UHGV virus genome: UHGV-0093931 | Length of the DNA: 40,921 nt | DNA from: a virus | Direction: 5' to 3' (one strand) | Shown here: positions 1-40,921 of the stretch, one piece after another | How positions within the stretch are numbered: position 1 is the stretch's first letter | How the letters are laid out: each line of letters opens with the position of its first letter | Program-made: the position numbers and the translations under genes | The notes under the pieces: generated by a model | Seen by the model: the letters and a program-made list of their open reading frames with translations, nothing else | Told to the model about the DNA's origin: nothing | Databases searched by the model: none

Positions 1-49
1 TACAGCGTGGTATTGCCCTCCACGCAGTTAACATGACGGGCGTTAGGGG

Positions 50-1363
50 TTAACTTACTGATTTTAATAATCCTCCCGTACTGCTCTCGTGGCTATGGGG
101 CATCAATGGGGCAAAATCTGCCAGCTTCTGATTCAGCATTGCGATCTGCTCTGCGCTGCTGTCAGCCATCCATGCACCGTAAACATTGAACACCATCTGC
201 GCGCTCGCATGCCCCATCTGACTGGCAATAAAACTCGGGTTTGCACCAGCAGATAATGACCAGCACGCATAGGTATGTCGTGACTGGTACGCCTTTCTGT
301 GTCTGATCCCCGCGCGCTTAAGTGCCGCTTCCCATGAGTCGCCTACTGAATCGACCCGGTAGATAAATCCGACCTGCTTACTGCGTCTGACCACATGCGG
401 GTTAAAGACAAATGTACACTCATGGTTCACCGAACGGCCGTACTCACGTAACTGAACTTCAATGTGATGTTTCCTGCCCAGCCTTGTCATCTCAGCCTGA
501 TTTTTCAGGATGCTGATTGCGGGCTGGATAAGATGCACCACTCGATCTGTGCTTGCCTCGGTTTTCGGTAGAGTGAACTCACCAAGTTTCGTATAATTAC
601 GCCTGACGGTAATTGTTCCCGCCTTCAGGTCGATATCTTCCCAGGCCAGGGAGACCAGTTCCCCGTGACGCATTCCTGTGTACACTGCTAATGACCACAG
701 GTTTTTCGTCTGCTGATGCCGGCATGCATCTATCAGGCGAATAAATTCATCACGAGACAGAGGATCTGGTTCTGCCCTGGCTTTTTTCAGAGGCTTAATT
801 CCCTCGAATGGGTTCACCTCTAAATAACCGTGATCTGCAGCAAACTGAAACATTCCGGCCATTGTCGTCATGTAATAGTTCACAGTAACAACGCTTCGCC
901 CTTTTGCCGGAGCTTTGTTTTTCGTCGGATTCTGGTAACCAGTTAGCAAATCTTTCCTAAGATACAGCAATTCCTCTTTGGTTACTGCTGACACCAGGCG
1001 ATTACCTCCGATCCTCGGCACCATATTCCTTGCGACAGACTCATAGCGATTGAATGCGTTCGCGCAGATTTCCATCCGTTTCAGATCCAGCCATTTTTCT
1101 TCAAGTTCTTTCACTGTAATGTCTTTTTTACTTACACCAAAAGCCTTGAGGTTAGGGGAGTCAGGAAACTGGGTTGCATAATCAAAGGTTCCTGTGCGGA
1201 TGGCAAAACATACTGATGTCCGCAGTTCCCCAGCTATCTTCCTGTTCTTAGCGGTGTCAGGGACACCGAGACTTTCCCTGACACGCTTACCTTTAAAATT
1301 AAACCAGATGCGTAATGTGCCACCGTGGTTTTCGACGCCTGTTGGATATGTGACTTTATCCAT
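50..1363 (-). CDS. int: tyrosine-type phage integrase
   Basis: 437-aa ORF at the left end of the prophage; C-terminal region has the His/Tyr signature of tyrosine recombinases (...RHTYACW..., ...VYGAWM...); GGAGG RBS about 8 nt upstream of the ATG at 1361-1363. Confidence 0.9.
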   Translation of the reverse strand: MDKVTYPTGVENHGGTLRIWFNFKGKRVRESLGVPDTAKNRKIAGELRTSVCFAIRTGTFDYATQFPDSPNLKAFGVSKKDITVKELEEKWLDLKRMEICANAFNRYESVARNMVPRIGGNRLVSAVTKEELLYLRKDLLTGYQNPTKNKAPAKGRSVVTVNYYMTTMAGMFQFAADHGYLEVNPFEGIKPLKKARAEPDPLSRDEFIRLIDACRHQQTKNLWSLAVYTGMRHGELVSLAWEDIDLKAGTITVRRNYTKLGEFTLPKTEASTDRVVHLIQPAISILKNQAEMTRLGRKHHIEVQLREYGRSVNHECTFVFNPHVVRRSKQVGFIYRVDSVGDSWEAALKRAGIRHRKAYQSRHTYACWSLSAGANPSFIASQMGHASAQMVFNVYGAWMADSSAEQIAMLNQKLADFAPLMPHSHESSTGGLLKSVS

Positions 1364-1421
1364 TGGTGTTACCTCCAGACGCCCAAGAGCGATACGAGCT
1401 TACCTTTTTCATGGCATCAAA

Positions 1422-1658
1422 TCACCCTGGCTGCTTGCTTTTCATTGAAGCGACCCAGGCATCTACAGCCTTTCTGTTATACATGCACTCACTGGAAGGT
1501 TTAGGATTCCCGTCAGGCGATACGTGGATATACTCCCTCCCAACCATCCAGCATTCTTTTCTGGCCCGGAGGATGGTACCGGGCTTGAGCCCGGTAACCG
1601 CGATAAGAACGCTTTCACAAACCCACTCGTTGGGGGCTAACTGGAAAATATTGCTCAT
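1422..1658 (-). CDS. xis: putative excisionase / small DNA-binding protein
   Basis: 78-aa ORF immediately upstream of and co-oriented with int, the usual position of xis; family assignment from memory only. Confidence 0.55.
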   Translation of the reverse strand: MSNIFQLAPNEWVCESVLIAVTGLKPGTILRARKECWMVGREYIHVSPDGNPKPSSECMYNRKAVDAWVASMKSKQPG

Positions 1659-1696
1659 GGTTATTTATCCATTACCCTGGCTGCACCCAGGGGAAA

Positions 1697-2278
1697 TTAA
1701 AGCTCGCTGCTGGTGGTCGGAATCAATTTCAGCCAAATTGCTGAAACGTATTTTGCCTGATGGCGCGCATCGGCCAGTGCGTTATGTGCGACCCCATCGA
1801 ATGGCATGTCTCGCTTAGGGTCGAAGCCCACAACTCTGCCTAATGTAACGATGGTTCTGACGTCGTGATCATTCCAAAATTGCCACGGGCAATCCTGGCC
1901 GGCGCGCTCATATGCTCCGCGCAATATAACGTTGTCGAAAGTAGCTCCATTGCCCCAAACTTTTAAATATTTAGGGTTATCAGAATGTCGATTAATGAAA
2001 TGGTTCAGTTCAGATAGGGCAGACGATATTGGCAGAGCATCATCAACACAGATTGCTGATCGTGCTTCTGGGCTTTGTCTTAACCACCACAGAATAGTGT
2101 CACCATCCGGCACAGCTCCCTGTTCCATAGCACTTTCAAGGTTAACAGCGGTGTAAAACTCCTGACCCAGTTCACCGCTTTGCGGATCGAAGAACACGGC
2201 ACCAATGGAGACGATAGGGGCATTTGGTTTTTTGCCCATGGATTCAAGGTCGATCATTAAATTGTTCACGTTATACAT
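1697..2278 (-). CDS. putative 3'-5' exonuclease (DnaQ-like fold)
   Basis: ORF 1697..2314; acidic motifs (IDLESMG, ...HNALADA...) resemble DEDDh exonucleases. Start uncertain: ATG at 2276-2278 has AGGAG only 1 nt upstream, GTG at 2267-2269 is an alternative. Confidence 0.5.
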   Translation of the reverse strand: MYNVNNLMIDLESMGKKPNAPIVSIGAVFFDPQSGELGQEFYTAVNLESAMEQGAVPDGDTILWWLRQSPEARSAICVDDALPISSALSELNHFINRHSDNPKYLKVWGNGATFDNVILRGAYERAGQDCPWQFWNDHDVRTIVTLGRVVGFDPKRDMPFDGVAHNALADARHQAKYVSAIWLKLIPTTSSEL

Positions 2279-2942
2279 TCTCCTGTTTCGGCGCTTCTGC
2301 GATGGCTTCATCAATAGCCTGACGAACAGTCATAACCGGGTAATTACTGTCATTGAGCATCATGGCGTTGCGCTGGAAATTAGCGTCAAACTTCCAACCG
2401 TAAGACGTTCCGTAATACTCATTCAGCCTTTTGTTCTGAGCATCAAGCCAGTCGAGGCGCTTTGTATCCTCCGAACCATCCGACGTTATCTGCACTGGTT
2501 GCTCTTTGATGTGCAGACGCGGCTCACCATCTTTCGGCTCAGGCCATTCGCGCTGTTTGTTAACCGCCAGCTTTTCAATCATTGCTTGGGTGATCTGCTC
2601 GTCACTGATACCGGCACGACGTTGCGCATCCCATAACAGGAATTGCATATCAGCCCATTCGCTATGGTCGCCTGGTTCAGCAGCCGCCTCGAGCGCTTCT
2701 TTTGAAAGGTGCTTCAGCGGACCAACTGGGCCGACATCACCGAAAGTGGTCTGTGACCATACTGAATGCTCACGGCGTACCAGCTCGCGGGCAATCACCC
2801 CATCAATCACCTTCAATACATCAGCGAGAATGTATGCTCTGTTCCCGCCGTTTGAGTACTGGGTATCATGCTGCAGGTGTTCGCGTATCTGGTGCAGGCG
2901 ATCGAGTGATACAGGACCGTGCGCCGGGTGGTTAGTTGTCAT
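2271..2942 (-). CDS. phage early protein, possible DUF550-type nucleotide pyrophosphohydrolase domain
   Basis: 223-aa ORF; its stop overlaps the next start; its own start overlaps the upstream stop as ATGA (2939-2942). Domain call is from memory and weak. Confidence 0.45.
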   Translation of the reverse strand: MTTNHPAHGPVSLDRLHQIREHLQHDTQYSNGGNRAYILADVLKVIDGVIARELVRREHSVWSQTTFGDVGPVGPLKHLSKEALEAAAEPGDHSEWADMQFLLWDAQRRAGISDEQITQAMIEKLAVNKQREWPEPKDGEPRLHIKEQPVQITSDGSEDTKRLDWLDAQNKRLNEYYGTSYGWKFDANFQRNAMMLNDSNYPVMTVRQAIDEAIAEAPKQENV

Positions 2943-3232
2943 GGTGTGCTCCAGTTATCTTCAATCGCCACGCCAAGTCGGTGTAGCCAGTCGGCCAGCT
3001 TCAGCATCGCTTCTCGTTCGCTTAATCTTTCTGGAAAGTCGGTAAGCTCGACCATCGGTTTAAACCGACCAAACGCATCGTTCTCAACAATAAGTTTTTG
3101 CTCAAGCGTGGTCTGCTTAACTTTGCTGTGATGCCGTAGCAGGTAAACCGACTTTGATTTTTTGGTTTCTGGGTCGTATTCGTAGGCAGTGAGTATCATC
3201 TGGCTACCGCCGCGATTCGTTCCTCGCCACAT
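2939..3232 (-). CDS. hypothetical phage early protein
   Basis: 97-aa ORF; GGGAGAG RBS about 6 nt upstream of the ATG at 3230-3232; sits in the coupled early-left gene chain. Confidence 0.55.
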   Translation of the reverse strand: MWRGTNRGGSQMILTAYEYDPETKKSKSVYLLRHHSKVKQTTLEQKLIVENDAFGRFKPMVELTDFPERLSEREAMLKLADWLHRLGVAIEDNWSTP

Positions 3233-3235
3233 ATC

Positions 3236-3775
3236 TCACTCTCCCTTCACGCCAATGCCAGCGAGCCAGTTACGAACGCTGATAAACTCAGCATTCCTAA
3301 ATCCGCTTTTGACGTAGATGAATGGCAGTCGTAGGTTGTGGCCATTACATGCTAGGTAGTCTTTGCATCCCTGTTCGGTGAAACAGCAGGTAACGAAATC
3401 ATCAATTTCTTTCAGGGCAACTCTGCGCCATTTTTCAGGTGGTTCACGGAAGTTTTCATGGAGCAATTCAAGGCGCATTCGTTGGCGCTCATTAGCTTCG
3501 TTACCATCTTCATCAATCCAAACGATGCGGTCATAGTCGTAATGAGCATCAACAACGATTTCGCGCTTTTGGTAAACGCAAAACATCGGGTCGGATGTAA
3601 TACGGTTATCCTGCGATAAAATGTTTTTGCCGATGACACTGAACGATTCTGGCGCGGATTTTGCCTCCAGTTCTGCGATAAGTGCCATGGCTTCACTTTC
3701 CTTCAAAATTACGGAGTCATAGCTTTCAATCTGCTTTTTGATTTTGGCAATCAGCACTTCAAGTGATTTGCTCAT
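3236..3775 (-). CDS. hypothetical phage early protein
   Basis: 179-aa ORF in the early-left operon; no recognisable motif. Confidence 0.55.
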   Translation of the reverse strand: MSKSLEVLIAKIKKQIESYDSVILKESEAMALIAELEAKSAPESFSVIGKNILSQDNRITSDPMFCVYQKREIVVDAHYDYDRIVWIDEDGNEANERQRMRLELLHENFREPPEKWRRVALKEIDDFVTCCFTEQGCKDYLACNGHNLRLPFIYVKSGFRNAEFISVRNWLAGIGVKGE

Positions 3776-4026
3776 TGTGCAGTTCCCTGTCTTGCTCTAT
3801 TCAACAGCTGGTTAAACATCATGGTTAGGCTGTTACTACACCCAAACGGCATATCGTTAACACGGTATGTTGGAATGCCCTTGCGAACACCAGACTTCAC
3901 GATCCGGCCGGTGCCATAGAGTTGCGATAATGCGCCAGCGACCGCGGGTGTCTTTTTGTTCATACCTTTGGCGATTTCACCGCTGGTGGTATTCGGATGA
4001 GCCTGGAGATATTCAAATACGGTCAT
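3772..4026 (-). CDS. small putative winged-helix DNA-binding protein
   Basis: 84-aa ORF; its start at 4024-4026 overlaps the upstream stop (4023-4025) as ATGA; helix-turn-helix-like segment ...TSGEIAKGMNKKTPAVAGALSQL... Confidence 0.5.
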   Translation of the reverse strand: MTVFEYLQAHPNTTSGEIAKGMNKKTPAVAGALSQLYGTGRIVKSGVRKGIPTYRVNDMPFGCSNSLTMMFNQLLNRARQGTAQ

Positions 4027-4190
4027 GGCGTTTTACCTTTACGTTCCTGTTCCAGTTGCACCAGAGACTCTTTTAATGCTGCGAACGCAGCGTCCAGTCT
4101 GGTGGCGACTTCGCGCATAAGCGGTGCATGCTTTGGTGGTAATTCAGCAATGGAGGCAAAAGCCTCCGCTACGAGCTCTTTTACCTTCAT
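4023..4190 (-). CDS. small hypothetical protein (55 aa), not in the ORF track
   Basis: Hand translation of the minus strand gives MKVKELVAEAFASIAELPPKHAPLMREVATRLDAAFAALKESLVQLEQERKGKTP; its ATG (4188-4190) overlaps the upstream stop (4187-4189) and its stop overlaps the next ATG, both as ATGA, like its neighbours. Confidence 0.5.
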   Translation of the reverse strand: MKVKELVAEAFASIAELPPKHAPLMREVATRLDAAFAALKESLVQLEQERKGKTP

Positions 4191-4726
4191 GTGGCGCATT
4201 GGCGCAGCTCCATCAGTTCGTTAAAGCGATTCATGAACAGGCCATAGGCTTGACCAGGACGGAGAGGGATAACCTGAACGAGATCAGAGCAGGGAATACC
4301 TTCGAGAATTTCCCACTTCGAACCGTCATCGATTTCCAGATCACGGCGCTCGGTAGCTAACATGGTGAGATCGGCATATTTCACGACAGCAGCTTGTTCA
4401 AGAGAGATACCGAATTTAAAGCGGATAAGACCATCAACATAAGTTTCCATGCGCTGGTAGTCAGGCAGCAATGCTTTGAGTGGTGCCGGAATGTCCTGGC
4501 AATATGCCTCCGCAGCGTCGTGCATCAACGCTTCAAAGGCGAACTCTGGCGGAACAATCTGGCTAACAAGCACAGAGTGCTGAGCCACACTGTAAAACTC
4601 TGGTAGATGCCCGGCGAATCGACAGATGTTGGAAAGAGCTGTCGCGATATCTTCAACATCGATATCGTCGATTGTGGCGGTCAGGTAGTTAAATTTTTTA
4701 CCGGATAATGTTTGAATGTAGCTCAT
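4187..4726 (-). CDS. HD-domain phosphohydrolase (YfdR-like 5'-deoxynucleotidase)
   Basis: HD motif ...LMHDAAEAY... in the translation; likely start MSYIQT at 4724-4726 with GGAG RBS (the track ORF extends to 4753). Confidence 0.7.
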   Translation of the reverse strand: MSYIQTLSGKKFNYLTATIDDIDVEDIATALSNICRFAGHLPEFYSVAQHSVLVSQIVPPEFAFEALMHDAAEAYCQDIPAPLKALLPDYQRMETYVDGLIRFKFGISLEQAAVVKYADLTMLATERRDLEIDDGSKWEILEGIPCSDLVQVIPLRPGQAYGLFMNRFNELMELRQCAT

Positions 4727-4910
4727 CGTTTTCTCCATATTGGCGCGCTGCACCGCGCAGATTTTGGTTGCACGAATCCCTCGCCGGGTGGCGATAATTA
4801 ATGGAATTACGCTTCAATAAATCCCCGCGGTGCCGGGGATTTAATGCAGAGCAATTAGGCTTTAAAGTTACCGATGAAAGTTTCCACTGATTCACCGTCG
4901 AACTTGCTGA

Positions 4911-5681
4911 TCAGCAGATCGCGGAATTCATTGGCGATCTCTTCTTCCTGGGCTTCAAGTTGGACGATGCGCAGAACAAAGCGGGTTCATCGCTGGTCAG
5001 CAGGCTGTTACGCAAGCTAAAACGTCGTTCGCCCAGACCTTCATACGGCACACATTTGAATTCAAACGCCACAGGCATTACGTCTTTGCTGCTTGCTTCA
5101 ACGCTTTGCATCAGCGATTTTTTACCAGCGAAATCACCAGTTTCATGGTCCTGCTGGGTTGCTTGCTGAATAGTGATACGACGCACAGCCTGAGCTGCCT
5201 GGGAAATCTGCATCGTATTGCCATCAGCATCAAACGCCAGCAGGTAATCGCTCCAGTCTTCCAGCCATTCGGCGATTTGCTTTTGCTTCAGACGTTGACC
5301 ATCGATCTGCAGTAACGCGCGGAAGGGCGCGGTTTTCTTCAGGGTGATCGAAGCAACGTTATCGGCGTGACCGGGATTATCCAGGTTGCCGATGTTGAAC
5401 ACTGAACGGGCGGTCATGTTGTCAGCGTCAATGAAGCAACGTGCTGGCTCACTGTCGCTGGCGTAACCTTTAGAATAACGTGCGAAATCGTCAATACTGG
5501 TTGTTGTCATTGCACCACGGAAGCGGAAACGCTCCAGAGAAAAGCGCTCAAGGCTTTCAACGCTAGTACCATCTGGCAGCAATGCGGTCGGGCAAGCCAG
5601 GCCATGAATATCATTCAGGTGGTAGCCAGAAAGGACCAGGTCTTTTACCTGCTGAAATGTACCGCTGTCTAACTGAGACAT
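4911..5681 (-). CDS. YfdQ-like (DUF2303-type) prophage protein, apparently frameshifted near the 3' end
   Basis: 256-aa ORF; a protein-like continuation (...[39 protein letters not shown]) is open in another frame down to a TAA at 4855-4857. Family call is from memory. Confidence 0.6.
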
Positions 5682-5737
5682 AGAAATTCCTTATTAACTG
5701 ATGATCGAAGTGGTATCAGTGAGTTTGTTGTTGCGGA

Positions 5738-6109
5738 TCACTGAGCCGCTTTAAGCTTTCCATCCACCGCGCCAGTGATCCCGAACAACTGACCCTGATC
5801 TTCCTGCAGGATGGTGAGCTTCCCGCCTTTGTTGACCCACATCGGGGTTTCGGTTGTGTCCTCTTCGGAGGCTTTACCACGCGGTGTTGGGGTGCTGTAG
5901 TTCAGCTTGTGCTTGATCTTGACGCGCTTCTCTTCAACGGAATTACCCATGCGCTCAAAATCAAATGTGAGGACTACTTTGCCTTTGTTGCCGTTGTTCA
6001 GAACGCCAAGCGCGGTGGTATTAAGTGCTGCCGCGATTTTGTTCATGAACACGCCGGCATCCAGTTCGCCAAGAAAATCTGGCACTACGGTCATGCGGTC
6101 ATTACTCAT
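5738..6109 (-). CDS. hypothetical prophage early protein (YfdP-like position)
   Basis: 123-aa ORF; GAGGG RBS upstream of the ATG at 6107-6109; first clear gene after the noncoding region downstream of the putative pL. Confidence 0.6.
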   Translation of the reverse strand: MSNDRMTVVPDFLGELDAGVFMNKIAAALNTTALGVLNNGNKGKVVLTFDFERMGNSVEEKRVKIKHKLNYSTPTPRGKASEEDTTETPMWVNKGGKLTILQEDQGQLFGITGAVDGKLKAAQ

Positions 6110-6270
6110 GGTTTTACCCTCGTTAAGGCGGCTGCAACCGCCGAACTTTCTCCATACACAACAGAGAAGAGCACCTGCATTGGTCGGCGGCTTGCAGGGA
6201 CCGCTTTCTTTTTGCCCGGGTGGATTGGGTTATGAGCCCGTCGCCCGGTGATGCTCTTTTCTGTTGCGTA

Positions 6271-6340
6271 AAAAGGGCGGTACCGAGGTAGAACATTATC
6301 TTCGTCCCCCTTGCATAAGGTTGAAGGCCCAGGTACCGCC
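6271..6340 (-). terminator. candidate terminator-like structure on the leftward transcript
   Basis: Plus-strand GGGCGGTACC (6276-6285) pairs with GGTACCGCC (6332-6340) around an inner CCTT-ATGC-AAGG hairpin; on the minus strand the structure is followed by a U-run (plus-strand AAAAA at 6271-6275). The loop is large for a classical intrinsic terminator. Confidence 0.3.
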
Positions 6341-7289
6341 AAGACTACACACATGGAACTACGGTTATCACAGTCCTCAGCGTGATTTGGTTGTGGTTGC
6401 TGGTGCTGAACTCCAGCTCAGTGGCGCGGTGTTTCAATATCGTAACCGCCCGTTCCATCCGCGTTCGATCAGTCCGTATGCTCGCTTAGAACGTTTCGCC
6501 TGCTTATCTTTTCTCAACCGTTTGACGGTCAGCCCCGCCATTCACCACAACGAAGAGAGCACTGCCGGTATCCGAATTGAACGGACCTTTTCGTTGCCCA
6601 TCACCGCTATCTGTATAGCGGTGGCAGGGATTGAACCTGCCGTTATGCCTTGCTCGTCAATGCTCTCATCGTTGTGTGCTGACCTTACAGCCAGCATGGT
6701 TGGAATGAAGACGCATCACGACTTTTCACCAACTGGGCGGGATCACCATGAAAGAGCCGCCCCTTTAGCCTTTCATGCTCCCCATCTTTCTAGGTAGTCA
6801 ATGCCTCCAGTTGGGCATACAACCTTCGGTTATCGCTCCGTCGTCAGCGCCACTCTCCAGGACATTTATAAGGACCGTCTCCAAGTGGTAACTCTTCCAG
6901 TCCCGGTAAGCATCCTGCGAGATGCTTACCATGACCGGCTGATCTTCCCTGAAAAAGGCTGGCGGTTACCGGACAAACGGGAAAACACCGGGCCGCCAGA
7001 ACAGGGAGTTACTTGTTATTGCTTTGGCCTGCTTTTAACCACATCAGGCGCGGTGGTAGGTATCTTCGGGCGGGGTGCTAAGGGGGTGATTAGCCCTTGC
7101 CCTTAACACTCCTGCTGGTTTTGGTATTCCTGGCTTGGGTATCGCCACCAGCTATAGGAATTTGACTACGAGTTGCGGTTAATCAGGCCGCGCCTCTGTT
7201 ACCCCTCCCGAAGACACCTGTCAGCGAATCATCCGGTTATTCATATGCCACCGGCGGCTACTTCGTGGGCGTCCTGCCTGTTCGCTGTT

Positions 7290-7381
7290 GATGAATAAAA
7301 TCTAACTTAACTTAGCTTTTAGATCAAGAAAAAACACCAAACTATTCTTAGCTTGATGTTAAGAGGAAGGTTAGAGGTGGG
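7290..7381 (-). promoter_or_regulatory. putative OL/pL region
   Basis: AT-rich segment just downstream of cI; minus strand reads TTGATC-17 nt-TAGATT; the 14-mer CTAACTTAACTTAG resembles the CTAAGCAATCTTAG palindrome in the cI-cro intergenic region. Confidence 0.45.
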
Positions 7382-8008
7382 TTAAAGCTCGTACTGAACG
7401 CCTTTGACAACGCCGATGATCAGGCAATTACCGTTAATTGAAATGTTTGGATAGCGTGGATTTAAGGGAACTAAGAACTTTTGAGGCCCATCGATGACAA
7501 GTTTTTTTACAGTAGCCTCGTTTGTCCCATCAAGCCTGGCTACGACTATCTTTCCATGAAGTGGCTCTGCATCTGGATCTACTATGACTGTTGCCCCTTC
7601 AGGGATTGTCGGGAGGCCATTAGGGTTTGTCATCGAATCACCTTTAACCTCCAATGCAAAGGAGCTATCCCCTATGCGGAGTGATGTCTCTATCCACTTA
7701 TCTACTTCGCTGAAAACTTCTGCTGCTTTACATTCTGTAAACTGTCCAGCCTGAACCCAGGATATCACCGGAATCCTTCGCATCTTGGTTATCAGATTGC
7801 CTTCAAATTCAGTGCCATAAAGTATGTAATCAATTGATGTGTTGAAATACTTTGCAAGTTTCGCAAGTGACTCGCCTCCAGGCACATTAACGTCTTTTTC
7901 CCAATACCCAACCGCCACATCACTAACACCGCAGAACTTACCCAGTTCTTTCTGCGAGGTTTTGGTTATGCGCCTGAGAGCTTTGATGCGCTGACCGACA
8001 GTTTCCAT
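7382..8008 (-). CDS. cI: CI-type repressor (XRE-family HTH with LexA-like S24 peptidase domain)
   Basis: 208 aa; N-terminal HTH (...TSQKELGKFCGVSDVAVGYWE...) and C-terminal autocleavage-type domain; divergent from a cro-like gene. Confidence 0.9.
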   Translation of the reverse strand: METVGQRIKALRRITKTSQKELGKFCGVSDVAVGYWEKDVNVPGGESLAKLAKYFNTSIDYILYGTEFEGNLITKMRRIPVISWVQAGQFTECKAAEVFSEVDKWIETSLRIGDSSFALEVKGDSMTNPNGLPTIPEGATVIVDPDAEPLHGKIVVARLDGTNEATVKKLVIDGPQKFLVPLNPRYPNISINGNCLIIGVVKGVQYEL

Positions 8009-8110
8009 TTGAACACCATAAATAAATTAAAAGGCTAAGCAATCTTAGTTTTTATTGACCAAAGTTAGATTGGTTATTAATATCTAATCAAACTTAGCTA
8101 AGGAGGCGTT
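8009..8110. promoter_or_regulatory. putative OR operator/promoter region (pRM/pR)
   Basis: Palindromes CTAAGCAATCTTAG (8035-8048), TAGAT-N11-ATCTA (8066-8086) and CTTAGCTAAG (8093-8102); plus-strand TTGACC (8055-8060), 17-nt spacer, TAATAT (8078-8083) ahead of cro. Confidence 0.55.
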
Positions 8111-8338
8111 ATGACAACCGATGATATTGAAAACTACTTCGGCAGTACTGAGAAGGTTGCCGAATTTTTTGGAATCACAAGCGAGGCTGTTTACCAGTGG
8201 CGTAATAGAACTGGTCGCCTTATCCCAAAAGGGCGTGCAGCTGAAGCAGCATATCGAACCGGGGGGAAATTGGTTTTTCATCCCGACCTTTACGAAAAGC
8301 GTAGCGATGCTTCAGTAAAACTCAAACCACAGGAATAA
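8111..8338 (+). CDS. cro: Cro-like repressor (P22 Cro-like HTH)
   Basis: 75 aa; ...FGSTEKVAEFFGITSEAVYQWRNR... HTH; divergent from cI across the operator region; AGGAGG RBS. Confidence 0.8.
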   Translation: MTTDDIENYFGSTEKVAEFFGITSEAVYQWRNRTGRLIPKGRAAEAAYRTGGKLVFHPDLYEKRSDASVKLKPQE

Positions 8339-8348
8339 GGGGGGAGCT

Positions 8349-8900
8349 GTGGGTAACGAACCTATTTGGAAAGTCGAACGTCAGCCAGCCTGGCTGGTGG
8401 CGGCGATAAAAAAAACGATCACCGATCTTCCTGGTGGTTATGCCGAGGCGGCGGAATGGTTGGGCGTGACAGAGAACGCATTGTTCAACCGCCTTCGTGT
8501 TGACGGCGACCAAATCTTCCCGCTGGGCTGGGCAATGGTTTTACAACGTGCTGGTGGTTCAACTCATATTGCTGATGCCGTTGCGCGCCATTCTCAGGGC
8601 GTATTTGTACCGCTGGCAGACGTTGATGATCTGGATAACGCCGATATAAACCAGCGCCTGATGGAGTCCATTGAATGGATAGGTCGTCATTCTAATTTTG
8701 TACGTAAAGCCACGGCTGATGGGGTAATTGACGCAGATGAGCGTGCTCAGATTGAGGAAAACAGCTATCAGGTTATCGCGAAGTTCCAGGAGCACGTAAC
8801 GCTTCTTTATCGAGTTTTTTGTGTCGCTGAAAAGAGTGACGCCCGCGAGTGTGCAGCTCCGGGCGCCTTGGCGAACAACTCTTCGAGTATGGAGAAATAA
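8349..8900 (+). CDS. putative CII-like early regulator (phage 186 CII/CP76-like)
   Basis: 183-aa ORF directly after cro, GTG start with GGGGGGAG RBS; family assignment from memory only. Confidence 0.5.
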   Translation: MGNEPIWKVERQPAWLVAAIKKTITDLPGGYAEAAEWLGVTENALFNRLRVDGDQIFPLGWAMVLQRAGGSTHIADAVARHSQGVFVPLADVDDLDNADINQRLMESIEWIGRHSNFVRKATADGVIDADERAQIEENSYQVIAKFQEHVTLLYRVFCVAEKSDARECAAPGALANNSSSMEK

Positions 8901-8905
8901 TCCGC

Positions 8906-9232
8906 ATGAGCAGTTTAACGGCTTTTAACCGTCTACCGCAACTCAGGATGATCCCGGTTTCGGGTACTCCGTTGTTTCGGTATGAACGCAGATTATCAAA
9001 CCGCTGGGTTCCGTGTAACCACAGTAGGGCGGTTTCAATTGTGGGGGTCTATAACCGGAGGGCAAAACGCCTGTGCGCGAACTTAACCGAAGGTTCAAAG
9101 ACCACCGCGGAGTGTCTGTCCGTGTTATCCGCTGGGAACCAGAAACACAACGCGTTATCTACCTGCGTGATGGCTACCCGCACGAATGCTTCAGCCCACT
9201 TGAGCATTTCAGGCAAAAGTTCAGGGAGATAA
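8906..9232 (+). CDS. hypothetical protein (uncertain; an alternative overlapping 59-codon frame exists)
   Basis: ATG at 8906 with GGAG RBS; the S/R/N-rich translation is not convincingly protein-like. An alternative frame 9073..9252 reads more like a protein (see findings). Confidence 0.3.
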   Translation: MSSLTAFNRLPQLRMIPVSGTPLFRYERRLSNRWVPCNHSRAVSIVGVYNRRAKRLCANLTEGSKTTAECLSVLSAGNQKHNALSTCVMATRTNASAHLSISGKSSGR

Positions 9233-9241
9233 CGGACGATC

Positions 9242-10099
9242 ATGAGCACTAAATTAACCGGCTACGTATGGGATGGTTGCGCGGCGTCGGGCATGAAGTT
9301 GTCTAGTGTCGCGATCATGGCTCGCCTCGCTGATTTCAGCAGCGATGAGGGAGTGTGCTGGCCGTCCATTGAAACTATTGCTCGCCAGCTTGGCGCAGGG
9401 CCGAGCACGATCAGAACGGCAATCGCAAAGCTTGAAAAAGATGGCTGGCTCACGCGTACACAGCGCCGTAATGGTAACCGTAATGCGTCGAACGTGTACC
9501 GCCTGAATGTGGCGAAACTTCAGGCTGCCGCATTTTCTCAACTGTCAGATTCTGACACGTCAAAATCTGACGCATCAAATTTTGACGCCTCAAAAACTGA
9601 CCCGTCGAAATCTGGCAAAAACGGCGGTTTTGACCCGTCAGAATCTGGCGGGGATCCGTCAGTAAAATCAAAACAAGATCCACAAGTAACTTCAAAACCC
9701 TCTTGTCCGGTTGCGGCGCAACCAGACCCTGAAGTCGTGATTACTGATCAGGCAATTTTGGTTCTGACCCATTTGAACCAAATCAGCGGATCCCGGTATC
9801 AGAAATCAAAAACATCCCTGGAGAACATCCGTGCCCGACTGCGTGAGGGATACAGCGTTGCAGACCTGCAACTTGTTATCGACCTGAAGCATGAGCACTG
9901 GCACGAGAACGACGAGCAGTACCAGTACATGCGACCGGAAACGCTGTTTGGCCCGAAGAAATTCGAGAGCTATCTGCAAAGCGCTACCCGCTGGGAGCAG
10001 AAGGGACGGCCTAAACGTGCTGACTGGGGAGCGAAAAAGCGCGATGTGATGGCTTTTGGTCCGGTTGAAACAACGATTCCAGAGGGGTTCAGAGGATGA
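9242..10099 (+). CDS. phage replication initiator (O-like, N-terminal wHTH)
   Basis: 285 aa; N-terminal DNA-binding region; a low-complexity middle (SDSDTSKSDASNFDASKTDPSKSG) is encoded by the iteron repeats; first gene after the immunity/CII block. Confidence 0.75.
   Translation: MSTKLTGYVWDGCAASGMKLSSVAIMARLADFSSDEGVCWPSIETIARQLGAGPSTIRTAIAKLEKDGWLTRTQRRNGNRNASNVYRLNVAKLQAAAFSQLSDSDTSKSDASNFDASKTDPSKSGKNGGFDPSESGGDPSVKSKQDPQVTSKPSCPVAAQPDPEVVITDQAILVLTHLNQISGSRYQKSKTSLENIRARLREGYSVADLQLVIDLKHEHWHENDEQYQYMRPETLFGPKKFESYLQSATRWEQKGRPKRADWGAKKRDVMAFGPVETTIPEGFRG
9544..9651. repeat. iteron array (putative replication origin) inside the initiator gene
   Basis: Five tandem 15-bp units at 9544, 9559, 9574, 9589 and 9604 (gtcaGATTCTGACac, gtcaAAATCTGACgc, atcaAATTTTGACgc, ctcaAAAACTGACcc, gtcgAAATCTGGCaa) and a sixth copy at about 9637-9651; AT-richer DNA follows. 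Confidence 0.7.
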
Positions 10100-10977
10100 C
10101 GTTAAACAAATATTGCCAGGCGCTGGTGGCACTACGTAGCCAACCAGCCCACGAATTGAAAGAAGTTGGCGATCAGTGGCGGACACCGGACCTGCTTTTT
10201 TGGGGCATTAATGCGATGTTCGGCCCGCTGACGCTGGATCTCTTTGCTGATGACGATAACGCTAAGTGCCCTGTGTGGTACACCGCCGAAGATAACGCGC
10301 TGGTACAAGATTGGGCGGAAATGCTGGAATCAATCGGCGGGGCCGCATTCGGTAATCCACCATATAGCCGTTCGCAGTACCACGAGAAACAGGCGATAAC
10401 CGGCATGACCCACATCATGGATCGCACAATGGAAATGCGTGAAAAGAGTGGGCGTTACGTGTTCCTCATTAAAGCGGCGACAAGTGAAACATGGTGGCCG
10501 GAAGATGCCGATCACATCATGTTTATCCGCGGTCGTATTGGCTTCGATCTCCCTGTGTGGTTTGTTCCTGCTGATGATAAGCAGAAGCCCACTGGTGCTT
10601 TCTTTGCTGGTGCTATTGCAATCTTTGATAAGTCATGGCGCGGAGAGCGTTTCAGCTACATCAGCCGTACCGAACTGGAAGAAAAAGGGCGGGCGTTTAT
10701 GGCTTTGGCTCAATTCGCCGTTGGTAAAGAGCAAACAATTGCAATGCAGGCAGCTAAGGAACCAGCAGCAACACCGGAAACTGAGTCACGAATTTGGCCT
10801 CTCGAGGTTGGTCTGGTGTTTAACCAGGTGGAAGGCGTTGATGTATTGAGCGAGGCCCAGCAGAACAAACTGAAAGCCAACATCAATCAACTCTGGCTGG
10901 AACGAACGGCCACCAGCGAAATTATCACAATTGCGCGTGGTCTTGTTGGCAGCATGCAGGGGGTAACCCATGCGTGA
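10096..10977 (+). CDS. phage N6-adenine DNA methyltransferase (Dam-like)
   Basis: 293 aa; ...WRTPDLLF... and catalytic ...GNPPYS... motif typical of N6-A methyltransferases. Confidence 0.8.
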   Translation: MTLNKYCQALVALRSQPAHELKEVGDQWRTPDLLFWGINAMFGPLTLDLFADDDNAKCPVWYTAEDNALVQDWAEMLESIGGAAFGNPPYSRSQYHEKQAITGMTHIMDRTMEMREKSGRYVFLIKAATSETWWPEDADHIMFIRGRIGFDLPVWFVPADDKQKPTGAFFAGAIAIFDKSWRGERFSYISRTELEEKGRAFMALAQFAVGKEQTIAMQAAKEPAATPETESRIWPLEVGLVFNQVEGVDVLSEAQQNKLKANINQLWLERTATSEIITIARGLVGSMQGVTHA

Positions 10978-12904
10978 GATTATCGTTGATAACTTTGCTG
11001 GTGGCGGTGGTGCATCAACGGGTATTGAACTGGCGATCGGACGCAGCGTGGATATTGCGATCAACCACGACGAAAACGCCATTGCGATGCACAAGACGAA
11101 CCACCCTGACACACTGCATTACTGTGAATCCGTATTTGACGTGGATCCGGTAGCCGCCACCGGCGGCAATCCTGTTGGCCTGGCATGGTTTAGCCCGGAC
11201 TGCCGACACTTCTCAAAGGCCAAAGGCGCAAAGCCTGTGAAAAAAGAGATACGCGGTCTGGCCTGGATCGTTCTGCGTTGGGCACTGGCGAAGCGACCGC
11301 GCGTGATGATGCTGGAGAACGTGGAAGAGTTTAAAACGTGGGGACCGCTGCTGGCCGATGAAATGCGTCCAGACCCTGCCCGCACTGGCGAAACATTCAA
11401 TGCTTTTGTCGGCATGCTTTCCACTGGCATTCCTGCCGATCACCCGGCACTGGCGGAGGTCTGCGAATTTCTTGCTATTGATCCTGGCAGCACGCAGGCC
11501 AAACAGCTGGTGGAAGGGCTTGGATATGATGTTGATTATCGCGAACTGCGCGCGTGTGATTACGGCGCGCCGACGATCCGCAAACGCTTCTTCATGGTTA
11601 TGCGCTGCGATGGTTGCCCTATTCAGTGGCCTGTTGTAACCCATGGGGATCCCAAGTCACTGGAGGTGCAGAGCGGCAGGCTGATGCCATGGCGTACCGC
11701 TGCGGAATGTATCGACTGGAATGTTCCGGCTCTGTCCATCTTCGACCGCAAAAAACCGCTGGCAGAGAACACTCTGAAGCGGATCGCACGCGGCATACAG
11801 CGCTTTGTTATCGAAAGTGCGTCGCCGTTTATCGTGAAGTGCAACCACACGAGCTCAAAAAATGCGTATGACGCTTTTCGCGGACAGTCACTGAATGAGC
11901 CATTACAGACCATTACTAAAAAACTCGGCTACGCGTTAGCCGTTCCACACCTTACAAAATTCCGCACTGGCGCAACCGGGCAGCCCGTTACCGAACCTGT
12001 TCCGACGGTAACCGCTGGCACGTCAAAACGCCCGGGCGGGAACGGGCATGCTCTCGGGATTGTTGAGGCTGCATTGACACCATTCCTGGCGGGTAATGGT
12101 GGTAGTGAATACCAGGCTAAACCGCGCCCGCTGAATAAACCTGCTCATACCATTCTGAAGCAATCCCGAGCCTGTCTTGTTGCGCCAGTGATAGCCCGCC
12201 AGTTTGGGGCCAGCGTCGGCCACCGTGCAGACGAACCGAGCGCAACCATCACCGCTGGTGGTGGCGGTAAATCTCAACTGGTAACGCCTACGCTGATTCA
12301 GATGGGTTATGGCGAACGACCTGGACAAGAACCGCGTGTGCTGCGACTGGATAACCCGCTGGGGACCGTTACTGCAGGCGGAAATAAATTTGCGACGGTG
12401 AGCGCATTCCTGGCGAAACACTACGGCGGTAACTATACGGGGCCGGGTGTCAGTATGGATGAACCCGCGCATTCAGTGACCACTGTCGACCATCATGCGG
12501 TAGTTGCCTCTCATCTGGTGAAACTGCGTGGAACATGCCGCGACGGGCAACGCCTTGATGTGCCAATGCCAACAATCACTGCTGGTGGCCAACACGTGGG
12601 TGAGGTACGCACATTTCTCGAGACGTATTGCGGGGAAAGTGACGATGAATGGCTGGTAACGATCGATGGGGTTAAATACCAGATCGTTGATATCGGAATG
12701 CGCATGTTGCAGCCGCATGAACTCTACAAAGCGCAGGGCTTCCCGGATGGTTACGTTATTGATCAGGACTACCGTGGAAATCGCTATGCAAAAGATAAGC
12801 AGGTAGCCCGCTGCGGTAATGCGGTACCACCACCATTCGCCCGGGCGCTGGTTGAGGCAAATCTTCCGGAACTGTGTGCAGTGCAACAGCAGGAGGTGGC
12901 ATGA
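10970..12904 (+). CDS. DNA (cytosine-5)-methyltransferase with large variable region
   Basis: 644 aa; motif I FAGGGG, ENV motif (MLENVEEF) and C-terminal ...RCGNAVPP... (motif X); the catalytic Cys is in an atypical ...SPDCRHFS... context; long insert between conserved blocks. Confidence 0.8.
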   Translation: MREIIVDNFAGGGGASTGIELAIGRSVDIAINHDENAIAMHKTNHPDTLHYCESVFDVDPVAATGGNPVGLAWFSPDCRHFSKAKGAKPVKKEIRGLAWIVLRWALAKRPRVMMLENVEEFKTWGPLLADEMRPDPARTGETFNAFVGMLSTGIPADHPALAEVCEFLAIDPGSTQAKQLVEGLGYDVDYRELRACDYGAPTIRKRFFMVMRCDGCPIQWPVVTHGDPKSLEVQSGRLMPWRTAAECIDWNVPALSIFDRKKPLAENTLKRIARGIQRFVIESASPFIVKCNHTSSKNAYDAFRGQSLNEPLQTITKKLGYALAVPHLTKFRTGATGQPVTEPVPTVTAGTSKRPGGNGHALGIVEAALTPFLAGNGGSEYQAKPRPLNKPAHTILKQSRACLVAPVIARQFGASVGHRADEPSATITAGGGGKSQLVTPTLIQMGYGERPGQEPRVLRLDNPLGTVTAGGNKFATVSAFLAKHYGGNYTGPGVSMDEPAHSVTTVDHHAVVASHLVKLRGTCRDGQRLDVPMPTITAGGQHVGEVRTFLETYCGESDDEWLVTIDGVKYQIVDIGMRMLQPHELYKAQGFPDGYVIDQDYRGNRYAKDKQVARCGNAVPPPFARALVEANLPELCAVQQQEVA

Positions 12905-13287
12905 AACTTGTGCTCCCGTTCCCTCCGAGCGTGAACACTTACTGGCGCGCCCCTAACAAGGGGCCGCTGGCCGGTCGTCACCTCATTAGCGCTGATGGTC
13001 GTAAATACCAGAGCGCTGCCTGCGTGGCGATCATTGAGCAATTACGACGTCTCCCGAAGCCATCGACTGAACTGGCAGCGGTAGAAATCACTCTGTACCC
13101 GCCGGATGCGCGCCGTCGGGATATCGATAATTACAACAAAGCCCTGTTTGACGCGCTGACGCATGCGGGTGTCTGGGAAGACGACAGCCAGATTAAGCGC
13201 ATGCTGGTGGAATGGGGACCCGTTGTGCCGAAAGGTCGGGTAGAGATAACGATCAGCAGATATGAACCGGCGGGTGCAGCCGCCTGA
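12901..13287 (+). CDS. rusA: RusA-family Holliday junction resolvase
   Basis: MKLVLPFPPSVNTYW... N-terminus and overall length typical of RusA; ATG at 12901 overlaps the upstream stop (ATGA). Confidence 0.85.
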   Translation: MKLVLPFPPSVNTYWRAPNKGPLAGRHLISADGRKYQSAACVAIIEQLRRLPKPSTELAAVEITLYPPDARRRDIDNYNKALFDALTHAGVWEDDSQIKRMLVEWGPVVPKGRVEITISRYEPAGAAA

Positions 13288-13300
13288 TATGGAGAAAAGT

Positions 13301-13987
13301 ATGAGCCAGTTAATCGTGAATGGTGTAGTAACAATGTCCAGCCGTGATATTGCGGATCTGGTTCAAAGTAAACACAGTGACGTGAAACGCTCGGCTGAGC
13401 GTCTTGTTGCTGCGGGAATTTTAACCGCGCCGTTGGCGCAGTTCGATTTTGAGCATAACGGTAATGTGTACCAGGAGTATCGTTTTAACAAACGCGACTC
13501 TCTGGTGATTGTTGCCAGACTGTCTCCTGAATTTACCGCCGCGGTCGTCGATCGCTGGCAGGAACTGGAAGAAGGGCAGAGTGTCAGTGTTCCCCGCTCA
13601 TTGCCGGAAGCGCTTCGCCTGGCTGCTGATTTAGCCGAGCAGAAAGAGCAACTGACCATCCAGCTGGCAGCCGCGGCGCCAAAAGTGGAGTTTGTTGATC
13701 GTTATTGCTCTGCAAAAGGCTCCATGTCATTCCGGCAGGTAGCCAAATTGCTCAACGCAAAAGAAACTGAGTTTCGTCTGTTCCTTATTGAACGCAATAT
13801 CCTGTATCGCCTCGGCGGCACACTTACCCCCATGGCGCAGCACATTTCCGCGGGAAGATTTGAAGTTAAGACGGGAACATCGAGCACATCCAATCACGCA
13901 TTCAGCCAGACGCGTTTCACTGCCAGGGGAGTACGCTGGATTGGTGGTTTGTGGGCTGAACATATTGCAGGGGGGCAGGCGGCGTGA
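13301..13987 (+). CDS. Rha-family phage regulatory protein / antirepressor-like
   Basis: N-terminal ...SSRDIADLVQSKHSDVKRSAERL... typical of Rha-type domains; start taken at MSQLIV (13301). Confidence 0.7.
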   Translation: MSQLIVNGVVTMSSRDIADLVQSKHSDVKRSAERLVAAGILTAPLAQFDFEHNGNVYQEYRFNKRDSLVIVARLSPEFTAAVVDRWQELEEGQSVSVPRSLPEALRLAADLAEQKEQLTIQLAAAAPKVEFVDRYCSAKGSMSFRQVAKLLNAKETEFRLFLIERNILYRLGGTLTPMAQHISAGRFEVKTGTSSTSNHAFSQTRFTARGVRWIGGLWAEHIAGGQAA

Positions 13988-14979
13988 GGGCTTTGTTAAC
14001 TCCTGAAGTCGCCCATCGCATGGGGATTGTGTTGTTTCGTCCCGGCGCGGAACTGATGCACCTCTTTATGCGCGGTCGCGTTCTGCTCGAGCCTGAACCA
14101 GAAGAAATGGCGTCATTCAGTACAGGAGCTGTTCCCGCCGCCATTCAGCCGCTGGCTGATGATCCGGTAATGCGGCAGGTCTTCGGGAATGAGCGGGTTA
14201 TTCAGCGTGCCGGCGGGCTTCCTTCCCTTGAGCAATGGTTGAGTAATCGATTTGAATGCCAGTGGCCACATTCAACGTGGCACGACAAGAACTTCACAAC
14301 AATGCGGCACCCACCAGGAAGTATTCGCCTGTGCTGGCATTGCGATCACACTTTGTCGGGGCAGCATACCGAACAGCTTGCAGGTATAGCGGCAGGAAAC
14401 CTGGTATCCTGGATTCTGGAAGTCATTCTGCGTGATTCTGGTTTTCCCGAGTCGCATATCCTGACGCTTCCGGAACTGTGCTGGTGGATGGTCAGAAACG
14501 ACCTGGCTGATGTTATGCCGGAAAGCGTTGCGCACAAGGGGCTACGCCTTCCGGATGAGAAGATCCGCTCGGTCATGAGGGAAAGCGACATTGTGCCTTC
14601 CGCTTCTGCAACCAGCCTCGTGCAGGAGAAGGCGAAGAAGATCCTCACGCTCTCTGTTGATCCGGAATCTCCAGAATCTTTCATGCTCAGGCCAAAGCGA
14701 CGCCGCTGGATAAATGAGACGTACACCCGCTGGGTTAAAACACAACCCTGTGAGTGTTGCCGACGGCCAGCAGATGATCCGCACCATATCGTAGGGCATG
14801 GTATGGGTGGTACAGCAACAAAAGCCCATGACCTCTTCGTGATCCCTCTGTGCAGAGAGTGCCACGACGAGTTACACGCCGATGTACCGGCATTCGAGCA
14901 GAAGCATGGTACGCAGCTTGAGCTGCTACTGCGTTTTATGGATCGGGCGCTGGCGATCGGCGTAATTGCGAAAGCTTAA
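13984..14979 (+). CDS. DUF968-family prophage protein (HNH-like Cys/His cluster)
   Basis: 331 aa; C-terminal ...CECCRRPADDPHHIVGHGMGG...CRECHDELH... metal-binding cluster as in YdfU-like proteins; GTG start overlapping the upstream stop. Confidence 0.7.
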   Translation: MRALLTPEVAHRMGIVLFRPGAELMHLFMRGRVLLEPEPEEMASFSTGAVPAAIQPLADDPVMRQVFGNERVIQRAGGLPSLEQWLSNRFECQWPHSTWHDKNFTTMRHPPGSIRLCWHCDHTLSGQHTEQLAGIAAGNLVSWILEVILRDSGFPESHILTLPELCWWMVRNDLADVMPESVAHKGLRLPDEKIRSVMRESDIVPSASATSLVQEKAKKILTLSVDPESPESFMLRPKRRRWINETYTRWVKTQPCECCRRPADDPHHIVGHGMGGTATKAHDLFVIPLCRECHDELHADVPAFEQKHGTQLELLLRFMDRALAIGVIAKA

Positions 14980-15000
14980 GTGTATGGAGCGCAAAGAAGC

Positions 15001-15690
15001 ATGAATCAACAAGACCTGAATTTTGTCAGAATAGAATTGCGCCGCGCGCTACCTGACCTCTCTGGGGGAACAAAAGGGCAGCTTGAGGCTTTCAGTGAAC
15101 ACCCACCAGCAGATAAAAATGCCACCCCGCGCCGTGGAATTCATCTCGTCGAACTCGAAGGAGATAAGGGGCCACGCTTTGTTAACTCGCTTTCCGCGCC
15201 ACTGTATGTGCTGGAAACACGCAGCCGCCGTAGGCCAATGCCGCCGATAAAAGATGCGGAATTTGAGTCAGCGCCGTGGCGTAGGGCAGTGTCCGCGCTT
15301 AGTGGATACCAGCAGGCCTGGTTGCGGTACTGTTACGGTTTTGACCTTAGCTATAAGCACCAGGTGATGATGTGTGAATACGTCTGGAAAACTTATCAGA
15401 AATGCCTGGGTGATAATTCCCTTCAGGAGCGCGTAGTAAAGAAACTGATTGGCCTGGTATGGCTGGCAGGGCAGGAAATTGCCGCAACCAGAAATAATGA
15501 AACCTATAAAGACTATGCTGGTGCAGCGTTGGCCCGCATGGTTAGCGTTGACCGTTCGACATGGTTGCGTGTCTATTCAGGGCACTGGGCTGGGTTAAAG
15601 GCCGCTTTTACCCAGCTTGATGAATCTGCGCTGGCCATGGCTCTTGAATACTATGAGGAAGAAGACGCCCTCAAAGTGGCAGAAATGTGA
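15001..15690 (+). CDS. putative late-gene antiterminator (Q-like)
   Basis: Last gene of the early-right operon, directly upstream of a promoter/terminator module and the lysis cassette; family call by position and memory. Confidence 0.5.
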   Translation: MNQQDLNFVRIELRRALPDLSGGTKGQLEAFSEHPPADKNATPRRGIHLVELEGDKGPRFVNSLSAPLYVLETRSRRRPMPPIKDAEFESAPWRRAVSALSGYQQAWLRYCYGFDLSYKHQVMMCEYVWKTYQKCLGDNSLQERVVKKLIGLVWLAGQEIAATRNNETYKDYAGAALARMVSVDRSTWLRVYSGHWAGLKAAFTQLDESALAMALEYYEEEDALKVAEM

Positions 15691-15782
15691 AGTAAATTTC
15701 ACTATCTCCTTCAAACGCGCTTGCAAAATGCAACAAAATAAGCCATATTTGAAGCATATTTGATATGTTGCCAAAGTTCTAT

Positions 15783-15810
15783 AAACCCGCCTGTGAGCGG
15801 GTTTTTCTTT
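15783..15810 (+). terminator. intrinsic terminator (tR'-like)
   Basis: AAACCCGC-ctgtga-GCGGGTTT stem-loop followed by TTTTCTTT. Confidence 0.7.
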
Positions 15811-15847
15811 AACCTCTTTTGGCACTCAATCTACGTCAAAATCAATA

Positions 15848-15856
15848 TGTTATAAT
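15848..15856 (+). promoter_or_regulatory. extended -10 promoter element (TGtTATAAT)
   Basis: TGn-TATAAT at 15848-15856, about 35 nt upstream of the 15892 ORF; could be the late promoter or a moron promoter. Confidence 0.45.
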
Positions 15857-15891
15857 TCCGCTGGTCAAAACAAGCCACCGGAGGCAGTGCT

Positions 15892-16131
15892 ATGAAAATC
15901 ACATCTGTACATTTCGAAATTCTGCGTCGAGCAGATGCACTTGGTCCACGTGAAACAATTCAATCTTCTGATCTTCCTCACATTCCAGCGAAAACGGTAG
16001 ATTTTGCCATTTCAGATCTTGCTGATTTGGGATTGGTAAATGCTGTTCAAAGTAAGTCTGATGAAGGTGGGTGGATAGCGATTGAAATCACGTCAAAGGG
16101 TGATCGCTATTTAAATGAACTAGAGGCTTAA
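15892..16131 (+). CDS. hypothetical small protein (moron between Q and lysis genes)
   Basis: 79-aa ORF with GGAGG RBS, AT-richer than neighbours, bracketed by its own promoter-like element and terminator. Confidence 0.55.
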   Translation: MKITSVHFEILRRADALGPRETIQSSDLPHIPAKTVDFAISDLADLGLVNAVQSKSDEGGWIAIEITSKGDRYLNELEA

Positions 16132-16166
16132 TTCACTCTCTAGTAAAACGCGGGACATAATCTATA

Positions 16167-16190
16167 GGCTGCCATTTGGCGGCCTTTTCT
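16167..16190 (+). terminator. intrinsic terminator
   Basis: GGCTGCC-attt-GGCGGCC stem (one G-U pair) followed by TTTTCTATTT. Confidence 0.55.
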
Positions 16191-16296
16191 ATTTCAGGCT
16201 CTGGGAATCACCCTTACTTTCACCTTTGCATAAGAGCCCAGAAGCCTGATCCTCCTTTCATCACACAGCGCCATCCGAACTATCGGAGGTGAGGCT

Positions 16297-16575
16297 ATGA
16301 CCAGAATGAGCACCATTTACAGCAGACTTTCATATGGAACAGGAACCACGCTGACCGGCTGCGGTGTATCAGCGAAGGCATACGCCGAAACAGCTAAAAC
16401 AGCAAAAGAGGTGTCCTGGATGTTGGCCGACAGAATTGCAGGGTTAAGCCTGAGCGACTGGGCAATTATTGTCGGTATCGCATGCACCGTTATTACCTGT
16501 GCAGTGAACTGGTATTTCCGCTGGAAAGAACGGGAGGATCGTCGCAATGGCTATGCCACAAAAGCTGAAGAATAA
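16297..16575 (+). CDS. holin, pinholin-like (phage 21 S-like) with dual-start motif
   Basis: 92 aa; begins MTRM (two Met codons separated by a basic residue); weakly hydrophobic first segment, clear TMD (WAIIVGIACTVITCAVNWYF) and charged tail (...REDRR...) resembling the S21 pinholin; sits immediately before a SAR endolysin. Confidence 0.7.
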   Translation: MTRMSTIYSRLSYGTGTTLTGCGVSAKAYAETAKTAKEVSWMLADRIAGLSLSDWAIIVGIACTVITCAVNWYFRWKEREDRRNGYATKAEE

Positions 16576-17095
16576 ACTGAGCGCAGCTGTCGTTGGGTTA
16601 ATTCTTGCCGGGGCTTCCGCACCCGTAATTCTCGATCAGTTTCTGGATGAGAAAGAGGGTAACAGCACAACAGCGTACAAGGACGGCTCTGGTATATGGA
16701 CCATTTGTCGTGGCGCAACGATGGTTGATGGTAAGCCAGTAGTTCAGGGCATGAAGCTGCCTGCTGAGAAATGCGCTCAGGTAAATGCTATTGAACGCGA
16801 TAAAGCGCTGGCGTGGGTTGACCGAAATATCAAAGTACCACTGACGGAACCACAGAAAGCGGGTATCGCTTCTTTCTGCCCATATAACATCGGCCCCGGA
16901 AAATGTTTCCCGTCTACGTTCTATAAGCGAATTAATGCTGGCGACCGTAAAGGAGCCTGTGAAGCGATCCGCTGGTGGATAAAAGACGGTGGCCGCGATT
17001 GTCGCCTGACCAAAGGGCAGAAGAATGGTTGTTATGGGCAGGTAGAAAGGCGAGACCAGGAAAGCGCGCTGGCTTGCTGGGGGATAGACCAGTGA
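16547..17095 (+). CDS. SAR endolysin (lysozyme, T4/P1-lysozyme-like)
   Basis: N-terminal signal-anchor-release-like segment (...LSAAVVGLILAGASAPVIL...) followed by a catalytic E...D...T region (EGNSTTAYKDGSGIWTICRG). Confidence 0.85.
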   Translation: MAMPQKLKNKLSAAVVGLILAGASAPVILDQFLDEKEGNSTTAYKDGSGIWTICRGATMVDGKPVVQGMKLPAEKCAQVNAIERDKALAWVDRNIKVPLTEPQKAGIASFCPYNIGPGKCFPSTFYKRINAGDRKGACEAIRWWIKDGGRDCRLTKGQKNGCYGQVERRDQESALACWGIDQ

Positions 17096-17616
17096 ACAGA
17101 AGCCTCGTTATTGTTGGGATGGCAGCAATCATCTTCATCGCGGTGCTCTGTGTACTACTGGCGCGCAGCAATGCAGCGTTGACCACGTCAGAGAGTGACA
17201 ACCGGATACTGCGCAACGATAACGCACTGCAGGCAACGGTGATAACTACCCAGGCGTTCAACTTCAACCGGTTTAACCAGGTAGCGGAGAACGCCAGTCG
17301 CCTGAACTCGCTGATTGATGCCGGAACCGAAAAGACCGTTATCGAATACCGGGAGATTCTTCGCCGTGAAAAAACCTGTGATCTGCCTGTTCCTGCTAAT
17401 GTCGCTGGTGGGCTGCTCAACTACGCGAACCGTTTACGTGCCAGCGCAATGCACCCCGATACCGGGGACACTGACGCAGCCGATGATAGTACCGCTGCCG
17501 CCAGCTCAATAACCTATTGTCAGGCCGTTCTCTGGATTCAATCATTACTTGCAGAGATAGAGAAGGGTAACAACCAACTGGCAGGGATTAGGGATATTGA
17601 GGAAGGGAGACATTAG
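17092..17616 (+). CDS. Rz-like i-spanin
   Basis: GTG at 17092 overlaps the endolysin stop; N-terminal TMD (SLVIVGMAAIIFIAVLCVLLA) then a long periplasmic region; contains an embedded +1-frame lipoprotein ORF. Confidence 0.7.
   Translation: MNRSLVIVGMAAIIFIAVLCVLLARSNAALTTSESDNRILRNDNALQATVITTQAFNFNRFNQVAENASRLNSLIDAGTEKTVIEYREILRREKTCDLPVPANVAGGLLNYANRLRASAMHPDTGDTDAADDSTAAASSITYCQAVLWIQSLLAEIEKGNNQLAGIRDIEEGRH
17366..17512 (+). CDS. Rz1-like o-spanin (lipoprotein embedded in Rz)
   Basis: GTG at 17366 with GGAG about 10 nt upstream; signal peptide plus lipobox (...LLMSLVGC...) and proline-rich mature part (PIPGTLTQPMIVPLPPAQ), entirely inside Rz in another frame. Confidence 0.6.
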   Translation: MKKPVICLFLLMSLVGCSTTRTVYVPAQCTPIPGTLTQPMIVPLPPAQ

Positions 17617-17652
17617 AAATAGGGCCACTTAAAGGTAGCCCAAACGATTCGA

Positions 17653-17910
17653 TTAAGATTTAGAAAGTAGGGCTACAACTCTTTTATGTAACTCTTCTGC
17701 ATAACCTTCATTTACTGGGTTTTCAAACTCCACAGGCGGCGCTGATTTAAAAGCTTTATCGTAGCTATCGCCAAGCATACCAGGCTGTTTGGCAAGGGAG
17801 TTCCAAGCTGTGGATATCGTGGTAATAGCAATTCTTGCTGCATGCTGATCTAAAAGTAGCTCTTCAATAGTTTTTTCGAGTTCATCAATGCGTTTCTGCA
17901 GATCTGTCAT
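17653..17910 (-). CDS. hypothetical small protein, divergent from the glycosyltransferase cluster
   Basis: 85-aa ORF on the opposite strand to all flanking late genes, in an AT-rich island (about 17620-18020). Confidence 0.45.
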   Translation of the reverse strand: MTDLQKRIDELEKTIEELLLDQHAARIAITTISTAWNSLAKQPGMLGDSYDKAFKSAPPVEFENPVNEGYAEELHKRVVALLSKS

Positions 17911-18018
17911 GAAATTACCTCTAAAGGGTTGTGTAAATGAGCTGCGATTATATCATTTTGGTGTCAGCAAAAGTGATGTCCAGATAGGAGTCCTGAACCA
18001 TTTTATTTTGGAGAAATT

Positions 18019-19476
18019 ATGCAGGTCACTATCGATGGTGTTCCATACGCGCCTGTCTGCAATTCGGTGTCACGCATAGGAATAGCAATCACAACGCATA
18101 ATCGCCCTGACGTATTGAAGCGGACACTGGCGCAGCATCATCAATTTTTACCGTCCGGCGCGCTCGTGGTTGTCATAGATGATGGTTCAAAACCTGCCGC
18201 AGTCGTTCCCGACGGCGTGCAGCTGCTTCGCAATGAAACATCCCTCGGCATTGTGGCCTCGAAAAACCGAAGCCTCGAAGCGCTGGTGGACGCCGGATGT
18301 GAGCATCTCTTCCTGTGGGATGATGACGCATGGCCGGTTGCCGATAACTGGCACCTGCCTTACATCGAATCACCTGAGTCACACCTGGCTTACCAGTTTC
18401 TCGATCTGGCTGGTCCACGAAAGATAAACGATATGACCGTCCTGCACCAGGATGATAAGCATATCGCTTACACCGGGCAGCGCGGTGTGATGCTGTACTA
18501 CCACCGCAGCGCCATTGAGAAGGTTGGCGGATTCGATCCGGTATACGGTCGAGGCATGTATGAGCATCCTGATTTGGCGCTTCGGATTTATAACGCTGGC
18601 TTAACGTCCTGGGCGTTTGCTGATGTGGTTGGCTCTGAAAAGCTGATTCACTCAATGGATGAATACGAAGAGGGCGCGCGCAGCATACCGAGGCCTGAAC
18701 GTGAAGCGCTCTATAAAAAGAACGCTGTAATTTACGGGCAGCGCCGGGATTCAGGATATACAGGCTATGCCGAATATCGATCTCAGCGCGACGTGGTAAT
18801 CACAACGTTGCTTACCAGCCAGCCAGACCCGCAGCGCGGTACGAAAATGGCGGCCGTATCAGACATGCTGACCAGGTGGGCTGCCTCGCTTCGGAATTGT
18901 GGCCGTATTGCGCTGGTGGATGAGCTGCAGACGGCATCGGCAGACGTTGAGTTGTATCGCGTCCCTGACGTGAAGATGAATGTCTACTTCCGGCGCTGGC
19001 TGCATATCTGGCAGCACCTGCGCGATCACCCTGAATACCGGTTCGTCTGGTGTACCGATGGTACCGATGTCGAAATGCTCCGCGCACCGTGGGAAGAAAT
19101 GCAGCCCGGGAATGTTTACGTCGGTTCTGAACCGAAGATCTACGCCGACACCTGGGCGAAACAGAATCATCCTGAGCGTATCTATCAGGAATTCATTGAA
19201 GCGCACCGCGGCGATGTGATGCTTAATGCTGGTCTTCTGGGAGGCACCCGCGCTGATGTGATGGCGTTCGCTCATGGCATCATCCGTCTTTACTACCGGA
19301 TCGAGAGTTATCGTTTCTGGAAGAAAGAACAGGCTGGCGCAGCGGTGGGTGACATGCTGGCGTTCGGTATCGTTGCGCAGTCATTCGCTGACAGGTTGGT
19401 CACCGGCCCTCTGGTACATACCGTTTTCAAAACTGATGGTATCGGTAAGGAGGCAGCATGGTGGAAACACAAGTGA
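18019..19476 (+). CDS. two-domain glycosyltransferase (GT2-like GT-A domain plus a second nucleotide-sugar-transferase-like domain)
   Basis: 485 aa; N-terminus ...IGIAITTHNRPDVLKRTL...VVVIDDGS...LFLWDDDAW... is a GT-A/GT2 signature with DxD; C-terminal half has ...VWCTDGTDVEM...NAGLLGG... resembling another GT-A-type domain; no predicted TM segments. Confidence 0.7.
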   Translation: MQVTIDGVPYAPVCNSVSRIGIAITTHNRPDVLKRTLAQHHQFLPSGALVVVIDDGSKPAAVVPDGVQLLRNETSLGIVASKNRSLEALVDAGCEHLFLWDDDAWPVADNWHLPYIESPESHLAYQFLDLAGPRKINDMTVLHQDDKHIAYTGQRGVMLYYHRSAIEKVGGFDPVYGRGMYEHPDLALRIYNAGLTSWAFADVVGSEKLIHSMDEYEEGARSIPRPEREALYKKNAVIYGQRRDSGYTGYAEYRSQRDVVITTLLTSQPDPQRGTKMAAVSDMLTRWAASLRNCGRIALVDELQTASADVELYRVPDVKMNVYFRRWLHIWQHLRDHPEYRFVWCTDGTDVEMLRAPWEEMQPGNVYVGSEPKIYADTWAKQNHPERIYQEFIEAHRGDVMLNAGLLGGTRADVMAFAHGIIRLYYRIESYRFWKKEQAGAAVGDMLAFGIVAQSFADRLVTGPLVHTVFKTDGIGKEAAWWKHK

Positions 19477-20048
19477 AGTTTGTTGTGGTTGGCCATCATT
19501 CCCGTTACGCCTCAGCTGCATTGCTGGCTGGTGAACTTGGCGCGCACCTTCTTATCGATGAAGGGAATCACGGGGCTAACTGGAATCACCGGCGCGCTAT
19601 CGAATGGGCTGCTGAGCAGCCTTGCCGGGTGGTGGTACTGGAAGACGACGCGCTGCCTGTACGTGGATTCAGAGACAAGCTTACGGGCTGGCTGGCTCGT
19701 TTCCCTGGCGACATGCTTAGTTTTTATCTGGGCACCGGGCGGCCACCGCAATACCAAATGCAGATAGCTGAACGCCTGATTAATGCGGATAAGGTGAGGT
19801 CTGACTTCATTATGCTGCAACGCCTGATACATGGCGTGTGCTACAGCATACCGCCTCAAAGCATCAGCCGTGTGCTGTCTCAATGGGACGGCAGTAAGCC
19901 TGCCGATTATGCCGTGGGCGATGCTTATGGTGGCGTTGTCGTCTATCCCTGTTGGTCGCTGGTGGACCACGCAGACGGCGAACCGGTTGAGCGTCACCCT
20001 GACTCAGCACCACGAACAGAACGCCGCCGGGCGTGGAGGTTAGCCTGA
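19458..20048 (+). CDS. glycosyltransferase family 25-like protein
   Basis: 196 aa; ...FVVVGHHSRYAS...LIDEGNHG...RVVVLEDDALP... matches the GT25 (LPS/LOS glycosyltransferase) motif order as recalled; strong AAGGAGG RBS; start overlaps the upstream gene. Confidence 0.55.
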   Translation: MVETQVKFVVVGHHSRYASAALLAGELGAHLLIDEGNHGANWNHRRAIEWAAEQPCRVVVLEDDALPVRGFRDKLTGWLARFPGDMLSFYLGTGRPPQYQMQIAERLINADKVRSDFIMLQRLIHGVCYSIPPQSISRVLSQWDGSKPADYAVGDAYGGVVVYPCWSLVDHADGEPVERHPDSAPRTERRRAWRLA

Positions 20049-20398
20049 TGCCTGCGTTAATACCGAGAGCATGCCGCAAGCGTGGCTGCTCTGGCACAAC
20101 CACTGAACGCTCAGGCTATTGTCCCAAGCACCTTAACGAAGGCTGGCAGCAGCATCAGCGAGGACAGAGCAGGCATCAGCGAGGTTATGGCAGCAAGTGG
20201 GACAGGCTGCGGCCAATCGTTCTCGACAGGGATAAACACCTTTGTCAGGAATGCCTGCGAAATGGAAGGTATACACCCGCTGAGACGGTGGACCACATCA
20301 CCGCCAAAGCAAATGGGGGGACCGATGACCTTTCCAACCTCGAAAGCCTCTGCAAGCCTTGCCACAGGGCGAAGACAGCAGTTGAAAGACTCAAATGA
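20048..20398 (+). CDS. HNH endonuclease (terminase-associated)
   Basis: Cys-rich ...CRKRGC...CPKH... and ...CQEC...DHI...CKPCH... HNH motif; directly upstream of the terminase small subunit. Confidence 0.85.
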   Translation: MPALIPRACRKRGCSGTTTERSGYCPKHLNEGWQQHQRGQSRHQRGYGSKWDRLRPIVLDRDKHLCQECLRNGRYTPAETVDHITAKANGGTDDLSNLESLCKPCHRAKTAVERLK

Positions 20399-20419
20399 CA
20401 TCAATTCTCATTTGAATCG

Positions 20420-20510
20420 ACCGAGGGGGAGGGCGGGTTGAAAGTTCAGGAACGACGCGCCAAAGGACCGCCGCCTAACCTCTTTTCACATCGCCGCAGG
20501 TTAGAAAACT
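20420..20510. other. candidate cos / terminase recognition region
   Basis: GC-rich tracts (GAGGGGGAGGGCGGG; GGACCGCCGCCTAACC, whose reverse complement resembles the lambda cohesive-end core GGGCGGCG) and inverted repeat CTAACC...GGTTAG between HNH and terS. Confidence 0.3.
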
Positions 20511-20555
20511 TTTTTATGGGGTCCCCCACTCGATGATTAATAGGAGTTTTCGATT

Positions 20556-21053
20556 ATGTCTGGACCACCGAAAACCCCGACCCATCTACGTTTGGTGAGG
20601 GGTAACCCATCAAAACGCCCGATTAATGAAAACGAACCAAAGCCAGCTGCAGGGGTACCCCCAACGCCGAAGCATTTCGACAAGCAGGGAAAATACTGGT
20701 TCAAGCGTATGGCTGAAGAGCTCGATGCGCTTGGCGTCATGTCGCAGCTGGACGCGAGAGCGCTTGAGATTTTGGTTGAGGTTTACACCGAGTACCGGCA
20801 TCACTGCGATACTCTGGAGAGAGAAGGCTATACCTACGCCGTATATAGCGACGAAGAACCAGACGAAGGCAAAGAGCGAGAGATTCGCATGATCAAGGCT
20901 CACCCGGCGGCCATCATGAAAGCTGATGCCTGGAAACGTCTTCGCGCCATGCTCGGAGAGTTCGGTATGACGCCAGCCAGCCGCTCTAAAGTGAATGCAA
21001 AAGGTCCTGATGCGGTTGACCCGCTGACCGAGTTTATGAAAGCGAGGGATTAA
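20556..21053 (+). CDS. terminase small subunit (P27-family type)
   Basis: 165-aa ORF with TAGGAG RBS, immediately upstream of and overlapping the large terminase. Confidence 0.8.
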   Translation: MSGPPKTPTHLRLVRGNPSKRPINENEPKPAAGVPPTPKHFDKQGKYWFKRMAEELDALGVMSQLDARALEILVEVYTEYRHHCDTLEREGYTYAVYSDEEPDEGKEREIRMIKAHPAAIMKADAWKRLRAMLGEFGMTPASRSKVNAKGPDAVDPLTEFMKARD

Positions 21054-22789
21054 TGGCTAAGGTTGCAGAAGGCATCCGCTACGCCGAGAGGGTGGTGGCG
21101 GGGGAAATTATTGCCTGTGAGTATGTGCGCCTTGCCTGTCAGCGTTTTCTTGACGATCTGGCCCACGGCGAAGAGCGCGGTATTTTCTTCAGTGAGCCGC
21201 GCGCGCAGCACATTCTGAATTTCTATAATTTTGTCCCTCACGTCAAAGGCGCGCTGGCAGGCCAGCCTATTGAGCTGATGGACTGGCATGTTTTCATCCT
21301 GATTAATATTTTTGGTTTTGTTATCCCGCTGGTTAACGAAGATACGGGGGAAAACGTCCTGCGTAACGACGGCAGCGGTCGACCGGTGATGGTTCGGCGT
21401 TTCCGTACAGCAGATGTTGAGGTGGCCCGTAAAAATGCCAAATCAACGCTTTGCTCCGGCGTAGGGCTGTATATGGCTGGTGCCGACGGCGAGGGAGGGG
21501 CGGAGGTTTATTCCGCTGCTACAACCCGTGACCAGGCGAGAATTGTTTTTGAAGACGCGAAAAATATGGTCAAGAAGGCGAAAGCCACTCTTGGGCGGAT
21601 CTTCGAATTCAACAAGCTCGCTATCTACCAGGAGCAAACGGCCTCCAAATTCGAGCCATTATCATCAGATGCAAACAACCTCGACGGCCTGAACATCCAC
21701 TGCGCCATCGTTGACGAGCTGCATGCTCATAAAACGCGTGACGTCTGGGACGTTCTGGAGACGGCCACCGGCGCGCGCCTGCAATCTCTGCTTTTCGGTA
21801 TCACCACCGCTGGTTTCAACAAAGAAGGTATCTGTTACGAATTGCGTGATTACGCCATCAAGGTCCTGCGCGGCCTGGTTAAAGACGATACGTTTTTTGC
21901 CATCATCTACACCTTAGATGAAGGTGACGATCCATTTGATGAAAAAGTCTGGCAGAAGGCCAATCCGGGGCTGGGTATCTGTAAGCGCTGGGATGACTTG
22001 CGGCGTCTGGCAAAAAAAGCGAAAGAGCAGGTTTCGGCCAGGATTAACTTTTTCACCAAGCACATGAATATCTGGGTTACGGCAGAGTCTGCCTGGATGG
22101 ACATGATGAAATGGGAGAAATGCGAGTTTATCGCCCCGCAGCACGAACTTAAAACCTATCCCTCCTGGGTGGGCGTTGACCTTTCAAACAAAATTGATAT
22201 CTGTGCGGCCGCTAAAGTCTGGCGCGCGCCAGGTGGCCACGTTCACGCGGATTTTAAATTCTGGCTTCCGGAAGGACGCCTTGAGAAATGTTCACGCCAG
22301 ATGGCAGAGCTCTATCGTAAGTGGGCTGAGCTGGACAAGCTGATCCTTACCGACGGGGATGTAATCGACCATGCTCAGATTAAGGAAGAGCTGCAGGTGT
22401 GGGTTGCTGGCGAGAATCTGAAAGAAATTGGCTTCGATCCCTGGAGTGCTACGCAGTTCAGCCTTGCGCTGGCAGAAGAAGGGTTGCCACTGGTGGAGGT
22501 GCCGCAGACGGTTCGCAATTTCTCTGAGGCGATGAAAGAGGTCGAAGCACTGGTATATGGTGGCCGCTTCCATCACAGCGATCACCCGGTAATGAACTGG
22601 ATGATGTCCAACGTAACCGTCAAACCTGACAGGAACGAGAATATTTTCCCGAACAAGTCCACACCAGAGGCCAAGATTGATGGCCCGGCGGCATTGTTCA
22701 CAGCAATGAGCCGCGTTCTGGTTAACGGTGGCAACGACCAGCAGGATCTTTCCGGATTCTTCAATAATCCCATCATGGTAGGTTTCTGA
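21053..22789 (+). CDS. terminase large subunit
   Basis: 578 aa; Walker A-like ...LCSGVGLYMAGADGEG... context and C-terminal nuclease-type acidic motifs; followed by the portal gene. Confidence 0.9.
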   Translation: MAKVAEGIRYAERVVAGEIIACEYVRLACQRFLDDLAHGEERGIFFSEPRAQHILNFYNFVPHVKGALAGQPIELMDWHVFILINIFGFVIPLVNEDTGENVLRNDGSGRPVMVRRFRTADVEVARKNAKSTLCSGVGLYMAGADGEGGAEVYSAATTRDQARIVFEDAKNMVKKAKATLGRIFEFNKLAIYQEQTASKFEPLSSDANNLDGLNIHCAIVDELHAHKTRDVWDVLETATGARLQSLLFGITTAGFNKEGICYELRDYAIKVLRGLVKDDTFFAIIYTLDEGDDPFDEKVWQKANPGLGICKRWDDLRRLAKKAKEQVSARINFFTKHMNIWVTAESAWMDMMKWEKCEFIAPQHELKTYPSWVGVDLSNKIDICAAAKVWRAPGGHVHADFKFWLPEGRLEKCSRQMAELYRKWAELDKLILTDGDVIDHAQIKEELQVWVAGENLKEIGFDPWSATQFSLALAEEGLPLVEVPQTVRNFSEAMKEVEALVYGGRFHHSDHPVMNWMMSNVTVKPDRNENIFPNKSTPEAKIDGPAALFTAMSRVLVNGGNDQQDLSGFFNNPIMVGF

Positions 22790-24093
22790 TGAAAAAAAAC
22801 AAACAGCCTGGCAGGGTGAAAAGCGCTCTGCTTAACTGGCTCGGTGTGCCTATCAGCCTCACTACCGGCTCGTTCTGGGAGGAATGGTTTGGTACCAGCA
22901 GCAGCGGAAAGGTGGTAACGGCCGATAAAGCCATTCAGCTATCGGCTGTGTGGGCATGCGTAAGGCTGTTAAGTGAGTCTATTTCAACCCTTCCGCTGAA
23001 AATATACATTCGACAGCCTGACGGTTCACGAAAAGCAGCAACCGATCACCCTGCCTATTCGATACTGTGCCGCCGTCCCAATTCAGAAATGACGCCATCA
23101 CGCTTTATGTTGATGGTGGTCGCCAGTATCTGCCTGCGCGGGAACGCCTTCATTGAGAAGAAATTCATCGCAAATCGCCTGGTTTCGCTGGTGCCTTTGC
23201 TGCCGCAGAACATGGTGGTTAAACGTCTCACTTCCGGGGCGCTGGAATACAAATACACTGAAAACGGTAGCGAGCGCGTCATTTCCGTCAAAAACATCAT
23301 GCACATTCGCGGGTTCGGTCTGGACGGTGTTTGCGGCATGATGCCGATGAAAACCGGACGGGATGTGATCGGTTCAGCAATGGCGGTTGAGGAGTCTGCT
23401 GCGAAGATATTTGAACAGGGGCTTCAGAGTTCAGGTTTTCTCTCCGCTGATAATGCGCTGAGTGACGAACAACGTGAAAGACTCCGTAGCTACATGGCTG
23501 CATTTACCGGTTCAAAAAACGCCGGGAAAATCATGGTACTTGAAGGCGGATTGAAGTATCAGGGCGTTACCATGAATCCGGAAGACGCCCAGATGCTGGA
23601 AAGCCGCTCTTTCAGTATTGAGGAAATCTGCCGCTGGTTTCGTGTACCTCCTTTCATGGTTGGCCACACCACGAAACAAAGCAGCTGGGCATCCAGCCTC
23701 GAGGGTATGAACCTGCAGTTCCTGACTCATACTCTTCGACCGCTGCTGGTGAATATTGAGCAGGAAATTGGCCGGTGCTTACTCGACAGCGATGACGAAG
23801 TGTTTGCAGAATTCTCTGTTGAAGGTCTACTGCGAGCCGATAGTGCCGGTCGCGCGGCATACTATACCAGCGCGCTTCAGAATGGCTGGATGTCCCGTAA
23901 TGACGTTCGTCGTCTTGAGAACATGCCGCCAATTGAAGGGGGAGATATTTACACCGTTCAGCTCAACCTGACGCAACTGAAAAATCTCGAAAGCAGCAAC
24001 CCTGCTGTTCAGGCCCTGGCCCTGCGAGAGCTGCATAACCACGTATTCCCCGATATTTCCTTTGAACAATCTCCGCTGAAACAGGCCGCTTAG
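22789..24093 (+). CDS. portal protein (HK97-family)
   Basis: 434-aa ORF between terminase and prohead protease; ATG overlaps the terL stop. Confidence 0.85.
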   Translation: MKKNKQPGRVKSALLNWLGVPISLTTGSFWEEWFGTSSSGKVVTADKAIQLSAVWACVRLLSESISTLPLKIYIRQPDGSRKAATDHPAYSILCRRPNSEMTPSRFMLMVVASICLRGNAFIEKKFIANRLVSLVPLLPQNMVVKRLTSGALEYKYTENGSERVISVKNIMHIRGFGLDGVCGMMPMKTGRDVIGSAMAVEESAAKIFEQGLQSSGFLSADNALSDEQRERLRSYMAAFTGSKNAGKIMVLEGGLKYQGVTMNPEDAQMLESRSFSIEEICRWFRVPPFMVGHTTKQSSWASSLEGMNLQFLTHTLRPLLVNIEQEIGRCLLDSDDEVFAEFSVEGLLRADSAGRAAYYTSALQNGWMSRNDVRRLENMPPIEGGDIYTVQLNLTQLKNLESSNPAVQALALRELHNHVFPDISFEQSPLKQAA

Positions 24094-24106
24094 GAGCACT
24101 TTCCTG

Positions 24107-24955
24107 ATGAGCAAAAAACAACTTCCGGTAGCACCGGCGGGTCGCCCCTGCGCGCGCGTTACCTGTGAAACATTACCGTCTGCACTGGACCGCTGGGACG
24201 GCGGGATCAAAGCGGCGGCCACCGACGATAACAGCATTTCTGTTTTTGATGTGATCGGACAGGACTATTGGGGCGAAGGGGTAACAGCTAAACGTATTGC
24301 CGGTGCGCTTCGGGCTATGAACGGCGCCGACGTCACGGTGAATATCAACTCACCGGGCGGCGATATGTTCGAAGGTCTGGCTATTTATAACCTGCTCCGC
24401 GAATACGAAGGCAGTGTAACGGTGAAGGTACTGGGCATTGCCGCCAGCGCCGCCTCGATAATTGCGATGGCCGGGGATGATATTCAGATTGGCCGGGGTG
24501 CCTTCCTGATGATCCACAACTGCTGGGTATACGCGATGGGAAACCGCCATGATTTTGCAGAACTGGCACAGTCACTGGAACCCTTCGATACCGCTATGGC
24601 TGACATCTACGCGGCGCGCTCCGGCCTTGATATGGCCGCCGTGCAGAAGCTGATGGACGCGGAAAGCTATATCGTTGGCAGTGATGCTGTGGCGAAGGGA
24701 CTGGCAGATAGCTTGCTTTCTGCTGATGCGGTCAGCGACGGCGACGAATCGCCTGCAGCCGCGCTTCGCAAACTTGATGCATTGCTGGCCAAGACCAACA
24801 CCCCGCGCTCTGAGCGCAGAAAACTTATTAAAGCCTTATCCGGTGGCATGCCTGGCGCTGTCACCACCCACGAAGGTACGCCGGGCGCTGCCGAAGATAT
24901 CAAACCTGAAACCATCAATTCACTTGAAAGCGCCCTGGCGGCGTTAGTCAAATAA
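24107..24955 (+). CDS. prohead protease (ClpP-like, S14)
   Basis: ...NINSPGGDMFEGLAIYN...GIAASAASIIAMAGD...MIHN... ClpP-like Ser/His region. Confidence 0.85.
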   Translation: MSKKQLPVAPAGRPCARVTCETLPSALDRWDGGIKAAATDDNSISVFDVIGQDYWGEGVTAKRIAGALRAMNGADVTVNINSPGGDMFEGLAIYNLLREYEGSVTVKVLGIAASAASIIAMAGDDIQIGRGAFLMIHNCWVYAMGNRHDFAELAQSLEPFDTAMADIYAARSGLDMAAVQKLMDAESYIVGSDAVAKGLADSLLSADAVSDGDESPAAALRKLDALLAKTNTPRSERRKLIKALSGGMPGAVTTHEGTPGAAEDIKPETINSLESALAALVK

Positions 24956-24964
24956 GGACCCTTT

Positions 24965-26176
24965 ATGTCTGAAGTAAACGATATTCTGAAAAAAGTCACC
25001 GCCAGCATTGAAGAGGCAACCGGCAAGTTCAACGCGAAAGCAGAAGAAGCAGTGAAGGAGGCGCAGAAGTCCGGCAAGCTTTCAGAAGAAACAAAGGCGG
25101 CCGTCGATAAAATGGCTTCTGAGTTCAACGCCCTGCGTGAGGCAGAAAAAACGTTGAAGGCAGCTATGGGAGAACTGGAGCAACATGTTGCCCAGATGCC
25201 GCTGGCAAACGCGAAGCATGTTGTGGAATCAATCGGCCAGCAGGTGATCTCTGCTGAAGCGCTGAAAACCTTTGCCTCCGGCGTGGAAGGTGGAAAACGT
25301 ATCAGTATCCCGGTTAAGGCGGCACTGACTTCTGCGGATGTGCTTGATGGTGTTGTCGAACCCCAGCGAATTCCTGGCATCGATACGGCACCAAAACAAC
25401 GCCTGTTCATTCGCGATCTGATTGCTCCTGGCCGCACTTCCTCCCCGGCTATTTTCTGGGTGCAGCAGACGGGTTTTACCAATAACGCGAAAGTGGTTCC
25501 TGAGAATACGCAGAAACCCTACAGCGACATTGAGTTTACGCCGAAAATCACTGGCGTCAGCACCATCGCTCACCTGTTCAAAGCCTCCAAGCAGATCCTG
25601 GATGATTTCGCACAGCTGCAGTCAACCGTTGATGCCGAAATGCGCTACGGACTGAAGTACGCGGAAGAGCAGGAAATTCTCTTCGGTGACGGCACCGGTG
25701 TGCATCTGCATGGCATCGTTCCTCAGGCGTCAGCGTTTAACCCGGCGTTTACTGTTGAACAGCAGAGCGGTATTGACGATCTGCGTCTGGCAATGCTGCA
25801 GGCACAGTTGGCGCGCTTCCCGGCATCCGGCCACGTTCTTCACTTCATTGACTGGGCACGGATCGAGCTGACGAAAGATAGCCTGGGCCGCTACATCCTG
25901 GCTAACCCTGCAGCGCTGACTGGTCCGACGCTGTGGGGCTTGCCGGTTGTTGCCACGGAAGCGGCAGCCTTCCAGGGTAAATTCCTGACTGGTGCTTTCA
26001 ACGCTGGCGCGCAAATCTTCGACCGCGAAGATGCGAACGTTGTTATCTCCACGGAGAACGCCGACGACTTCGAGAAAAACATGATCACCATCCGTTGCGA
26101 GGAACGTCTGGCGCTGGCCGTCAAACGCCCTGAAGCATTTGTATACGGTGCATTCCGCACTGGCGCTGGTAGCTGA
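24965..26176 (+). CDS. major capsid protein (HK97-fold)
   Basis: 403-aa ORF after the protease; coiled N-terminal delta-domain-like region, then a capsid-like body. Confidence 0.85.
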   Translation: MSEVNDILKKVTASIEEATGKFNAKAEEAVKEAQKSGKLSEETKAAVDKMASEFNALREAEKTLKAAMGELEQHVAQMPLANAKHVVESIGQQVISAEALKTFASGVEGGKRISIPVKAALTSADVLDGVVEPQRIPGIDTAPKQRLFIRDLIAPGRTSSPAIFWVQQTGFTNNAKVVPENTQKPYSDIEFTPKITGVSTIAHLFKASKQILDDFAQLQSTVDAEMRYGLKYAEEQEILFGDGTGVHLHGIVPQASAFNPAFTVEQQSGIDDLRLAMLQAQLARFPASGHVLHFIDWARIELTKDSLGRYILANPAALTGPTLWGLPVVATEAAAFQGKFLTGAFNAGAQIFDREDANVVISTENADDFEKNMITIRCEERLALAVKRPEAFVYGAFRTGAGS

Positions 26177-26215
26177 TGAAATAGCGGCCTTCGGGCCGCT
26201 ATTACAGGTGGGAAA

Positions 26216-26440
26216 ATGAAACTGATTGCACTTAAACCGATTTATTTCGGCGGTACCGTCGTTACTGAGGGGCTTCCGCTGGAAACTCTGGAACAGCACG
26301 GTCGCGAGCTCATCAAAAAAGGCTATGCGATGCTCGATGAATCAGAAAATCCTGCAGAGCAGGAACAGCAGCAGGAACAGCAGCAGGAACAGCAGCAGGA
26401 ACAGCCCGAAGTAAAAGCGGAAAAAAAGGCGAAAAAATAA
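26216..26440 (+). CDS. small head-region protein with EQQQ repeats
   Basis: 74 aa; C-terminal (EQQQ)n encoded by a tandem 12-nt repeat; located between capsid and connector genes. Confidence 0.5.
   Translation: MKLIALKPIYFGGTVVTEGLPLETLEQHGRELIKKGYAMLDESENPAEQEQQQEQQQEQQQEQPEVKAEKKAKK
26360..26404 (+). repeat. tandem 12-nt repeat (CAGGAACAGCAG), about 3.7 copies
   Basis: Direct reading of codons GAG CAG GAA CAG CAG CAG GAA CAG CAG CAG GAA CAG CAG CAG GAA CAG. Confidence 0.9.
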
Positions 26441-26766
26441 TGGTCGATCTTGATGTGGTGAAACAGCACTGCCGCATTGATACCGATTTTTCCGGAGACG
26501 ATGCCCTGCTGACTTTATACACCGGTGCGGCAGCCCGGTACGTCCAGACATGGACAAGGCGAACGCTCTATGAAAATCAAAGCTCCCCTGGCTACGCAGA
26601 CGACCCGGACTCGATTCTTCTTAATGACGATGTGAAGGCGGCCATGTTACTGCTGATCGGACACTGGTACGCCAATCGTGAATCCGTCGTCATTGGTGAA
26701 ACTGTGGCTCAGGTTCCTCTCGCTGTCGAAGCCCTTCTTCAGCCTTATAGGATTTATGGCCTATGA
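26440..26766 (+). CDS. head-tail connector protein (gp6-like)
   Basis: 108 aa; position and size typical of HK97 gp6-like connector proteins. Confidence 0.7.
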   Translation: MVDLDVVKQHCRIDTDFSGDDALLTLYTGAAARYVQTWTRRTLYENQSSPGYADDPDSILLNDDVKAAMLLLIGHWYANRESVVIGETVAQVPLAVEALLQPYRIYGL

Positions 26767-27107
26767 GTTCTTTACGTGCTGGCGAGCTTAATAAACGCAT
26801 CAGATTAGAGAAGCTGGAAACTCAGCGAGGATCGCTTGGCGAGCCACTCCCGTCAATTACGGTGGATGTTGCGACTGTATGGGCAAAGGCAGAAAACGTA
26901 TCTAACCGAAAAATCCGCACCCTTGACCAGCAGCAGGTAGTTGAAACCTGGCTGTTTACCATCAGATCCCGTAAGGATGTTCAAACCGACTGGAAAATCG
27001 TCTGGGGTGATGAGGTCTATACCGTGCGGGCTGCCGACTGTAGCCAGTCCGATCGCACTGTCATTACAGCTGAGAGAGATAACCGCCATGATAGAGCAGG
27101 CAATTAA
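26763..27107 (+). CDS. head closure / head-tail adaptor protein
   Basis: 114-aa ORF overlapping its neighbours in the head-tail joining block. Confidence 0.65.
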   Translation: MSSLRAGELNKRIRLEKLETQRGSLGEPLPSITVDVATVWAKAENVSNRKIRTLDQQQVVETWLFTIRSRKDVQTDWKIVWGDEVYTVRAADCSQSDRTVITAERDNRHDRAGN

Positions 27108-27471
27108 AACCGCCCTGGAACGCCTGTCTGGTATGTCGGTTTATCCGTTGCTGCTTCCTGATAGTGAGCAGAACGGTGTGACGTTCCAACGTATCTCTGA
27201 TCCTGAAATTGAAACTGGCATGGTCCGTACAGGGCTTATCGCTGGCCGCTTCCAAATCTCGATGTACAAAGTGAATGACTACACCGGGCTGGTTCAGCTG
27301 GATAAAGCCGTCTGGGCTGAATGGAAAAAGATTACCCACGGCACACTTGAGGGCTATCCGGTTCAGTATGTTCAGCGCGGCAATATCCTGCAGGATAAAA
27401 CCACGTTGACAAGTAACCAGGTCCAGTATCGGCTAATCCGCGATTACGTACTTTATTTTTATGAGGAGTAA
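27088..27471 (+). CDS. putative neck/tail completion protein
   Basis: Start taken at MIEQAIK (27088), inside the longer track ORF; position between head closure and gp10-like genes. Confidence 0.55.
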   Translation: MIEQAIKTALERLSGMSVYPLLLPDSEQNGVTFQRISDPEIETGMVRTGLIAGRFQISMYKVNDYTGLVQLDKAVWAEWKKITHGTLEGYPVQYVQRGNILQDKTTLTSNQVQYRLIRDYVLYFYEE

Positions 27472-27473
27472 TC

Positions 27474-27878
27474 ATGATCCGCATGGAAGTAAAAGGGCTT
27501 CAGGAACTCGAGCGTCAGCTACTTGCCCTTGGTGAAAAGGTTGGTACGCAGGTTTTGCGGGATGCCGGGAAAGCGGCTCTTGAGCCTGTTCTGGAGGATA
27601 TGAAAGCGCATGCTGGATATGACGAATCGGCAAAAGATGAGCACATGCGCGATTCTATAAAAATCCGCTCCTCTTCTTCGAAAGCTAAAGGAAATGCGGT
27701 TGTTTATCTCCGCGTTGGCCCGAGCAAAAAACACTTCATCAAAGCGCTGGCACAGGAGATGGGCACCGTGAAGCAGGTCGCCAGTCCCTTCATTCGTCCG
27801 GCGCTGGATTATCAGAAAGCGAAAGTTCTCCGCATCCTTGCGATAGAAATACGCGATCGCATTGAAAACCACCGGTAG
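27474..27878 (+). CDS. HK97 gp10-family tail-component protein
   Basis: 134-aa ORF immediately upstream of the major tail protein. Confidence 0.65.
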   Translation: MIRMEVKGLQELERQLLALGEKVGTQVLRDAGKAALEPVLEDMKAHAGYDESAKDEHMRDSIKIRSSSSKAKGNAVVYLRVGPSKKHFIKALAQEMGTVKQVASPFIRPALDYQKAKVLRILAIEIRDRIENHR

Positions 27879-27910
27879 CGCTCGCTGCCACCTTCAAAGA
27901 GAGAGAAATT

Positions 27911-28363
27911 ATGGCTGATAAAACTTCGCCAGAGTACGCGATGCTGCCTGCTGGCACCGTCGTTATGTGGGGGGCTGCGGGCAGCAACGTAGCAACAATG
28001 AAACCACTCATTAACTGTAGAGCGCTGGGCGCTACAGGACAGACGGGCAGTTTTGTGGACTGCACTACGCTGATCGATACCAGTAAACAGTTTATCTCTG
28101 ACCTGCCTGAAGGACCTGAAAAATCTCTGGGCTTTATTGACGATCCAGCCAACCAGGACTTTGCTGATTTCCTCAACGCAGCAGAGAACCGGGAAACCGT
28201 ACAGTTTTACGTTGAGTTGCCAAATGGTCGAACGGCGAACATGATTCTGGCCCTGTCTGGCTGGCAGATGAATGAAATTACTGCCCCGGCAAGTGAAGTC
28301 ATTCAAATCACTGTTCAGGGAAAACAGAACAACATCACCTGGGGTACCGCAGCTGGCAGCTGA
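27911..28363 (+). CDS. major tail (tube) protein
   Basis: 150 aa; followed by an intrinsic terminator and then the G/GT chaperone pair and tape measure. Confidence 0.8.
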   Translation: MADKTSPEYAMLPAGTVVMWGAAGSNVATMKPLINCRALGATGQTGSFVDCTTLIDTSKQFISDLPEGPEKSLGFIDDPANQDFADFLNAAENRETVQFYVELPNGRTANMILALSGWQMNEITAPASEVIQITVQGKQNNITWGTAAGS

Positions 28364-28381
28364 TTCCCGAAACCATTCATT

Positions 28382-28406
28382 AGCCGCCTTCTGGCGGCTT
28401 TTTATT
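28382..28406 (+). terminator. intrinsic terminator after the major tail gene
   Basis: AGCCGCC-ttct-GGCGGCT stem-loop followed by TTTTATT. Confidence 0.7.
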
Positions 28407-28427
28407 ATCTAATTCTCAGGAAAAACT

Positions 28428-28790
28428 ATGTCCGCCATCGATGTCTCAGCATTGAAATCTGCTCTTCTGAAACCTAAAAGCGCCATTATTACTGCCGAAA
28501 TCTTTGGCACGACCGTTTATCTTCGTCGCATGACGGCGGGTGAACTCATCGATCATGAAGAAGCGCTGCGTGACAGCCAGATTGCCGAAGATGCTCGTAA
28601 AGCCTCAGAACTAAGCGTGCAGTTGATTGTCGATTGTCTGGTTCAGCCCGACGGCAGTCCAATCTCAGTTGAAGACAAGCCCACCGCATCGGAGTTGCTG
28701 CAGGCACATGACAACGTGGCGCTGCTTGAAGCTATTGCCACCGTGAAAAAGCATGCCCTTGGTAAACTTGAGGATGCGGAAAAAAACTAA
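28428..28790 (+). CDS. tail assembly chaperone (G-like)
   Basis: 120-aa ORF ending at a slippery A-AAA-AAC heptamer just before the tape measure gene. Confidence 0.8.
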   Translation: MSAIDVSALKSALLKPKSAIITAEIFGTTVYLRRMTAGELIDHEEALRDSQIAEDARKASELSVQLIVDCLVQPDGSPISVEDKPTASELLQAHDNVALLEAIATVKKHALGKLEDAEKN

Positions 28791-29029
28791 CCAACTCGCC
28801 CTGGCTTGAGCTGATTTTCTGGCTGGCTGACCGCTGGGGCGAGCCCGATCCATCAAAGATAGCTTCACTCCCGGTAGACACTCTCTACCACTGGCGCGCG
28901 TATTTCCTGCGTACTGGTGCCATCAGCCGTCCAGGCGAGGAGAGTGGGCCACCTCCTGAAAACCCGCCACCCGCTGCAGTCAGTAATGTTGACGATCAGT
29001 GCGCGGCCGTAATGAGAGCGTTAATGTAA
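28428..29029 (+). CDS. tail assembly chaperone GT-like fusion via programmed -1 frameshift
   Basis: Slippery heptamer A AAA AAC at 28781-28787; the -1 frame stays open for 80 codons (KKLTNSPWLELIFWLADRWGEPDPSKIASLPVDTLYHWRAYFL...) to a TAA at 29027-29029 that overlaps the tape measure ATG. Confidence 0.65.
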
Positions 29030-32000
29030 TGGCTGACGTTGCCTCCCTTGCCGTCGGGCTGCATCTCAACGCAGCCAATTTTAAATCTCAGCTGATGGGT
29101 GCATACGGTGATGCTGAGAATTCCTCAAGGCGCTTCAATCGTAGCGCGCAGGAAGATGCAAAAAAGACCGATGAAGCCTATTCCCGAATGGGTAAAACCA
29201 TCGCGGGAGTTGCCGGTCGTCTGGCGGGCTTTGCCGGTGCCGGGTTATCGCTCGGCGCGATCATCACGACTACGCGCGAATATGGACAGGCCCTGTCCGA
29301 TCTGTCGGCTATCACTGGTGCCACCGGAGCCCAGTTAAAGACGCTTGATGAAGCTGCGCAGGAAATGGGGCGAAGCACTGAATACAGTGCGAGTCAGGCG
29401 GTGGAAGCCCTTAAGTTGATGGCATCCGCTAAGCCTGAACTTCTTCAGACCGCAGACGGGCTTACTGAGGCGACAAAGAGCGCGCTTACGCTTGCTCAGG
29501 CCGCAGGCTCAACTTTACCTGATGCAACCCGCACTCTTGCTCTTTCGCTTAACCAGTTCGGAGCGGGTGCTCAGGAGGCTGATCGCTACATCAACGTGCT
29601 GGCAGCCGGTGCCAAGTTCGGGGCTTCTGAAATTGCAGATACCGCCGCAGCTATCAAAAATGGAGGTGTGGCCGCTGCACAGGCAGGAGTCGGTTTTGAA
29701 ACGCTGAATGCAGCAATTCAGGTTCTGGCCGAACGCGAAATCAAAGGCGGCGAAGCAGGCACGGCGCTTAGAAACGTGATCCTGGCGCTGGAGAAAGGTA
29801 CCGACAAAACCCTGAAACCCTCGATTGTGGGGCTTAGCGGCGCGCTGGAGAATCTGTCGAAGAAAAACCTTTCCACTGCGCAGGCCGTGAAGCTCTTCGG
29901 CGTTGAGAACATCAACGCGGCTTCGGTGCTGGTGGACAACCGCAGCAAACTTGATGCCCTGACACAGGCTCTCACCGGCACCCAGACGGCGCATGAGCAG
30001 GCCGCTATTCGCGTGAATAACCTGAATGGCGACATCATGGGGCTGACCAGCGCCTTCGAAGGCATGATCATTAAAATTGGTCAAAGCAGTACCGGCCCAC
30101 TGCGTTCAGGCATTCAGTCAGTAACCGATGGAATAAACCTGCTCACCGATAATTTCAATGCTGTTGCAAGCGTAGCTTTGTACACATTGATCCCCGTTCT
30201 CTCGACAAAACTAACTGCAGGTCTTCGCGAAAACGTAAGCGCCTGGCAACAAAATCAGGCAGCCGTAAAAGCTGCGGCTGCTGCCCAGGCTGACGGTGCA
30301 CGCAAAACGCTTGAAGCAACTGCCGCCACACTTAAGCGAAATGATGCCGAGTTTGGGTACTACCGCCAGATGGAGAAGATCGCCAGGCAACAAGGTCTGA
30401 ACGTTAATTACCAGGGGGAGTTTAACCGGTTAATTCGAGAAGAAACCGAGCAAACGAATCTGGCAACCCGAGCGAAAATGCAGCTGGCTGCAGCAAATCG
30501 CCAGATCTCAGTATCTGCTCGGGCTGCCTCGGTTGCAGTTGGGCTTGCTCGTGGGGCTTTAGCTCTGGTTGGTGGGCCGTTCGGTGCTGCAATGCTGGCA
30601 GGTTCGGCGCTACTGTATTTTCATCAGCAGGCGAAGGACGCCCGGCAGTCAGCGATTAACCTTAAGGATGCTGTCATTGAGACTACTGCTGCGCTGATGC
30701 AGATGTCTGATAAACAGCTGGCCGTTAAGCAGATTGACCTGCAGGACCAGTATGATAATCAGGTCACCCAGCGTAACCAGCTTATCAAGGAGATTCAGGA
30801 CGCAGACAGCAGGCTTGATAGCCTCGGAGGTTTTGACCCATTCCGACAGAAAAAAGGCGTAGAGGACAGTAAAAAACGAGCTGAAGCTGATCTCGAATCT
30901 GTGAATAAGGGGTTAGAAACAACACAGTCTAATCTTGAGAACGTCAGCAAGGCGCGCTTCTTGGTCCAGACAGGGATTGCAGATCAAGCCAAATCGCTCG
31001 CGAGTGACATCAAAACTATTACTGCGGAGACGGCTAAGGCCGGTGAGGGGGTTACTACTCCGTGGACCGGTGAAGATACTCAAAAGGCTAAGAAGGAAAC
31101 TGTTAATCAGTACCTTCAGTTGCGCAGGGAAATCGAAGAAGCTCATGCAACCAGCCTTGGAAAAATTGATCTCCAGGAGAAAGCCAGTCAGGAAAAGCTA
31201 ATCGCTGCGGCGCGTAAAAATGGGGCAAGCCAGCAGGACCTACAGCGTGCGCTGTTAATGAATGCTGAGAATTACCAGAAGCAACGAGCTGAACTTGCCG
31301 AGCAGTACTCACCTGCGCGCTCGGCAATCAATCAGGAAAAGGAAGCCAGCCAGGATCTGAAATCGCTTCTTGATGCCCGCCTGCTCACTGAGAAGGAATA
31401 CATGGCGGCGCGGGTGAAACTGTCACAGGAAACCTCCCGGCAAATTCTGCAGGCGCAGGCTGATGCTCTTTCGGCTCCGCGCATTGATCTTGGCGGTGAT
31501 GTTGATCCGCTTGTTGCGATTCGCAATCAACTGGCGCAGCGACAATCGCTGTTGCAGGCGTATTACGCTGGTAATGCCATCAGTAAGAACCAGTACGAAA
31601 TGCTGATGAAGCAAAGCAGTAAGGAATCTGCAGATGCACAGTATCAGACCGCGCTGGAATTATATCGCTCACAGAGTGACTTCAATAATCTGGCTATCGG
31701 CCTGGTTGAGGCTACTCGTGAGCGTACCACTAATGTCCTGACGGGGCTGCTGACTAAAACGCAGACCTTTAAAGAGGGCATGATCAACCTGTTCTCCACG
31801 CTCACTCAGTCGATAATTCAAAACCTCGTCGATATGGCAGCCCAGGCGTTGCTAACCAATACGATTCTGAGCTCCATCATGAGCGTAGGTTCGAGTGTAT
31901 TTGGGGCTGTTGGTAGCAGCGCGGCAGCCAGTTCAGGAACAGCCATTGCCGACTATGGCAGCAACTTCCAGTTCAACGCTAAAGGCGGTGTTTATTCCTC

Positions 32001-32358
32001 ATCAGATTTGAGCGCTTACAGCGGTCAGGTCGTCGATAACCCTACATTCTTCGCTTTCGCAAAAGGTGCCGGGGTAATGGGGGAGGCTGGTCCAGAGGCA
32101 ATCATGCCGCTAACCCGAGCCGCGGATGGGTCGCTTGGTGTGCGTGCTGTAAATAGTGGTGCAGCGGGAGGTGACACGGCACCGAAGGTTTATATCACCA
32201 TCGATTCAAGCGGAAACACATCGACACAGGCACCTGCAGGGCTGGAACAATTCGGTTCTGATGTAGGCCGATACGTCGATCAGCGATACAAGCAGAATGT
32301 GATGCGTGATATCCGTCCTGGCGGCGACATCTGGAACGCAATGAAAGGAACCCGATAA
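29029..32358 (+). CDS. tail tape measure protein
   Basis: About 1109 aa from the ATG at 29029 (track ORF begins at 28999); long alpha-helical, Ala/Gln-rich sequence with a hydrophobic Gly-rich segment; canonical position. Confidence 0.9.
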   Translation: MADVASLAVGLHLNAANFKSQLMGAYGDAENSSRRFNRSAQEDAKKTDEAYSRMGKTIAGVAGRLAGFAGAGLSLGAIITTTREYGQALSDLSAITGATGAQLKTLDEAAQEMGRSTEYSASQAVEALKLMASAKPELLQTADGLTEATKSALTLAQAAGSTLPDATRTLALSLNQFGAGAQEADRYINVLAAGAKFGASEIADTAAAIKNGGVAAAQAGVGFETLNAAIQVLAEREIKGGEAGTALRNVILALEKGTDKTLKPSIVGLSGALENLSKKNLSTAQAVKLFGVENINAASVLVDNRSKLDALTQALTGTQTAHEQAAIRVNNLNGDIMGLTSAFEGMIIKIGQSSTGPLRSGIQSVTDGINLLTDNFNAVASVALYTLIPVLSTKLTAGLRENVSAWQQNQAAVKAAAAAQADGARKTLEATAATLKRNDAEFGYYRQMEKIARQQGLNVNYQGEFNRLIREETEQTNLATRAKMQLAAANRQISVSARAASVAVGLARGALALVGGPFGAAMLAGSALLYFHQQAKDARQSAINLKDAVIETTAALMQMSDKQLAVKQIDLQDQYDNQVTQRNQLIKEIQDADSRLDSLGGFDPFRQKKGVEDSKKRAEADLESVNKGLETTQSNLENVSKARFLVQTGIADQAKSLASDIKTITAETAKAGEGVTTPWTGEDTQKAKKETVNQYLQLRREIEEAHATSLGKIDLQEKASQEKLIAAARKNGASQQDLQRALLMNAENYQKQRAELAEQYSPARSAINQEKEASQDLKSLLDARLLTEKEYMAARVKLSQETSRQILQAQADALSAPRIDLGGDVDPLVAIRNQLAQRQSLLQAYYAGNAISKNQYEMLMKQSSKESADAQYQTALELYRSQSDFNNLAIGLVEATRERTTNVLTGLLTKTQTFKEGMINLFSTLTQSIIQNLVDMAAQALLTNTILSSIMSVGSSVFGAVGSSAAASSGTAIADYGSNFQFNAKGGVYSSSDLSAYSGQVVDNPTFFAFAKGAGVMGEAGPEAIMPLTRAADGSLGVRAVNSGAAGGDTAPKVYITIDSSGNTSTQAPAGLEQFGSDVGRYVDQRYKQNVMRDIRPGGDIWNAMKGTR

Positions 32359-32360
32359 GC

Positions 32361-32699
32361 ATGGCTATCGAAACTTTTACCTGGAGCCCCAGAGTCAGCC
32401 CGACGCAAACCGTCTCATTCAGAACGAGAAGCGCCAGGTTTGGGGATGGTTACGAGCAGATTTCTGGCGACGGACTCAATCCGCGCAGCCAGCAATGGGA
32501 TCTGAATTTTGTTGGTACGGAAGAATATATTCAGGCGATCAAAACCTTTCTTGACAGGCATGGAGGAACAAAATCGTTCCAGTGGAAGCCGCCGCTTGAG
32601 CCGCTTGGTTTATATCGTTGCGCCGAGTATAAACCCACTCCGATGGGAGGTGAGAACTATTCCCTTTCCGCAACTTTCCAGCAGGCATTTAAACCATGA
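32361..32699 (+). CDS. minor tail protein M-like
   Basis: 112-aa ORF directly after the tape measure; lambda M position and size. Confidence 0.8.
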   Translation: MAIETFTWSPRVSPTQTVSFRTRSARFGDGYEQISGDGLNPRSQQWDLNFVGTEEYIQAIKTFLDRHGGTKSFQWKPPLEPLGLYRCAEYKPTPMGGENYSLSATFQQAFKP

Positions 32700-33451
32700 G
32701 TCTGAACGCTGATTATCAAAAGCTCGAGCCCGGCGATGAAGTCAGGCTTTACGAGGTCGACGGAACGGCCTTTGGTACAGGGGAGGTGCTGCGATTTCAC
32801 AGCTACAGCCTGGCACATACTGAAGCGGCAATTACTGCCGCCGGAGGTGATGAAAATAAACTGCCTGCAAAATCGATCTGGTGGCAGGGCGAGGAGTATA
32901 AAGCCTGGCCCTGCCAGATTGAGGGGATCGAGGCATCTACCAATGGAAGCGGCGCGCAGCCAAAATTATCGGTAGCTAACCTTGATAGCTCCATAACGGC
33001 ACTTTGTCTGGCTTATGACGATATGCTGCAGGCGAAGGTGACCATTCATGACACGCTGGGCAAATATCTTGATGCAAATAACTTTGTCGATGGCAACCCC
33101 ACAGCAGATCCGACTCAGGAAAAGCTGAAGGTTTTCTACATCGATGCAAAGAGTGGTGAAACCAACGAAGTGGTTGAGTTCACACTCTCCAGCCCGATGG
33201 ACCTGCAGGGATTAATGATCCCTACCCGGCAACTTCATTCGCTATGCACCTGGTGCATTCGTAATAAATACCGCACCGGCGACGGCTGTGACTATGCCGG
33301 CACCCGCTATTTCGACAAAAACAACAACCCGGTAAGCGATCCGTCGTTGGATGAATGCAACGGCACGCTGACGGCCTGCAAACTCCGATTCGGCGAAAAT
33401 AACGAGCTTTCGCATGGTGGTTTCCCCGGAACATCTTTGATCAGGAGCTGA
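32696..33451 (+). CDS. minor tail protein L-like
   Basis: 251 aa; C-terminal Cys cluster (...CTWC...C...C...C...) as in lambda gpL. Confidence 0.8.
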   Translation: MSLNADYQKLEPGDEVRLYEVDGTAFGTGEVLRFHSYSLAHTEAAITAAGGDENKLPAKSIWWQGEEYKAWPCQIEGIEASTNGSGAQPKLSVANLDSSITALCLAYDDMLQAKVTIHDTLGKYLDANNFVDGNPTADPTQEKLKVFYIDAKSGETNEVVEFTLSSPMDLQGLMIPTRQLHSLCTWCIRNKYRTGDGCDYAGTRYFDKNNNPVSDPSLDECNGTLTACKLRFGENNELSHGGFPGTSLIRS

Positions 33452-33452
33452 T

Positions 33453-34163
33453 ATGCGTCAGAAAACCATCGATGCGATTATGGCGCATGCTGCAGCAGAA
33501 TATCCTCGTGAGTGTTGCGGCGTGGTGGCGCAGAAAAGCCGTGTTGAACGTTATTTTCCGTGCCGGAATCTTGCCGCGGCGCCGGAGGACAATTTTGTCC
33601 TTTGCCCCGAGGACTATGCAACTGCTGAGGACTGGGGAACGGTGATCGCCATCGCTCACAGTCACCCTGATGCCACGACGCAACCGAGCGAACTGGATAA
33701 AGCGCAATGCGATGCGACGCTTTTACCCTGGCATATCGTGAGCTGGCCGGAGGGGGATTTACGTACCATCCAGCCGCGTGGAGAACTGCCGCTGCTGGAG
33801 CGTCCGTTTGTGCTTGGTCACTTCGACTGCTGGGGGCTGGTAATGAGCTATTTCCGGCAAACTCATGGTATCGAGCTCCATGATTACCGGGTGGATTATC
33901 CCTGGTGGGAAAACGACTATCCGGACAACTTCTATCAGGATTGCTGGTATGAGTGCGGATTCCGTGAATTCGACGGGCCACCGAAACCAGGGGATATGGT
34001 GATCATGCAGGTCCAGGCTGATAAGTGGAACCACGCGGGAATCCTGCTGGAGGGTAATATGTTGCTACACCACCTGTACGGTCATCTGAGTCAGCGCGTG
34101 CCGTATGGCGGTTACTGGCAAGAAAGAACGATGAAGATTCTACGTTATAAATCTCTGTGCTAA
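33453..34163 (+). CDS. tail assembly protein K-like (JAB/MPN plus NlpC/P60 domains)
   Basis: 236 aa; ...AHSHP... JAMM-like motif and C-terminal Cys/His peptidase-like region. Confidence 0.8.
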   Translation: MRQKTIDAIMAHAAAEYPRECCGVVAQKSRVERYFPCRNLAAAPEDNFVLCPEDYATAEDWGTVIAIAHSHPDATTQPSELDKAQCDATLLPWHIVSWPEGDLRTIQPRGELPLLERPFVLGHFDCWGLVMSYFRQTHGIELHDYRVDYPWWENDYPDNFYQDCWYECGFREFDGPPKPGDMVIMQVQADKWNHAGILLEGNMLLHHLYGHLSQRVPYGGYWQERTMKILRYKSLC

Positions 34164-34191
34164 CCTTTGCTCAAAACAAAGGAGCGAAACC

Positions 34192-34542
34192 ATGAAATTT
34201 GTATTAAGTCTATTGTTATTATCGACATTATTTAATTCATACGCAGGAACTGTAGACGATTATCTTGAACGTCATTCTGAAATAAAATCAAATTCTGTTG
34301 CTGAAACTTATGTGAGCCATTACGCCTTTATGATTGCGATGATGGAAGCACAACAGAAGCATAATAGATCTGATAATGAGTTTATCACTGGATTACTTTC
34401 AAATAATGGTGATGTATATGCAAGATTAGCAGTTAGAAAACTTGCCAATGATTGTTTAACGCAAAGGGATATTGGTCAGTCCGGAGAGTTAAATAATAAA
34501 GAATGTAATATTGTGATTAGAGCAAATAAATCACAACAATAG
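34192..34542 (+). CDS. secreted small protein (moron in the tail module)
   Basis: 116 aa; AT-rich codon usage unlike its neighbours; N-terminal signal peptide MKFVLSLLLLSTLFNSYAGT; AGGAG RBS. Confidence 0.6.
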   Translation: MKFVLSLLLLSTLFNSYAGTVDDYLERHSEIKSNSVAETYVSHYAFMIAMMEAQQKHNRSDNEFITGLLSNNGDVYARLAVRKLANDCLTQRDIGQSGELNNKECNIVIRANKSQQ

Positions 34543-34546
34543 CCAA

Positions 34547-35155
34547 TTGAAAGTCGAGGGTACGATGCAAGAGGTAATGACGCGAATTGAACTAGGTGGA
34601 GAGCCGGGTAAGATCTTTGGAAAGATACACCATCGCCTTATCAATAAAGTATCAGAAGCTGGAACGGCCCTCGCTAAAACTATCCCCGGCTTTGAAAGTT
34701 ATATGATTAGCAGTAAAAGCCGTGGGCTAACATTTGCCATCTTCAAAGGTAAAAAGAATATTGGAGTTGACGACCTTGGCTTTCCCGTTACAGGTGAAGT
34801 AATCAGAATTGTGCCTGTAATCATTGGGGGCAAAAAAGCCGGGGTGCTGCAAACAGTTTTAGGTGCCGTGTTGGTTGCCGCTGGTGCCGTGCTTAGCTTC
34901 ACCCCATGGGCTGCAGCCTCACCATTTTTATATAAATTTGGTGCTGCAATGATGCTAGGCGGAGTTGTACAGATGCTTTCTCCACAGCCATCTGGCATAG
35001 CCAGCAAACAAAGTGCAGATAACCGTGCATCCTACGCATTCGGTGGAGTTACGAACACCGCAGCTCAGGGTTACCCGGTCCCGCTTCTTTATGGTCGTCG
35101 GCGAATCGGCGGAGCGATTATTTCTGCCGGAATTTATGTCGAAGATCAGCAGTAG
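34547..35155 (+). CDS. tail assembly protein I-like
   Basis: 202-aa ORF (start may be an internal Met); hydrophobic C-terminal segment; lambda I position between K and J. Confidence 0.7.
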   Translation: MKVEGTMQEVMTRIELGGEPGKIFGKIHHRLINKVSEAGTALAKTIPGFESYMISSKSRGLTFAIFKGKKNIGVDDLGFPVTGEVIRIVPVIIGGKKAGVLQTVLGAVLVAAGAVLSFTPWAAASPFLYKFGAAMMLGGVVQMLSPQPSGIASKQSADNRASYAFGGVTNTAAQGYPVPLLYGRRRIGGAIISAGIYVEDQQ

Positions 35156-35173
35156 ATAACACACCTTTTTCAG

Positions 35174-35197
35174 GCCACCTTCGGGTGGCTTTTTTTA
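35174..35197 (+). terminator. intrinsic terminator-like hairpin between I and J
   Basis: GCCACC-ttcg-GGTGGC followed by TTTTTTTAT. Confidence 0.6.
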
Positions 35198-35207
35198 TGG
35201 GCGCAAT

Positions 35208-38200
35208 ATGGCTAAAGAAAAAGTGTTAAAGGGCCGCAAGGGCGGCAGCTCCAGTTCCAGAACCCCTACCGAACAGCCTGATGATCTGCAATCTGTAGCG
35301 AAAGCCAAAATCCTCGTTGCGCTTGGCGAAGGTGAATTTGCAGGACAATTAACCGGCAAAGATATCTACCTGGACGGAACGGCGCTGGAGAACGCCGATG
35401 GCTCCCAAAACTTCAGCGGCGTGACGTGGGAGTTTCGCGCGGGAACGCAGGCGCAAAAGTATATTCAGGGTATTCCCGGTACCGAAAACGAAATCAGCGT
35501 GGGAACTGAGGTATCAAGCGCCACAGCCTGGACGCGAACGTTTACCAATACGCAGCTTTCGGCAGTTCGCCTGCGTCTGAAATGGCCATCGCTTTTCAAA
35601 CAGGAGGACGACGGTGATCTGGTCGGTTACTCGGTCAATTATGCGATTGACCTGCAGACGGGCGGCGGCGCATGGCAGACGGTACTCAATACCAGCGTGA
35701 CCGGAAAAACAACGTCTGGTTACGAGCGCAGCCACCGTATTGATTTACCGCAGGTTGGAAGCACCTGGACAATCCGCCTGCGTAAGATAACCTCTGACGC
35801 CAACAGCGCGAAGATCGGCGACACGATGACGCTGCAGAGCTTCACTGAGGTGATTGACGCCAAGTTACGCTATCCAAACACAGCGTTACTCTACATCGAA
35901 TTCGATTCCAGCCAGTTTAACGGTTCTATCCCGCAGATCTCCTGCGAGCCCCGCGGTCGTGTTATCCGCGTTCCAGATACCTACGACCCTGAAACCCGTA
36001 TTTATAGCGGTACATGGACCGGTGCGTTTAAGTGGGCATGGACGGATAACCCTGCGTGGATTTTTTACGATCTGGTTGTTTCTGACCGGTTCGGCCTCGG
36101 TCACCGTTTGACTGCCGCTAACATCGATAAATGGACGCTTTATCAGGTTGCCCAGTATTGTGATCAGATGGTGCTAGACGGCAAAGGGGGCAACGGTACC
36201 GAACCACGTTATACCTGCAACGTGTACATTCAGGACCGAAACGACGCTTACACAGTCCTGCGTGATTTTGCTGCTATCTTCCGTGGCATGACCTACTGGG
36301 GCGGTGATCAGATTGTTGCGCTTGCCGATATGCCGAGAGATGTGGATTACGCTTACACCCGCGCTAACGTTATCGACGGACGCTTTACCTATTCCAGCAG
36401 CACGACAAAAACGCGGTATACCACGGCGCTGGTTTCCTGGTCTGATCCGGGTAACGCCTATGCAGATGCGATGGAGCCGGTGTTTGAGCAGCCTCTGGTG
36501 GCCCGGTACGGATTTAATCAGCTGGAAATGACAGCCATCGGCTGTACCAGGCAATCAGAAGCGAACCGAAAGGGGCGCTGGGGTATTCTCACCAACAACA
36601 AGGATCGCGTTGTTTCGTTTGATGTTGGCCTGGACGGAAACATTCCGCAGCCGGGATACATCATCGCCGTGTCAGACGAGCTTCTGTCCGGCAAAGTTAT
36701 GGGCGGCCGCATCAGTGCTGTTAACGGTCGCGTGATTAAACTTGACCGCGTAGCTGATGCAGCAGCAGGCGATCGCCTTATTCTCAATCTTCCCTCCGGT
36801 GCGTCACAGAGCAGGACTATTCAGGCGGTTAACGGGGAATCAGTCACAGTCACCACGGCATACAGTGAGACACCACAGGCCGAAGCTGTATGGGTGGTTG
36901 AGTCAGATGAACTCTACGCCCAGCAGTATCGTGTTGTCAGTGTCTCCGATAACAATGATGGTACCTTCTCGATTACTGGCGCATGGCACGATCCGGATAA
37001 ATATGCCCGTATTGATACCGGAGCCATCATTGACCAGCGGCCGGTGAGTGTGATCCCGCCGGGTAACCAGTCGCCGCCTGCGAACATCGTGATCAGCTCC
37101 TTTTCAGTGGTGCAGCAGAATATTAGCGTCGAAACGATGCGCGTGAGCTGGGACCAGGCGCAGAACGCTATCGCCTATGAAGCGCAATGGCGCCGCAACG
37201 ACGGGAACTGGGTTAACGTGCCGCGCAGCTCCACCACGTCATTTGATGTATCGGGTATTTATGCCGGGCGCTACCTCGTGCGTGTGCGCGCTATTAATGC
37301 CTCTGAAATTTCCTCTGGCTGGGGCTACTCCGAAGAGAAAACGCTGACGGGCAAGGTGGGAAATCCGCCGAAACCTGTCGGCTTTGCGACAACGCCGATC
37401 AACTGGGGGATTCGCCTGAACTGGGGATTCCCGGCTAATACCGGGGACACGCTGAAAACGGAAATTCAGTACACCGCGAACAGTGATTTCTCAAATCCCC
37501 TTTTGTTGTCGGATGTGCCTTATCCGTCTGCCGAATACACCCAACTGGGTTTGAAGGCTGGTCAGGAGTTCTGGTACCGCGCGCAGCTGGTAGACAGAAC
37601 GGGTAATGAATCAGGGTGGACCGACTGGGTTCGTGGTGAATCTAATGCGAATGCTGACGACTACCTGGGCGATATTGCTGATGACTTCCTGACATCTGCC
37701 GACGGTGACCGCCTGACCGGCGACATTGATACCAATCTTGAAGCCGCATTGCAGAACGCGCTGGCCAACCATGCAACCGTGGAACACCAGTGGGCGCAGT
37801 ACGGCGAGGTACGCGCGGATATTCTGGTGGTTAAAACGACCATTGCGCAGGTCGATAAGGCCATGGCTGAAATGTCGACGCAGGTGCAGGCGCAGTTCAA
37901 TGATGTGACTGCTGCGCTGGAAGATAAGCTCACCGCCGTGGTTGATGCGACCGGGGCATCTGCAATTTACACCCTTAAAACCGGAGTTCGAATAAACGGT
38001 GTGATGTATAACGCCGGGATGTCGATCGCGGTGCTGGCCGAAGCGGGTAAGCCAGTGGTCACTCGTGTCGGGTTTAACGCAAACCAGTTCGTCCTGATGA
38101 GTGGCAGCGGTGATACGCAATATTCACCCTTTGCTGTTGTTAATGGTCAGGTGTTTATCAGCGATGCGTTTATTCAGAATGGAAGTATAACAAGCGCCAA

Positions 38201-38384
38201 AATTGCTAACGCCGCAATCAACAATGCGAAAATCTCAGGTTCTATCTGGTCAGAAGGTTACAAAGTTGCAAATCAGGGGGGGTGGTGTCTTTCTAAAGCC
38301 GACAACAATCTTTCCTTTACGGGGCCGGAAGGTCGTGTGCTTGTGCAGATTGGTAAACTAACAGGAGTGGCTCCCAATGTCTGA
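35208..38384 (+). CDS. central tail fibre / host specificity protein J-like
   Basis: 1058-aa ORF in the lambda J position after K and I. Confidence 0.85.
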   Translation: MAKEKVLKGRKGGSSSSRTPTEQPDDLQSVAKAKILVALGEGEFAGQLTGKDIYLDGTALENADGSQNFSGVTWEFRAGTQAQKYIQGIPGTENEISVGTEVSSATAWTRTFTNTQLSAVRLRLKWPSLFKQEDDGDLVGYSVNYAIDLQTGGGAWQTVLNTSVTGKTTSGYERSHRIDLPQVGSTWTIRLRKITSDANSAKIGDTMTLQSFTEVIDAKLRYPNTALLYIEFDSSQFNGSIPQISCEPRGRVIRVPDTYDPETRIYSGTWTGAFKWAWTDNPAWIFYDLVVSDRFGLGHRLTAANIDKWTLYQVAQYCDQMVLDGKGGNGTEPRYTCNVYIQDRNDAYTVLRDFAAIFRGMTYWGGDQIVALADMPRDVDYAYTRANVIDGRFTYSSSTTKTRYTTALVSWSDPGNAYADAMEPVFEQPLVARYGFNQLEMTAIGCTRQSEANRKGRWGILTNNKDRVVSFDVGLDGNIPQPGYIIAVSDELLSGKVMGGRISAVNGRVIKLDRVADAAAGDRLILNLPSGASQSRTIQAVNGESVTVTTAYSETPQAEAVWVVESDELYAQQYRVVSVSDNNDGTFSITGAWHDPDKYARIDTGAIIDQRPVSVIPPGNQSPPANIVISSFSVVQQNISVETMRVSWDQAQNAIAYEAQWRRNDGNWVNVPRSSTTSFDVSGIYAGRYLVRVRAINASEISSGWGYSEEKTLTGKVGNPPKPVGFATTPINWGIRLNWGFPANTGDTLKTEIQYTANSDFSNPLLLSDVPYPSAEYTQLGLKAGQEFWYRAQLVDRTGNESGWTDWVRGESNANADDYLGDIADDFLTSADGDRLTGDIDTNLEAALQNALANHATVEHQWAQYGEVRADILVVKTTIAQVDKAMAEMSTQVQAQFNDVTAALEDKLTAVVDATGASAIYTLKTGVRINGVMYNAGMSIAVLAEAGKPVVTRVGFNANQFVLMSGSGDTQYSPFAVVNGQVFISDAFIQNGSITSAKIANAAINNAKISGSIWSEGYKVANQGGWCLSKADNNLSFTGPEGRVLVQIGKLTGVAPNV

Positions 38385-38694
38385 TTTTGGATTTGCCTCA
38401 TGGGACACTAACGGCGTCCCGAATAACTATGGCATTAAACCTGTAACCGTGGTGGGTATCATCGATCTTGCTTTAGGTCAGAAAACGGGAAGCTACCAGT
38501 TCAGTCTGGAGCCTGGTTTAAAGGTTGGTTTTGCGGTTGGTACTCTGGAGGATAAAGGGACAATAAGTTATACAGACAAAAGAAGCATTATTGCATCTGG
38601 AAACACCATAACAATACAGCCTTCAGGTAGTGATGGGATTAATGATTACCCGGCAGTCAAAGTGCAGTTAATCGTTTTTGCGGAGACTGCGTAG
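38377..38694 (+). CDS. hypothetical tail-associated protein
   Basis: 105-aa ORF whose ATG overlaps the J stop. Confidence 0.55.
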   Translation: MSDFGFASWDTNGVPNNYGIKPVTVVGIIDLALGQKTGSYQFSLEPGLKVGFAVGTLEDKGTISYTDKRSIIASGNTITIQPSGSDGINDYPAVKVQLIVFAETA

Positions 38695-39369
38695 ATGGCT
38701 AAATATGGCGCATTGATTTCATTACCTAACGGGAACCCTTTTATCACGCCTGATTCCACACCAATGACGCTTTACCGGAAAGTCACTGTAAACTCAACTT
38801 TTGGAGGGGATTTTAACAGTGCTTCGGCGTCCGTGACTGTCGACGGTCAGAAGGGAGGGATTGCATTTGCACGAACCAGCGCCCCGGCGAAGATATCAGC
38901 TTCAAAAAGTGGCAACACGTTCAGTGTTGATGCGTCTAATTACAGAGGTTCGGCTTTCGTGCTGGAGGCGTATTTTTTTGCTATATATCCGCTCACCCTT
39001 CCTGCCTGGGGTGTGGCTATATGGGATGCCGAAGGGACACTGGTACTTACGAATGAGTCCCGGGTATTAAGCGACCTTACAACTATAGGCTCACCCGGCG
39101 CTGCAACGGGTGGGCTTAACATCGATACATACATGGCAGGCAAATGGGCCGTAAATCCGATGGGGCTGGGGTCTGTTCTTCTGCATGCTGGTTCAGCACC
39201 TGGCGGACAACCAATAATCCAGCCTGTGGATGTGGGAACGGGGTGCTTCAATGAAGGTGTAGGAACAAGAATAAAAGGACTTTCATCAACAACAGCAAGT
39301 GGTTCTTCAGTCGGAACGACGAATAGCGGGATTGTAATAACGGCGATAAACACAGCCGCATATGATTAA
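38695..39369 (+). CDS. hypothetical tail-associated protein
   Basis: 224-aa ORF contiguous with the previous gene; Gly/Ser/Thr-rich. Confidence 0.55.
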   Translation: MAKYGALISLPNGNPFITPDSTPMTLYRKVTVNSTFGGDFNSASASVTVDGQKGGIAFARTSAPAKISASKSGNTFSVDASNYRGSAFVLEAYFFAIYPLTLPAWGVAIWDAEGTLVLTNESRVLSDLTTIGSPGAATGGLNIDTYMAGKWAVNPMGLGSVLLHAGSAPGGQPIIQPVDVGTGCFNEGVGTRIKGLSSTTASGSSVGTTNSGIVITAINTAAYD

Positions 39370-39477
39370 ACCGATCGATTTAAACGATCAATTTAAGAAT
39401 ATTGATCTATTAAAACTATTTTTATTATTCAATGCCATTGGTTATTTTTTGTTTAAATAATTAACTCTGGTGTCGAA

Positions 39478-39714
39478 ATGAAAAATATAATTATTCCAGT
39501 TATTGCCTGTCTGGTGCTTTCAGCATGTTCAGGACCTGTTCTGGAGAAACAGAAACCTGTTTGTCAGGCTGAGTTAGTGGTTGGTGGGCTGCCCCAGTCA
39601 GTGCAGATTTACGGTGTACGAAAAGTTGCAAATCAGACTGAGTACAGAGCCGGTTATCCATTTAACTGGCGATGGGTGAATAAAAATAACTTCACCCGTT
39701 CGAATTGCTCTTAA
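39478..39714 (+). CDS. small lipoprotein, Cor-like superinfection-exclusion candidate
   Basis: 78 aa; signal peptide with lipobox (...LVLSAC-S); AT-rich upstream region; own intrinsic terminator; located just after J, where cor sits in phi80/N15/HK022-type phages. Confidence 0.5.
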   Translation: MKNIIIPVIACLVLSACSGPVLEKQKPVCQAELVVGGLPQSVQIYGVRKVANQTEYRAGYPFNWRWVNKNNFTRSNCS

Positions 39715-39730
39715 TGCCTTACCAAAAAAC

Positions 39731-39755
39731 AACCCGCTCCGGCGGGTTTTTTATT
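39731..39755 (+). terminator. intrinsic terminator
   Basis: AACCCGC-tccg-GCGGGTT followed by TTTTTATT. Confidence 0.75.
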
Positions 39756-39776
39756 ATCTGAATTCAGGAGATATCC

Positions 39777-40871
39777 ATGTCAGCAGGAACCTTAACCCTG
39801 ACGAATAACTCTGCTGCGGTCGCTGGCAGCGGGACCGCGTTTACCACCGAGGTGGCAGCCGGAGATTTTATTGTTGTTACTGTCGGTGGCATTCCCTACA
39901 CGCTCCCGGTTAAATCTGTGGAAAGTGGTACAGCGTTGACGCTGGTCAGTAACTTTACCGGGCCAACACAATCTGGCGCGGCCTGGTCAGCTGTTCCTCG
40001 TGTGGCGCTGAATATGGTCACCGCGGCGCTGGTGGCGCAAAGTGCTGAAGCGCTGCGAGGCCTGAATTACGACAAACAGAACTGGCAGCAGGTTTACAGT
40101 GGTGCTGGCAGCATCACCGTGAAGTTACCGGATGGCACTACATTCACCGGGCCGTCATGGAAATATCTTTCTGACAACCTCGCGGATAAAGTAGACAGCA
40201 AAGATCCCCAACTAGGTACTGTGAATGGGAAAACAGGCGGAACCATTGCCACCCCAGTTTATAGCGTTGGAGCTAGTGGGGTAGTAACTCAGGACTCAAG
40301 TTATGGTGAGTGGTCATTTCTTTATCCATCCACTTTAAAAAAGATGGCCTACGGATTTTGTGAGAATTTTGGTGATCTGGTTTTTGTAACTACCGTTGCA
40401 ACAAATACCGGGACAGAAAAATATTTTGCTATGCGTCAGAACGGTAATTTCAATACACAAGGAAATATTACCTGCGTCTCGCTGAACCAGACTTCAGATG
40501 CCGATAAAAAAAACGACATAAAACCCATTGAAGACGCACTTGGTAAAGTGATGGCTCTAAACGGTGTAACCTTCAACTGGAAGGACAGCGGCCTGCCATC
40601 TTCCGGTGTGATTGCCCAGGAGCTTATAAAAGTCCTGCCGGAGGCTGTCGGATCAGTCTTTGAAGATCATGATCAGTATGAGTCTGTTGAAGAAATCAAT
40701 GCGGGCGGCGAGACGACAATCACCCGTCATCTTGTTAAAAAACGAGATGACAGCAAGCGTAGCTATACGGTGGAATATTCTGGCGTCGTTGCACTCTGTC
40801 TTCAGGCAATAAAAGAATTGAATGAAAAAGTAGACAGTTTGCTGGAACAGTCATCTGCCGTTAAAAATTGA
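39777..40871 (+). CDS. side tail fibre protein with C-terminal intramolecular-chaperone (peptidase S74-like) domain
   Basis: 364 aa; Ala/Gly/Thr-rich N-terminus; C-terminus (...IEDALGKVMALNGVTFNWKD...GVIAQELIKVLPEAV...ELNEKVDSLLEQ) resembles the autoproteolytic chaperone domain of tail fibres/spikes. Confidence 0.7.
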   Translation: MSAGTLTLTNNSAAVAGSGTAFTTEVAAGDFIVVTVGGIPYTLPVKSVESGTALTLVSNFTGPTQSGAAWSAVPRVALNMVTAALVAQSAEALRGLNYDKQNWQQVYSGAGSITVKLPDGTTFTGPSWKYLSDNLADKVDSKDPQLGTVNGKTGGTIATPVYSVGASGVVTQDSSYGEWSFLYPSTLKKMAYGFCENFGDLVFVTTVATNTGTEKYFAMRQNGNFNTQGNITCVSLNQTSDADKKNDIKPIEDALGKVMALNGVTFNWKDSGLPSSGVIAQELIKVLPEAVGSVFEDHDQYESVEEINAGGETTITRHLVKKRDDSKRSYTVEYSGVVALCLQAIKELNEKVDSLLEQSSAVKN

Positions 40872-40921
40872 TAGTTGCCGCAACCACACCGTATGCAAGA
40901 GCATGATTGCGGCCGACTGGC

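Follow-up and report, generated by a model that had tools for sequence, protein, structure and literature searches.

In lambdoid phages, the late promoter pR' is constitutive and its transcripts are stopped at the terminator tR' in lysogens, and the stx1 genes of Stx phages have, in addition, a promoter of their own 3' of tR' (PMC7547250). The order of elements in the stx1 locus is pR', tR', Pstx1, stx1AB, terminator, and lysis genes; the cargo lies 5' of the lysis genes and is also read through by Q-modified polymerase (PMC7547250). Morons are defined as added DNA with its own promoter and terminator and a deviating GC content (PMC3594210). Gene 15 of HK97 (Juhala/Hendrix; PMC3594210) is such a moron; it is located in the tail operon, and gp15 is a membrane superinfection-exclusion protein. 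For the late promoter itself, the closest described system is phage 82, in which pR' has an extended -10-like pause element with a GCC discriminator at +15 to +17 and a pause at +25/+26, with a terminal U (PMC5001585). The family PF06323 is the Q82 family of antiterminators (PMC9388147).

The DNA analyzed here (the window, 40,921 nucleotides at its full length) is a complete lambdoid genome, temperate by its integrase (positions 50 to 1363, minus strand) and S24 CI-like repressor (7382 to 8008, minus strand), and the phage probably comes from Citrobacter. The window also encodes a CII-like gene, a C5 methylase, Ant, DUF968, Q, a lysis cassette, terminase, and capsid genes. We read the region 3' of the Q gene as a late switch followed by a moron, i.e., as two back-to-back transcription units, and estimate the probability of this reading at about 70%. 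The first unit would comprise a constitutive pR', a sigma70-dependent pause near +25 for Q loading, and tR' ~55 nt from the start. The second would comprise an extended -10 promoter lacking a -35 element, the gene for a 79-residue acidic winged-helix protein (ORF79), and an intrinsic terminator before the holin gene.

This second unit (the cassette) has the same slot and the same wiring as the stx1 locus, and read-through by Q-modified polymerase would be expected here as well. However, the cargo is a 79-aa winged-helix protein and no toxin, Q belongs to the Q82 family, the distance from pR' to tR' is ~55 nt and not 258 nt as in the stx1 locus, and the cassette promoter showed neither a Fur box nor a site for any other known regulator. 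Like the HK97 moron, the cassette is extra DNA with a deviating GC content, a terminator, and a predicted promoter of its own, and its expression from the repressed prophage is presumed. Whereas gene 15 belongs to the tail operon and encodes a membrane protein, the cassette is located after tR', its product is predicted to be a soluble acidic winged helix, and the ORF79 family keeps to one slot with unusual fidelity.

Predicted late promoter, pause element, and tR' downstream of the Q gene

The Q gene (14980 to 15690, plus strand) encodes a 236-aa antiterminator of the Q82 family, which matches PF06323 (Phage_antiter_Q; E = 2.4e-36, 126 bits against a cut-off of 25) and phrog_304 (E = 7e-72) and is 31% identical to the Q protein of phage 82. 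The late promoter pR' (15721 to 15749, plus strand) consists of the -35 element TTGCAA (15721 to 15726), a 17-nt spacer, and the -10 element CATATT (15744 to 15749); the inferred +1 is at 15756, and the predicted transcript starts with AUAUUUGAUAUGUUGCCAAAGUUCU. This block is nearly invariant 3' of Q in six phages (Flotzy, phiNP, the Nissle prophage, Escherichia coli 1943, and loci L006 and L008), and it can be aligned with TTGCAA-17-TATATT of PhiR47_2 and also with phage 434. The phage 82 record (X92588) stops at the Q stop codon, and PhiR47_2 and 434, the Q proteins of which are 97% and 89% identical to Q82, respectively, stand in for it in the comparison.

A sigma70-dependent pause element is predicted at 15761 to 15781 (plus strand), with TG-n-TATGTT-GCC at 15761 to 15772 and a pause near 15780. 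Counted from 15756, TG is located at +6/+7, the -10-like TATGTT at +9 to +14, and GCC at +15 to +17, followed by an AT-rich stretch and a U at +25 (~15780). This register equals that published for the phage 82 pR' position for position (PMC5001585), and PhiR47_2 has the same register (TTGCAA-17-TATATT-6-AAATCTGATATTTTGCCAATGTTGT). The pause elements are invariant or nearly so in the alignment designated A6, and a full-text literature search with the pause-element sequence retrieved unrelated primers only. The window thereby shares with the late region of phages 82 and 434 a PF06323 Q, TTGCAA-17-(C/T)ATATT, TG at +6/+7, the -10-like sequence at +9 to +14, GCC at +15 to +17, and U at +25. However, the -35 element overlaps the end of Q in those phages, whereas it lies 31 nt after the Q stop codon in the window, and the Q protein of the window is only 31% identical to Q82; the correspondence holds at the level of sequence.

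The short pR' transcript is predicted to end at an intrinsic terminator (15783 to 15810, plus strand) that the sequence-only reading had already described as tR'-like. The terminator scan returned an 8-bp hairpin with five GC pairs at 15783 to 15804, followed by TTTTTCTTT; the hairpin begins at +28 of the transcript and folds with -12 kcal/mol (z = -3.8), and none of 200 shuffles was as good. Phages 434, Flotzy, and phiNP have a homologous hairpin after pR', and the one shared with 434 is AAACCCGC...GGGTTTTTT, also given as AAACCCGC...GGGTTTTTTTT. Based on the register match to phages 82, PhiR47_2, and 434, we assign 15721 to 15810 to pR', a predicted sigma-dependent pause element, and tR'.

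Two explanations of the ORF had been offered from the sequence, an autonomous moron and a late-promoter/qut region that carries a gene, and the ORF had been placed in the space of the pR'-tR' leader. The latter explanation finds no support and the placement is off, since pR' and the pause element are located at 15721 to 15781, 5' of the first terminator, and the leader is a separate unit of ~55 nt (15756 to 15810) with the ORF downstream of tR'. Under that explanation, TGTTATAAT upstream of the ORF would be part of the late promoter or qut and the hairpin after the ORF would be tR'. An extended -10 near Q together with a terminator before the lysis genes does superficially resemble the arrangement of pR' and tR', and the pause element of phage 82 also has an extended -10 (PMC5001585). 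However, the complete Q82-type set of pR', pause element, and terminator at 15721 to 15810 co-varies with Q and matches 82 and 434, and the block with ORF79 is missing where other phages share this Q and is found unchanged behind lambda-type Q genes that have a lambda-like pR' and a AACGATGGG pause element of their own, all of which makes such an assignment very improbable.

The predicted pR'-tR' RNA (15756 to 15810, ~53 to 55 nt) has an AU-rich 5' part, a GC hairpin, and a U-run, a shape that resembles Hfq-dependent sRNAs. In Stx phages, the pR'-tR' RNA is the regulatory sRNA StxS (PMC7547250), and as a side possibility, by analogy, the constitutive RNA of ~53 nt predicted here might be an StxS-like regulatory sRNA. 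An Rfam search of 15400 to 16600 (E <= 1) gave sub-threshold chance matches only, among them Trp_leader on the pR'-tR' segment (25 bits against 41). In addition, an inverted repeat, GTGAA-N6-TTCAC (15687 to 15702), overlaps the Q stop codon ~20 nt 5' of the pR' -35 element. All five phages in the alignment designated A1 have this repeat, with a change of the inner base of the left arm in phiNP, and it could be a protein-binding site, e.g., a Q-binding element.

Predicted promoter block and distribution of the ORF79 cassette

ORF79 (15892 to 16131, plus strand) starts with an ATG codon 7 nt downstream of the Shine-Dalgarno sequence GGAGG (15880 to 15884). The GC content across 15700 to 16200 is 0.40 to 0.43, compared to 0.50 to 0.58 in both flanks. 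The predicted cassette promoter is the block TCAATCTACGTCAAAATCAATA-TGTTATAAT (15826 to 15856, plus strand), in which TGTTATAAT (15848 to 15856) is a perfect extended -10 located 35 nt 5' of the ATG, with an inferred start near 15863. No -35 match was found at a 16- to 18-nt spacing 5' of TGTTATAAT, and the promoter would therefore be of the pure extended -10 type; because of the absent -35 element, it was not called by a simple sigma70 scan. The motif TGNTATAAT occurs twice in the 40.9-kb window (0.66 expected; 12% of shuffles reach 2). By itself, without comparison, this occurrence is not significant, and the case therefore rests on the comparison with other phages.

In groups A, B, and C of the related loci, the ORF is preceded by a 31-nt block, TCAATCTAC(G/A)TCAAAATCAAT(A/G)TGTTA(T/C)AAT, with 29 to 31 of 31 positions identical (94 to 100%), while the coding sequences of the diverged copies L006, L013, and L020 are only 65 to 83% identical to that of the window. 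With dS values of up to 1.36 against group C, synonymous sites have diverged while the block has been kept, and between the three groups the 5' untranslated region and the DNA upstream of the block show background similarity only. The more distant subfamilies (33 to 44% identity; Kosakonia, a metagenome lineage, and Klebsiella phages) have a different upstream block but keep TGATAAAAT, TGATACAAT, or TGGTAAAAT 38 to 42 nt before the ATG and have a terminator after the gene. Taken over all six lineages (~30 related loci), TGnTAnAAT is located 38 to 46 nt before the ATG, even where the surrounding DNA cannot be aligned. This conservation raises the predicted promoter-ORF-terminator layout above chance. 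The extended -10, the 79-aa AT-rich ORF, and the second terminator noticed from the sequence are all found at the coordinates given, the extended -10 being conserved in six lineages, and the ORF, the lack of conservation of which had been named as one of two points that would count against the proposal, has relatives in ~30 loci. Promoter activity and terminator activity are predictions made from sequence.

The block occurs once in the window, and in 2.9 million viral contigs it was found only beside relatives of ORF79 (22 of 22). A 21-nt block searched against genome contigs gave one match, in a deltaproteobacterial metagenome-assembled genome with no ORF79 after it, and ~0.5 matches are expected by chance. 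A multi-copy operator or reusable promoter module was rejected on account of the single copy in the window and the restriction to ORF79 relatives. By eye, the block did not fit sigma54 (TGGCAC at 15820), LexA, CRP, or Fur-box readings. The block also contains AATCAATATGTTA, which matches an IHF-like core consensus; such matches are expected by chance, and we make no claim from it. The strong constraint on the -37 to -17 part of the promoter is mildly unusual.

A blastn comparison with phage genomes divided the region into three parts: 15670 to 15809, conserved 3' of like Q genes; a middle part with no match in phage DNA; and 16167 to 16300, conserved upstream of the holin genes in HK225, mEp237, and Gifsy-2. 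In a post-Q alignment of the window with Flotzy, phiNP, the Nissle prophage, and E. coli 1943, the DNA is nearly invariant from the Q stop codon to the T-run of tR'. After this T-run, the DNA of Flotzy, phiNP, and the Nissle prophage abruptly ceases to resemble that of the window. The cassette is absent there, and tR' is followed by a small ORF and a DNA methyltransferase gene in Flotzy and phiNP and by protease and methyltransferase genes in the Nissle prophage. In PhiR47_2, the tR' region leads to the holin gene with no cassette.

Relatives of ORF79 formed 32 clusters at 90% identity (14 at first) among 5.8 billion proteins and six 50% representatives among 1.84 billion proteins. All of them are from Enterobacteriaceae, mostly Citrobacter, with a common 89-aa version in E. 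coli that is present in 41 of 5,426 complete genomes of that species. The closest named homologues are from Citrobacter portucalensis and Citrobacter freundii, and all relatives are named "hypothetical protein" in the databases. A protein-profile scan of genome contigs detected no relative, and species-representative genomes evidently do not carry this prophage gene. One metagenome viral contig (L009; IMGVR_UViG_3300029782_000366; 40,124 bp) encodes DUF968, Q, ORF79, holin, and lysozyme proteins 100% identical to those of the window and is probably the same phage.

In the ~30 contexts inspected, the gene was always located directly after the promoter and terminator of the antiterminator and before the lysis genes, and relatives down to 33% identity keep the slot right after tR'. 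The antiterminators belong to three families, namely, Q82 type (PF06323), Qlambda type (PF03589), and a DUF1133-annotated type in Klebsiella phages; in the Qlambda-type contexts, a lambda-like pR' with its own AACGATGGG pause element precedes the same cassette. The lysis cassettes downstream also vary (P21/HP1-type holin with lysozyme, lambda-type holin with GH19, holin_8 and holin_3_7 with GH19, and others). These contexts show, by sequence comparison, that the cassette moves as a unit between antiterminator families and lysis cassettes. Its fidelity to the slot after tR' across three antiterminator families is mildly unusual. The absence of the cassette from phages with the same Q, its own -10 and terminator, its GC content, and its movement between contexts support, at the sequence and comparative level, the proposal of an autonomous moron, which is the part of the sequence-only reading that stands.

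The main rival to the moron reading treats ORF79 as an ordinary gene at the head of the late operon, expressed from pR' only, by Q-dependent antitermination, and TGTTATAAT not as a working promoter but as a possible recombination linker or sigma-dependent pause site. The locking of the family to the post-tR' slot in every context, down to 33% identity, speaks for this, and such a gene could indeed be a regular first late gene instead of free cargo; there is no -35 element, and the mosaic break points fall at the promoter block, as would fit a linker. However, a linker would not need TGnTAnAAT, and six lineages keep the exact extended -10 at a constant spacing to the ATG, including two in which the upstream blocks are unrelated. 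Low GC content and presence or absence among phages with the same Q are, moreover, typical of cargo. We consider this rival unlikely, also with respect to the second hairpin, which it takes to be the second of two tandem late terminators and part of the holin leader (see below).

The winged-helix protein encoded by ORF79

The only family match of ORF79 is PHROG 32916 (phrog_32916, function unknown), with E = 9.7e-27 and residues 1 to 78 aligned to positions 1 to 79 of the 89-position profile. The AlphaFold model is confident (pLDDT, 92.1; pTM, 0.82) and has the modelled topology H1-b-H2-H3-b2-wing-b3-H4, i.e., that of a winged helix. The dN/dS ratios within the family are 0.14 to 0.55, with saturated dS, showing that the protein is under purifying selection, and the start codon and Shine-Dalgarno sequence are conserved. 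It could be objected that the region is a non-coding spacer or an RNA and ORF79 no real gene, given its length of 79 aa, the lack of a Pfam match above threshold, and the uniform "hypothetical protein" names. This view is already disfavoured, and we regard it as scarcely credible in light of the full-length PHROG match, the dN/dS ratios, the conserved start signals, the winged-helix model, and the finding of no Rfam family at threshold.

No Pfam family scored above threshold; ORF79 is weakly similar to DUF2513 (PF10711), with 17.7 bits where the gathering score is 29.6. At 21.8 bits, the 89-aa relative from E. coli also stayed below this cut-off. A distant relationship to DUF2513 is nevertheless likely, as several relatives carry a precomputed PF10711 label. 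An NCBIfam search returned nothing, and a sequence search of the PDB gave nothing below E = 0.07 other than the best match, a MarR protein at E = 0.069. A Foldseek search of BFVD with the model returned generic winged-helix matches only (E > 1e-3). PADLOC gave no meaningful defence-system match for ORF79, its E. coli relative, or the 268-aa group C neighbour.

The core H1-b1-H2-H3-b2-wing-b3-H4 is shared with MarR-type and stand-alone winged helices (PDB 3bpx, MarR; 2obp; 3b73, PhiH1 repressor-like; and 2hgc, YjcQ). However, membership in the MarR family (PF01047) was rejected, since no HMM hit was obtained at E <= 0.01 and ORF79, with 79 aa compared to ~140 to 150 aa in that family, lacks the N- and C-terminal dimerisation helices. 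ORF79 further differs from MarR in being acidic, both overall and on helix 3.

In winged-helix proteins that read DNA, the classical recognition helix is basic. The window protein has a pI of 4.8 and a net charge of -5, and the family is acidic to neutral (pI 4.5 to 6.9); the exposed positions of helix 3, the putative recognition helix, are D37, S41, D42, and D45, and they are acidic or polar also in remote members. The acidity, mildly unusual for a winged helix, and the helix 3 residues argue against classical DNA binding. We propose that ORF79 functions in the lysogen as a small regulatory or binding factor, with a putative target that is perhaps DNA, possibly the -37 to -17 block of its own promoter, or another protein.

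Another view of the family, which we hold to be doubtful, is that it is no random cargo but a dedicated, position-locked accessory of the late switch of enterobacterial lambdoid phages, one that is expressed in lysogens under the control of the -37 to -17 block of its own promoter and acts on late transcription or on rival phages. Such an accessory might, for example, bind RNA polymerase, sigma, Q, or DNA near late promoters, and ORF79 would then keep the lysis genes silent or exclude superinfecting phages.

Second terminator, lysis genes, and proposed transcription of the locus

The second intrinsic terminator is predicted at 16166 to 16190 (plus strand) and consists, according to the terminator scan, of a hairpin (16166 to 16185) and the T-run TTTTCTATTT. 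The hairpin folds with -14.9 kcal/mol (z = -4.6), and none of 200 shuffles was as good. Its 7-bp core, GGCTGCC/GG(C/T)(G/A)GCC, is kept in every variant while the loops vary freely, and the core changes only from G-C to G-U and from U-G to U-A, with pairing kept. This variation fits an RNA hairpin on the plus strand. A count of pairs revealed no double compensatory change among the GGCTGCC variants; a Klebsiella phage has a hairpin of different sequence at the equivalent place, with four double-sided compensatory pairs, and compensation appears only when this hairpin is included. A hairpin follows the ORF in all six lineages, with a T-run in all but one.

In HK225, the same hairpin and the leader that follows it precede the holin gene, and ORF79 is absent. 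In locus L039, the ORF has a terminator of its own, followed by the holin-leader hairpin, and the terminator in L036 is likewise separate. Because of HK225 and L039, the second hairpin is not exclusively the terminator of the cassette. We read it as the 5' end of a conserved holin-leader module that doubles as the cassette terminator at a mosaic junction; judging from its sequence, it would end the cassette transcript and shield the lysis genes. That the hairpin and leader precede holin genes where there is no ORF is what the first-late-gene rival would expect, but the gene terminators of L039 and L036, separate from the holin-leader hairpin, are contrary to it. Returning to the moron reading, the cassette is extra DNA with a deviating GC content and has its own terminator, although one shared with the holin-leader module, and it can be regarded as an ordinary and well-supported moron in a known cargo hotspot.

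In the E. coli prophages of group C, the hairpin after the ORF has no T-run and a second cargo gene comes next, encoding a protein of 264 to 268 aa after the 89-aa relative (4468 to 5274 in L020 and 5480 to 6274 in L041). This protein has a hydrophobic C-terminal half, is likely a membrane protein, and has no Pfam or PADLOC match. The two genes may form a two-gene cargo unit.

From the second terminator to the holin ATG, the leader (16186 to 16296) is conserved before different holin types and was found in HK225, E. coli 1943, L010, and Klebsiella phage ST405-OXA48phi1.2. RNAalifold predicted that TCAGGCT and AGCCTGA form a long-range helix and that the holin Shine-Dalgarno sequence (GGAGG) is sequestered in a stem; all paired positions are invariant, and there is thus no covariation support. 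The lysis cassette (16297 to 17616) comprises, all on the plus strand, the genes for the holin (16297 to 16575; Pfam Phage_holin_2_3/2_1), a SAR-type lysozyme (16547 to 17095; Pfam Phage_lysozyme), Rz (16975 to 17616; phrog_214, Rz-like spanin), and Rz1, which is embedded in Rz (17315 to 17512). The holin starts with MTRM..., a dual-start motif like those of lambda S and S21. We infer that this cassette is the downstream target of Q-dependent read-through.

Right after Rz/Rz1, an AT-rich patch (GC, 0.40 to 0.43) contains an 85-aa ORF on the minus strand (17910 to 17653). The second copy of TGNTATAAT in the window, TGATATAAT (17955 to 17947, minus strand), is located 37 nt upstream of this ORF, and the unit at 17653 to 17955 looks like a second moron in the opposite orientation. 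Between the lysis cassette and the terminase genes, a 485-aa ORF (18019 to 19476) has a sub-threshold match to Glycos_transf_2 (20.3 against 23.3 bits) and may be further cargo, e.g., a surface-modifying enzyme.

By analogy with the described systems, pR' transcripts would end at tR' in the lysogen, while the cassette would be transcribed from its own promoter, from ~15863 to ~16188, insulated on both sides. Its transcript would stop at the second terminator, leaving the lysis genes silent. Upon induction, Q-modified polymerase starting from pR' (15756) would continue past tR' and through both the ORF and the second terminator to reach the lysis and morphogenesis genes, and ORF79 would then also be the first late gene.

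The locus represents a moron with sharp limits in the slot where Stx phages have the Shiga toxin genes, with boundaries that are almost base-resolved, from a few bases after the T-run of tR' to the second terminator. In addition, a Q82-type pR', pause element, and tR' are placed here in a phage with a Q protein only 31% identical to Q82, which is useful for the least understood Q family. The cargo belongs to an uncharacterised, narrowly distributed protein family; should it be active in lysogens, it would constitute a new small regulator or exclusion factor encoded by a prophage.

Follow-up and report, generated by a model that had tools for sequence, protein, structure and literature searches.

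The window analyzed here, the whole 40,921-nucleotide stretch of the viral genome UHGV-0093931, carries between positions 16297 and 17616 four genes that overlap one another: a holin gene with two in-frame starts, a gene for a SAR-type endolysin of the GH24 lysozyme class, and a nested pair of spanin genes, Rz and Rz1. The lysis genes, Q, the hairpins and the stem-loop described below lie on the plus strand. The four genes are located downstream of the late-gene antiterminator gene Q and were all found at the coordinates assigned to them in an earlier, sequence-only reading of this DNA. The prophage modules are intact throughout the window, with integrase, CI-like repressor, Q, terminase, head and tail genes.

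The holin gene (16297..16575) encodes a long product of 92 residues starting at Met1, presumed to be the antiholin, and, from a second in-frame start at Met4 (position 16306), a short product of 89 residues, presumed to be the holin. A Shine-Dalgarno sequence, GGAGG, precedes the first ATG by 7 nt. The sequence MTRM at the N terminus, previously read as a dual-start signature, is a trait of the family: of 25 members, at least 90% have Met1 and at least 90% have Met4, position 3 is usually Arg or Lys among the 25 homologues (MTRM, MTKM, MKRM), and the S21-like holin encoded in prophage DLP12, EssD, starts with MKSM. A third start, at Met42 with an SD-like GAGGTG 6 nt upstream, was set aside because many homologues have Ile, Leu, or Val there. 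The protein matches PHROG 20 (holin, E = 3e-21), and its residues 38–80 match two Pfam families above their cut-offs, PF16080 (E = 1.7e-11, 44.3 bits for a cut-off of 28.8) and PF04971 (E = 1.6e-7, 31.6 bits for a cut-off of 26). These two matches bear out the resemblance to S21 in the last transmembrane domain (TMD) and tail that had been proposed at the outset, and the holin can be assigned, by its sequence, to the S21/HP1 class II holin families.

The endolysin gene (16547..17095) overlaps the holin gene by 29 nt and encodes a lysozyme of 182 residues (PF00959, E = 5e-23; PHROG 7, E = 9e-60). The N terminus, MAMPQKLKNK, is followed by the segment LSAAVVGLILAGASAPVIL (residues 11–29, nt 16577-16633), 47% of which is Gly, Ala, or Ser and which has a mean Kyte-Doolittle hydropathy of 2.2, close to the value of 2.1 for RrrD. 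Two R21-type structures, PDB 3hde and that of RrrD (PDB 4zpu), align with the lysozyme from its residue 3 onwards (E ~1e-18), so that the alignment includes the N-terminal hydrophobic domain and covers the SAR-like segment that the initial reading had pointed out. The motif E37-x8-D46-x5-T52 is present, and its three residues do not vary when the lysozyme is aligned with RrrD and relatives. The comparison with P1 Lyz that had been suggested alongside fared less well: a PDB sequence search at E ≤ 1 retrieved no P1 Lyz entry, and the SAR segment has no Cys. The proposed P1 Lyz alignment was therefore set aside as uninformative. Disulfide caging of the P1 Lyz type does not fit the sequence either: residues 1–32 are devoid of Cys and the motif residue is Asp46.

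The same N-terminal segment could in principle be an ordinary cleaved signal peptide and the enzyme a secreted endolysin rather than a SAR protein. Features that fit such a peptide are the three Lys of the n-region, the 19-residue length of the hydrophobic core and the sequence Ala-Ser-Ala at residues 22–24. Nevertheless, Ala-Ser-Ala is immediately followed by Pro25, within an A-[ST]-A-P sequence conserved in this lysozyme subtype, and Pro at the +1 position blocks signal peptidase I. In addition, the segment aligns with the SAR domain of R21/RrrD and the catalytic Glu is situated just eight residues past it, as in R21. Cleavage is thus very unlikely, and the SAR segment, uncleaved-looking from its sequence, is predicted to be a membrane tether.

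The Rz gene (17092..17616) encodes the inner-membrane spanin subunit of 174 residues, which matches the Rz-like spanins of PHROG 214 over residues 4–171 (E = 2e-52). Its frame is open from position 16975, and the plausible start codon, GTG 17092, overlaps the lysozyme stop codon (GTGA). Public gene calls give Rz either 174 or 165 residues; the ATG at 17119 used in the shorter calls was rejected in favor of GTG 17092, owing to the coupling of the latter to the lysozyme stop and to the N-terminal Arg gained with it. The N-terminal TMD of Rz, LVIVGMAAIIFIAVLCVLL (residues 5–23), has a mean Kyte-Doolittle value of 3.27. The gene of the outer-membrane lipoprotein subunit, Rz1 (17366..17512), is entirely contained within Rz, in the +1 frame, at 0.52–0.80 of the Rz length, and has a conserved GTG start at 17366. 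It encodes a precursor of 48 residues, which begins with MKKPVICLFLLMSLVGC followed by STT, carries the lipobox LVGC with Ser (no Asp) at position +2, and would yield a mature protein of 32 residues, seven of which are Pro. Periplasmic Cys that might form intermolecular disulfides are present, namely C96 and C143 in Rz and C13 in mature Rz1.

Neither Rz nor Rz1 has a match in Pfam or NCBIfam (no useful NCBIfam match was obtained for the holin and the lysozyme either), and Rz1 is left uncalled by public gene callers in the loci examined. These observations would agree with the embedded frame being open by chance, with Rz acting alone, or with the cassette being a decayed remnant. Against a chance frame, the open reading frame, its lipobox, Cys13 and the Pro-rich tail are all kept in the phages mEp237 and HK225 despite differing Rz N termini, which confirms the lipoprotein gene noticed in the initial reading; moreover, Rz1 matches PHROG 456 (E = 4e-6). 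When a simple lipoprotein-signal filter was applied to the window, on both strands, only two of the 1442 start codons followed by at least 35 open codons passed, those of Rz1 and of a Cor lipoprotein gene. The embedded Rz1 frame therefore exceeds chance. The o-spanins of HK225 and mEp237 have been listed and the reason why gene callers miss o-spanins has been explained in the spanin catalogue, where the HK225/ZF40/mEp237 spanins form an embedded two-component family (PMC6139136). As for decay, the prophage modules are all intact. Both versions of this alternative are extremely unlikely, and we retain Rz and Rz1 as a two-component spanin.

The antiterminator gene Q (14980..15690; PF06323, E = 2.4e-36; PHROG 304, E = 7e-72) is directly upstream of the lysis cassette, and its role is to drive transcription of the cassette. 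A consensus scan detected two terminator-like hairpins between Q and the holin gene. The first, 3' of Q (15783..15804), has an 8-bp stem with five GC pairs followed by a T run and is, by its position, a candidate tR'; the second (16166..16185) has an 8-bp stem with six GC pairs. An open reading frame for 79 residues (15892-16131) is located between the two. A sigma-70 promoter scan of the region from Q to the first hairpin did not reveal any convincing pR'. Closer to the holin gene, both the MFE and the centroid folds contain an RNA stem-loop (16269..16291) whose 3' arm includes the holin Shine-Dalgarno GGAGG (16285-16289). With the structure supplied by hand, 88.9% of the cells pair in 24 distinct upstream sequences, versus 37–48% when the partners are slid. 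Covariation support is thin, as only four cells are compensatory, including an A-U to U-A exchange in Klebsiella relatives. RNAalifold, run on the same 24 sequences, did not recover the stem-loop unaided because the alignment gaps fell in the loop. We regard this stem-loop as a candidate regulator of the ratio between the two holin starts, possibly analogous to sdi of lambda.

To place the cassette among its relatives, 77 genome loci carrying the same holin family were surveyed. Each of the 68 full-length open reading frames downstream of the holin gene has a SAR-like N terminus, and none of them is a cytoplasmic-type endolysin. In six loci other than the present one, the holin family is followed by P1-Lyz-like lysozymes with the motif E-x8-C-x5-T and a Cys in the SAR segment. 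A long holin form of 84–92 residues occurs in 44 of the 77 loci and is followed by a SAR-like endolysin in 42 of them. This long subfamily is found in prophages of Citrobacter, Klebsiella, Kluyvera, Pectobacterium and Symbiopectobacterium, and in the phages mEp237, HK225 and Mulock.

Such exclusive pairing with SAR lysozymes, together with homology, suggests that the holin is a pinholin, forming small, depolarizing holes that would not let folded proteins pass. Since large-hole holins can likewise accompany SAR endolysins, the neighboring position is by itself no proof of small holes, and a canonical large-hole holin could adjoin a SAR endolysin by chance. This alternative is helped by phage N4, presented as a SAR endolysin-holin system in the title of a recent preprint (bioRxiv 10.1101/2025.11.12.688109), which indicates that SAR endolysins do not strictly need pinholins. 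Literature searches turned up neither experiments on the holins of mEp237 and HK225 nor functional data for this holin subfamily. On the other hand, the protein is small, with at most two TMDs, and is homologous to the S21/EssD and HP1 holins over the pore-forming TMD and the tail. Its partner is a SAR lysozyme in 68/68 loci, as expected if a cytoplasmic enzyme cannot be released. A large-hole holin is, on balance, distinctly improbable. The pinholin-SAR system proposed in the sequence-only reading is thus supported by the family searches, by the phage-21-type lysozyme structure and by the 77 related loci. Neither a three-TMD holin nor a cytoplasmic endolysin was found: the holin has no more than two TMDs, one of them clear by hydropathy, and the N terminus of the lysozyme is SAR-like.

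The membrane topology of the holin is less straightforward. The class II pattern is two TMDs with both termini inside (N-in/C-in), TMD1 being weakly hydrophobic and able to leave the membrane. The topology was read by crude hydropathy, and in this simple analysis only one TMD is clear, at residues ~47–75. The segment equivalent to TMD1 of S21, LSYGTGTTLTGCGVSAKAYA (residues 11–30), has a mean Kyte-Doolittle value of 0.28, versus 0.68 for TMD1 of EssD, and the TMD1-equivalent region contains an insertion of ~18 residues relative to EssD and of ~25 residues relative to a short sister family. The relationship with these proteins is detected in profile comparisons, with a probability of 99.8% between the holin family and the short S21-like sister family, and with E = 3e-6, end to end, between the holin and EssD in hhalign. 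An AlphaFold2 model of the holin, computed with 25 homologues, has a mean pLDDT of 60.7 and is unreliable at residues 1–31, where pLDDT falls below 50.

These properties admit a reading that leaves the cassette unchanged and makes the holin a single-pass protein (N-out, C-in), its conserved N-terminal 50 residues forming a periplasmic or peripheral regulatory domain and not a membrane-exiting TMD1, which would make the protein a topological variant of the S21 model. In favor of this arrangement, the HP1 holin too is given a single TMD by several predictors (PMC7312051), just one hydrophobic helix was found here, a charged insertion (AETAKTAKE) divides the TMD1-equivalent region and AlphaFold2 gives no confident helix at residues 1–24. 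However, the Gly/Thr/Ser/Ala-rich segment is highly conserved and SAR-like, and conservation extends to the dual start and the positive charge it adds, a feature that in S21 is sensible only if the N terminus crosses the membrane. Furthermore, crude scales likewise score TMD1 of EssD as non-inserting (+7.2 kcal/mol); the S21-type TMD1 is experimentally established. We consider a single-pass holin rather unlikely and keep a two-helix topology with small-hole function as a tentative inference, TMD1 itself being doubtful. In the same tentative vein, the long subfamily as a whole might be a topological pinholin variant in which the ancestral TMD1 was split by the insertion, the conserved Gly/Thr-rich N-terminal segment being a periplasmic or interfacial regulatory domain borne by a single pore-forming helix and altering the control of lysis timing, a scheme to which we give little credence at present.

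Taken together, region 16297-17616 is most likely the host-lysis module (holin, SAR lysozyme, nested Rz/Rz1) of an intact lambdoid prophage, whose host is probably Citrobacter, and would operate through a pinholin, SAR-endolysin and spanin pathway. Q-dependent late transcripts would be translated from both holin starts, in a ratio probably set by the stem-loop that buries the Shine-Dalgarno sequence; the antiholin would be the 92-residue form, which has the additional Arg3, and the holin the 89-residue form. The lysozyme would meanwhile be exported by Sec and remain tethered and inactive in the inner membrane via its SAR segment. At a set time, small channels formed by the holin would collapse the membrane potential, upon which the SAR segment would exit the bilayer and the lysozyme would refold, as does R of phage 21, and degrade the cell wall; because its SAR segment lacks Cys, the enzyme is not expected to be caged by a disulfide in the manner of P1 Lyz. 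Once the peptidoglycan mesh no longer confines it, the Rz-Rz1 complex would, as the last step, disrupt the outer membrane.

The analysis yields correct coordinates for the four lysis genes, including the GTG start of Rz, and places the Rz1 gene missed by automatic gene callers. The region also marks the start of the late operon of an intact, probably inducible prophage. Beyond annotation, its significance is small; yet a widespread enterobacterial holin subfamily with an interrupted TMD1, always accompanied by SAR lysozymes, could offer a handy natural variant on which to probe how, in the S21 model, TMD1 exits the membrane and the antiholin exerts its control.

Judged by its sequence, the module is an ordinary and already known one, near-identical to those of the sequenced coliphages mEp237 (NC_019704) and HK225 (NC_019717), which have the same gene order and overlaps. 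Protein identity to mEp237 is 95–98% (98% for the holin and 95% for the lysozyme) and the HK225 holin is 95% identical to the present one; both phages carry an Rz of the same family and an identical 48-residue type of embedded Rz1, and their cassettes show ~12% nucleotide divergence. In contrast, the HK225 lysozyme belongs to an R21-like subtype just 34% identical to the present enzyme. Q and the genes of the Q-holin interval also differ, because of lambdoid mosaicism. In Klebsiella phage Mulock, a holin of this family is annotated beside a 'SAR endolysin'; this phage carries tRNA genes between Q and the holin, unlike the Q-holin interval described here, in which no tRNA gene was found.

More distant systems share the design and differ in its parts. 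Haemophilus phage HP1 Hol/Lys is the prototype of PF16080, the best Pfam family for the present holin; its Hol and Lys genes overlap, and an Rz-like gene comes next. HP1 Hol kills without release of β-galactosidase, an experimentally observed pinholin behavior in combination with a SAR endolysin (PMC7312051). Compared directly, it and the present holin show only weak similarity (32% over 44 residues, E = 6e-4); HP1 hol also lacks a dual start, and its topology was reported to be C-out. P1 Lyz and the present lysozyme share an N-terminal SAR segment and the GH24 fold class, whereas the latter has no SAR Cys and carries Asp instead of Cys in the motif. The lysis genes of phage 21 (S21/R21/Rz/Rz1) and of DLP12 (EssD/RrrD/RzpD/RzoD), the paradigm of the pinholin-SAR endolysin system, have in common with the present ones the dual start M-x-[KR/S]-M, a Y-G-T motif, homology in the last TMD and the charged tail of the holin, a SAR-segment lysozyme with E-x8-D-x5-T and an Rz1 embedded in the +1 frame. 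They differ in that the holins are 23% identical, the present one having a much less hydrophobic N-terminal segment and the ~18-residue insertion relative to EssD; the lysozyme is 34% identical to RrrD, with a 10-residue insertion and eight Cys versus four; and their Rz and Rz1 proteins belong to a different family from the spanins described here.

Four tightly packed reading frames occupy 16297–17616 on the + strand. The holin ORF (16297–16575, 92 codons) begins ATG ACC AGA ATG (M-T-R-M) behind a GGAGG Shine-Dalgarno at 16285–16289 and shares 29 nt with the lysozyme ORF (16547–17095, 182 codons). Rz ends at 17616 and most plausibly begins at 17092 with a GTG overlapping the lysozyme stop (GTGA), for a length of 174 codons, while Rz1 (GTG 17366 to 17512, 48 codons) lies inside Rz in the +1 frame. 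Since all four ORFs are present as they had been read, the coordinates and gene descriptions of the sequence-only reading are correct.

The holin scores above the curated thresholds of both PF16080 (the HP1 family, 44.3 bits) and PF04971 (phage 21 S, 31.6 bits), in matches that span residues 38–80 only, and is matched along its whole length by PHROG 20 (holin). In profile–profile comparisons, its family aligns end to end with a short sister family of 60–67 aa from Xenorhabdus, Photorhabdus, and Yersinia (99.8% probability) and with EssD, the DLP12 prophage homolog of the S21 holin (E 3e-6). Relative to these two, it carries an insertion of ~25 and ~18 residues, respectively, in the region equivalent to TMD1. 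Hydropathy reveals one clear hydrophobic helix only, at residues ~47–75, and it is here that the main rival, a single-pass topological variant, has to be weighed. The N-terminal candidate LSYGTGTTLTGCGVSAKAYA has a mean Kyte-Doolittle value of 0.28 compared with 0.68 for EssD TMD1, although the same crude scales class that established membrane domain of the S21 model as non-inserting too. Few parts of the family are as well conserved as the N-terminal segment; the inserted linker varies and has a 3-residue indel, and residues 1–31 are uninformative in the AlphaFold2 model. We consider the single-pass variant rather unlikely; by analogy with S21, the holin likely has two TMDs and would act by the TMD1-exit mechanism. 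The interrupted TMD1 of this subfamily is the sole feature of the cassette that might repay an experiment. Within the same gene (16408–16422), an SD-like GAGGTG lies 6 nt 5′ of the ATG of Met42, a start that would give a 51-aa product consisting of the pore TMD and the tail; this product is called in some public annotations (e.g., P0071), and Met42 is not conserved across the family.

The putative dual start read in the M-T-R-M sequence is conserved: the ATG codons for both M1 and M4 are present, each residue is kept in at least 90% of 25 homologs, and position 3 is usually R or K. A 9-bp stem-loop with one bulge (16269–16291, + strand) places the GGAGG within its 3′ arm. Across 24 distinct upstream sequences, pairing is found in 88.9% of the comparison cells, against 37–48% with the partners slid, and compensatory changes occur in four cells only, such as A-U to U-A in Klebsiella relatives. 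The lambda S gene has an sdi structure, which this stem-loop resembles; as a possible sdi analog, it could set the holin:antiholin ratio.

The product of the second ORF is a phage lysozyme of the GH24 family (PF00959, PHROG 7) with the catalytic motif E37-x8-D46-x5-T52. From residue 3 onward it aligns from residue 1 of PDB 3hde, the phage 21 R lysozyme, and of the DLP12 prophage lysozyme RrrD (4zpu), with E ~1e-18; the alignment therefore takes in the N-terminal membrane segment, in keeping with the SAR-like N-terminus read earlier. That this segment is a signal peptide rather than a SAR domain appears very improbable, as it closes with A-S-A-P, placing at +1 a Pro, which is known to prevent signal peptidase I cleavage, and A-[ST]-A-P is conserved within this lysozyme subtype. 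Because the SAR segment has no Cys, P1 Lyz-style activation by disulfide isomerization is not expected; a solved-structure search retrieved no P1 Lyz structure at E ≤ 1, and a likeness to that enzyme is not supported. Compared with RrrD, the periplasmic domain has a 10-residue insertion (RLTKGQKNGC region) and eight Cys instead of four.

Among 77 genome loci encoding a holin of this family, the next ORF starts with a SAR-like hydrophobic segment wherever it is full length (140 aa or more; 68 of 68), none of the loci has a cytoplasmic-type endolysin, and a SAR-like lysozyme follows 42 of the 44 long-form holins. Three lysozyme subtypes occur, namely that of the window, an R21/RrrD-like one, and a P1 Lyz-like one (6 loci) with a Cys in the SAR segment and E-x8-C-x5-T. 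The holin family is consistently coupled to SAR lysozymes of any subtype, as expected of a holin unable to release a cytoplasmic enzyme. HP1 Hol, the prototype of PF16080, which is the best-matching Pfam family, kills cells without β-galactosidase release and has a SAR endolysin as its partner (PMC7312051); its direct similarity to the holin of the window is weak. Many copies of the holin family come from Symbiopectobacterium purcellii and Symbiopectobacterium sp. RP (L035–L051); the loci listed include 8 copies in S. purcellii MEX and 7 in strain RP. A SAR lysozyme follows each copy, pointing to a heavy prophage load.

Rz hits PHROG 214 (Rz-like spanin, E 2e-52), and its N-terminal helix is strongly hydrophobic. 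The lipoprotein ORF reported inside it is borne out by PHROG 456 (E 4e-6): its product, MKKPVICLFLLMSLVGC followed by STTRTVYVPAQCTPIPGTLTQPMIVPLPPAQ, has a canonical L-V-G-C lipobox with Ser at +2, which differs from the inner-membrane retention residue, and the mature form contains 7 Pro among 32 residues and one further Cys. A simple lipoprotein-signal filter, run on the 1442 start codons of the window, counting both strands, with 35 or more open codons, passed two, the Rz1 ORF and the 78-aa cor gene at 39478. The 48-aa ORF is conserved within the Rz genes of phages mEp237 and HK225, including lipobox, second Cys, and Pro-rich tail, although the N-termini of their Rz proteins differ. The Rz1 start is fixed at 17366, since this GTG is the earliest possible start in mEp237. 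A survey by Kongari et al. places HK225, ZF40, and mEp237 in one family of embedded two-component spanins and explains why embedded o-spanins escape gene callers (PMC6139136). Rather than a three-TMD holin with a cytoplasmic endolysin, the cassette combines a holin with one clear helix and a SAR-like endolysin; the initial observation is confirmed and its pinholin-SAR-spanin interpretation supported.

A complete lambdoid prophage makes up the window, with an integrase (50–1363) and a CI-like repressor (7382–8008) on the − strand, followed by an HNH/DUF968 gene and the Q antiterminator (14980–15690, + strand, PF06323). Citrobacter youngae and C. pasteurii have genes 100% identical to the holin, and the host is likely a Citrobacter. 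A 79-aa ORF (15892–16131; PHROG 32916, E 1e-26; function unknown) separates Q from the holin, is flanked by terminator-like hairpins at 15783–15804 and 16166–16185, and looks like a moron in the late leader. An 85-aa ORF on the − strand (17653–17910; PHROG 16546, function unknown) converges on the end of Rz, near a − strand terminator-like hairpin (17641–17622). Two glycosyltransferase genes (18019–19476, PHROG 1579, E 2e-246; 19458–20048, PHROG 854, E 9e-72), probably a surface-polysaccharide-modifying moron, separate the cassette from the HNH and terminase genes; the larger seems split in a public contig (L009). Beyond them follow HNH, small and large terminase, major head, tape measure, J, Cor, and tail fiber genes, the Cor superinfection-exclusion lipoprotein (39478–39714, 78 aa, signal ending LSAC; PHROG 1119, E 1e-25) being encoded between the J-region genes and the tail fiber.

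At least 24 public contigs contain the exact lysozyme. In one, the Q gene ahead of it belongs to another family: in L006 (GCA_032438775.2), an antiterminator of PF06530 (510–875) precedes an identical cassette, an example of modules being exchanged at the Q/lysis boundary. Among sequenced phages, mEp237 and HK225 are nearest (~87–88% nucleotide identity); the holin and lysozyme of mEp237 are 98 and 95% identical to those of the window, and the HK225 holin is 95% identical. Both phages are annotated with holin, lysozyme, and Rz-like spanin, Rz1 being absent from the annotation, and in Klebsiella phage Mulock, a holin from this family (78% identical) is annotated beside a "SAR endolysin". Every part of the cassette thus has a near-identical counterpart on record, and the whole is a routine lambdoid lysis cassette that closely matches those of sequenced phages, is catalogued in the literature, and is already known.

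Follow-up and report, generated by a model that had tools for sequence, protein, structure and literature searches.

Two adjacent genes whose products resemble glycosyltransferases raise an immediate question when they are found in a phage genome: what do these enzymes glycosylate? The window analyzed here, the whole 40,921-nucleotide stretch of UHGV virus genome UHGV-0093931, is a ~41-kb HK97-like enterobacterial prophage in which such a pair, designated GT485 and GT196, lies between Rz and the HNH/terminase genes (Table 1). A preliminary description had placed the two genes between the lysis cassette and HNH/terminase, which is confirmed by holin, endolysin and Rz upstream and HNH, TerS and TerL downstream, and had recognized the motifs VVVIDDGS, WDDDAW and RVVVLEDD in their products, all of which are present. 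It had also listed virion proteins among several candidate acceptors, and our evidence points to these proteins. GT196 is homologous to gp110 of phage Che8, and the head and tail-tube proteins encoded in the window end in Gly-Ser; therefore, the most likely substrate is the phage particle itself, and not the host surface or the phage DNA. The reading that we favor, with a probability of roughly 0.6, is that the pair would constitute a virion O-glycosylation system of the Che8 type in which another enzyme extends the glycan.

Table 1. Positions of the glycosyltransferase genes, their neighbors and the candidate acceptors in the window
Feature	Position	Strand	Description
Two DNA methyltransferases	10096-10977, 10970-12904		PHROG scan
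ORF at late antiterminator Q position	14980..15690	+	assigned by position and analogy
Holin	16297-16575		part of lysis cassette
Endolysin	16547-17095		part of lysis cassette
Rz	16975-17616		part of lysis cassette, upstream of GT485/GT196
Divergent 85-aa ORF	17653-17910	-	
GT485	18019..19476	+	485 aa; ORF
GT196	19458..20048	+	196 aa; ORF
HNH endonuclease (packaging accessory)	20033..20398	+	Pfam HNH E 1.5e-15
TerS	20556-21053		
TerL	21053-22789		
Major capsid protein	24965..26176	+	403 aa, ends ...AFRTGAGS; PHROG 10 major head protein, E 1e-87
Capsid C-terminal Gly-Ser tag, candidate acceptor	~26162-26173		coding positions
Tail tube protein	27911..28363	+	150 aa, ends ...ITWGTAAGS; Pfam Phage_TTP_13 E 5.6e-72; PHROG 158 major tail protein

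Assignment of both genes to glycosyltransferase families was supported by profile searches, in which GT485 gave a full-length match to PHROG 1579, annotated as glycosyltransferase (E 2e-246), and GT196 fell into PHROG 854 (E 9e-72). The three glycosyltransferase-like domains previously claimed for the pair stood only in part. For the first domain of GT485, the protein's own match to Pfam GT2 (PF00535) was sub-threshold (E 5.8e-4, 20.3 bits, cutoff 23.3), but the assignment was well supported at the family level: Glycos_transf_2 was matched by 37 of 48 diverse relatives (best E 2.5e-10) and Glyco_transf_7C by 33 of the 48. D101 and D103 of the WDDDAW motif were invariant throughout the family, and the two-domain architecture was kept in 249 cluster representatives (E<1e-30). 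The second domain (residues ~255-485) had no Pfam match, and its PDB profile search was empty even at E 10; it does contain conserved acidic and Asn-Gly motifs, D347xxD350 and N403xG405, which hint at a sugar-nucleotide site, and a glycosyltransferase function for this domain is plausible. Thus, GT485 is predicted to be a two-domain soluble glycosyltransferase, with an N-terminal GT2/GT-A domain that includes a Glyco_transf_7C-like region. No methyltransferase domain was detected in either protein.

PDB sequence searches with the single GT485 and GT196 proteins returned nothing, and the GT485 family profile gave N-terminal GT2 matches only, the best of which were polysaccharide synthases (E about 1e-5) and a PglI-type enzyme. 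The synthases, E. coli K4 chondroitin polymerase (2z86) and Pasteurella heparosan synthase (8vh7), resemble GT485 in having two transferase domains in one polypeptide; however, they match only ~70-90 residues of its N-terminal nucleotide-binding region and leave domain 2 unmatched, and polymerase activity of GT485 would be pure speculation. AlphaFold models built from alignments of close homologs (77-92% identical) were poor (mean pLDDT 41.9 and 53.2) and therefore lent the proposal no structural support, and a Foldseek search with the GT196 model yielded generic Rossmann-like noise only (best E 0.03).

GT196 links the locus to enzymes of known function. In BLASTP comparisons it shared 35% identity with Che8 gp110 over 192 aa (E 2e-29) and 31% with Corndog gp38 (E 2e-19), both of which belong to the same PHROG. 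Its earlier description as GT25-like holds by transitivity through these two homologs: gp110 (32.3 bits) and gp38 (24.5 bits) pass the 24-bit cutoff of Pfam GT25 (PF01755) over ~50 residues around an xEDD motif, whereas GT196 itself had no match to this model. According to two reports (PMC11600133, PMC11652166), gp110 and gp38 O-glycosylate capsid and tail-tube proteins. They are reported to be essential for this modification of the subunits. With tblastn, the gp110 family was found in 719 phage records, including 662 mycobacteriophages. GT196 was the sole component common to all the glycosylation systems compared, its partner glycosyltransferases being different, and in HK633 its homolog occurred alone; both observations fit an initiator role.

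Comparison of gene organization strengthened this link. Several features of Che8/Corndog-type systems were found in the window, namely, a gp110/gp38-family enzyme, an adjacent second glycosyltransferase, Ser-ended subunits and a late or structural placement. In Che8, glycosyltransferases gp108, gp109 and gp110 are followed by gp111, gp112 (HNH) and the genome end; similarly, the order in the window is GT485, GT196, HNH and TerS, at the end of the late arm and before the terminase. Both systems comprise soluble enzymes, and both have capsid and tail-tube subunits that end in Gly-Ser. They differ in the partners of the common enzyme: Che8 has gp108, in which GT2 is joined to an O-methyltransferase domain, and gp109 (PHROG 1721), whereas GT196 is accompanied by a single 485-aa protein that combines a GT2/7C domain with a second domain and has no methyltransferase. 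In addition, the host in our case is a Gram-negative enterobacterium. Corndog gp35-gp38 comprise a methyltransferase and three glycosyltransferases; a gp38 homolog and a Gly-Ser capsid ending are shared with the window, but the Corndog genes lie within the head cluster, flanked by the portal/protease genes on one side and the capsid gene on the other, gp36 and gp37 are without counterpart in the window, and the probable tail-tube protein gp49 ends in ...KGDS rather than GS. GT485 had no significant similarity to the partner enzymes gp108/gp109 or gp36/gp37; when its domains were compared by hhalign with Che8 gp108-110 and Corndog gp36-38, the N-terminal domain weakly resembled gp109 and gp37 in the 7C-like region (E 1e-3 and 4e-4, respectively), and the C-terminal domain matched none of these proteins. 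The associated O-methyltransferase (the C-terminal domain of Che8 gp108, and Corndog gp35) is absent from the window pair and is probably accessory rather than a defining feature of the Che8/Corndog system.

The position of the two genes suggests when they would be expressed. The end of GT485 overlaps the start of GT196 by 19 nt, and the end of GT196 overlaps the start of the HNH gene by 16 nt. Overlapping frames within a presumed Q-dependent late operon suggest co-expression with structural genes, and the HNH overlap suggests that the glycosyltransferase genes are tied to the late packaging and structural operon. The ORF at the Q position is presumed, from its position and by analogy, to encode the Q protein that would drive late transcription through the lysis and glycosyltransferase region; in HK542 and HK633, an annotated antitermination protein Q, PR' and qut are located upstream of the same gene order.

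The C-termini of the structural proteins provided candidate acceptors. Only 2 of the 56 ORFs in the window end in AGS, the major capsid and tail-tube proteins. Relatives of this capsid family from loci lacking the glycosyltransferase genes end in ...TVPAPAGA, ...APAAGGGA or ...PASGGQ. The Che8 capsid protein ends in ...KTGS and its tail protein in ...SDGS, and these are the sole GS-ending proteins among 12 encoded in the left arm; the Corndog capsid protein ends in ...LVGS. In mycobacteriophages L5 and Bxb1, which lack the enzymes, the corresponding endings are ...TEA, ...PEG and ...SVG. The primary study of Che8 reportedly placed the glycan at the extreme C-terminus of virion subunits.

Co-occurrence of the pair and these endings was assessed in 80 IMG/VR loci retrieved with the capsid protein. 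Capsid proteins ended in Ser in 35 of the 36 loci with both glycosyltransferase genes vs 3 of 16 without them (Fisher p 1.1e-8), and tail-tube proteins ended in GS or TS in 33 of 34 pair-carrying loci vs 2 of 14 (p 1.6e-8; 2 of 7 and p 1.6e-4 when the test was restricted to three identified tube families), p values that ignore shared descent and are inflated by linkage, the distance between the glycosyltransferase genes and the capsid gene being only ~5 kb. Three separate tail-tube families carried the GS ending. Of 1493 distinct gene-like ORFs, 80 ended in GS, and 78 of these encoded capsid or tail-tube proteins; the background among other ORFs was ~0.14%. An HMM search of all ORFs detected no divergent glycosyltransferases hidden in the apparently negative loci, which therefore represent true losses or absences. 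Exceptions occurred in both directions. The HK97 and HK022 capsid proteins end in ...FSSGS in the absence of the glycosyltransferase genes, and a Ser-ending capsid tag was kept in three negative loci; conversely, locus L076 carries the pair and has a capsid ending of ...GGGA, and the tail-tube protein of L018 ends in ...PKAAA. Thus, the GS tag is neither sufficient nor strictly necessary.

The pair proved to be no rarity. It occupied the same Rz-HNH position in HK542, ECP1 and ENT39118, and its homologs were present in hundreds of Enterobacter, Citrobacter and Cronobacter genomes. The preliminary description would have been countered by these genes being common annotated components at this position in many related phages with known function. 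Half of this applied: in several related phages they are common and annotated there, but no tested function for the pair in enterobacterial phages was found in the literature. Cultured carriers were HK542, ECP1, mEp390, ENT39118 and AsXd-1, all of which have an HK97-type capsid protein ending in ...FSSGS and tail-tube proteins of 147-156 aa ending in ...ASGS, ...AAGS or ...ESGS. In Cronobacter phage ENT47670, which is not HK97-like, the pair is located within the tail genes, directly after the major tail gene; its capsid protein ends in ...ATS and its tail protein in ...PSS. In Gordonia phage Phendrix, a gp110 homolog lies among the clustered structural genes, and GS terminates four structural proteins in a row. 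The pair was also detected in phiKp24, a strictly lytic-looking jumbo myophage of Klebsiella, whose capsid protein was not in the two genome regions examined.

From these observations we infer a scheme for the acceptor, the division of labor between the enzymes, the timing of expression, the sugars and the benefit. Expression of the pair would probably be late and shared with the packaging and structural genes. Using a nucleotide-sugar donor, GT196 would attach the first sugar to the serine hydroxyl at the C-terminus of both the major capsid protein (...TGAGS) and the tail-tube protein (...TAAGS), with the short flexible x-Gly-Ser-COOH tail serving as the recognition tag. GT485 would then extend the glycan, each of its domains adding one type of sugar. 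The outcome would be head and tail surfaces bearing hundreds of glycans, which, by analogy with Che8, could shield the particle from antibodies or alter its sticking to surfaces.

Other targets were considered. Lysogenic conversion or superinfection exclusion, in which sugars are added to the host's LPS core, O-antigen or another of its envelope glycans and thereby change its serotype or block the receptor for other phages, would explain why the pair occupies the slot between Rz and the packaging genes, a classic moron position, next to an AT-rich stretch. The GT25 family matched by gp110 and gp38 is named after LPS biosynthesis enzymes, and its members are typically LPS-core transferases; the polysaccharide synthases and PglI-type enzyme among the PDB matches of GT485 point the same way, as does the PHROGs category of both families (moron, auxiliary metabolic gene and host takeover). 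Nevertheless, we regard modification of the host envelope as quite unlikely. The known gtr systems (P22, SfV type) are also phage-encoded, include a GT2-family enzyme and occur in temperate phages of the same hosts, but they need membrane proteins GtrA and GtrC and membrane-anchored GtrB, lie beside the integrase and are expressed in the lysogen, whereas the window pair is in a presumed late operon and has neither transmembrane segments nor membrane partners. Kyte-Doolittle analysis with 19-residue windows found no transmembrane-like segment in GT485 or GT196 (maxima 1.37 and 1.00 vs 1.99 for the holin), and no ORF of at least 100 aa with multiple transmembrane segments occurs anywhere in the window, which therefore encodes no GtrA/GtrC-like partner; no flippase was found either. 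These results agree with the earlier view that the pair is not a gtrABC cassette, as does ENT47670, which carries a separate complete gtrABC adjoining its integrase and yet has the pair within the tail gene cluster. Moreover, frame overlaps connect the pair with the late HNH gene and speak against an autonomous promoter-terminator unit, the same pair occurs in a lytic-looking jumbo phage, and envelope modification leaves GS-ended capsid and tail-tube proteins in several unrelated structural modules without a reason.

Glycosylation of a modified base in phage DNA, which would evade restriction as in T-even or TET-associated systems, appears very improbable, even though glycosyltransferases are a frequent anti-restriction tool of phages and the pair adjoins HNH and terminase packaging genes. 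Like GT485 and GT196, T4 alpha/beta-glucosyltransferases and TAGT enzymes are soluble users of nucleotide-sugars, and weak matches to Pfam TAGT (PF20691) were obtained for 13 of the 48 GT485 relatives (16-25 bits vs cutoff 27.5). However, all these matches were sub-threshold and covered only the generic Rossmann part at the N-terminus, which GT2 matches as well, and GT485 itself had none; identity as a TET-associated DNA glycosyltransferase was therefore rejected. No hydroxymethylase, TET/JBP or DpdA-like gene, and hence no hydroxymethylated-base pathway, emerged from a PHROG scan of ten early-region proteins, in which the identified products were an exonuclease, a dNMP phosphatase, replication proteins, two DNA methyltransferases, Ant and HNH. 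PADLOC defence models gave no meaningful match. The closest characterized homolog acts on proteins, and DNA glycosylation does not account for the co-varying C-terminal tags on virion proteins. This covariation also bears on the idea that, during lytic growth, the enzymes act on something else (a small molecule, another phage protein or, for takeover or anti-defence, a protein of the host) and that GS endings are a lineage trait unrelated to them. HK97 and HK022, whose capsid tag could be incidental, and association statistics that lack correction for phylogeny are compatible with this idea, which we consider unlikely: against a low background frequency of GS in other ORFs, GS ends and gp110-family genes recur together in unrelated structural modules of phages from hosts as distant as Enterobacteriaceae, Aeromonas, Gordonia and Mycobacterium, and the structural gene cluster itself harbors the genes in ENT47670, Phendrix and Corndog.

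Glycosylation of the virion, as favored here, invites a broader interpretation, which we offer tentatively and to which we would give somewhat less than even odds. The C-terminal x-Gly-Ser-COOH would serve as a portable glyco-tag, recognized by gp110-family enzymes whether the phage infects Actinobacteria or Gram-negative bacteria; particles would be glycosylated in HK97-like coliphages (HK542, ECP1, mEp390), in many Enterobacter, Citrobacter and Cronobacter prophages and probably in phiKp24; the tail-tube glycan would functionally replace the Ig-like decoration domain of relatives without the enzymes, such as HK97; and GT485 would be a new two-domain glycan-extending, possibly polymerizing, transferase. 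To our knowledge, actinobacteriophages are so far the only phages for which glycosylation of the virion has been shown, and it is unreported for phages of Gram-negative bacteria; the primary study of Che8 is said to have seen scant evidence of it among phages in general. If the proposal is true, classical and easily grown coliphages of the HK97 group, together with a large share of Enterobacter, Citrobacter, Cronobacter and Klebsiella prophages, have glycosylated virions; a genetically tractable E. coli K-12 system becomes available for studying how phages tag their own coats; a gp110-family gene plus Ser-terminated capsid and tail-tube proteins becomes a sequence rule for glycosylated virions; and the moron/host takeover label of PHROG 1579 and PHROG 854 would be corrected. 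It also suggests a route for moving antibody-shielding glycans onto therapeutic phages of Gram-negative pathogens; in HK97, the capsid tag is already present and the enzymes are absent.

The region upstream of the pair deserves a separate comment. An AT-rich island and a divergent 85-aa ORF had been noted there, and both exist (GC is 0.41-0.46 across ~17450-18200 vs 0.52-0.60 in the flanks). The suggestion that they mark an acquired module with its own regulation was not supported, given the overlaps with late genes described above, the lack of any excess of promoter-like matches in the region (4 vs 5.0 expected from shuffled sequence) and the distribution of the ORF. It was present in 1 of 80 related loci, that one being identical to the window, was absent from HK542, ECP1 and ENT39118 and was unrelated to the small antisense ORF of HK633. 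Therefore, it was ruled out as a part of the module and is an unrelated neighboring moron.

We estimate at about 0.6 the probability that two adjacent genes of this complete, HK97-like lambdoid prophage, encoding proteins of 485 aa (GT485) and 196 aa (GT196), form a virion glycosylation system of the type found in mycobacteriophage Che8, with a different extending enzyme. [quoted passage not shown]

Both ORFs, with their quoted motifs, are exactly as the preliminary description gave them. Pfam alone offers thin evidence on these proteins: GT485 matched GT2 with an E of 5.8e-4 and 20.3 bits, below the cutoff of 23.3, and GT196 had no Pfam match. At the family level, sequence evidence that both are glycosyltransferases is strong. 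Each matched over its full length a PHROG annotated as glycosyltransferase (phrog_1579 for GT485, E 2e-246; phrog_854 for GT196, E 9e-72). An exhaustive representative search identified 1528 relatives of GT485; nearly all of the 249 at E<1e-30 were 450-490 aa long and spanned both halves, and among 48 diverse relatives Glycos_transf_2 was matched by 37 and Glyco_transf_7C by 33. Three glycosyltransferase-like domains had been proposed for the pair. Family-level support extends to both proteins, but the second nucleotide-sugar-transferase-like domain of GT485 stays a guess, because the C-terminal half (residues ~255-485) matched no Pfam model or PDB sequence. Conserved residues in this half were D270-Q272-R273, D347xxD350, N403xG405 and the terminal H484-K485.

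Features of the prophage, with positions in the window
Feature	Position (nt)	Strand	Remarks
Integrase	50-1363	-	
Predicted deoxyribonucleoside 5'-monophosphate phosphatase (early region)	4187-4753	-	
Early region			exonuclease, replication genes, two DNA methyltransferases
DNA methyltransferase	10096-10977	+	293 aa; early region
DNA methyltransferase	10970-12904	+	644 aa; early region, adjacent to the preceding gene
Q-position ORF	14980-15690		upstream of lysis genes
79-aa ORF	15892-16131	+	between Q-position ORF and holin
Terminator-like hairpin	16166-16185		follows 79-aa ORF
Holin	16297-16575		lysis gene
Endolysin	16547-17095		lysis gene
Rz	16975-17616		last lysis gene before glycosyltransferase region
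Terminator-like hairpin	17622-17641	-	downstream of 85-aa ORF, on that ORF's own strand
85-aa ORF	17653-17910	-	in AT-rich stretch, antisense to late operon
GT485	18019-19476	+	485 aa
GT196	19458-20048	+	196 aa
HNH	20033-20398		directly after GT196
TerS, TerL, portal, protease			in this order 3' of HNH, then major capsid protein
Major capsid protein	24965-26176		connector genes follow
74-aa protein	26216-26440	+	between capsid and adaptor genes
Tail-tube protein	27911-28363		then tape measure, tail fibres

GT485 and GT196 overlap by 19 nt, and GT196 and HNH by 16 nt. The AT-rich stretch at ~17450-18200 has a GC content of 0.41-0.46, against 0.52-0.60 in the flanks. The 85-aa ORF does not belong to the glycosyltransferase module: among the 80 related loci, it was found only in the single one whose sequence equals that of the window, and it is therefore probably a separate small moron. 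It matched PHROG 16546 (unknown function) and has a coiled-coil-like appearance.

The pair itself is not a rare insert. Rz and HNH likewise flank it in the Escherichia phages HK542 (gp54/55) and ECP1 (gp22/23) and in Cronobacter phage ENT39118, and both genes were also present, irrespective of position, in mEp390, Fostie, LMessi, Fraca, SaltyDalty, CharmingMan, FSL SP-016 and AsXd-1. Near-full-length homologs number in the hundreds across genomes of Enterobacter, Citrobacter, Cronobacter, Klebsiella and Salmonella, with a top identity of 97% (Citrobacter freundii); among complete E. coli genomes, carriers are only a small minority. The genes as such are already known and annotated, with RefSeq labels of "glycosyltransferase" or "glucosyltransferase". 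In the literature searched, virion glycosylation was not reported for any enterobacterial phage, nor was a function of the pair; the papers there that cite Freeman et al. 2023, the primary Che8 study, deal with other subjects.

The link to Che8 comes from GT196. A tblastn search with this protein against phage genomes yielded 719 records, including 662 mycobacteriophages (clusters F, O and C) and 21 Gordonia phages. GT196 was 35% identical over 192 aa to the glycosyltransferase gp110 of Che8 (E 2e-29) and 31% identical to gp38 of Corndog (E 2e-19); all three share phrog_854, and gp110 and gp38 passed the Pfam GT25 threshold. According to passages in papers citing Freeman et al. [quoted passage not shown] At its right end, Che8 has gp108, gp109 and gp110 (all glycosyltransferases), gp111, gp112 (HNH) and genome end, in the same order as in the window. 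GT485, in contrast, had no pairwise homology to Che8 gp108 or gp109 or to Corndog gp36 or gp37. Profile comparison gave weak similarity only, to gp109 and gp37, and GT485 had a secondary PHROG match to the family of Che8 gp108.

C-terminal sequences point to the virion as acceptor. In the window, the capsid protein ends in ...AFRTGAGS and the tail-tube protein in ...ITWGTAAGS, the only two AGS endings among 56 ORFs scored. Likewise, the Che8 capsid (...KTGS) and major tail protein (...SDGS) are the sole GS enders among 12 left-arm proteins, and the Corndog capsid protein ends in ...LVGS; endings in L5 and Bxb1, which do not have these genes, are ...TEA, ...PEG and ...SVG. We scored 80 IMG/VR loci, fetched via the capsid protein with 10-kb flanks, for both genes and for C-termini. 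Where both genes were present (36 loci), the capsid ended in Ser in 35 (mostly ...TGAGS) and the tail tube in GS or TS in 33 of the 34 identified. Where neither was present (16 loci, absence checked by HMM), the corresponding figures were 3/16 and 2/14, and the remaining capsids ended in ...PAPAGA, ...AGGGA or ...SGGQ. Fisher p values of 1.1e-8 (capsid), 1.6e-8 (tail tube) and 1.6e-4 (tail tube, three recognised tube families only) take no account of shared ancestry or physical linkage, and the co-occurrence is thus supportive of a virion acceptor rather than conclusive. Tail tubes with a GS ending belonged to three distinct families (NIESGS, IYASGS and KIDPGS; GTAAGS; KEQPGS, KAQAGS and KVESGS), whose members in loci without the pair end in CTVTVA, CTVTIN or PKVVTP. 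Among 1493 distinct gene-like ORFs in the 80 loci, 80 ended in GS, and 78 of these were capsid or tail-tube proteins.

Exceptions occurred in both directions. The capsids of HK97 (L091 4028-5185) and HK022 (L092 4028-5185) end in ...GTFSSGS though these phages have no glycosyltransferase genes; if the pair were transplanted into them, these capsids would already offer an acceptor. Three loci without the pair (L010, L024, L065) kept a Ser-ending capsid tag, two of them together with a GS-ending tail tube. Three more hold internally deleted remnants of both genes, as if the module had been lost recently: in L039 (4134-4412) and L058 (4972-5187), the initial 31-46 residues of GT485 abut the last 60-70 of GT196, and in L021 (3455-5105) the GT485/GT196 junction is deleted. 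All three retain the capsid GS tag; the tail tube ends in GS in L039 and L058 and in ...PKAAA in L021. Conversely, one carrier capsid ends in ...GGGA (L076) and one carrier tail tube in ...PKAAA (L018). The tag alone therefore predicts nothing, and the distribution fits accessory enzymes that are acquired and lost as a module while the short tag, costing little to retain, stays in place.

Tags and gp110-type enzymes also occur together in other lineages. In HK542, ECP1, mEp390, ENT39118 and AsXd-1, the HK97-type capsid protein ends in ...FSSGS and the short tail tube (147-156 aa) in ...ASGS, ...AAGS or ...ESGS. Cronobacter phage ENT47670 has a head/tail module of another type, with the pair directly after the major tail gene; its capsid-like protein ends in ...EATS and its tail protein in ...EPSS. 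The structural cluster of Gordonia phage Phendrix (L095 6268-10084) contains a gp110 homolog, 40% identical to GT196, together with a GT2 partner that differs from GT485; next to them are four structural proteins in succession, gp74 (capsid), gp75, gp76 and gp77, that all end in GS. HK633 has a GT196-type gene (67% identical; L099 4797-5363) without a GT485 partner, its capsid ends in ...SSGS and its HK97-type tail-tube protein in ...TLTIS; this may be a minimal, single-sugar form of the system. The same pair (55% and 46.5% identity) was detected in the 307-kb Klebsiella jumbo myophage phiKp24 (L096 6525-8594), far from the annotated structural genes and surrounded by small genes without an assigned function. 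As published, the capsid protein of phiKp24 has a C-terminal loop of unusual length at the centre of the capsomer.

All these systems share a gp110-family enzyme and no other component, and HK633 has this enzyme alone. It would add the first sugar to the terminal Ser of capsid and tail-tube subunits, and GT485 would extend the glycan, possibly by one sugar per domain. Overlapping reading frames and a position downstream of the Q-position ORF make it probable that expression of the pair is late, alongside that of the structural genes. In the HK97 tail-tube protein, the tube domain is followed by a C-terminal Ig domain; that of carriers has just the tube domain and a GS tail. Within one tail-tube family (IMG/VR family A), proteins from loci without the pair are 234-238 aa long with a C-terminal Ig-like domain, and those of carriers are 147-156 aa (HK97, L091 6733-7437, versus HK542, L087 6678-7148). 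With a GS tail where HK97 has an Ig domain, the tag lies on the outside of the phage tail, and a glycan may take over from the Ig-like decoration. Antibody shielding is known as a benefit only for Che8 and could apply here by analogy. To our knowledge, virion glycosylation of the Che8 type, here with another extender, has not been proposed before for Gram-negative phages.

Modification of LPS or another envelope component by the pair is weakened as an alternative. No TM-like segment was detected in GT485 or GT196 and no polytopic membrane ORF in the window, consistent with the earlier view that this is not a classic gtrABC cassette; moreover, ENT47670 carries a complete gtrABC next to the integrase besides the pair (L097 4622-7334 and 39577-42143), which argues directly against an O-antigen function. 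The GS tags would also be left unexplained. In ENT47670, two distinct glycosylation systems thus share a genome. Glycosylation of phage DNA is likewise weakened: a PHROG scan of ten early-region proteins found no hydroxymethyl-base pathway, two DNA methyltransferases are present instead, and matches to TAGT were sub-threshold and generic. This phage probably relies on methylation to counter restriction. Another protein or a small molecule is a possible acceptor.

Two further small genes were noted. The 79-aa ORF, inside an AT-rich stretch (~15650-16250), matched PHROG 32916, to which PHROG assigns no function, and had weak winged-helix-like Pfam matches; it is a further moron-like insert in the late leader. 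The 74-aa protein matched PHROG 5463 (unknown function) and has a C-terminal (EQQQ)n-like acidic/glutamine repeat with a lysine-rich end.

Follow-up and report, generated by a model that had tools for sequence, protein, structure and literature searches.

The gap of 157 nt (20399-20555) between the HNH endonuclease gene and the small terminase gene, terS, of a lambdoid prophage very probably holds a cos site, as judged from sequence comparison. The window, by which we mean the whole stretch of 40,921 nucleotides herein analysed, carries this prophage in the integrated order, with early genes, lysis genes, HNH, the gap, and then the head and tail genes. [quoted passage not shown] Support comes from the families and the order of the genes, the homology of the left arm and of the cleavage core (cosN) to HK97 DNA, the coincidence with the ends of related phage records, and the conservation of the non-coding DNA. 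The exact nick positions, predicted by homology, are proposed with somewhat lower confidence than the presence of cos in the gap. The HNH-assisted 3'-cos arrangement of HK97 is already established, and a site of this kind is ordinary and expected for this gene order. A sequence-only reading of the same DNA had placed a candidate cos site in this gap, with an HNH gene directly upstream of terS in an HK97-like phage. The location is upheld by gene content, by DNA homology to HK97 and by the ends of three phage records; the neighbourhood of the two genes was confirmed by their Pfam matches (Table 1); and the affiliation with HK97 agrees well with the TerL, HNH, portal, protease and capsid proteins described below. 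That reading was, however, right in its bases and partly wrong in its reasons, since two of its three sequence clues turned out to be weak.

Genes flanking the putative cos site

The HNH protein is a BLASTP homologue of gp74 of HK97 (E 4e-10) and matches the HNH endonuclease of PDB entry 5H0M (E 2e-16). TerS passes the gathering score of PF05119 with 84.6 bits against a cut-off of 24.7, and its homologues with 66-97% identity are named 'phage terminase small subunit P27 family' in their sources. The large terminase, TerL, is 28% identical to gp2 of HK97 over 465 residues (E 1e-38) and carries the same two Pfam domains, while its sole sequence match in PDB is HK97 TerL itself (6Z6D, E 9e-35). 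The three genes following terL encode a portal protein (PF04860), a ClpP-type protease (PF00574) and an HK97-fold capsid protein (PF05065). All the genes of this set (HNH, terS, terL, portal, protease and capsid) are full-length open frames with strong family matches, and the structural half of the prophage is 87-90% identical, over the matched 51-79%, to the isolated, plaque-forming phages CharmingMan, Fraca and mEp235. The AGGAG of the ribosome-binding region is located 9 nt before the terS ATG at 20556.

Table 1. Features of the predicted cos region and of its flanking genes (positions in the window; mean majority fraction in the conservation set where determined; slashes within the core mark predicted nicks)
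Feature	Position	Strand	Mean majority fraction	Basis or remark
HNH endonuclease gene	20048-20398	+		116 codons; Pfam PF01844, E 1.4e-15
Conserved A/T-rich block AAATGACATCAATTCTCAT	20393-20411	+		Overlaps HNH stop codon
G-tract GGGGGAGGGCGGG	20425-20437	+		42-54 nt left of predicted top-strand nick
G-tract segment	20424-20438		0.83	Compared with following spacer
Spacer			0.62	
cosN block	20463-20480		0.93	
Predicted cosN core GGAC/CGCCGCCTAA/CC	20465-20480	+		HK97 identity, record ends of relatives, conservation
Predicted 10-nt 3' cohesive end CGCCGCCTAA	20469-20478	+		HK97 overhang type; 10 nt missing from AH07
Predicted cos right arm, cosB-like, CCTCTTTTCACATCGCCGCAGGTTAGAAAACTTTTTTATGGGGTCCCCCA	20479-20528	+		Predicted binding region of P27-family TerS; conservation
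Right arm, to about +48	20479-20526		0.90	
Right-arm sub-element GGTTAG	20499-20504			
Right-arm sub-element A4-C-T6	20505-20515			
Right-arm sub-element, palindrome TGGGGTCCCCCA	20517-20528			
Ribosome-binding region of terS	20541-20555	+	0.93	TAGGAG plus spacer
Small terminase gene terS, P27 family	20556-21053	+		165 codons; PF05119 Terminase_4, E 6.9e-24
terS codon positions 1 / 2 / 3			0.87 / 0.91 / 0.66	
Large terminase gene terL, HK97 type	21053-22789	+		Pfam PF03354 (TerL_ATPase) and PF20441 (TerL_nuclease)

Two further genes lie between the lysis cassette and HNH (18019-20048), a 485-codon open reading frame with a weak match to glycosyltransferase family 2 (E 5.8e-4, below the Pfam cut-off) and an overlapping 196-codon frame for which no match was found in Pfam; their position suggests accessory prophage cargo. 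A near match to the segment 20300-20700 was detected in only 16 of 5,426 complete E. coli genomes (best 92.8%), and the RefSeq annotation under the match in these 16 genomes consists only of the two flanking genes. In an Enterobacter sp. chromosome (locus L012) the gap is identical, and the TerS is 97% identical. Enterobacter or a near relative is thus a more probable origin of the window than E. coli.

Left-arm and cosN homology with HK97

The cohesive ends of HK97 are 10-nt 3' overhangs, its cos is cut between record positions -1 and +1, and the cleavage is stimulated by the HNH protein gp74 (PMC9410871, PMC11331095). The HK97 record NC_002167 ends with ...CAAATGAGAATGAATCGCATCAGGGCAGGGGGGGGGGATCAAATCTTCAAAACCTTTGCCCCAAATGACCGCCGCCAAA and starts with GTTTGAATTTAACGCTAACCCGATTTTTTT, so that the record break reads ...ATGACCGCCGCCAAA/GTTTG (here and below the slash marks the break), the last bases being CGCCGCCAAA. 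When the 85 nt left of 20478 were aligned to the HK97 right end, the score was 28, as compared with 11 for the best shuffle (z = 13.4), and the corresponding left arms of 17 relatives from other genera aligned to HK97 with z values of 9-20. The sequences shared with the HK97 right end include the A/T-rich block (AAATGAnAnCnATTnTCAT), the G-tract and an identical core, GACCGCCGCC. No second copy of the cosN 16-mer (20465-20480) occurs in the window. Rightward of the predicted nick, no similarity to the left end of HK97 was detected (z about -0.6), in line with the unrelated TerS.

As to TerS itself, no relationship to HK97 gp1 was found by BLASTP (E = 1), by hhalign (probability 0.2%) or by a PDB sequence search with TerS, and gp1 gave no hit to Terminase_4. 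The AlphaFold model of TerS is modest (pLDDT 63); the top probability among the PDB hits of Foldseek goes to HK97 TerS (8POP_B, 6Z6E), with 0.80 for 8POP_B at a non-significant E of 0.69 and a target-normalised TM of 0.58. Since TerS is not detectably related to gp1 and the fold match is non-significant, the part of TerS in the mechanism proposed below is drawn by analogy only.

Altogether, the prophage and HK97 are alike in the order HNH-cos-terS-terL, in the homologous TerL and HNH proteins and in the CGCCGCC with which the overhang, predicted for the prophage, starts, but they differ in the last three or four overhang bases (CTAA here, CAAA in HK97), in the distance between the nick and the terS start (77 nt here, 49 nt in HK97) and in the family of TerS (PF05119 here, no Pfam hit for gp1).

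Ends of related phage records

The records of two phages with TerS of the P27 family end within the homologous DNA. For Proteus phage vB_PvuS_Pm34 (KY420199; TerS 67% identical to that of the window), the record break in terS orientation is ...CACCTAGGAC/CGCCCCCTTACCTCTTTTCACATCACCGCAGGTTAG, 10 nt left of the HK97 break; it falls at GGAC/CGCC (...CCTAGGAC/CGCCCCCTTACCTCTTTTCAC), a position homologous to 20468/20469. Pantoea phage AH07 (MZ501270; TerS 41% identical) has a record that ends with ...CGACCTCCTGAC and starts with CCTTTTTATGCACAACCGCGAAATGAAAAGTTTTTTT, giving the joint ...CTCCTGAC/CCTTTTTATGCAC from which 10 nt are missing; the HK97 end and the AH07 start are both homologous to 20478/20479. 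In a prophage-derived relative of AH07, ST13-OXA48phi12.2, the sequence runs ...AAATGAC CGCCGCCAGT CCTTTTTGTGCAC... (GAC CGCCGCCAGT CCTTTTT), and by alignment the joined ends of AH07 lack exactly these 10 nt, CGCCGCCAGT. The ends of AH07 were called by PAUSE and PhageTerm from reads of a TruSeq library (PMC8567787), and 3' overhangs are removed by end repair according to the PhageTerm paper (PMC5557969); the loss of 10 nt is expected, because end repair trims 3' overhangs.

Since the records of HK97, Pm34 and AH07 mark both nicks, we predict the bottom-strand nick at 20468/20469, the top-strand nick at 20478/20479 and the overhang CGCCGCCTAA, all carried over either from phages whose TerS is 41-67% identical to that of the window or from HK97, whose TerS is unrelated. 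Pm34 and AH07 resemble the window in having homologous cosN and right arm, and their record ends correspond to the two predicted nicks. Their overhangs differ from that of the window, being CGCCCCCTTA in Pm34 and, as deduced by alignment, about CGCCGCCAGT in the AH07 type; furthermore, the AH07-type right arm has GCGAAATGAAAAG where the window has GCAGGTTAGAAAAC and lacks the GGGG/CCCC palindrome. No annotated cos feature was found in the retrieved stretches of the Pm34 and AH07 records. Among more distant phages with P27-family TerS, phi105 of Bacillus, Gordonia phages, BtiUFT6.51-F and NIIg3.2, terS is the first gene of the linear records.

Conservation of the cos region

For the analysis of conservation, 20 sequences were picked by TerS protein, not by DNA, from Enterobacter, Serratia, Klebsiella, Pantoea, Citrobacter, Xenorhabdus, Proteus and other genera. 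The non-coding DNA from cosN to about +50 is conserved on a par with the second codon positions of terS (Table 1), and the cos sequence of the window departs from the family consensus at hardly any position. All of the 18 protein-selected loci across Enterobacterales carry the site, and in these relatives bases 1-6 of the predicted overhang are nearly fixed while bases 7-10 are variable.

A scan of IMG/VR with a 22-mer of the right arm yielded at least 120 loci, for which the conservation of the right arm is given by construction because they were selected with this 22-mer; only the protein-selected set is unbiased. All 111 loci with enough sequence to be assessed have an HNH homologue upstream of the site, its end lying within 700 nt of the site in 103 and at 718-816 nt in the remaining 8, and terS starts no more than 150 nt downstream of the site in 105 of 106. 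No IMG/VR contig starts at the predicted +1, most of the matches being prophages within longer contigs. In the eight loci with the distant HNH gene (L051, L062, L083, L087, L094, L111, L121 and L137; the usual distance to the nick is about 80 nt), the 718-816 nt before the nick indicate an extra gene between HNH and cos, as in Fraca. Separately, the terS of Serratia sp. L9 (NZ_CP192591, locus L027 1201-1660) is apparently frameshifted after about 35 codons with the upstream cos intact, which may represent either a decaying prophage or a sequencing error.

Left and right arms

The A/T-rich block of the left arm, of which the counterpart at the HK97 right end is CAAATGAGAATGAATCGCAT, is kept in 22 relatives, including those with a different upstream gene, and a part of it is included in an imperfect inverted repeat (20388-20398 and 20408-20418). 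Within the cos left arm it may serve for protein binding or for DNA bending. The G-tract has counterparts in HK97 (the G run preceding ATCAAATC), mEp235, Pm34 and AH07, and is better conserved than the spacer that follows it (Table 1). We describe it as a conserved element of the left arm that is placed much as a cosQ would be; the positions of the G-tract and the A/T block together suggest a cosQ-like or bending element, and a cosQ-like role of the G-tract is presumptive. The G-tract was also compared by eye with an inverted copy of cosN, and this reading was rejected, the complementarity being imperfect and missing in HK97.

The right arm is the putative binding region of the P27-family TerS. 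The TerS site of HK97, mapped to +15 to +29, has an A-tract in it (PMC11331095). The favoured candidate for a TerS site here is the near-invariant block CCGCAGGTTAGAAAACTTTTTT at +16 to +37, which contains an A/T tract, as the HK97 site does; the block carries AAAACTTTTTT at +27 to +37 and is without sequence similarity to the +15 to +29 site of HK97.

Next to this block, the palindrome keeps its two-fold symmetry while its letters change among the relatives, with the variants TGGGGTACCCCA, TGGGGAACCCCA, TGGGGTTACCCCA, TTGGGTGACCCAA and CCGGGATCCCCGG, and is missing from the AH07-type sites. A dimeric protein may be considered as its binder.

The inverted repeat and the likeness to lambda

Beyond the gene order, the sequence-only reading had relied on GC-rich tracts, on the resemblance of one of them in reverse complement to the lambda cohesive end, and on a CTAACC/GGTTAG inverted repeat. 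The GC-rich tracts are present (GGGGGAGGGCGGG at 20425-20437 and GGACCGCCGCC at 20465-20475), with a 60-nt GC peak of 0.65 at 20420-20479. The likeness to lambda did not hold: the reverse complement of 20465-20476, AGGCGGCGGTCC, has only 8 of 12 positions in common with the lambda end GGGCGGCGACCT, and this is at the level of chance because better matches to the lambda 12-mer (3 mismatches or fewer) occur at 34 sites in the window against 36 expected from shuffles. The motif CGCCGCC alone occurs 17 times in the window. Lambda cosN was accordingly discarded as a reference, the informative match being that to HK97.

In general organization the two systems have some features in common, namely a G/C-rich cleavage core with GGCGGCG on one strand, and a general layout in which an upstream element is followed by the nicking site and then, beside terS, by an arm for the binding of TerS (cosQ-cosN-cosB in lambda; the arm here is predicted). 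They differ in the ends, a 12-nt 5' overhang, GGGCGGCGACCT, in lambda versus a predicted 10-nt 3' overhang here, and in the terminase, which is Nu1/gpA in lambda, whereas TerL of the window is not of the gpA type in Pfam and its TerS belongs to Terminase_4. Lambda has no HNH partner (PMC9410871).

The inverted repeat exists and extends to 7 bp (CTAACCT at 20475-20481 and AGGTTAG at 20498-20504, spaced by 16 nt), but as a pair it is not preserved: it is perfect in only 10 of the 18 protein-selected relatives, with a variable left arm and the right arm AGGTTAG kept in 16 of 18, and no compensated variant was found among these relatives. Inverted pairs of at least 6 nt number 7 in 191 nt, so that short repeats are common here. 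Single-stranded DNA folding of the region was no better than that of shuffles (z = -1.1). With 10 of 18 perfect pairs, no compensation and no stable fold, a functional hairpin or symmetric site at CTAACCT/AGGTTAG was rejected. A scan of the gap against Rfam gave nothing above noise, the best being a C. elegans snoRNA at E 0.29, and no promoter-like or terminator-like site was found in the gap.

Proposed mechanism and alternative readings

By analogy with HK97, the site could be used as follows. During lytic growth, the P27-family TerS would bind to the conserved right arm, probably at GGTTAG plus the A/T-tract (about +16 to +37), and would place the HK97-type TerL on cosN. TerL and the adjacent HNH protein would then nick the two strands 10 nt apart at the predicted positions, the bottom strand at 20468/20469 and the top strand at 20478/20479, to give virion DNA with 10-nt 3' cohesive ends, in which CGCCGCCTAA would be the top strand of the right end. 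The end starting at C20479, on the terS side, would enter the capsid first, and packaging would stop at the next cos in the concatemer. The TerS site, the direction of packaging, the protein responsible for each of the nicks and the continued packaging by this prophage are what we infer in drawing this scheme.

A prophage that is defective elsewhere might retain an intact-looking cos, unused by its own genome and yet usable by a helper with a matching terminase. The detailed look covered the packaging and structural genes only, and the frameshifted terS of Serratia sp. L9 implies that decay occurs in this family. We regard this state as unlikely in view of the full-length genes from HNH through capsid with their strong family matches, the identity of the structural half to that of the isolated, plaque-forming phages, and a cos sequence that equals the family consensus nearly everywhere.

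That the gap could be only the expression leader of terS, providing the ribosome-binding site and late-operon control while the packaging site is located elsewhere, finds some favour in the obvious and highly conserved ribosome-binding region at 20541-20555, and in the palindrome TGGGGTCCCCCA, which with its symmetry kept under sequence change could be a regulator site. Such a leader is hard to reconcile with three linear phage records that end within the conserved block at homologous positions, or with the homology between the left arm and the DNA at the physical right end of HK97; moreover, neither promoter-like nor terminator-like sites were found in the gap, its Rfam hits stayed within noise and its fold is not unusual, and a leader would not account for conservation that extends upstream of the stop codon of HNH. 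We consider it very improbable. Equally little credit can be given to headful (pac) packaging, with the conserved sequence serving as a pac recognition site and no fixed cohesive ends, for although small terminases of many phages read pac sites near or inside terS and the ends of this element were placed by homology rather than by mapping, TerL is of the HK97 type, HNH and terS are paired in the way described for HK97, relatives have defined ends here, and the 10-nt gap of AH07 fits a 3' cos phage.

Combination of an HK97-like left arm with a different right arm

With the gap taken as a cos site, what is modestly new is an HK97-like left arm combined with a different right arm and paired with an unrelated TerS family. 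The left arm is common to HK97 in spite of a TerL that is only 28% identical, and this would imply a conserved reader, either the TerL nuclease with HNH or a host factor. We put forward, as a tentative idea, that cos may be modular, the left arm being read by such a conserved factor and the right arm forming a cassette with the P27-family TerS, of which the N-terminal arm would read it. TerS residues 1-11 (20556-20588; compared with loci L026, L029 and L153) co-vary with the type of right arm, being M(S/P)GPPKTPTHL with GGTTAG and MAGR(P/R)P(T/K)PTHL with GAAATG, and to the GAAATG group belongs a TerS from Xenorhabdus which otherwise shares 62% identity with that of the window. As it covers about two independent lineages, this apparent covariation between GGTTAG or GAAATG and the TerS N-terminal arm is only a lead. 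If the modular reading were true, these sites would amount to a series of swaps made by nature, from which one could learn how DNA is read by ring-shaped small terminases.

No new biological principle is involved, and the use of the site lies mainly in annotation and in the correction of public records. With the position of cos predicted at base level, this prophage and its relatives in Enterobacterales can be drawn in virion orientation, and a prediction can be made of the DNA mobilisable by this terminase, such as cos plasmids and satellites carrying the site. The position also explains, and lets one correct, the mis-joined or arbitrarily opened records of CharmingMan, Fraca, PSTRCR_117lys and mEp235.

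Junction anomalies in public records

Besides the records that end at the predicted nicks, three other phage records (CharmingMan, Fraca and PSTRCR_117lys) show assembly anomalies exactly at the cos junction. In CharmingMan (PP925830; locus L001 489-512, corresponding to window 20455-20482), the sequence reads GCGCC-TTAGGCGGCGGTCCTTT-GGCGC as compared with GCGCC-AAAGGACCGCCGCCTAA-CCTC in the window: the outermost 17-22 nt of the predicted right end stand in reverse complement, and the left end is short of 4 nt, probably owing to an artefact of assembly at the physical ends. In Fraca (LR597645; L002 1-124 and the end of L003), the first 124 nt duplicate its own internal terL, corresponding to about 22230-22348 of the window, with the point of fusion, CCT/CTTTTCAC, lying no more than 3 nt from where the left end is predicted; the record terminates inside the cos right arm, and its two ends overlap. 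PSTRCR_117lys (MW358929; L008/L009), deposited as circular, has ...CTCTCGCC joined straight to GGTTAGAAAAC, lacking about 39 nt including cosN that are present in the related IMG/VR loci L038, L113 and L151. In mEp235 (NC_019708 37509-37518; L004 1110-1119), the predicted overhang CGCCGCCTAG is located 77 nt before the record end, the reference record having been opened at the terS start codon and not at cos.

Follow-up and report, generated by a model that had tools for sequence, protein, structure and literature searches.

A conserved putative -1 frameshift between the tail chaperone frames G and T in the virus genome UHGV-0093931

Genes and features between the tail tube and tape measure genes

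The window analysed here is a 40,921-nucleotide stretch of DNA from the UHGV virus genome UHGV-0093931. It looks like a nearly complete prophage of ~40 kb in which the late operon reaches the right end; its left end carries a 437-aa ORF on the - strand (50-1363). The genes flanking the locus of interest form a standard HK97-type head and lambda-type tail module, and the order along the window runs from the tube gene (27911-28363) through G (28428-28790) and the T frame (28772-29029) to the tape measure protein (TMP) gene (29029-32358). The upstream neighbour of the chaperone gene is thus the major tail tube gene, which defines the G/GT position. The features of the locus are as follows.

27911..28363, + strand: major tail tube protein gene, 150 aa (Pfam Phage_TTP_13, E 5.6e-72; PHROG 158, major tail protein)
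28382..28409, + strand: terminator-like hairpin between the tube gene and G, found in a consensus scan (AGCCGCC-TTCT-GGCGGCT, then the T-run TTTTTATT)
28428..28790, + strand: G-like tail assembly chaperone ORF, the zero-frame product, 120 aa, with Pfam and PHROG matches
28781..28787, + strand: slippery heptamer A_AAA_AAC, the proposed -1 shift site, at the Lys119-Asn120 codons and inside an A7 run (28780-28786)
28788..28790, + strand: zero-frame stop TAA, adjoining the heptamer, a candidate pause ('shifty stop') element
28787..29029, + strand: T-like extension in the -1 frame, 80 codons (LTNSPWLELIFWLADRWGEPDP...CAAVMRALM), with stop TAA at 29027-29029
29029..32358, + strand: tape measure protein gene, 1109 aa (Pfam PhageMin_Tail; TIGR01760; PHROG 339, E 3.5e-177)

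A preliminary description of this stretch, made from the sequence alone, had the chaperone ORF ending in A AAA AAC TAA with the heptamer at 28781-28787, and this is exactly what is read at the end of 28428-28790, where the last codons are GCG GAA AAA AAC TAA and A_AAA_AAC sits in the X_XXY_YYZ phase of the zero frame. The same description held that slipping back by one base opens an 80-codon extension that stops at the tape measure ATG, and the coordinates confirm it: counted from the re-read C 28787, the -1 frame runs for exactly 80 codons (28787-29026) and closes at TAA 29027-29029, which shares its final A with the tape measure ATG at 29029-29031 (ATGTAATGG, a TAATG overlap). All of the features that it listed are present where it had placed them, and the description is therefore correct in sequence terms. 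The tape measure start is annotated at the equivalent ATG in the CharmingMan and RefSeq prophage records.

Upstream of 28772 the -1 frame is closed, and G and T overlap at 28772-28790 only (19 nt). Since the -1 frame is open only from 28772, a shift into T must fall within this overlap, and the only slippery motif that the overlap contains is A_AAA_AAC. A search of the T (-1) frame for an ATG, GTG or TTG giving an ORF of at least 20 aa found none, and we suspect that T is expressed solely as the C-terminus of a 200-aa GT fusion. The stop at 28788-28790 may act as a pause element. Further upstream, the hairpin at 28382-28409 may be a partial terminator that lowers G, T and TMP expression relative to that of the tube protein; the phiKO2 record annotates 'terminator putative' at the equivalent position.

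G matches the Pfam family PF16462 (Phage_TAC_14) across the full profile at E 1.4e-31, with 109 bits against a cut-off of 22, and also matches PHROG 25875 and PHROG 344. The conceptual 200-aa fusion aligns with positions 2-195 of PHROG 25875 ('tail assembly chaperone', 195 positions) at E 1.4e-80, and the extension alone matches the C-terminal 80 positions of this family (116-195) at E 4e-31. Because the fusion matches PHROG 25875 end to end, fused products of the family must already be present in phage records. A Pfam search with the T family returned no match, and a search of solved structures by sequence with the fusion returned no relative.

Conservation of the proposed slip site and constraint on the -1 frame

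Relatives of the locus were gathered from the phages CharmingMan, Fostie, phiKO2, PY54 and ST846-OXA48phi9.1, from one E. coli prophage, and from 30 genomes of other Enterobacterales and 80 IMG/VR contigs, giving 102 distinct G-to-T regions across which identity drops to 27% for G and 38% for T. The A7C sequence (AAAAAAAC) is kept in phase at the end of G in 101 of these regions, the codon next to the heptamer is TAA or TGA in 100, and T lies in the -1 frame in 101. The overlap of the T stop with the tape measure ATG is found in most Enterobacteriaceae-type relatives. The preliminary description had made its reading depend on conservation of the -1 frame in related phages, and the frame proves to be conserved as protein across Escherichia, Klebsiella, Yersinia, Serratia, Xenorhabdus, Photorhabdus, Providencia and other hosts. 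Because the first search patterns included codons of the slip site itself, the search was repeated with patterns lying inside the G body, drawn from a 7-sequence alignment and returning relatives that were all at least 65% identical. In this sample, which is independent of the slip site, the A7C-stop junction occurs in 67/67 distinct regions, and the same 67 regions carry a -1 frame of 78-84 codons ending ATGTAATG.

A count over the 23 late genes of the window gives 24 X_XXY_YYZ heptamers that are in frame, and four of these are A_AAA_AAC. A heptamer or an 80-codon open frame alone is thus not beyond chance, and the significance of the arrangement comes from its conservation. An A_AAA_AAG at 26422 provides an internal control, being unconserved in genomes that keep A7C. 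At the slip site itself, C 28787 is never T in ~100 sequences, though a C-to-T change would alter neither the zero-frame Asn (AAC to AAU) nor the -1-frame Leu (CUR to UUR). The third base of the re-read Leu codon is limited to A or G, and no other base would leave the zero-frame stop intact.

The few exceptions are of different kinds. One contig has a truncated T. The Klebsiella phage Kpn74 (OQ790078; 1290-2070) has A6 at the slip site and another 1-nt deletion slightly downstream, and its tail genes are a series of many tiny ORF calls on both strands; given these further indels and fragmented ORFs, we read its A6 as a homopolymer or indel error of assembly. The Erwinia typographi lineage (L010/L118, about 2850-2880) keeps both A_AAA_AAC and the T frame, with TTA replacing the stop, so that its G is 6 codons longer than it would be with an adjacent stop. 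As a natural variant it could help to show whether a stop next to the heptamer is important.

Constraint on the extension was measured on 65 distinct ungapped segments covering the 126 nt after the heptamer. Column entropy by codon phase of the -1 frame is 0.37 / 0.35 / 1.00, and pN/pS is 0.23 in the -1 frame, while the two remaining frames give 1.56 and 1.59. T evolves as a coding sequence, under strong purifying selection in the -1 frame only.

The downstream stem-loop and the proposed shift

The region just after the heptamer folds into a stem-loop.

28795..28843, + strand: stem-loop in the MFE fold, 49 nt, starting 7 nt after the heptamer, the proposed frameshift stimulator
28795-28805 and 28833-28843, + strand: 5' stem arm (CUCGCCCUGGC) and 3' stem arm (GCUGGGGCGAG), 11 bp

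The core of the stem consists of 7 bp (28795-28801 with 28837-28843), and only this core is firm. Among 65 distinct sequences, 90% of cells are paired, compared with 31-50% when the partners are slid. Changes on both sides are seen in 7 of the 11 stem pairs, and none of 500 shuffles of the 65-sequence alignment reaches the observed values. At the pair 28798/28840, G-C has become A-U in four separated lineages of the G-protein tree, and the change is synonymous on both sides (Ser TCG to TCA, Gly GGC to GGU); at 28801/28837, C-G has become G-C in the Xenorhabdus/Photorhabdus clade and again in Serratia. Fourfold-degenerate sites are also much less variable inside the stem arms than outside them.

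Folding energies point in the same direction. The window segment has an MFE of -24.3 kcal/mol versus -18.0 ± 3.0 kcal/mol for synonymous recodings (z -2.1), only 2.25% of the recodings are as stable as the native segment, and the median z against synonymous recodings over the 65 relatives is likewise -2.1. Measured against dinucleotide shuffles, the z of the stem in the window is only -1.1. The stem is absent in two distant relatives, from Arsenophonus (L037) and Plesiomonas (L038). Its arms overlap the most conserved residues of T, the 5' arm lying in the Ser-Pro-Trp codons and the 3' arm in those for Arg-Trp-Gly-Glu, and part of the conservation of the stem is therefore driven by the protein.

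Other structural candidates were set aside. An inner helix proposed by RNAalifold (columns 36-39 with 58-61 of alignment A2) has one-sided changes only and competes with the outer extension of the stem. An upstream SD-like stimulator of the dnaX type could be sought in the GAGGA at 28770-28774 of the window, but ~36 loci show CTGGAAACCGCC or something similar there, so the motif is not conserved. A search of Rfam over 28600-29100 at E values up to 1 matched no family.

Two features of a canonical -1 cassette are thus present: a heptamer in phase, and a maintained structure that starts about 5-9 nt downstream. The stem-loop at 28795-28843 is probably a frameshift stimulator. The stronger claim, that it is a true stimulator written into the most conserved residues of T, could equally well be right or wrong. 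If it is right, RNA structure and T protein sequence would constrain each other, and the GT:G ratio across the phage lineage would be set jointly by the stem, a weak heptamer and the stop beside it. A G/GT frameshift would then have a documented stimulator; our literature search found no description of a stimulator for this G/GT family.

We consider it likely that G and GT are made by a ribosomal -1 slip at A_AAA_AAC, aided by the stem. The sequence anatomy, the protein families, the coding constraint on T, the invariant site and the covarying stem are observed here; from them the shift itself, its ribosomal nature, its efficiency, the roles of the stem and stop and the function in assembly are inferred. 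Most ribosomes would terminate at UAA 28788 and yield the 120-aa G, and a small fraction would slip back one base on A_AAA_AAC 28781-28787, decode CUA (28787-28789) as Leu and read 80 codons to yield the 200-aa GT. The expected junction is ...LEDAEKN-LTNSPWLELIF..., with the tryptic peptide NLTNSPWLELIFWLADR, in which Asn is retained, predicted if the slip follows Asn decoding. The slip would probably be aided by the stem-loop 7 nt downstream, with a possible further contribution from the adjacent stop if it is decoded slowly. In E. coli, A_AAA_AAC is a poor shifter compared with A_AAA_AAG (PMC4066793, PMC5009743), yet it supports >0.1% -1 frameshifting when no stimulator is present (PMC4066793). 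On the lambda model, the tape measure protein would be coated by G and by the G portion of GT, the T portion would recruit the major tail tube protein, and frameshift efficiency would set a fixed low GT:G ratio. The proposed function in assembly is an analogy, since neither lambda G nor lambda T is significantly similar in sequence.

A different route to the same fusion is transcriptional slippage, in which RNA polymerase would add one A on the A7 run so that A8 transcripts put G and T in one frame. The product would read ...AEKK-LTNSPW..., with Lys replacing the junction Asn, although LTNSPWLELIFWLADR preceded by Lys-Lys is also expected from a slip on Lys. The homopolymeric run at 28780-28786 would be the substrate for such an event, and position 28780, which the heptamer model does not need, is nevertheless A in all relatives, two of which have A8; AAAAAAA runs are moreover known to be slippage-prone (PMC4066793). 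The run is nonetheless A7 in 99 of the 102 relatives, A8 in 2 and never longer. Efficient transcriptional slippage in bacteria uses runs of about 9 or more A/T, a length that none of these sequences attains. The invariant C 28787 also fits a constraint on codon-anticodon pairing better than one on the polymerase, and a covarying structure at a spacing of 7 nt downstream is a feature of ribosomal frameshifting. We therefore regard transcriptional slippage as an improbable source of the fusion, though it could coexist with ribosomal slippage.

Within ribosomal frameshifting, the outcome would be unchanged if a single tRNA in the P site, either tRNA-Asn on AAC or tRNA-Lys on AAA, slipped while the A site was waiting at the stop, as in the 'shifty stop' concept (cited in PMC5009743), rather than two tRNAs slipping in tandem. 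This sub-variant would explain why a stop lies directly after the run in 100/102 relatives and why the third base of the Leu codon is restricted to the two bases that preserve it. In the Erwinia typographi lineage, however, heptamer and T persist without an adjacent stop, and the full X_XXY_YYZ phase is conserved, and we think a single-tRNA slip very unlikely to be the main event. Least credible of all, to the point of being close to negligible, is the absence of any recoding, with T as an independently initiated small gene, a decaying remnant, or the product of a sequencing frameshift in a once continuous gene. Most related records do annotate G alone and leave the 240 nt unannotated, and one record, Kpn74, has A6. 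Against this, the T frame has no usable ATG, GTG or TTG and is under strong purifying selection, the A7C-stop junction recurs in ~100 independent sequences that many sequencing projects obtained from many genera, and the indels and fragmented ORFs of Kpn74 are typical of assembly error. A ribosomal -1 slip on the conserved heptamer is the interpretation that we favour.

Known counterparts and genome context

The locus has overlapping ORFs between the tube and tape measure genes, a G that belongs to a recognised chaperone family, a second ORF that is frame-shifted, startless and conserved as protein, and a conserved slippery sequence inside the overlap. The preliminary description had taken it for the conserved G/GT arrangement of long-tailed phages; gene order, the matches to Phage_TAC_14 and PHROG 25875, the phiKO2 annotation and the conservation described above all fit and support its assignment as a G/GT tail chaperone frameshift. 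In that arrangement (Xu, Hendrix & Duda 2004) the fusion is a minor product, a few per cent of G, that tail assembly requires, and neither protein enters the virion. A frameshift of this sort would be ordinary and of an already known kind, with a homologue already annotated in phiKO2.

The closest described instance is gp13/gp14 of the Klebsiella phage phiKO2 (NC_005857), where a joined CDS at 8490..9097 is annotated as a 'putative programmed frameshift from Gp13', itself a prediction, and the annotated end of gp14 is the computed -1 stop. The phiKO2 proteins are homologous to those of the window at ~53% identity for G and ~69% for T. The two loci share an identical GCGGAAAAAAAC+TAA junction, an 80-codon -1 extension with ATGTAATGG at its end, where the tape measure gene starts, an identical downstream stem sequence and a terminator-like element upstream of G. 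They differ in their setting, phiKO2 being a linear-plasmid prophage of Klebsiella with an otherwise different genome.

Lambda has the arrangement with a -1 frameshift at G_GGA_AAG (Levin et al. 1993; Xu et al. 2004, 2013, 2014; summarised in PMC5009743), a G:GT ratio of ~30:1, for which a low shift yield is needed, and a T that binds the tube protein (PMC5009743). Like the window, it has G and T between the tube and tape measure genes, a short major product with a minor -1 fusion made near the end of G, and a T stop that abuts the tape measure start. Unlike the window, in which the slip would occur directly at the G stop on A_AAA_AAC, lambda slips 5 codons before the stop on G_GGA_AAG, and its T is 144 aa long rather than 80. 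BLASTP against lambda G and T found nothing significant, the lowest E values being 0.055 (G) and 2.7 (T). When the T-family profile was compared with lambda T by hhalign, LADRWGEPDP...HWRAYF aligned weakly with LAREMGRPDW...DWHRFY (E 0.011, probability 4%), and a scan of viral contigs with lambda T recovered 100% identical copies only.

The heptamer itself has precedents elsewhere. IS1 insA-insB' of enterobacteria also uses A_AAA_AAC, in a proven frameshift of low efficiency that keeps the fusion scarce (PMC4066793); its product is a transposase, not a phage chaperone, and no established stimulator has been reported for it (PMC4066793), whereas the window has a conserved downstream stem. The g-t pair of the haloarchaeal virus HCTV-2 is reported to use A_AAA_AAC as well (PMC5009743), although that virus is archaeal and the sequences are unrelated.

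Set against these systems, what is added here is a joined-CDS annotation of 240 nt and comparative evidence for the downstream hairpin, and both additions are small; they refine known biology and provide one more well-conserved example of a textbook case. The 240 nt between the chaperone and tape measure genes should be annotated as a -1 extension in a joined CDS. In the records of CharmingMan, the E. coli 21AR0133 prophage, Fostie and PY54, only the 120-aa chaperone is annotated and the ~240-nt T region is blank. The lineage could also serve as a convenient natural system for asking how a weak heptamer, a stop and a modest hairpin fix a low product ratio.

As for the distribution of the locus, the 28300-29200 segment of the window was matched in 1 of 5,426 complete E. 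coli genomes, at ~91% identity, and G and T proteins identical to those of the window are encoded on L039, a 40,124-nt IMG/VR contig. Comparison of window positions 16000-40921 with mEp235, Fraca and CharmingMan revealed mosaicism: mEp235 and Fraca have head and tail-tip genes ~87% identical to those of the window, but carry an HK022-type tube/G/T/tape-measure block. Because these phages share the head and tail-tip genes and differ in that block, the phiKO2-type tube-G/GT-TMP block appears to be exchanged as a unit.

Two further elements lie upstream, next to the capsid gene. Between the capsid and adaptor genes is a 74-aa ORF (26216-26440) with a Lys-rich tail and a 12-nt tandem repeat (CAGGAACAGCAG) present in ~4 copies that encode QEQQ repeats. 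It ends with an in-frame A_AAA_AAG at 26422-26428, from which the -1 frame runs into the adaptor gene, and a second frameshift was considered here; it is unlikely, given that the heptamer is not conserved (close relatives read GAC AAG AAG) and that the gene is absent from other relatives. Directly after the major capsid gene stands a GC-rich hairpin, GCGGCC-TTCG-GGCCGC (26181-26204), that relatives retain, in some cases with an added T-run; the mEp235 record annotates a rho-independent terminator at the matching place.

What the first reader, a model, noticed from the sequence alone, without database searches (positions are those of the whole stretch)
34170..35200. AT-rich secreted-protein moron inside the tail module, with a terminator before J
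Between K and I sits a 116-aa ORF with a clear signal peptide and markedly AT-rich composition; lambda has no gene here. A terminator-like hairpin follows I (35174-35197). Candidate functions are a periplasmic lysogenic-conversion factor, superinfection exclusion, or virulence-associated protein.
Basis: seen in the sequence. Interest (0 to 1): 0.55.

Follow-up and report, generated by a model that had tools for sequence, protein, structure and literature searches.

The report
Secreted accessory gene between tail genes
A prophage carries an extra, foreign-looking gene wedged between two tail-tip assembly genes; it encodes a small protein exported to the periplasm, of an uncharacterised family found only in prophage tail-tip modules, and it is an ordinary kind of phage "add-on" gene whose function (probably blocking entry of other phages) is still untested.

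Summary
ORF 34192-34542 (116 aa) lies between K and I. It is the most AT-rich 351 bp of the window (31.6% GC, GC3 21%). It has a cleavable-type signal peptide, and a strong terminator (35172-35196) precedes J. The gene is real: dN/dS is 0.07-0.15, and about 40 protein clusters exist in Enterobacterales prophages (phrog_13007). All 35 aligned members keep a signal peptide and exactly two mature cysteines. AlphaFold gives a confident four-helix protein with no sequence or fold relative in any library available here.

The K/I junction is the classic HK97/HK022 moron hot spot. Relatives carry a YebO-like membrane protein or a lipoprotein there. Distant homologues occupy the hub/spike slot of SEN34-like myovirus prophages.

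Unlike a canonical moron, this copy has no detectable promoter or terminator of its own, so it must be co-transcribed with the late tail operon. The terminator before J is an ancestral HK97-group feature.

The best-supported reading is a horizontally acquired accessory periplasmic protein. It probably acts as an entry-exclusion or envelope-protection factor, but that function is inferred, not shown.

It is a new member of a known kind, of modest interest.

The parts
33453..34163 (+). Tail-tip assembly gene K (236 aa, JAB/MPN + NlpC/P60). It forms the left conserved flank of the cargo slot.
   Evidence: Pfam PF14464 2e-20 and PF00877 1e-21. phrog_30 8.7e-132. 94-100% identical in related loci.
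34164..34191 (+). K-to-ORF spacer of 28 nt. It holds a small hairpin (CCTTTG 34164-34169 / CAAAGG 34177-34182) that overlaps the Shine-Dalgarno AAGGAG (34179-34184). There is no room for a promoter.
   Evidence: Sequence. RNAfold -7.0 kcal/mol. The spacer and hairpin are conserved in 10 other loci. Homology with mEp390 and CharmingMan, which carry a different cargo, runs up to 34182.
34192..34542 (+). Cargo gene: 116-aa precursor of a small exported all-helical protein with two conserved cysteines (C88, C105). Family phrog_13007.
34192..34245 (+). Signal-peptide coding part (residues 1-18), with predicted cleavage SYA|GT.
   Evidence: n/h/c layout with a small residue at -1 in 35 of 35 members. 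The signal sequence is variable while the mature N-terminus G/K-T-[VIL]-x-D-[FY] is conserved.
34565..35155 (+). Tail assembly gene I (196 aa; true start ATG 34565, not the TTG at 34547). Its 5' half probably travels with the cargo gene.
   Evidence: phrog_32 1e-70. Homology with other phages resumes at 34565-34570. The N-terminal half is 91-100% identical in loci with an ORF at least 78% identical, but about 68% identical in phages with other cargo; GC3 is 0.41.
35172..35196 (+). Intrinsic terminator (8-bp GC-rich stem, UUCG loop, T7) 11 nt before the J start codon. It is the first terminator downstream of the cargo gene.
   Evidence: It is homologous to the annotated putative terminator before HK97 J and is present in most HK97-like loci.
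35208..38384 (+). Central tail fibre / tip gene J. It forms the right conserved flank.
   Evidence: The N-terminal 500 aa are 83-100% identical in related loci.

Best explanation
SHOWN
- Window 34192-34542 is a genuine gene for a small Sec-type exported, all-helical protein with two conserved cysteines (a probable periplasmic disulfide).
- It belongs to an uncharacterised family, phrog_13007, seen here only in Enterobacterales prophages.
- It is a horizontally acquired cargo cassette of about 34183-34564. The 5' half of gene I probably travels with it.
- It sits at the K/I junction, the classic moron slot of HK97-like phages.
- It has a strong ribosome-binding site but no detectable promoter or terminator of its own. 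It is therefore transcribed with the late tail operon. Any RNA polymerase that is not antiterminated stops at the conserved terminator 35172-35196, before J.

INFERRED
- An exported protein cannot be built into a tail assembled in the cytoplasm, and close relatives make tails without it. It is therefore an accessory factor that acts in the periplasm.
- The most likely role is protection of the infected or lysogenic cell against incoming phages, at the post-adsorption periplasmic step of DNA entry. In outcome this is superinfection exclusion, like HK97 gp15, Cor or T4 Spackle.
- The target is probably a host envelope or periplasmic component, or a feature common to tail tips, rather than one specific tail enzyme.
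For: Real gene:
- dN/dS is 0.07-0.15 against three homologues.
- phrog_13007 matches at E 1.8e-32.
- 39 homologous clusters were found.
- The exact protein is recorded in Citrobacter freundii and its cluster in Enterobacter. A 53%-identical Klebsiella cluster is seen on 791 contigs.

Export:
- 35 of 35 members have a signal-peptide layout and exactly two mature cysteines.

Foreign origin:
- The gene has the lowest GC in the window.
- Family genes have GC 0.31-0.45 against flanks of 0.47-0.55 in 10 other loci.

Cassette and hot spot:
- Homology with mEp390, CharmingMan, HK97 and HK106 stops at 34141-34182 and resumes at 34565-34570.
- The same slot holds a YebO-like membrane protein (HK106, HK022), a lipoprotein (mEp390, CharmingMan) or KilA-N plus a lipoprotein.
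- HK97 annotates moron products between I and J.

Position is constant:
- The order L-K-ORF-I-J holds in 23 of 23 loci tested, plus 5 more by gene calls.
- Distant homologues (22-30% identical) lie between baseplate hub and spike in 17 of 17 myovirus prophage loci.
- That second slot also holds other exported proteins.

Not tied to receptor specificity:
- J lengths range from 1058 to 3515 aa among carriers.

Not needed for tails:
- Lambda, HK97, mEp390 and others lack it.

Not part of lysis:
- The lysis cassette is complete elsewhere in the window.
Against: - No promoter was detected, so expression in the lysogen, which exclusion normally requires, is unproven. Late-only expression is unusual timing for an exclusion protein.
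- The two phage types that carry the family have unrelated tail-associated murein hydrolases: K with NlpC/P60, against a tape measure with an SLT domain. This argues against a simple Spackle-like lysin inhibitor.
- The constant position could reflect only linkage and a recombination hot spot, not a functional tie to the tail tip.
Confidence: 0.4

Rival explanations
1. It is a host-fitness (lysogenic-conversion) factor unrelated to phage entry. A periplasmic protein might protect or modify the envelope, for example through stress tolerance, resistance to bacteriocins or interbacterial toxins, or host colonisation.
For: It has foreign composition, is exported, and sits in a slot that carries diverse envelope cargo. 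It is widespread in clinical Klebsiella, Enterobacter and Citrobacter prophages. It is absent from 50,697 sequenced phage records.
Against: No promoter for prophage expression was detected in this copy. There is no similarity to any known immunity, inhibitor or virulence family or fold. The family was seen only inside tail-tip modules, never next to toxin or effector genes.
Confidence: 0.25
2. It is a lytic-cycle helper for the phage itself. Made late with the tail proteins and exported, it might condition the envelope of the producing cell. Possible effects are stopping progeny from injecting into dying cells or debris, tuning murein or lysis, or countering an envelope-located host defence.
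For: The gene is embedded in the late operon: tightly spaced, strong SD, no promoter or terminator of its own. It is stably co-inherited with tail-tip genes in two tail architectures across wide divergence, with hub identity 48-100%.
Against: A complete holin / SAR-endolysin / spanin set exists elsewhere in the window. Close relatives propagate without the gene. Most other family members are followed by their own terminator, as morons are.
Confidence: 0.2
3. It is a tail structural or assembly component, and its hydrophobic N-terminus is not a signal peptide.
For: It lies between the assembly genes K and I, and in myovirus prophages between hub and spike.
Against: The signal sequence is variable, has a conserved -3/-1 cleavage motif, and is followed by a conserved mature N-terminus. 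Two conserved cysteines fit an oxidising compartment. The gene is absent from lambda, HK97, mEp390, SEN34 and others, which build the same tails. Its composition is foreign.
Confidence: 0.03
4. It is a chance ORF in an AT-rich spacer and does not encode a functional protein.
For: AT-rich DNA has few stop-free constraints against short ORFs.
Against: dN/dS is 0.07-0.15 with dS up to above 1. Full-length homologues reach down to 22% identity with conserved motifs. AlphaFold gives a confident, reproducible model: pLDDT 85-87 in 5 of 5 models.
Confidence: 0.01

Closest known systems
HK022/HK106 gp20 (YebO-like) element in the K/I slot. HK97 has an annotated terminator there, and its gp22/gp23 between I and J are annotated as moron products. 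These are the phages in which morons were first described.
   Same: Same insertion point between K and I. It is an extra gene absent from lambda, it encodes a small envelope-targeted protein, and the flanks are conserved.
   Different: The protein is unrelated: a 74-aa single-pass YebO-family membrane protein. That element has its own terminator, and in HK97 a promoter-like sequence. The window gene has neither.
mEp390 gp17 / CharmingMan lipoprotein (K/I slot cargo)
   Same: Same slot, the same left junction up to window 34182, and an exported envelope protein.
   Different: It is a lipoprotein with an L-x-A-G-C lipobox and no sequence similarity. It is followed by a copy of the GCCACC...GGTGGC terminator before I.
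HK97 gp15 (moron-encoded superinfection exclusion protein; PMC3594210)
   Same: It is an accessory gene inside the tail operon of the same phage group. It is a small envelope protein, and it blocks DNA entry after adsorption. This is the proposed working analogy.
   Different: gp15 is an inner-membrane protein located between the tail chaperone and tape-measure genes. It has its own promoter and terminator and proven prophage expression. No homology was detected.
T4 Spackle (periplasmic inhibitor of the tail lysozyme gp5). This comparison rests on my own knowledge of the literature.
   Same: It is a small, signal-peptide-bearing, helical periplasmic phage protein, and a conceivable mode of action next to the NlpC/P60 gene K.
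Cor (outer-membrane lipoprotein exclusion factor of HK022/phi80/N15)
   Same: It is a prophage accessory envelope protein in the tail region. A Cor homologue is present in this same window at 39478-39714.
   Different: Cor is a lipoprotein with its own AT-rich upstream region and terminator. The sequence is unrelated.

Membership tests
Moron (as summarised in Cumby, Davidson and Maxwell 2012, PMC3594210) | An extra gene inserted between two genes that are adjacent in related phages | tested here: met
   K and I overlap in lambda. Homology with mEp390, CharmingMan, HK97 and HK106 breaks at 34141-34182 and resumes at 34565-34570.
Moron (as summarised in Cumby, Davidson and Maxwell 2012, PMC3594210) | GC content that differs from the surrounding genes | tested here: met
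   GC 0.316 and GC3 0.214, against K 0.543/0.595 and J 0.539/0.588. It is the lowest 351-bp stretch in the window.
Moron (as summarised in Cumby, Davidson and Maxwell 2012, PMC3594210) | Its own promoter | tested here: not met
   The spacer after K is only 28 nt. No + strand site scores 9/12 or better upstream. A relaxed 8/12 scan of 33700-34230 finds only a poor site with a 19-nt spacer at 33970. A weak or non-canonical promoter cannot be excluded by sequence alone.
Moron (as summarised in Cumby, Davidson and Maxwell 2012, PMC3594210) | Its own terminator | tested here: not met
   22 nt separate the stop codon from the I start and contain no hairpin. The first terminator is after I, at 35172-35196. 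The 53%-identical homologue in L020 and the subfamily-B genes do have one.
Moron (as summarised in Cumby, Davidson and Maxwell 2012, PMC3594210) | Expressed from the repressed prophage | not testable with these tools
   This needs RNA-seq or 5'-RACE of the lysogen.
phrog_13007 (PHROGs, unknown function) | Full-length HMM match | tested here: met
   E 1.8e-32, residues 3-113 against profile positions 6-115 of 116. A subfamily-B member also matches at 1e-19.
Sec-exported periplasmic protein (type I signal peptide) | Basic n-region, hydrophobic h-region of 10-15 residues, small residues at -3 and -1, and no lipobox cysteine | tested here: met
   MK / FVLSLLLLSTLF / NSYA|G. The best 10-residue Kyte-Doolittle score is 2.47. 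The same layout occurs in 35 of 35 members. No dedicated predictor was available, and export itself is not shown.
T4 Spackle-like tail-lysozyme inhibitor | Sequence or fold similarity to Spackle | tested here: not met
Periplasmic immunity proteins of interbacterial amidase effectors (Tai/Rap type) | A family HMM or fold match, and adjacency to an effector gene | tested here: not met
   No Pfam or NCBIfam family matches at E up to 1. There is no fold match. Every locus examined is a prophage tail module.
Known anti-phage defence systems (PADLOC-DB v2) | HMM match | tested here: not met
   0 families at E up to 1 for four family members.
Lipoprotein exclusion factors (Cor, Llp) | Lipobox with cysteine at +1 | tested here: not met
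   The cleavage region is NSYA|GT with no cysteine. The window's true Cor homologue is a different gene, 39478-39714.

The most novel reading that the evidence does not exclude
The family may be a new class of periplasmic phage-against-phage (or phage-against-host-defence) protein with a fold not seen in solved structures. In this reading it is hard-wired into the tail-tip module of two unrelated tail architectures (siphovirus K/I, myovirus hub/spike). In this lineage it would be expressed with the late operon, acting on a shared periplasmic step of DNA delivery rather than on receptors.
Probability: 0.25. Interest if true: 0.55.

Novelty: new member of a known kind. Interest (0 to 1): 0.35.

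Why it matters
Accessory genes in prophage tail operons have repeatedly turned out to be exclusion or host-conversion factors; HK97 gp15, Cor, Lom and Bor are examples. This family is common in prophages of clinically important Klebsiella, Enterobacter and Citrobacter, is annotated only as hypothetical, and has no structural relative. If it blocks phage entry from the periplasm, it would add a mechanism relevant to phage-therapy host range. It would also give a handle on the poorly understood periplasmic stage of DNA injection. If it does not, it is one more mosaic cargo gene at a known hot spot.

Tried and rejected
Negative searches
- Pfam, NCBIfam and PADLOC scans of the protein and three relatives found nothing.
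- A PDB sequence-profile search gave 0 hits.
- tblastn of three family members against 50,697 phage records found no match. megablast of a subfamily-B gene against complete E. coli genomes also found none.
- Rfam found nothing in 33000-40921 except a sub-threshold isrK-like hit at the cor terminator.
- Literature searches found no paper on this family. The Tai and GiPD474 papers concern unrelated cytoplasmic proteins.

Ideas considered and dropped
- I tested whether the protein is a Tai4/Rap-like immunity protein or a Spackle-like inhibitor of the neighbouring NlpC/P60 protein K. The fold and sequence tests were negative, and subfamily-B phages carry a different hydrolase class.
- I tested whether it is paralogous to the other exported proteins in the myovirus slot. 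Only the signal peptides align.

Failed call
- The search for related loci with the full family alignment failed for lack of a conserved stretch.

Error corrected
- I first placed the I start at 34566. As a result, the I identities and the I GC3 value were computed out of frame and are void. One search replaces them.

Full report
1. WHAT IS THERE

The window is a complete HK97-like (Hendrixvirinae-type) prophage. It runs from an integrase-side end, through lysis and head genes, to a tail module in the order H-M-L-K-[ORF]-I-J.

The ORF in question spans 34192-34542 on the + strand and encodes 116 aa. It starts 28 nt after the TAA of K and has AAGGAG 7 nt upstream of its ATG. It ends 22 nt before the ATG of I at 34565. 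The TTG at 34547 listed by the ORF finder is not the real start of I, because homology with other phages begins at 34565-34570.

K carries JAB and NlpC/P60 domains and matches phrog_30. I matches phrog_32.

The ORF has 31.6% GC and 21% GC3. K has 54%/60% and J has 54%/59%. The ORF is the single lowest-GC 351-bp stretch in all 40.9 kb.

An intrinsic terminator sits at 35172-35196, 11 nt before the J start codon. It has the stem AGGCCACC/GGTGGCTT, a UUCG loop and seven T residues, and folds at -13.6 kcal/mol. In lambda, K and I overlap, so no gene lies there.

2. IT IS A REAL, CONSERVED, EXPORTED PROTEIN

Conservation and selection:
- The protein matches phrog_13007 (function unknown) over its full length at E 1.8e-32.
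- A word-indexed search found 5 clusters.
- An exhaustive profile search of 1.8 billion representatives found 15 hits, about 13 of them genuine.
- A second profile search found 39 clusters.
- Every member that carries a source name is called a hypothetical protein and comes from Enterobacterales. None has a Pfam domain.
- The exact sequence is on record as a hypothetical protein of Citrobacter freundii, and its 90% cluster contains Enterobacter and E. coli entries. A 53%-identical Klebsiella cluster is seen on 791 contigs.
- dN/dS against three homologues is 0.07-0.15, with dS up to above 1.

Export signals:
- In an alignment of 35 members, the first 17-21 residues are variable. They always show a basic n-region, a hydrophobic core and a small residue at -1.
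- They are followed by a conserved mature N-terminus, G/K-T-[VIL]-x-D-[FY].
- Every mature chain has exactly two cysteines.
- This is the signature of a cleaved Sec signal peptide and a periplasmic disulfide. Export itself is inferred, not demonstrated.

Structure:
- With the 35-sequence alignment, AlphaFold2 gives five concordant models (pLDDT 85-87, pTM 0.77). They show a four-helix protein with helices at 21-33, 35-57, 62-94 and 102-113.

3. CONTEXT: A KNOWN HOT SPOT

Against phages with other cargo (mEp390, CharmingMan, HK97, HK106), nucleotide homology ends at window 34141-34182 and resumes at 34565-34570. The variable cassette is thus essentially the ORF with its ribosome-binding site.

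What other phages carry in the same slot:
- HK106 and HK022 carry a 74-aa YebO-family membrane protein plus a terminator.
- HK97 has no annotated CDS there. Its copy of that reading frame is interrupted by a stop codon, and the record annotates a putative terminator.
- mEp390 and CharmingMan carry a 136-aa lipoprotein.
- One E. coli prophage carries a KilA-N protein plus a lipoprotein.

The HK97 record annotates "moron product" and "reverse moron product" between I and J. Morons were first described from the HK97/HK022 comparison, as recounted in PMC3594210.

The family gene always occupies this slot in the siphovirus context. The order L-K-ORF-I-J holds in 23 of 23 loci checked by tblastn and in 5 further loci by gene calls. 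Carriers have J proteins of 1058 to 3515 aa, so the gene is not tied to one receptor-binding domain.

4. A SECOND CONTEXT

Distant members (22-30% identity) lie in prophages with a contractile tail, related to Salmonella phage SEN34. These have E217/PhiTE-type sheath and tube and a Pam3-type baseplate. In all 17 of 17 loci the gene sits between the baseplate hub (phrog_196) and the central spike.

The hosts are Citrobacter, E. coli, Raoultella, Serratia and Pantoea. There too the gene is AT-rich relative to its flanks (0.38-0.45 against 0.47-0.55).

That slot is also variable:
- It holds other exported proteins: phrog_3443 with a signal peptide, a 154-aa protein with a signal peptide, and SEN34_21 with an N-terminal membrane anchor. 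These are unrelated to the family beyond the signal peptide.
- Sequenced phages of this group carry different cargo there.
- No family member occurs in 50,697 deposited phage genomes.

5. TRANSCRIPTION SIGNALS

No sigma-70-like site precedes the ORF, and the spacer after K is only 28 nt. No hairpin follows the ORF in this lineage.

By contrast, the 53%-identical homologue in locus L020 has its own terminator. In the four subfamily-B loci scanned, a terminator follows the gene or the slot just before the spike gene.

The window copy is therefore a promoter-less, terminator-less insert in the late operon. The first terminator downstream is the one before J. That terminator is not specific to this gene. 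The same GCCACC-N4-GGTGGC-T-run element precedes J in most HK97-like loci examined, and a paralogous copy precedes I in phages with YebO or lipoprotein cargo.

From established knowledge of lambdoid late transcription, Q-modified polymerase reads through such terminators. The element would therefore only stop unmodified polymerase, for example polymerase coming from a moron promoter, from entering J.

6. MECHANISM

Shown:
- An exported accessory protein of foreign origin, in a recombination hot spot, co-transcribed with the tail genes.

Inferred:
- It acts in the periplasm.
- It cannot be a virion part, and it is dispensable for tail formation in relatives.
- The lysis cassette (holin, SAR-type endolysin, Rz/Rz1) is complete elsewhere in the window.

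The pattern that both tail-tip slots collect envelope-directed proteins, and the precedents of gp15 and Cor, make entry exclusion or envelope protection the most likely role. I give this reading about 0.4.

A direct Spackle-like inhibition of K's NlpC/P60 domain was attractive but is weakened. The fold does not match, and subfamily-B phages carry an SLT-type tape measure instead of a K-like peptidase.

The rivals are:
- a host-fitness factor unrelated to phages (0.25);
- a late periplasmic helper of the phage's own cycle (0.2);
- a structural role (0.03);
- a spurious ORF (0.01).

7. COMPARISON AND NOVELTY

As a kind of element it is familiar: cargo in the HK97-group K/I slot. It fails two defining features of a canonical moron, its own promoter and its own terminator. 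I therefore call it moron-like cargo, not a moron in the strict sense.

The protein family is uncharacterised and has no recognisable fold relative. Its confinement to tail-tip modules of two tail types is a mildly interesting regularity. The verdict is a new member of a known kind, with interest 0.35.

8. CORRECTION

I first took 34566 as the I start. The I identities and the I GC3 value were consequently out of frame and are void. One search gives the correct values:
- I has GC 0.48 and GC3 0.41.
- Its N-terminal half is 91-100% identical wherever the ORF is at least 78% identical.
- It is only about 68% identical in phages with other cargo, although K and J remain 96-98% identical.
- The mosaic unit therefore probably includes the 5' half of I.

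Noticed in passing
window 39300-39750: This looks like a textbook moron. A 78-aa Cor-family lipoprotein gene (39478-39714, phrog_1119 E 1.3e-25, lipobox LSAC) is preceded by a very AT-rich stretch (GC about 0.31) with a promoter-like site at 39432-39461. It is followed by a bidirectional terminator at 39731-39748. There is also a sub-threshold isrK-like Rfam hit at 39675-39752 (19 bits, E 0.95).
   Followed up: partly
window 39731-39748 and L019 6551-6568: The terminator hairpin AACCCGCTCCGGCGGGTT after cor is identical to the one that closes the hub/spike cargo slot of an unrelated Raoultella myovirus prophage. Near-identical versions occur in L024 and L017. Cargo-slot terminators appear to be shared across phage types.
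   Followed up: no
L010 4803 and 6110; L003 3673 and 4318; L011 7124 and 7769; L012 2910 and 3571: In HK97, HK106, mEp390 and CharmingMan, gene I is flanked on both sides by near-identical copies of the GCCACC-N4-GGTGGC-T-run terminator, each followed by ATGGG or ATTGG. These may be recombination linkers for cassette exchange. The window keeps only the copy before J.
   Followed up: partly
window 34164-34188: A small hairpin overlaps the Shine-Dalgarno sequence of the cargo gene (CCTTTG-N7-CAAAGG, about -7 kcal/mol). It is conserved, with stem-preserving variants, in 10 other loci and in phages with lipoprotein cargo. It may attenuate translation or stabilise the RNA.
   Followed up: partly
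window 34565-34860: The 5' half of gene I has lower GC (0.44; the whole gene has GC3 0.41). Its allele co-varies with the cargo type, while K and J stay 96-98% identical. This suggests a recombination joint inside I.
   Followed up: partly
window 38377-39369: Two genes directly after J match phrog_557 (annotated 'outer membrane protein', 105 aa) and phrog_425 (annotated 'membrane associated protein', category moron, 224 aa). GC is 0.44-0.50. This is further probable envelope cargo downstream of the tail tip.
   Followed up: no
L017 5612-5959; L013 5423-5887; L057 4434-4850: The hub/spike slot of SEN34-like myovirus prophages holds other exported proteins of unknown function: phrog_3443 (115 aa, signal peptide, two cysteines), a 154-aa protein with a signal peptide, and SEN34_21 with an N-terminal membrane anchor.
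   Followed up: partly
L001 4163-5265: In E. coli 21AR0133 the homologous prophage is a remnant. Gene I is truncated by an IS1 insertion right after the family gene, and host genes (iraM, ymgK, ycgX, bluR) follow.
   Followed up: no
L010 4562-4660: In HK97 the reading frame that corresponds to the YebO-like gp20 of HK106 and HK022 contains an in-frame stop codon. This fits the absence of a CDS there in the HK97 record.
   Followed up: no
window 18019-19476: A 485-aa ORF lies between the lysis cassette and the packaging and head genes. That is an unusual place for a gene of this size. It was not analysed.
   Followed up: no

Follow-up and report, generated by a model that had tools for sequence, protein, structure and literature searches.

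The open reading frame at 39478..39714 (+ strand) of the window (the whole stretch of 40,921 nucleotides that was analysed) is, judged from its sequence, cor, carried by a lambdoid Citrobacter freundii prophage; by its architecture, which combines a predicted promoter of its own with a terminator, it is an independent accessory-gene unit, or "moron". Taken as a whole, the locus probably represents cor of a C. freundii prophage in the canonical cassette, with a product that would block the FhuA receptor and a promoter, Pcor, that may be under control of the OxyR/Dam type.

The cor gene and its product

The gene encodes a 78-aa precursor of a Cor-family outer-membrane lipoprotein. Its translated N-terminus reads MKNIIIPVIACLVLSAC, followed, past the cleavage point, by SGPV. 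A lipoprotein signal peptide (residues 1-16) and the lipobox LSAC are read from the sequence at 39478..39528 (+): L14, S15 and A16 precede Cys17, whose codon is at 39526-39528 and which aligns with the invariant lipidated cysteine of the Cor family. The lipoprotein described in an earlier note, with its length and lipobox, is therefore present as described. Cys17, Cys29 and Cys77 are invariant in alignments of 52 and 61 sequences; further invariant residues in the homologue alignment are A58, G59, P61, F62, W64 and W66, and the conserved Cor motifs EKQxPVC, IYGVRK and AGYPFNWRWV are all found in the window protein. A disulfide between Cys29 and Cys77 probably pins the beta domain. According to the Lol rule, the residue at position +2 decides the outer-membrane sorting of lipoproteins: in the window Cor it is Ser18, a non-Asp residue, so that sorting to the outer membrane is expected. 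A weak Shine-Dalgarno-like GGTG, also a sequence reading, is located at 39469..39472 (+), 5 nt 5' of the cor ATG; most relatives feature GGGA or GGA at the aligned position.

The assignment to the Cor type, made in the earlier note from position and architecture, is supported by profile searches. The NCBIfam equivalog NF047972, "phage exclusion lipoprotein Cor", matches with E 3e-40, scoring 136 bits where the cutoff is 31, over residues 1-77 of the protein and positions 1-76 of the 78 in the profile; PHROG 1119, "Cor superinfection exclusion protein", matches with E 1.3e-25. The homology search against Cor proteins, proposed as a check, was run and gave clear similarity: tblastn with the window Cor retrieved 216 phage records, nearly all labelled Cor, with identities of 54.5% to phi80 Cor, 55.8% to N15 Cor and 57% to the HK022-type phages. 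With the Cor proteins of phi80, N15, HK022 and the mEp phages it shares length, lipobox cysteine, two further cysteines, motifs, gene order and terminator. Its identity to those characterised in E. coli, however, is just 54-58%, and its host is Citrobacter, not E. coli: the protein falls in a Citrobacter-centred clade, and an identical one is already named Cor in C. freundii genomes. As a protein, then, the window Cor is a routine addition to a known, already annotated family. Pfam contains no Cor family, its sole match to the window Cor being a sub-threshold LptE. At the DNA level, megablast of the cor module against GenBank phages gave no match, and in a comparison with E. coli genomes tail-fibre fragments alone were matched.

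An AF2 model of the protein (mean pLDDT 82.9) features a small beta domain. Superposed on T5 Llp as seen in its complex with FhuA (8a60_B), it gives TM-scores of 0.52/0.64 and an rmsd of 2.4 Å over 53 columns, a match that is not statistically significant (rank 26, Foldseek E of 0.32); 8a60_B has the top target-normalised TM-score (TMt) among the 50 Foldseek matches listed, none of which has E <= 0.001. This superposition agrees with published Cor/Llp modelling, where the two proteins are put in one structural family. A PDB sequence search with the window Cor returned nothing significant. T5 Llp (PDB 8A60), likewise a short lipoprotein of the outer membrane, acts on the periplasmic side of FhuA and inactivates it, as is proposed for the window Cor; the two differ in that no sequence similarity is detectable beyond the signal peptide (E 0.57), and in that Llp is an early gene product of a virulent phage, encoded beside the receptor-binding protein gene, while the window cor is a prophage moron.

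The upstream region and its predicted operator

The gap upstream of cor is 108 nt long. Its GC content, 0.26 over 39350-39449 and 0.21 over 39400-39499, is below that of the neighbouring genes (0.45-0.57): the gene does have the AT-rich upstream region of its own that had been claimed for it and, beyond AT-richness, this gap holds a promoter cassette, better conserved than the flanking genes. The module start proposed in the earlier note, 39420, cuts the regulatory region, which begins around 39371.

Within the cassette, an OxyR-type, Dam-sensitive operator is predicted at 39374..39419, on the basis of a match to the OxyR consensus and of conservation. It is composed of half-site I (39374-39388, ATCGATTTAAACGAT) and half-site II (39405-39419, ATCTATTAAAACTAT), separated by a 16-nt spacer; an alternative, compact partner half-site is located at 39396-39410. 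Three GATCs, each a Dam site, are associated with it: GATC1 (39373..39376) at the outer edge of half-site I, GATC2 (39386..39389), 13 nt further, at its inner edge, and GATC3 (39404..39407) at the inner edge of half-site II; all these features are given without strand. Three GATCs at 13 + 18 nt spacing are found in 21 of the 28 related genome loci, and at least three GATCs appear in just 0.5% of the shuffles of the 140-nt upstream region.

Operators were scored against the consensus ATAGxTxxxAxCTAT, taken twice, for a maximum of 20. The extended form, with its N16 spacer, scores 16/20; in the same scan, agn43 scores 16/20 (N17) and Mu mom 14/20 (N16). The compact form scores 15/20, the top match in the whole 40.9-kb window, where the runner-up reaches 13; 15/20 is attained by 0.6% of the shuffles of the 140-nt upstream region. 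No other stretch of the region is as well conserved as the operator. Conservation extends to positions that the search pattern did not contain, namely G4, T6 and A10 in half-site I and the greater part of half-site II. Chances are about even that Pcor is governed by this putative Dam-methylation-sensitive, OxyR-type operator with its three GATCs, in which case expression would depend on methylation, perhaps also on redox state, and might vary from cell to cell, or in phase, within a population of lysogens. As to the sign of control, activation of Pcor by OxyR on unmethylated DNA is slightly favoured.

Similar arrangements are known in established switches. In agn43 (flu) of the E. coli prophage CP4-44, as in the window, two of three GATCs flank one OxyR half-site, and the third marks the inner end of its partner half-site. 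The minus strand of the window operator is identical to the agn43 operator at 31 of 37 bases, a score reached by none of 2000 shuffles. The spacing is N17 in agn43 and N16 in the window; moreover, the agn43 operator lies downstream of the start, OxyR being a repressor, while the predicted operator of cor lies upstream of the predicted start, from -81 to -36, in mirror orientation to the gene. Mu mom, a phage accessory gene too, features three GATCs spaced 18 + 13 nt (13 + 18 in the window) and N16 half-sites upstream of a weak promoter; the mom and cor operators share a core identical at 14 of 14 positions, TTAAATCGATCGGT. Between the end of the mom operator and a candidate -10, TAAGAT, there are about 41 nt (hand count), compared to 23 nt in the window, mom also requires the phage activator C, and cargo and biology are different. 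P22 gtr and Salmonella opvAB are prophage or horizontally acquired genes altering phage receptors, phase-variable via OxyR and Dam; for cor, such control is a prediction. In P22 gtr, as reported in the literature, pairs of GATCs 13 nt apart lie within OxyR half-sites, the same arrangement as GATC1/GATC2; gtr, however, combines two pairs of GATCs, four in all, with three half-sites, forming alternative ON and OFF sites, while cor has three GATCs, one extended site and a compact alternative. In the literature searched, with few subscription journals among it, no link between cor and OxyR/Dam was found.

The array may instead be a real regulatory element of another kind, recognised by a different LysR-type regulator, H-NS, SeqA or IHF, or acting as an UP-like element; this is somewhat unlikely. 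The OxyR consensus leaves unexplained the near-invariant CAAT and ATTG at the flanks inside the operator spacer, there is a partial likeness between CGATCAATT and the H-NS nucleation motif tCGATAAATT, and the region is AT-rich and horizontally mobile. Furthermore, cor of phi80, a standard laboratory phage, has the full three-GATC array of the window, but N15, where two of the three are lost, works with one: as N15 lysogens are reported to express cor, methylation control must be dispensable at least there. Against an element unrelated to OxyR, the conserved half-site positions (G4, T6, A10, C12-T15) are those that OxyR specifies, the best spacer, N16, is that of validated OxyR/Dam operators, with GATCs placed alike, and the agn43 identity is far above that of shuffled sequences.

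A number of other candidates were considered for the region. A Fur box was looked for because FhuA is Fur-regulated: the spacing of GATAATTGATC...ATCAATTAT is wrong for GATAATGATAATCATTATC, and the window fits at about 7/19 (hand comparison), so that the box was rejected. By the same kind of comparison, half-sites of the FNR/CRP-type TTGAT-N4-ATCAA are present, but the motif was rejected for their spacing of 7, 8 and 11 nt, and partial likeness alone was noted to IHF (WATCAANNNNTTR) and H-NS nucleation motifs, both kept as a minor alternative. An RNA attenuator, based on pairings among four boxes, was rejected, since the variants of ATTGATC, AACGATC and ATCGATC, are uncompensated and GATC stays invariant. 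The palindrome GATCAAT-N8-ATTGATC is found once in the window, and ATTGATC occurs at chance frequency; a phage-wide operator was rejected. A third OxyR half-site 22 nt further, as in the A/B/C arrangement of gtr, is a poor match (hand count). Finally, a 32-aa ORF across the array (39362..39460) is not a gene: in relatives, its frame stops after 5 codons.

The promoter and the spread of the cassette

The predicted -10 of Pcor, TATTTT, is at 39443..39448 (+), with transcription expected to start at about 39454-39456. It was located by a fixed offset: it starts exactly 70 nt past the G of GATC1, and TAnnnT at this very distance is found in 80 out of 80 distinct cor cassettes. The same holds for 62% of 26 cassettes with unrelated cargo, against a background of 2.6%; for 19 sRNA-like cargos the offset is 71, in 89% of the cases. 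TG is present at -15/-14 in 81% of cor cassettes, where the window has GG. No -35 is recognisable in the window Pcor, and simple consensus scans give weak promoter matches.

It is quite unlikely that cor is driven by a second promoter within the end of the gp23-like gene (-10 TATGAT, 39361-39366), with the operator acting as a downstream roadblock, as in agn43. At this position N15 and one related locus (L005) have TTGACG-N18-TACGAT/TATGAT, the top-scoring promoter in 12 loci; in addition, TAGAAT is found 5 nt before the first GATC in agn43 and TATGAT 6 nt before GATC1 in the window. The window -35, however, is poor (ATAACG), TATGAT holds the codons for Tyr-Asp at the C-terminus of gp23, where these residues are conserved, and its own conservation may be due to coding, and cassettes with other cargos lack this promoter and keep the downstream -10 alone.

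The cassette carrying the predicted Pcor is found upstream of cor in about 100 prophages, and elsewhere precedes other accessory genes: small membrane proteins, lipoproteins that are Cor-like but divergent, an sRNA-like unit and a TonB C-terminal domain that is secreted and might serve as a decoy for TonB. For the sRNA-like unit, no match was found in Rfam, nor by BLAST against phages and E. coli. The signature of the cassette is GATC-N8-CGATCAAT-N8-ATTGATCT, with TAnnnT placed 70 nt downstream of its first G.

Gene order and the likely receptor

The genes preceding cor are all on the same strand. J, the central tail fibre or tip attachment protein, is at 35208..38384 (+) and matches Pfam FNIII-A_GpJ, Phage-tail_3 and Phage_Tail_Tip. 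It is followed by the two genes of the "extended cor cassette": a gp22-like ORF at 38377..38694 (+; PHROG 557), 52% identical to N15 gp22 and kept in position in 24 of the 27 genome loci, and a gp23-like ORF at 38695..39369 (+; PHROG 425, E 5e-54), 53% identical to N15 gp23. On the other side, 22 nt past the terminator, lies the side tail fibre gene (39777..40871, +; PHROG 1980 and others, Pfam Peptidase_S74), whose product is 88% identical to N15 gp25 in its N-terminal 128 aa. The position between J-associated ORFs and side tail fibre, as given in the earlier note, is correct, and the order is the one of N15 and phi80: J, gp22, gp23, a gap of about 110 nt, cor, terminator, tail fibre. This order is preserved in 24 of the 27 loci, which represent some 15 genera.

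At the DNA level, similarity to the lambdoid phages of E. coli ends near 37636, within J. The receptor-binding end of the protein, the last 258 aa, is 70% identical to N15 gp21 (over 254 aa) and 72% to the J of HK225. In the literature, Cor is reported to inactivate FhuA, and the gp22-gp23-cor cassette is linked to phages using this receptor. FhuA as the receptor, and exclusion by the window Cor, we infer from knowledge of the family and from the identity of the J C-terminus to that of the FhuA-dependent N15. The beta-rich domain of Cor, of about 61 aa, would bind the periplasmic side of FhuA, a TonB-dependent receptor, as T5 Llp does; phages adsorbing to FhuA would be excluded, including those with the N15-like J tip of the prophage itself, at the cost of a reduced ferrichrome uptake.

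A block of a TonB-dependent receptor other than FhuA, such as BtuB or a Citrobacter-specific transporter, is improbable; FhuA phages would then not be excluded. Cor-like proteins are reported to accompany some BtuB-using phages, the window Cor is distant from the characterised E. coli proteins and sits in its Citrobacter-centred clade, and J diverges from the E. coli phages exactly at its receptor-binding end. Yet that end retains its 70% identity to the FhuA-dependent N15, and the full gp22-gp23-cor cassette, as found here, is reported to track FhuA use, while the BtuB-associated Cor-like proteins come without the gp22/gp23 partners.

The terminator and independent transcription

An intrinsic terminator, ending the cor transcript, is at 39731..39755 (+), preceded by an A-run and followed by a T-run; it was scored on both strands. 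In the hairpin (39731-39748) a stem of 7 bp, 5 of them G-C, closes a loop of 4 nt; TTTTTTATTA follows the hairpin. The strong terminator noticed earlier is therefore real: a hairpin with T-run is found within 60 nt past cor in 25 of the 28 related loci, from many genera. Variants among relatives include one compensatory change, from G-C to A-U, and one G-U wobble form, and in N15 and phi80 a terminator is annotated at the position matching that of the window. Cor is thus flanked by a predicted -10 at fixed offset and by a conserved terminator, the sequence features by which a moron is defined (own promoter and terminator).

Transcription of cor in the late tail operon alone, the gap being a leftover linker for module exchange, is very improbable: cor is on the strand of the tail genes, lambdoid mosaic joints are often at gene boundaries and the promoter matches in the window are weak, but the -10 keeps its distance even between unrelated flanks, the array precedes varied cargo genes in other phage contexts, cor is reported to be expressed from the prophage in N15 and phi80 lysogens, and the terminator right after cor isolates it.

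Discussion

The call of the gene is in itself of small import: the Citrobacter prophage probably shields its host, and its own progeny, from phages entering through FhuA, from colicin M and from albomycin. More is at stake in the control of the gene. It is possible, though at somewhat less than even chances, that cor is not constitutive, and is placed instead under a heritable Dam/OxyR switch, possibly responding to redox state, carried by a portable cassette which temperate phages of Enterobacterales reuse. Such a switch would split lysogens into receptor-blocked and receptor-open cells, trading resistance to phages, colicin and albomycin against ferrichrome uptake.

The connection of the conserved GATC trio of the cor promoter to the OxyR switches of agn43 and Mu mom is the part that appears to be new, as no description of it was found in the literature searched. 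With the signature of the cassette, Enterobacterales could be scanned for prophage genes that are candidates for epigenetic control. If the predicted OxyR/Dam switch exists, lambdoid prophages would exclude superinfecting phages as a form of bet-hedging, in the manner of gtr and opvAB, and exclusion would not be a constant trait of the lysogen. This would bear on the interpretation of phage resistance and iron uptake in lysogens, in phage therapy or phage typing among other fields.

Identity of the lipoprotein

The ORF of 78 codons at 39478..39714 (+ strand; MKNIIIPVIACLVLSACSGPVLEKQKPVCQ...RSNCS in the sequence) matches NCBIfam NF047972, the equivalog family "phage exclusion lipoprotein Cor", over its full length (136 bits; cutoff 31), and PHROG 1119, "Cor superinfection exclusion protein", with E 1.3e-25; a profile search of the ORF found no Cor family in Pfam. 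By tblastn, 216 GenBank phage records are matched, almost all of them annotated as Cor: the best identities are found in mEp390 and ES18 (58%) and in HK022-type phages (57%), lower ones in N15 (55.8%), phi80 (54.5%) and T1 (32%). In a collection of 5.8 billion proteins the closest relatives are "cor protein" of Citrobacter, at 95%. The identical sequence is present on at least 24 contigs, 5.1-Mb chromosomes among them, and is named "phage exclusion lipoprotein Cor [Citrobacter freundii]" by NCBI and UniRef. Among 52–61 aligned homologues the lipobox Cys17, Cys29, Cys77 and the core A58-G59-x-P61-F62-x-W64-x-W66 are invariant or nearly so.

The Cor-type reading proposed in the earlier note is therefore borne out by homology search. 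Membership of the Cor family is established by these matches, together with the N15- and phi80-like context. As a protein it adds a new, uncharacterised case to a known family, and public databases already name it correctly.

Genomic context, receptor and fold

The position assigned to the gene, between J-associated ORFs and the side tail fibre, is the one found. J (35208..38384, 1058 aa; Pfam FNIII-A_GpJ, Phage-tail_3, Phage_Tail_Tip) is followed by a gp22-like ORF (38377..38694), a gp23-like ORF (38695..39369), which is the nearest gene upstream of cor, then cor and the tail fibre gene (39777..40871, 364 aa, with a Peptidase_S74 chaperone domain). The two flanking elements described with it hold as well: the AT-rich upstream region is a 108-nt gap with 21–26% GC, against 45–57% around, and the strong intrinsic terminator is a 7-bp hairpin with 5 GC pairs at 39731-39748, followed by a T-run, which lies after the cor stop and scores on both strands. 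The cor gene sits inside the tail region of the C. freundii prophage with a conserved promoter cassette and a terminator of its own.

This module architecture is the already published one. In N15 and phi80, too, J, gp22 and gp23 are separated by about 110 nt from cor, which is followed by an annotated terminator and the tail fibre; in 24 of the 27 genomic loci with Cor relatives compared, which represent about 15 Enterobacterales genera, cor directly follows J, gp22-like and gp23-like genes, the gp23 homologue ending about 107–112 nt before it. In locus L037 (1195-2175), which encodes the Cor sequence of the window unchanged, an insertion sequence with a DDE_Tnp_1 transposase takes the place of gp22, and gp23 is truncated; as the cassette, cor and the tail fibre are retained there, cor can persist without its gp22 and gp23 partners.

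The whole window is a lambdoid prophage, with head and tail genes showing about 88–90% DNA identity to the E. coli phages CharmingMan, Fraca and mEp235. A mosaic joint is found inside J (37600-38384): similarity to E. coli lambdoid DNA ends near 37636, and beyond it J is N15/HK225-like at the protein level (70–72%). The last 258 residues share 70% identity with N15 gp21 and 72% with HK225 J.

According to the literature, Cor of HK022, N15 and phi80 inactivates FhuA, protecting lysogens against FhuA-dependent phages at the expense of ferrichrome uptake, by a molecular mechanism described as still not elucidated; models of Cor look similar to T5 Llp, a protein that binds FhuA on its periplasmic side, and a three-gene "extended cor cassette" tracks FhuA use. 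The AF2 model of the window protein (pLDDT 82.9) consists of a signal helix and a four-stranded beta domain. None of its PDB neighbours is statistically significant; among those listed, the top target-normalised TM-score, 0.64 (rmsd 2.4 A over 53 columns), belongs to Llp in its FhuA complex (8a60_B), also a non-significant match. An FhuA target and an Llp-like mode of action are well-founded inferences for this Cor.

Terminator and tail fibre

A GC hairpin with a T-run is found within 60 nt after cor in 25 of 28 loci; the exceptions are N15 and one relative with an insertion, where the terminator lies further on, and one locus in a different context. The hairpin varies (CCCGC/GCGGG, CCGC/GCGG, CCTCGC/GCGGGG with a G-U pair, CCCGGC/GCCGGG), and CCCGGC/GCCGGG versus CCCAGC/GCTGGG is a compensatory change. 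About 20 nt past the terminator the tail fibre gene begins, with its own ribosome-binding site. Since the terminator precedes this gene, its lytic expression must depend on read-through, which Q-type antitermination would supply in lambdoid phages.

The tail fibre (39777-40871) is itself mosaic: its N-terminal 128–140 aa are 88% identical to N15 gp25, and the distal part, ending in the Peptidase_S74 intramolecular chaperone domain, is unrelated. In sister contigs DinI, a UmuD-like peptidase and a host SRAP gene follow, indicating that the window nearly reaches the prophage end.

A conserved promoter cassette upstream of cor

The 200 nt upstream of the lipobox codon were aligned for the window, N15, phi80 and 25 genomic loci. 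The best-conserved stretch is non-coding: an array at 39370-39420, with a mean information of 1.14 bits, compared with 0.76 for the gp23 end and 0.79 for the cor signal-peptide codons. Its consensus is TGATCGtTtt.a.CGATCAAT-N8-ATTGATCTat..AAtCaATTaT. Its three GATC sites are at 39373, 39386 and 39404 in the window, and 21 of the 28 loci keep their 13 + 18 nt spacing; the window and each of 15 loci contain a single copy of the palindrome GATCAAT-N8-ATTGATC, invariably at this position. Elsewhere in the window, three GATCs within 40 nt are found only at 4909-4936 and at 40651-40671, the latter inside the tail fibre gene.

When IMG/VR was scanned with GATC-N8-CGATCAAT-N8-ATTGATCT, at least 120 contigs were matched. 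With the G of the first GATC as reference point, TAnnnT stands at offset 70 in all 80 distinct cor-type cassettes (TATTGT in 51) and in 62% of 26 cassettes with cor-unrelated flanks and cargo, other offsets averaging 2.6%; of the 19 cassettes with sRNA-like cargo, 89% have it at offset 71. Within the cor class, 81% of cassettes have TG at -15/-14. The predicted -10 hexamer of the window is TATTTT (39443-39448), with GG instead of TG, and no -35 is recognisable for this promoter. From this hexamer the cor start site is predicted near 39454-39456; the transcript would be monocistronic and about 300 nt long, its 5' UTR spanning about 23 nt and containing a weak Shine-Dalgarno (GGTG).

A second promoter is possible inside the end of the gp23-like gene (39337-39366, -10 TATGAT at 39361-39366). 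A position-weight scan flags TTGACG-N18-TATGAT there in N15 and locus L005, strongly, and agn43 offers a parallel, with TAGAAT 5 nt before its first GATC and the window TATGAT 6 nt before its own; yet the signal is weak in the window (ATAACG) and is confounded by coding constraint.

Other genes downstream of the cassette

The promoter cassette is portable between cargo genes. Among the matches listed, a Cor signature follows it in 73 of 117 testable viral matches, and several other cargos are divergent Cor-like lipoproteins (PHROG 1119, E 1.5e-11). Another cargo is a secreted protein of 115 aa with a TonB C-terminal domain (Pfam PF03544, E 3.4e-15, above cutoff), whose gene starts 107 nt after the first GATC (motif at L091:2534-2569; also L102 and L143). 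It matches PHROG 1267, whose label, "Rz-like spanin", is probably wrong; as a periplasmic TonB fragment it could act as a decoy shutting TonB-dependent receptors, a second route to the end served by Cor. Further cargos are another small lipoprotein, small membrane proteins and a 47-aa protein starting MELTQQEAEL.

In about 20 loci, among the matches listed, the cassette precedes about 100 nt without an ORF, forming two hairpins and a strong terminator (...GCGGCAACATCAGGGAAAGCCGC...GCCCGCATCGCTGCGGGCTTTTTT; L054:339-520, also L039, L070, L075 and about 16 more viral loci). This unit looks like an sRNA gene; it belongs to no Rfam family, and neither GenBank phages nor E. coli genomes yielded a match.

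In T1, cor runs opposite to gp22/gp23 and the array is absent. Its upstream region (L030:1352-1878, minus strand, 527 nt without the GATC array) contains CTGTTACAC three times and two shorter GTTACA/TGTAACA copies, which may be operator repeats of a T1 regulator. Four loci from Pantoea, Erwinia and Serratia (L024, L026, L027, L028) feature a different array 50–100 nt upstream of cor, with two GATCs only 9 nt apart, e.g. TTCGATCATTTCGATCGATTT, and a different terminator hairpin.

Resemblance to OxyR/Dam operators

The classical OxyR/Dam operators of Mu mom (cGATCGAATCAATTAAATCGATCGGTAATACAGATCGATTAT) and agn43 (aacGATCAATATCTATTTTATCGATCGTTTATATCGATCGAT) have GATC spacings of 18 + 13 and 19 + 13. 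On its minus strand, the window array aligns to agn43 with 31/37 identities and one gap; the score of 42 is reached by none of 2000 shuffles (maximum 35), and mom against agn43 scores 40 by the same measure. With mom the array has a 14/14 core in common.

Sites were scored against the literature OxyR consensus ATAGxTxxxAxCTAT, with spacers of 6–8 and 15–18 nt. The extended arrangement scores best in agn43 (N17, 16/20), Mu mom (N16, 14/20), the window (39374-39388, N16, 39405-39419; 16/20, 8+8), phi80 (14/20) and the locus L011 (15/20); in all five, one half-site is flanked by two GATCs and the other has the third GATC at its inner end. A compact N7 alternative (39374-39410, 15/20) ranks first among the consensus matches of the whole 40.9-kb window, the next scoring 13, and its score is reached in just 0.6% of shuffled versions of the AT-rich upstream region. 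In 98 distinct arrays, positions outside the search pattern are conserved too (G4, T6 and A10 of site I; T6, A10 and C12-T15 of site II), and the two half-sites average 7.7 and 6.7 out of 10; AT-rich background 15-mers average 3.15. In P22 gtr, the GATCs of each pair are likewise 13 nt apart within a single OxyR half-site; there, binding of OxyR is blocked by methylation, and the distance between half-sites suits the reduced form of OxyR. In a literature search that covered few subscription journals, no statement linking cor or the cassette to OxyR/Dam was found; an earlier description is possible.

A predicted switch

The predicted operator lies at about -81 to -36 relative to the predicted start site. 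OxyR bound there may activate cor: the operator abuts the missing -35, as sites of LysR-type activators do, and N15, with one GATC left and a 14/20 site, still expresses cor in lysogens. It may instead act as a repressor, its role at agn43 and mom, and in the OFF state of gtr the promoter-proximal half-site (-47 to -33) is occupied. In N15 (L001:4508-4560, upstream of gene 24), two of the three GATCs are lost, CGATTGAT and ATATCTAT replacing CGATCAAT and TTGATCTAT, and the OxyR-like site is kept; it could represent a naturally occurring "locked" form of the switch.

To an ordinary Cor gene, the analysis adds a conserved, portable promoter cassette laid out like an OxyR/Dam switch, a testable prediction given a little under an even chance from the sequence comparisons. 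OxyR would bind the array while its GATCs are unmethylated, and Dam methylation would prevent binding; the extended (N16) and compact (N7) partner sites together would leave room for a redox-dependent shift of OxyR. The resulting state could be inherited, and cor expression would then be methylation-dependent, possibly bistable.
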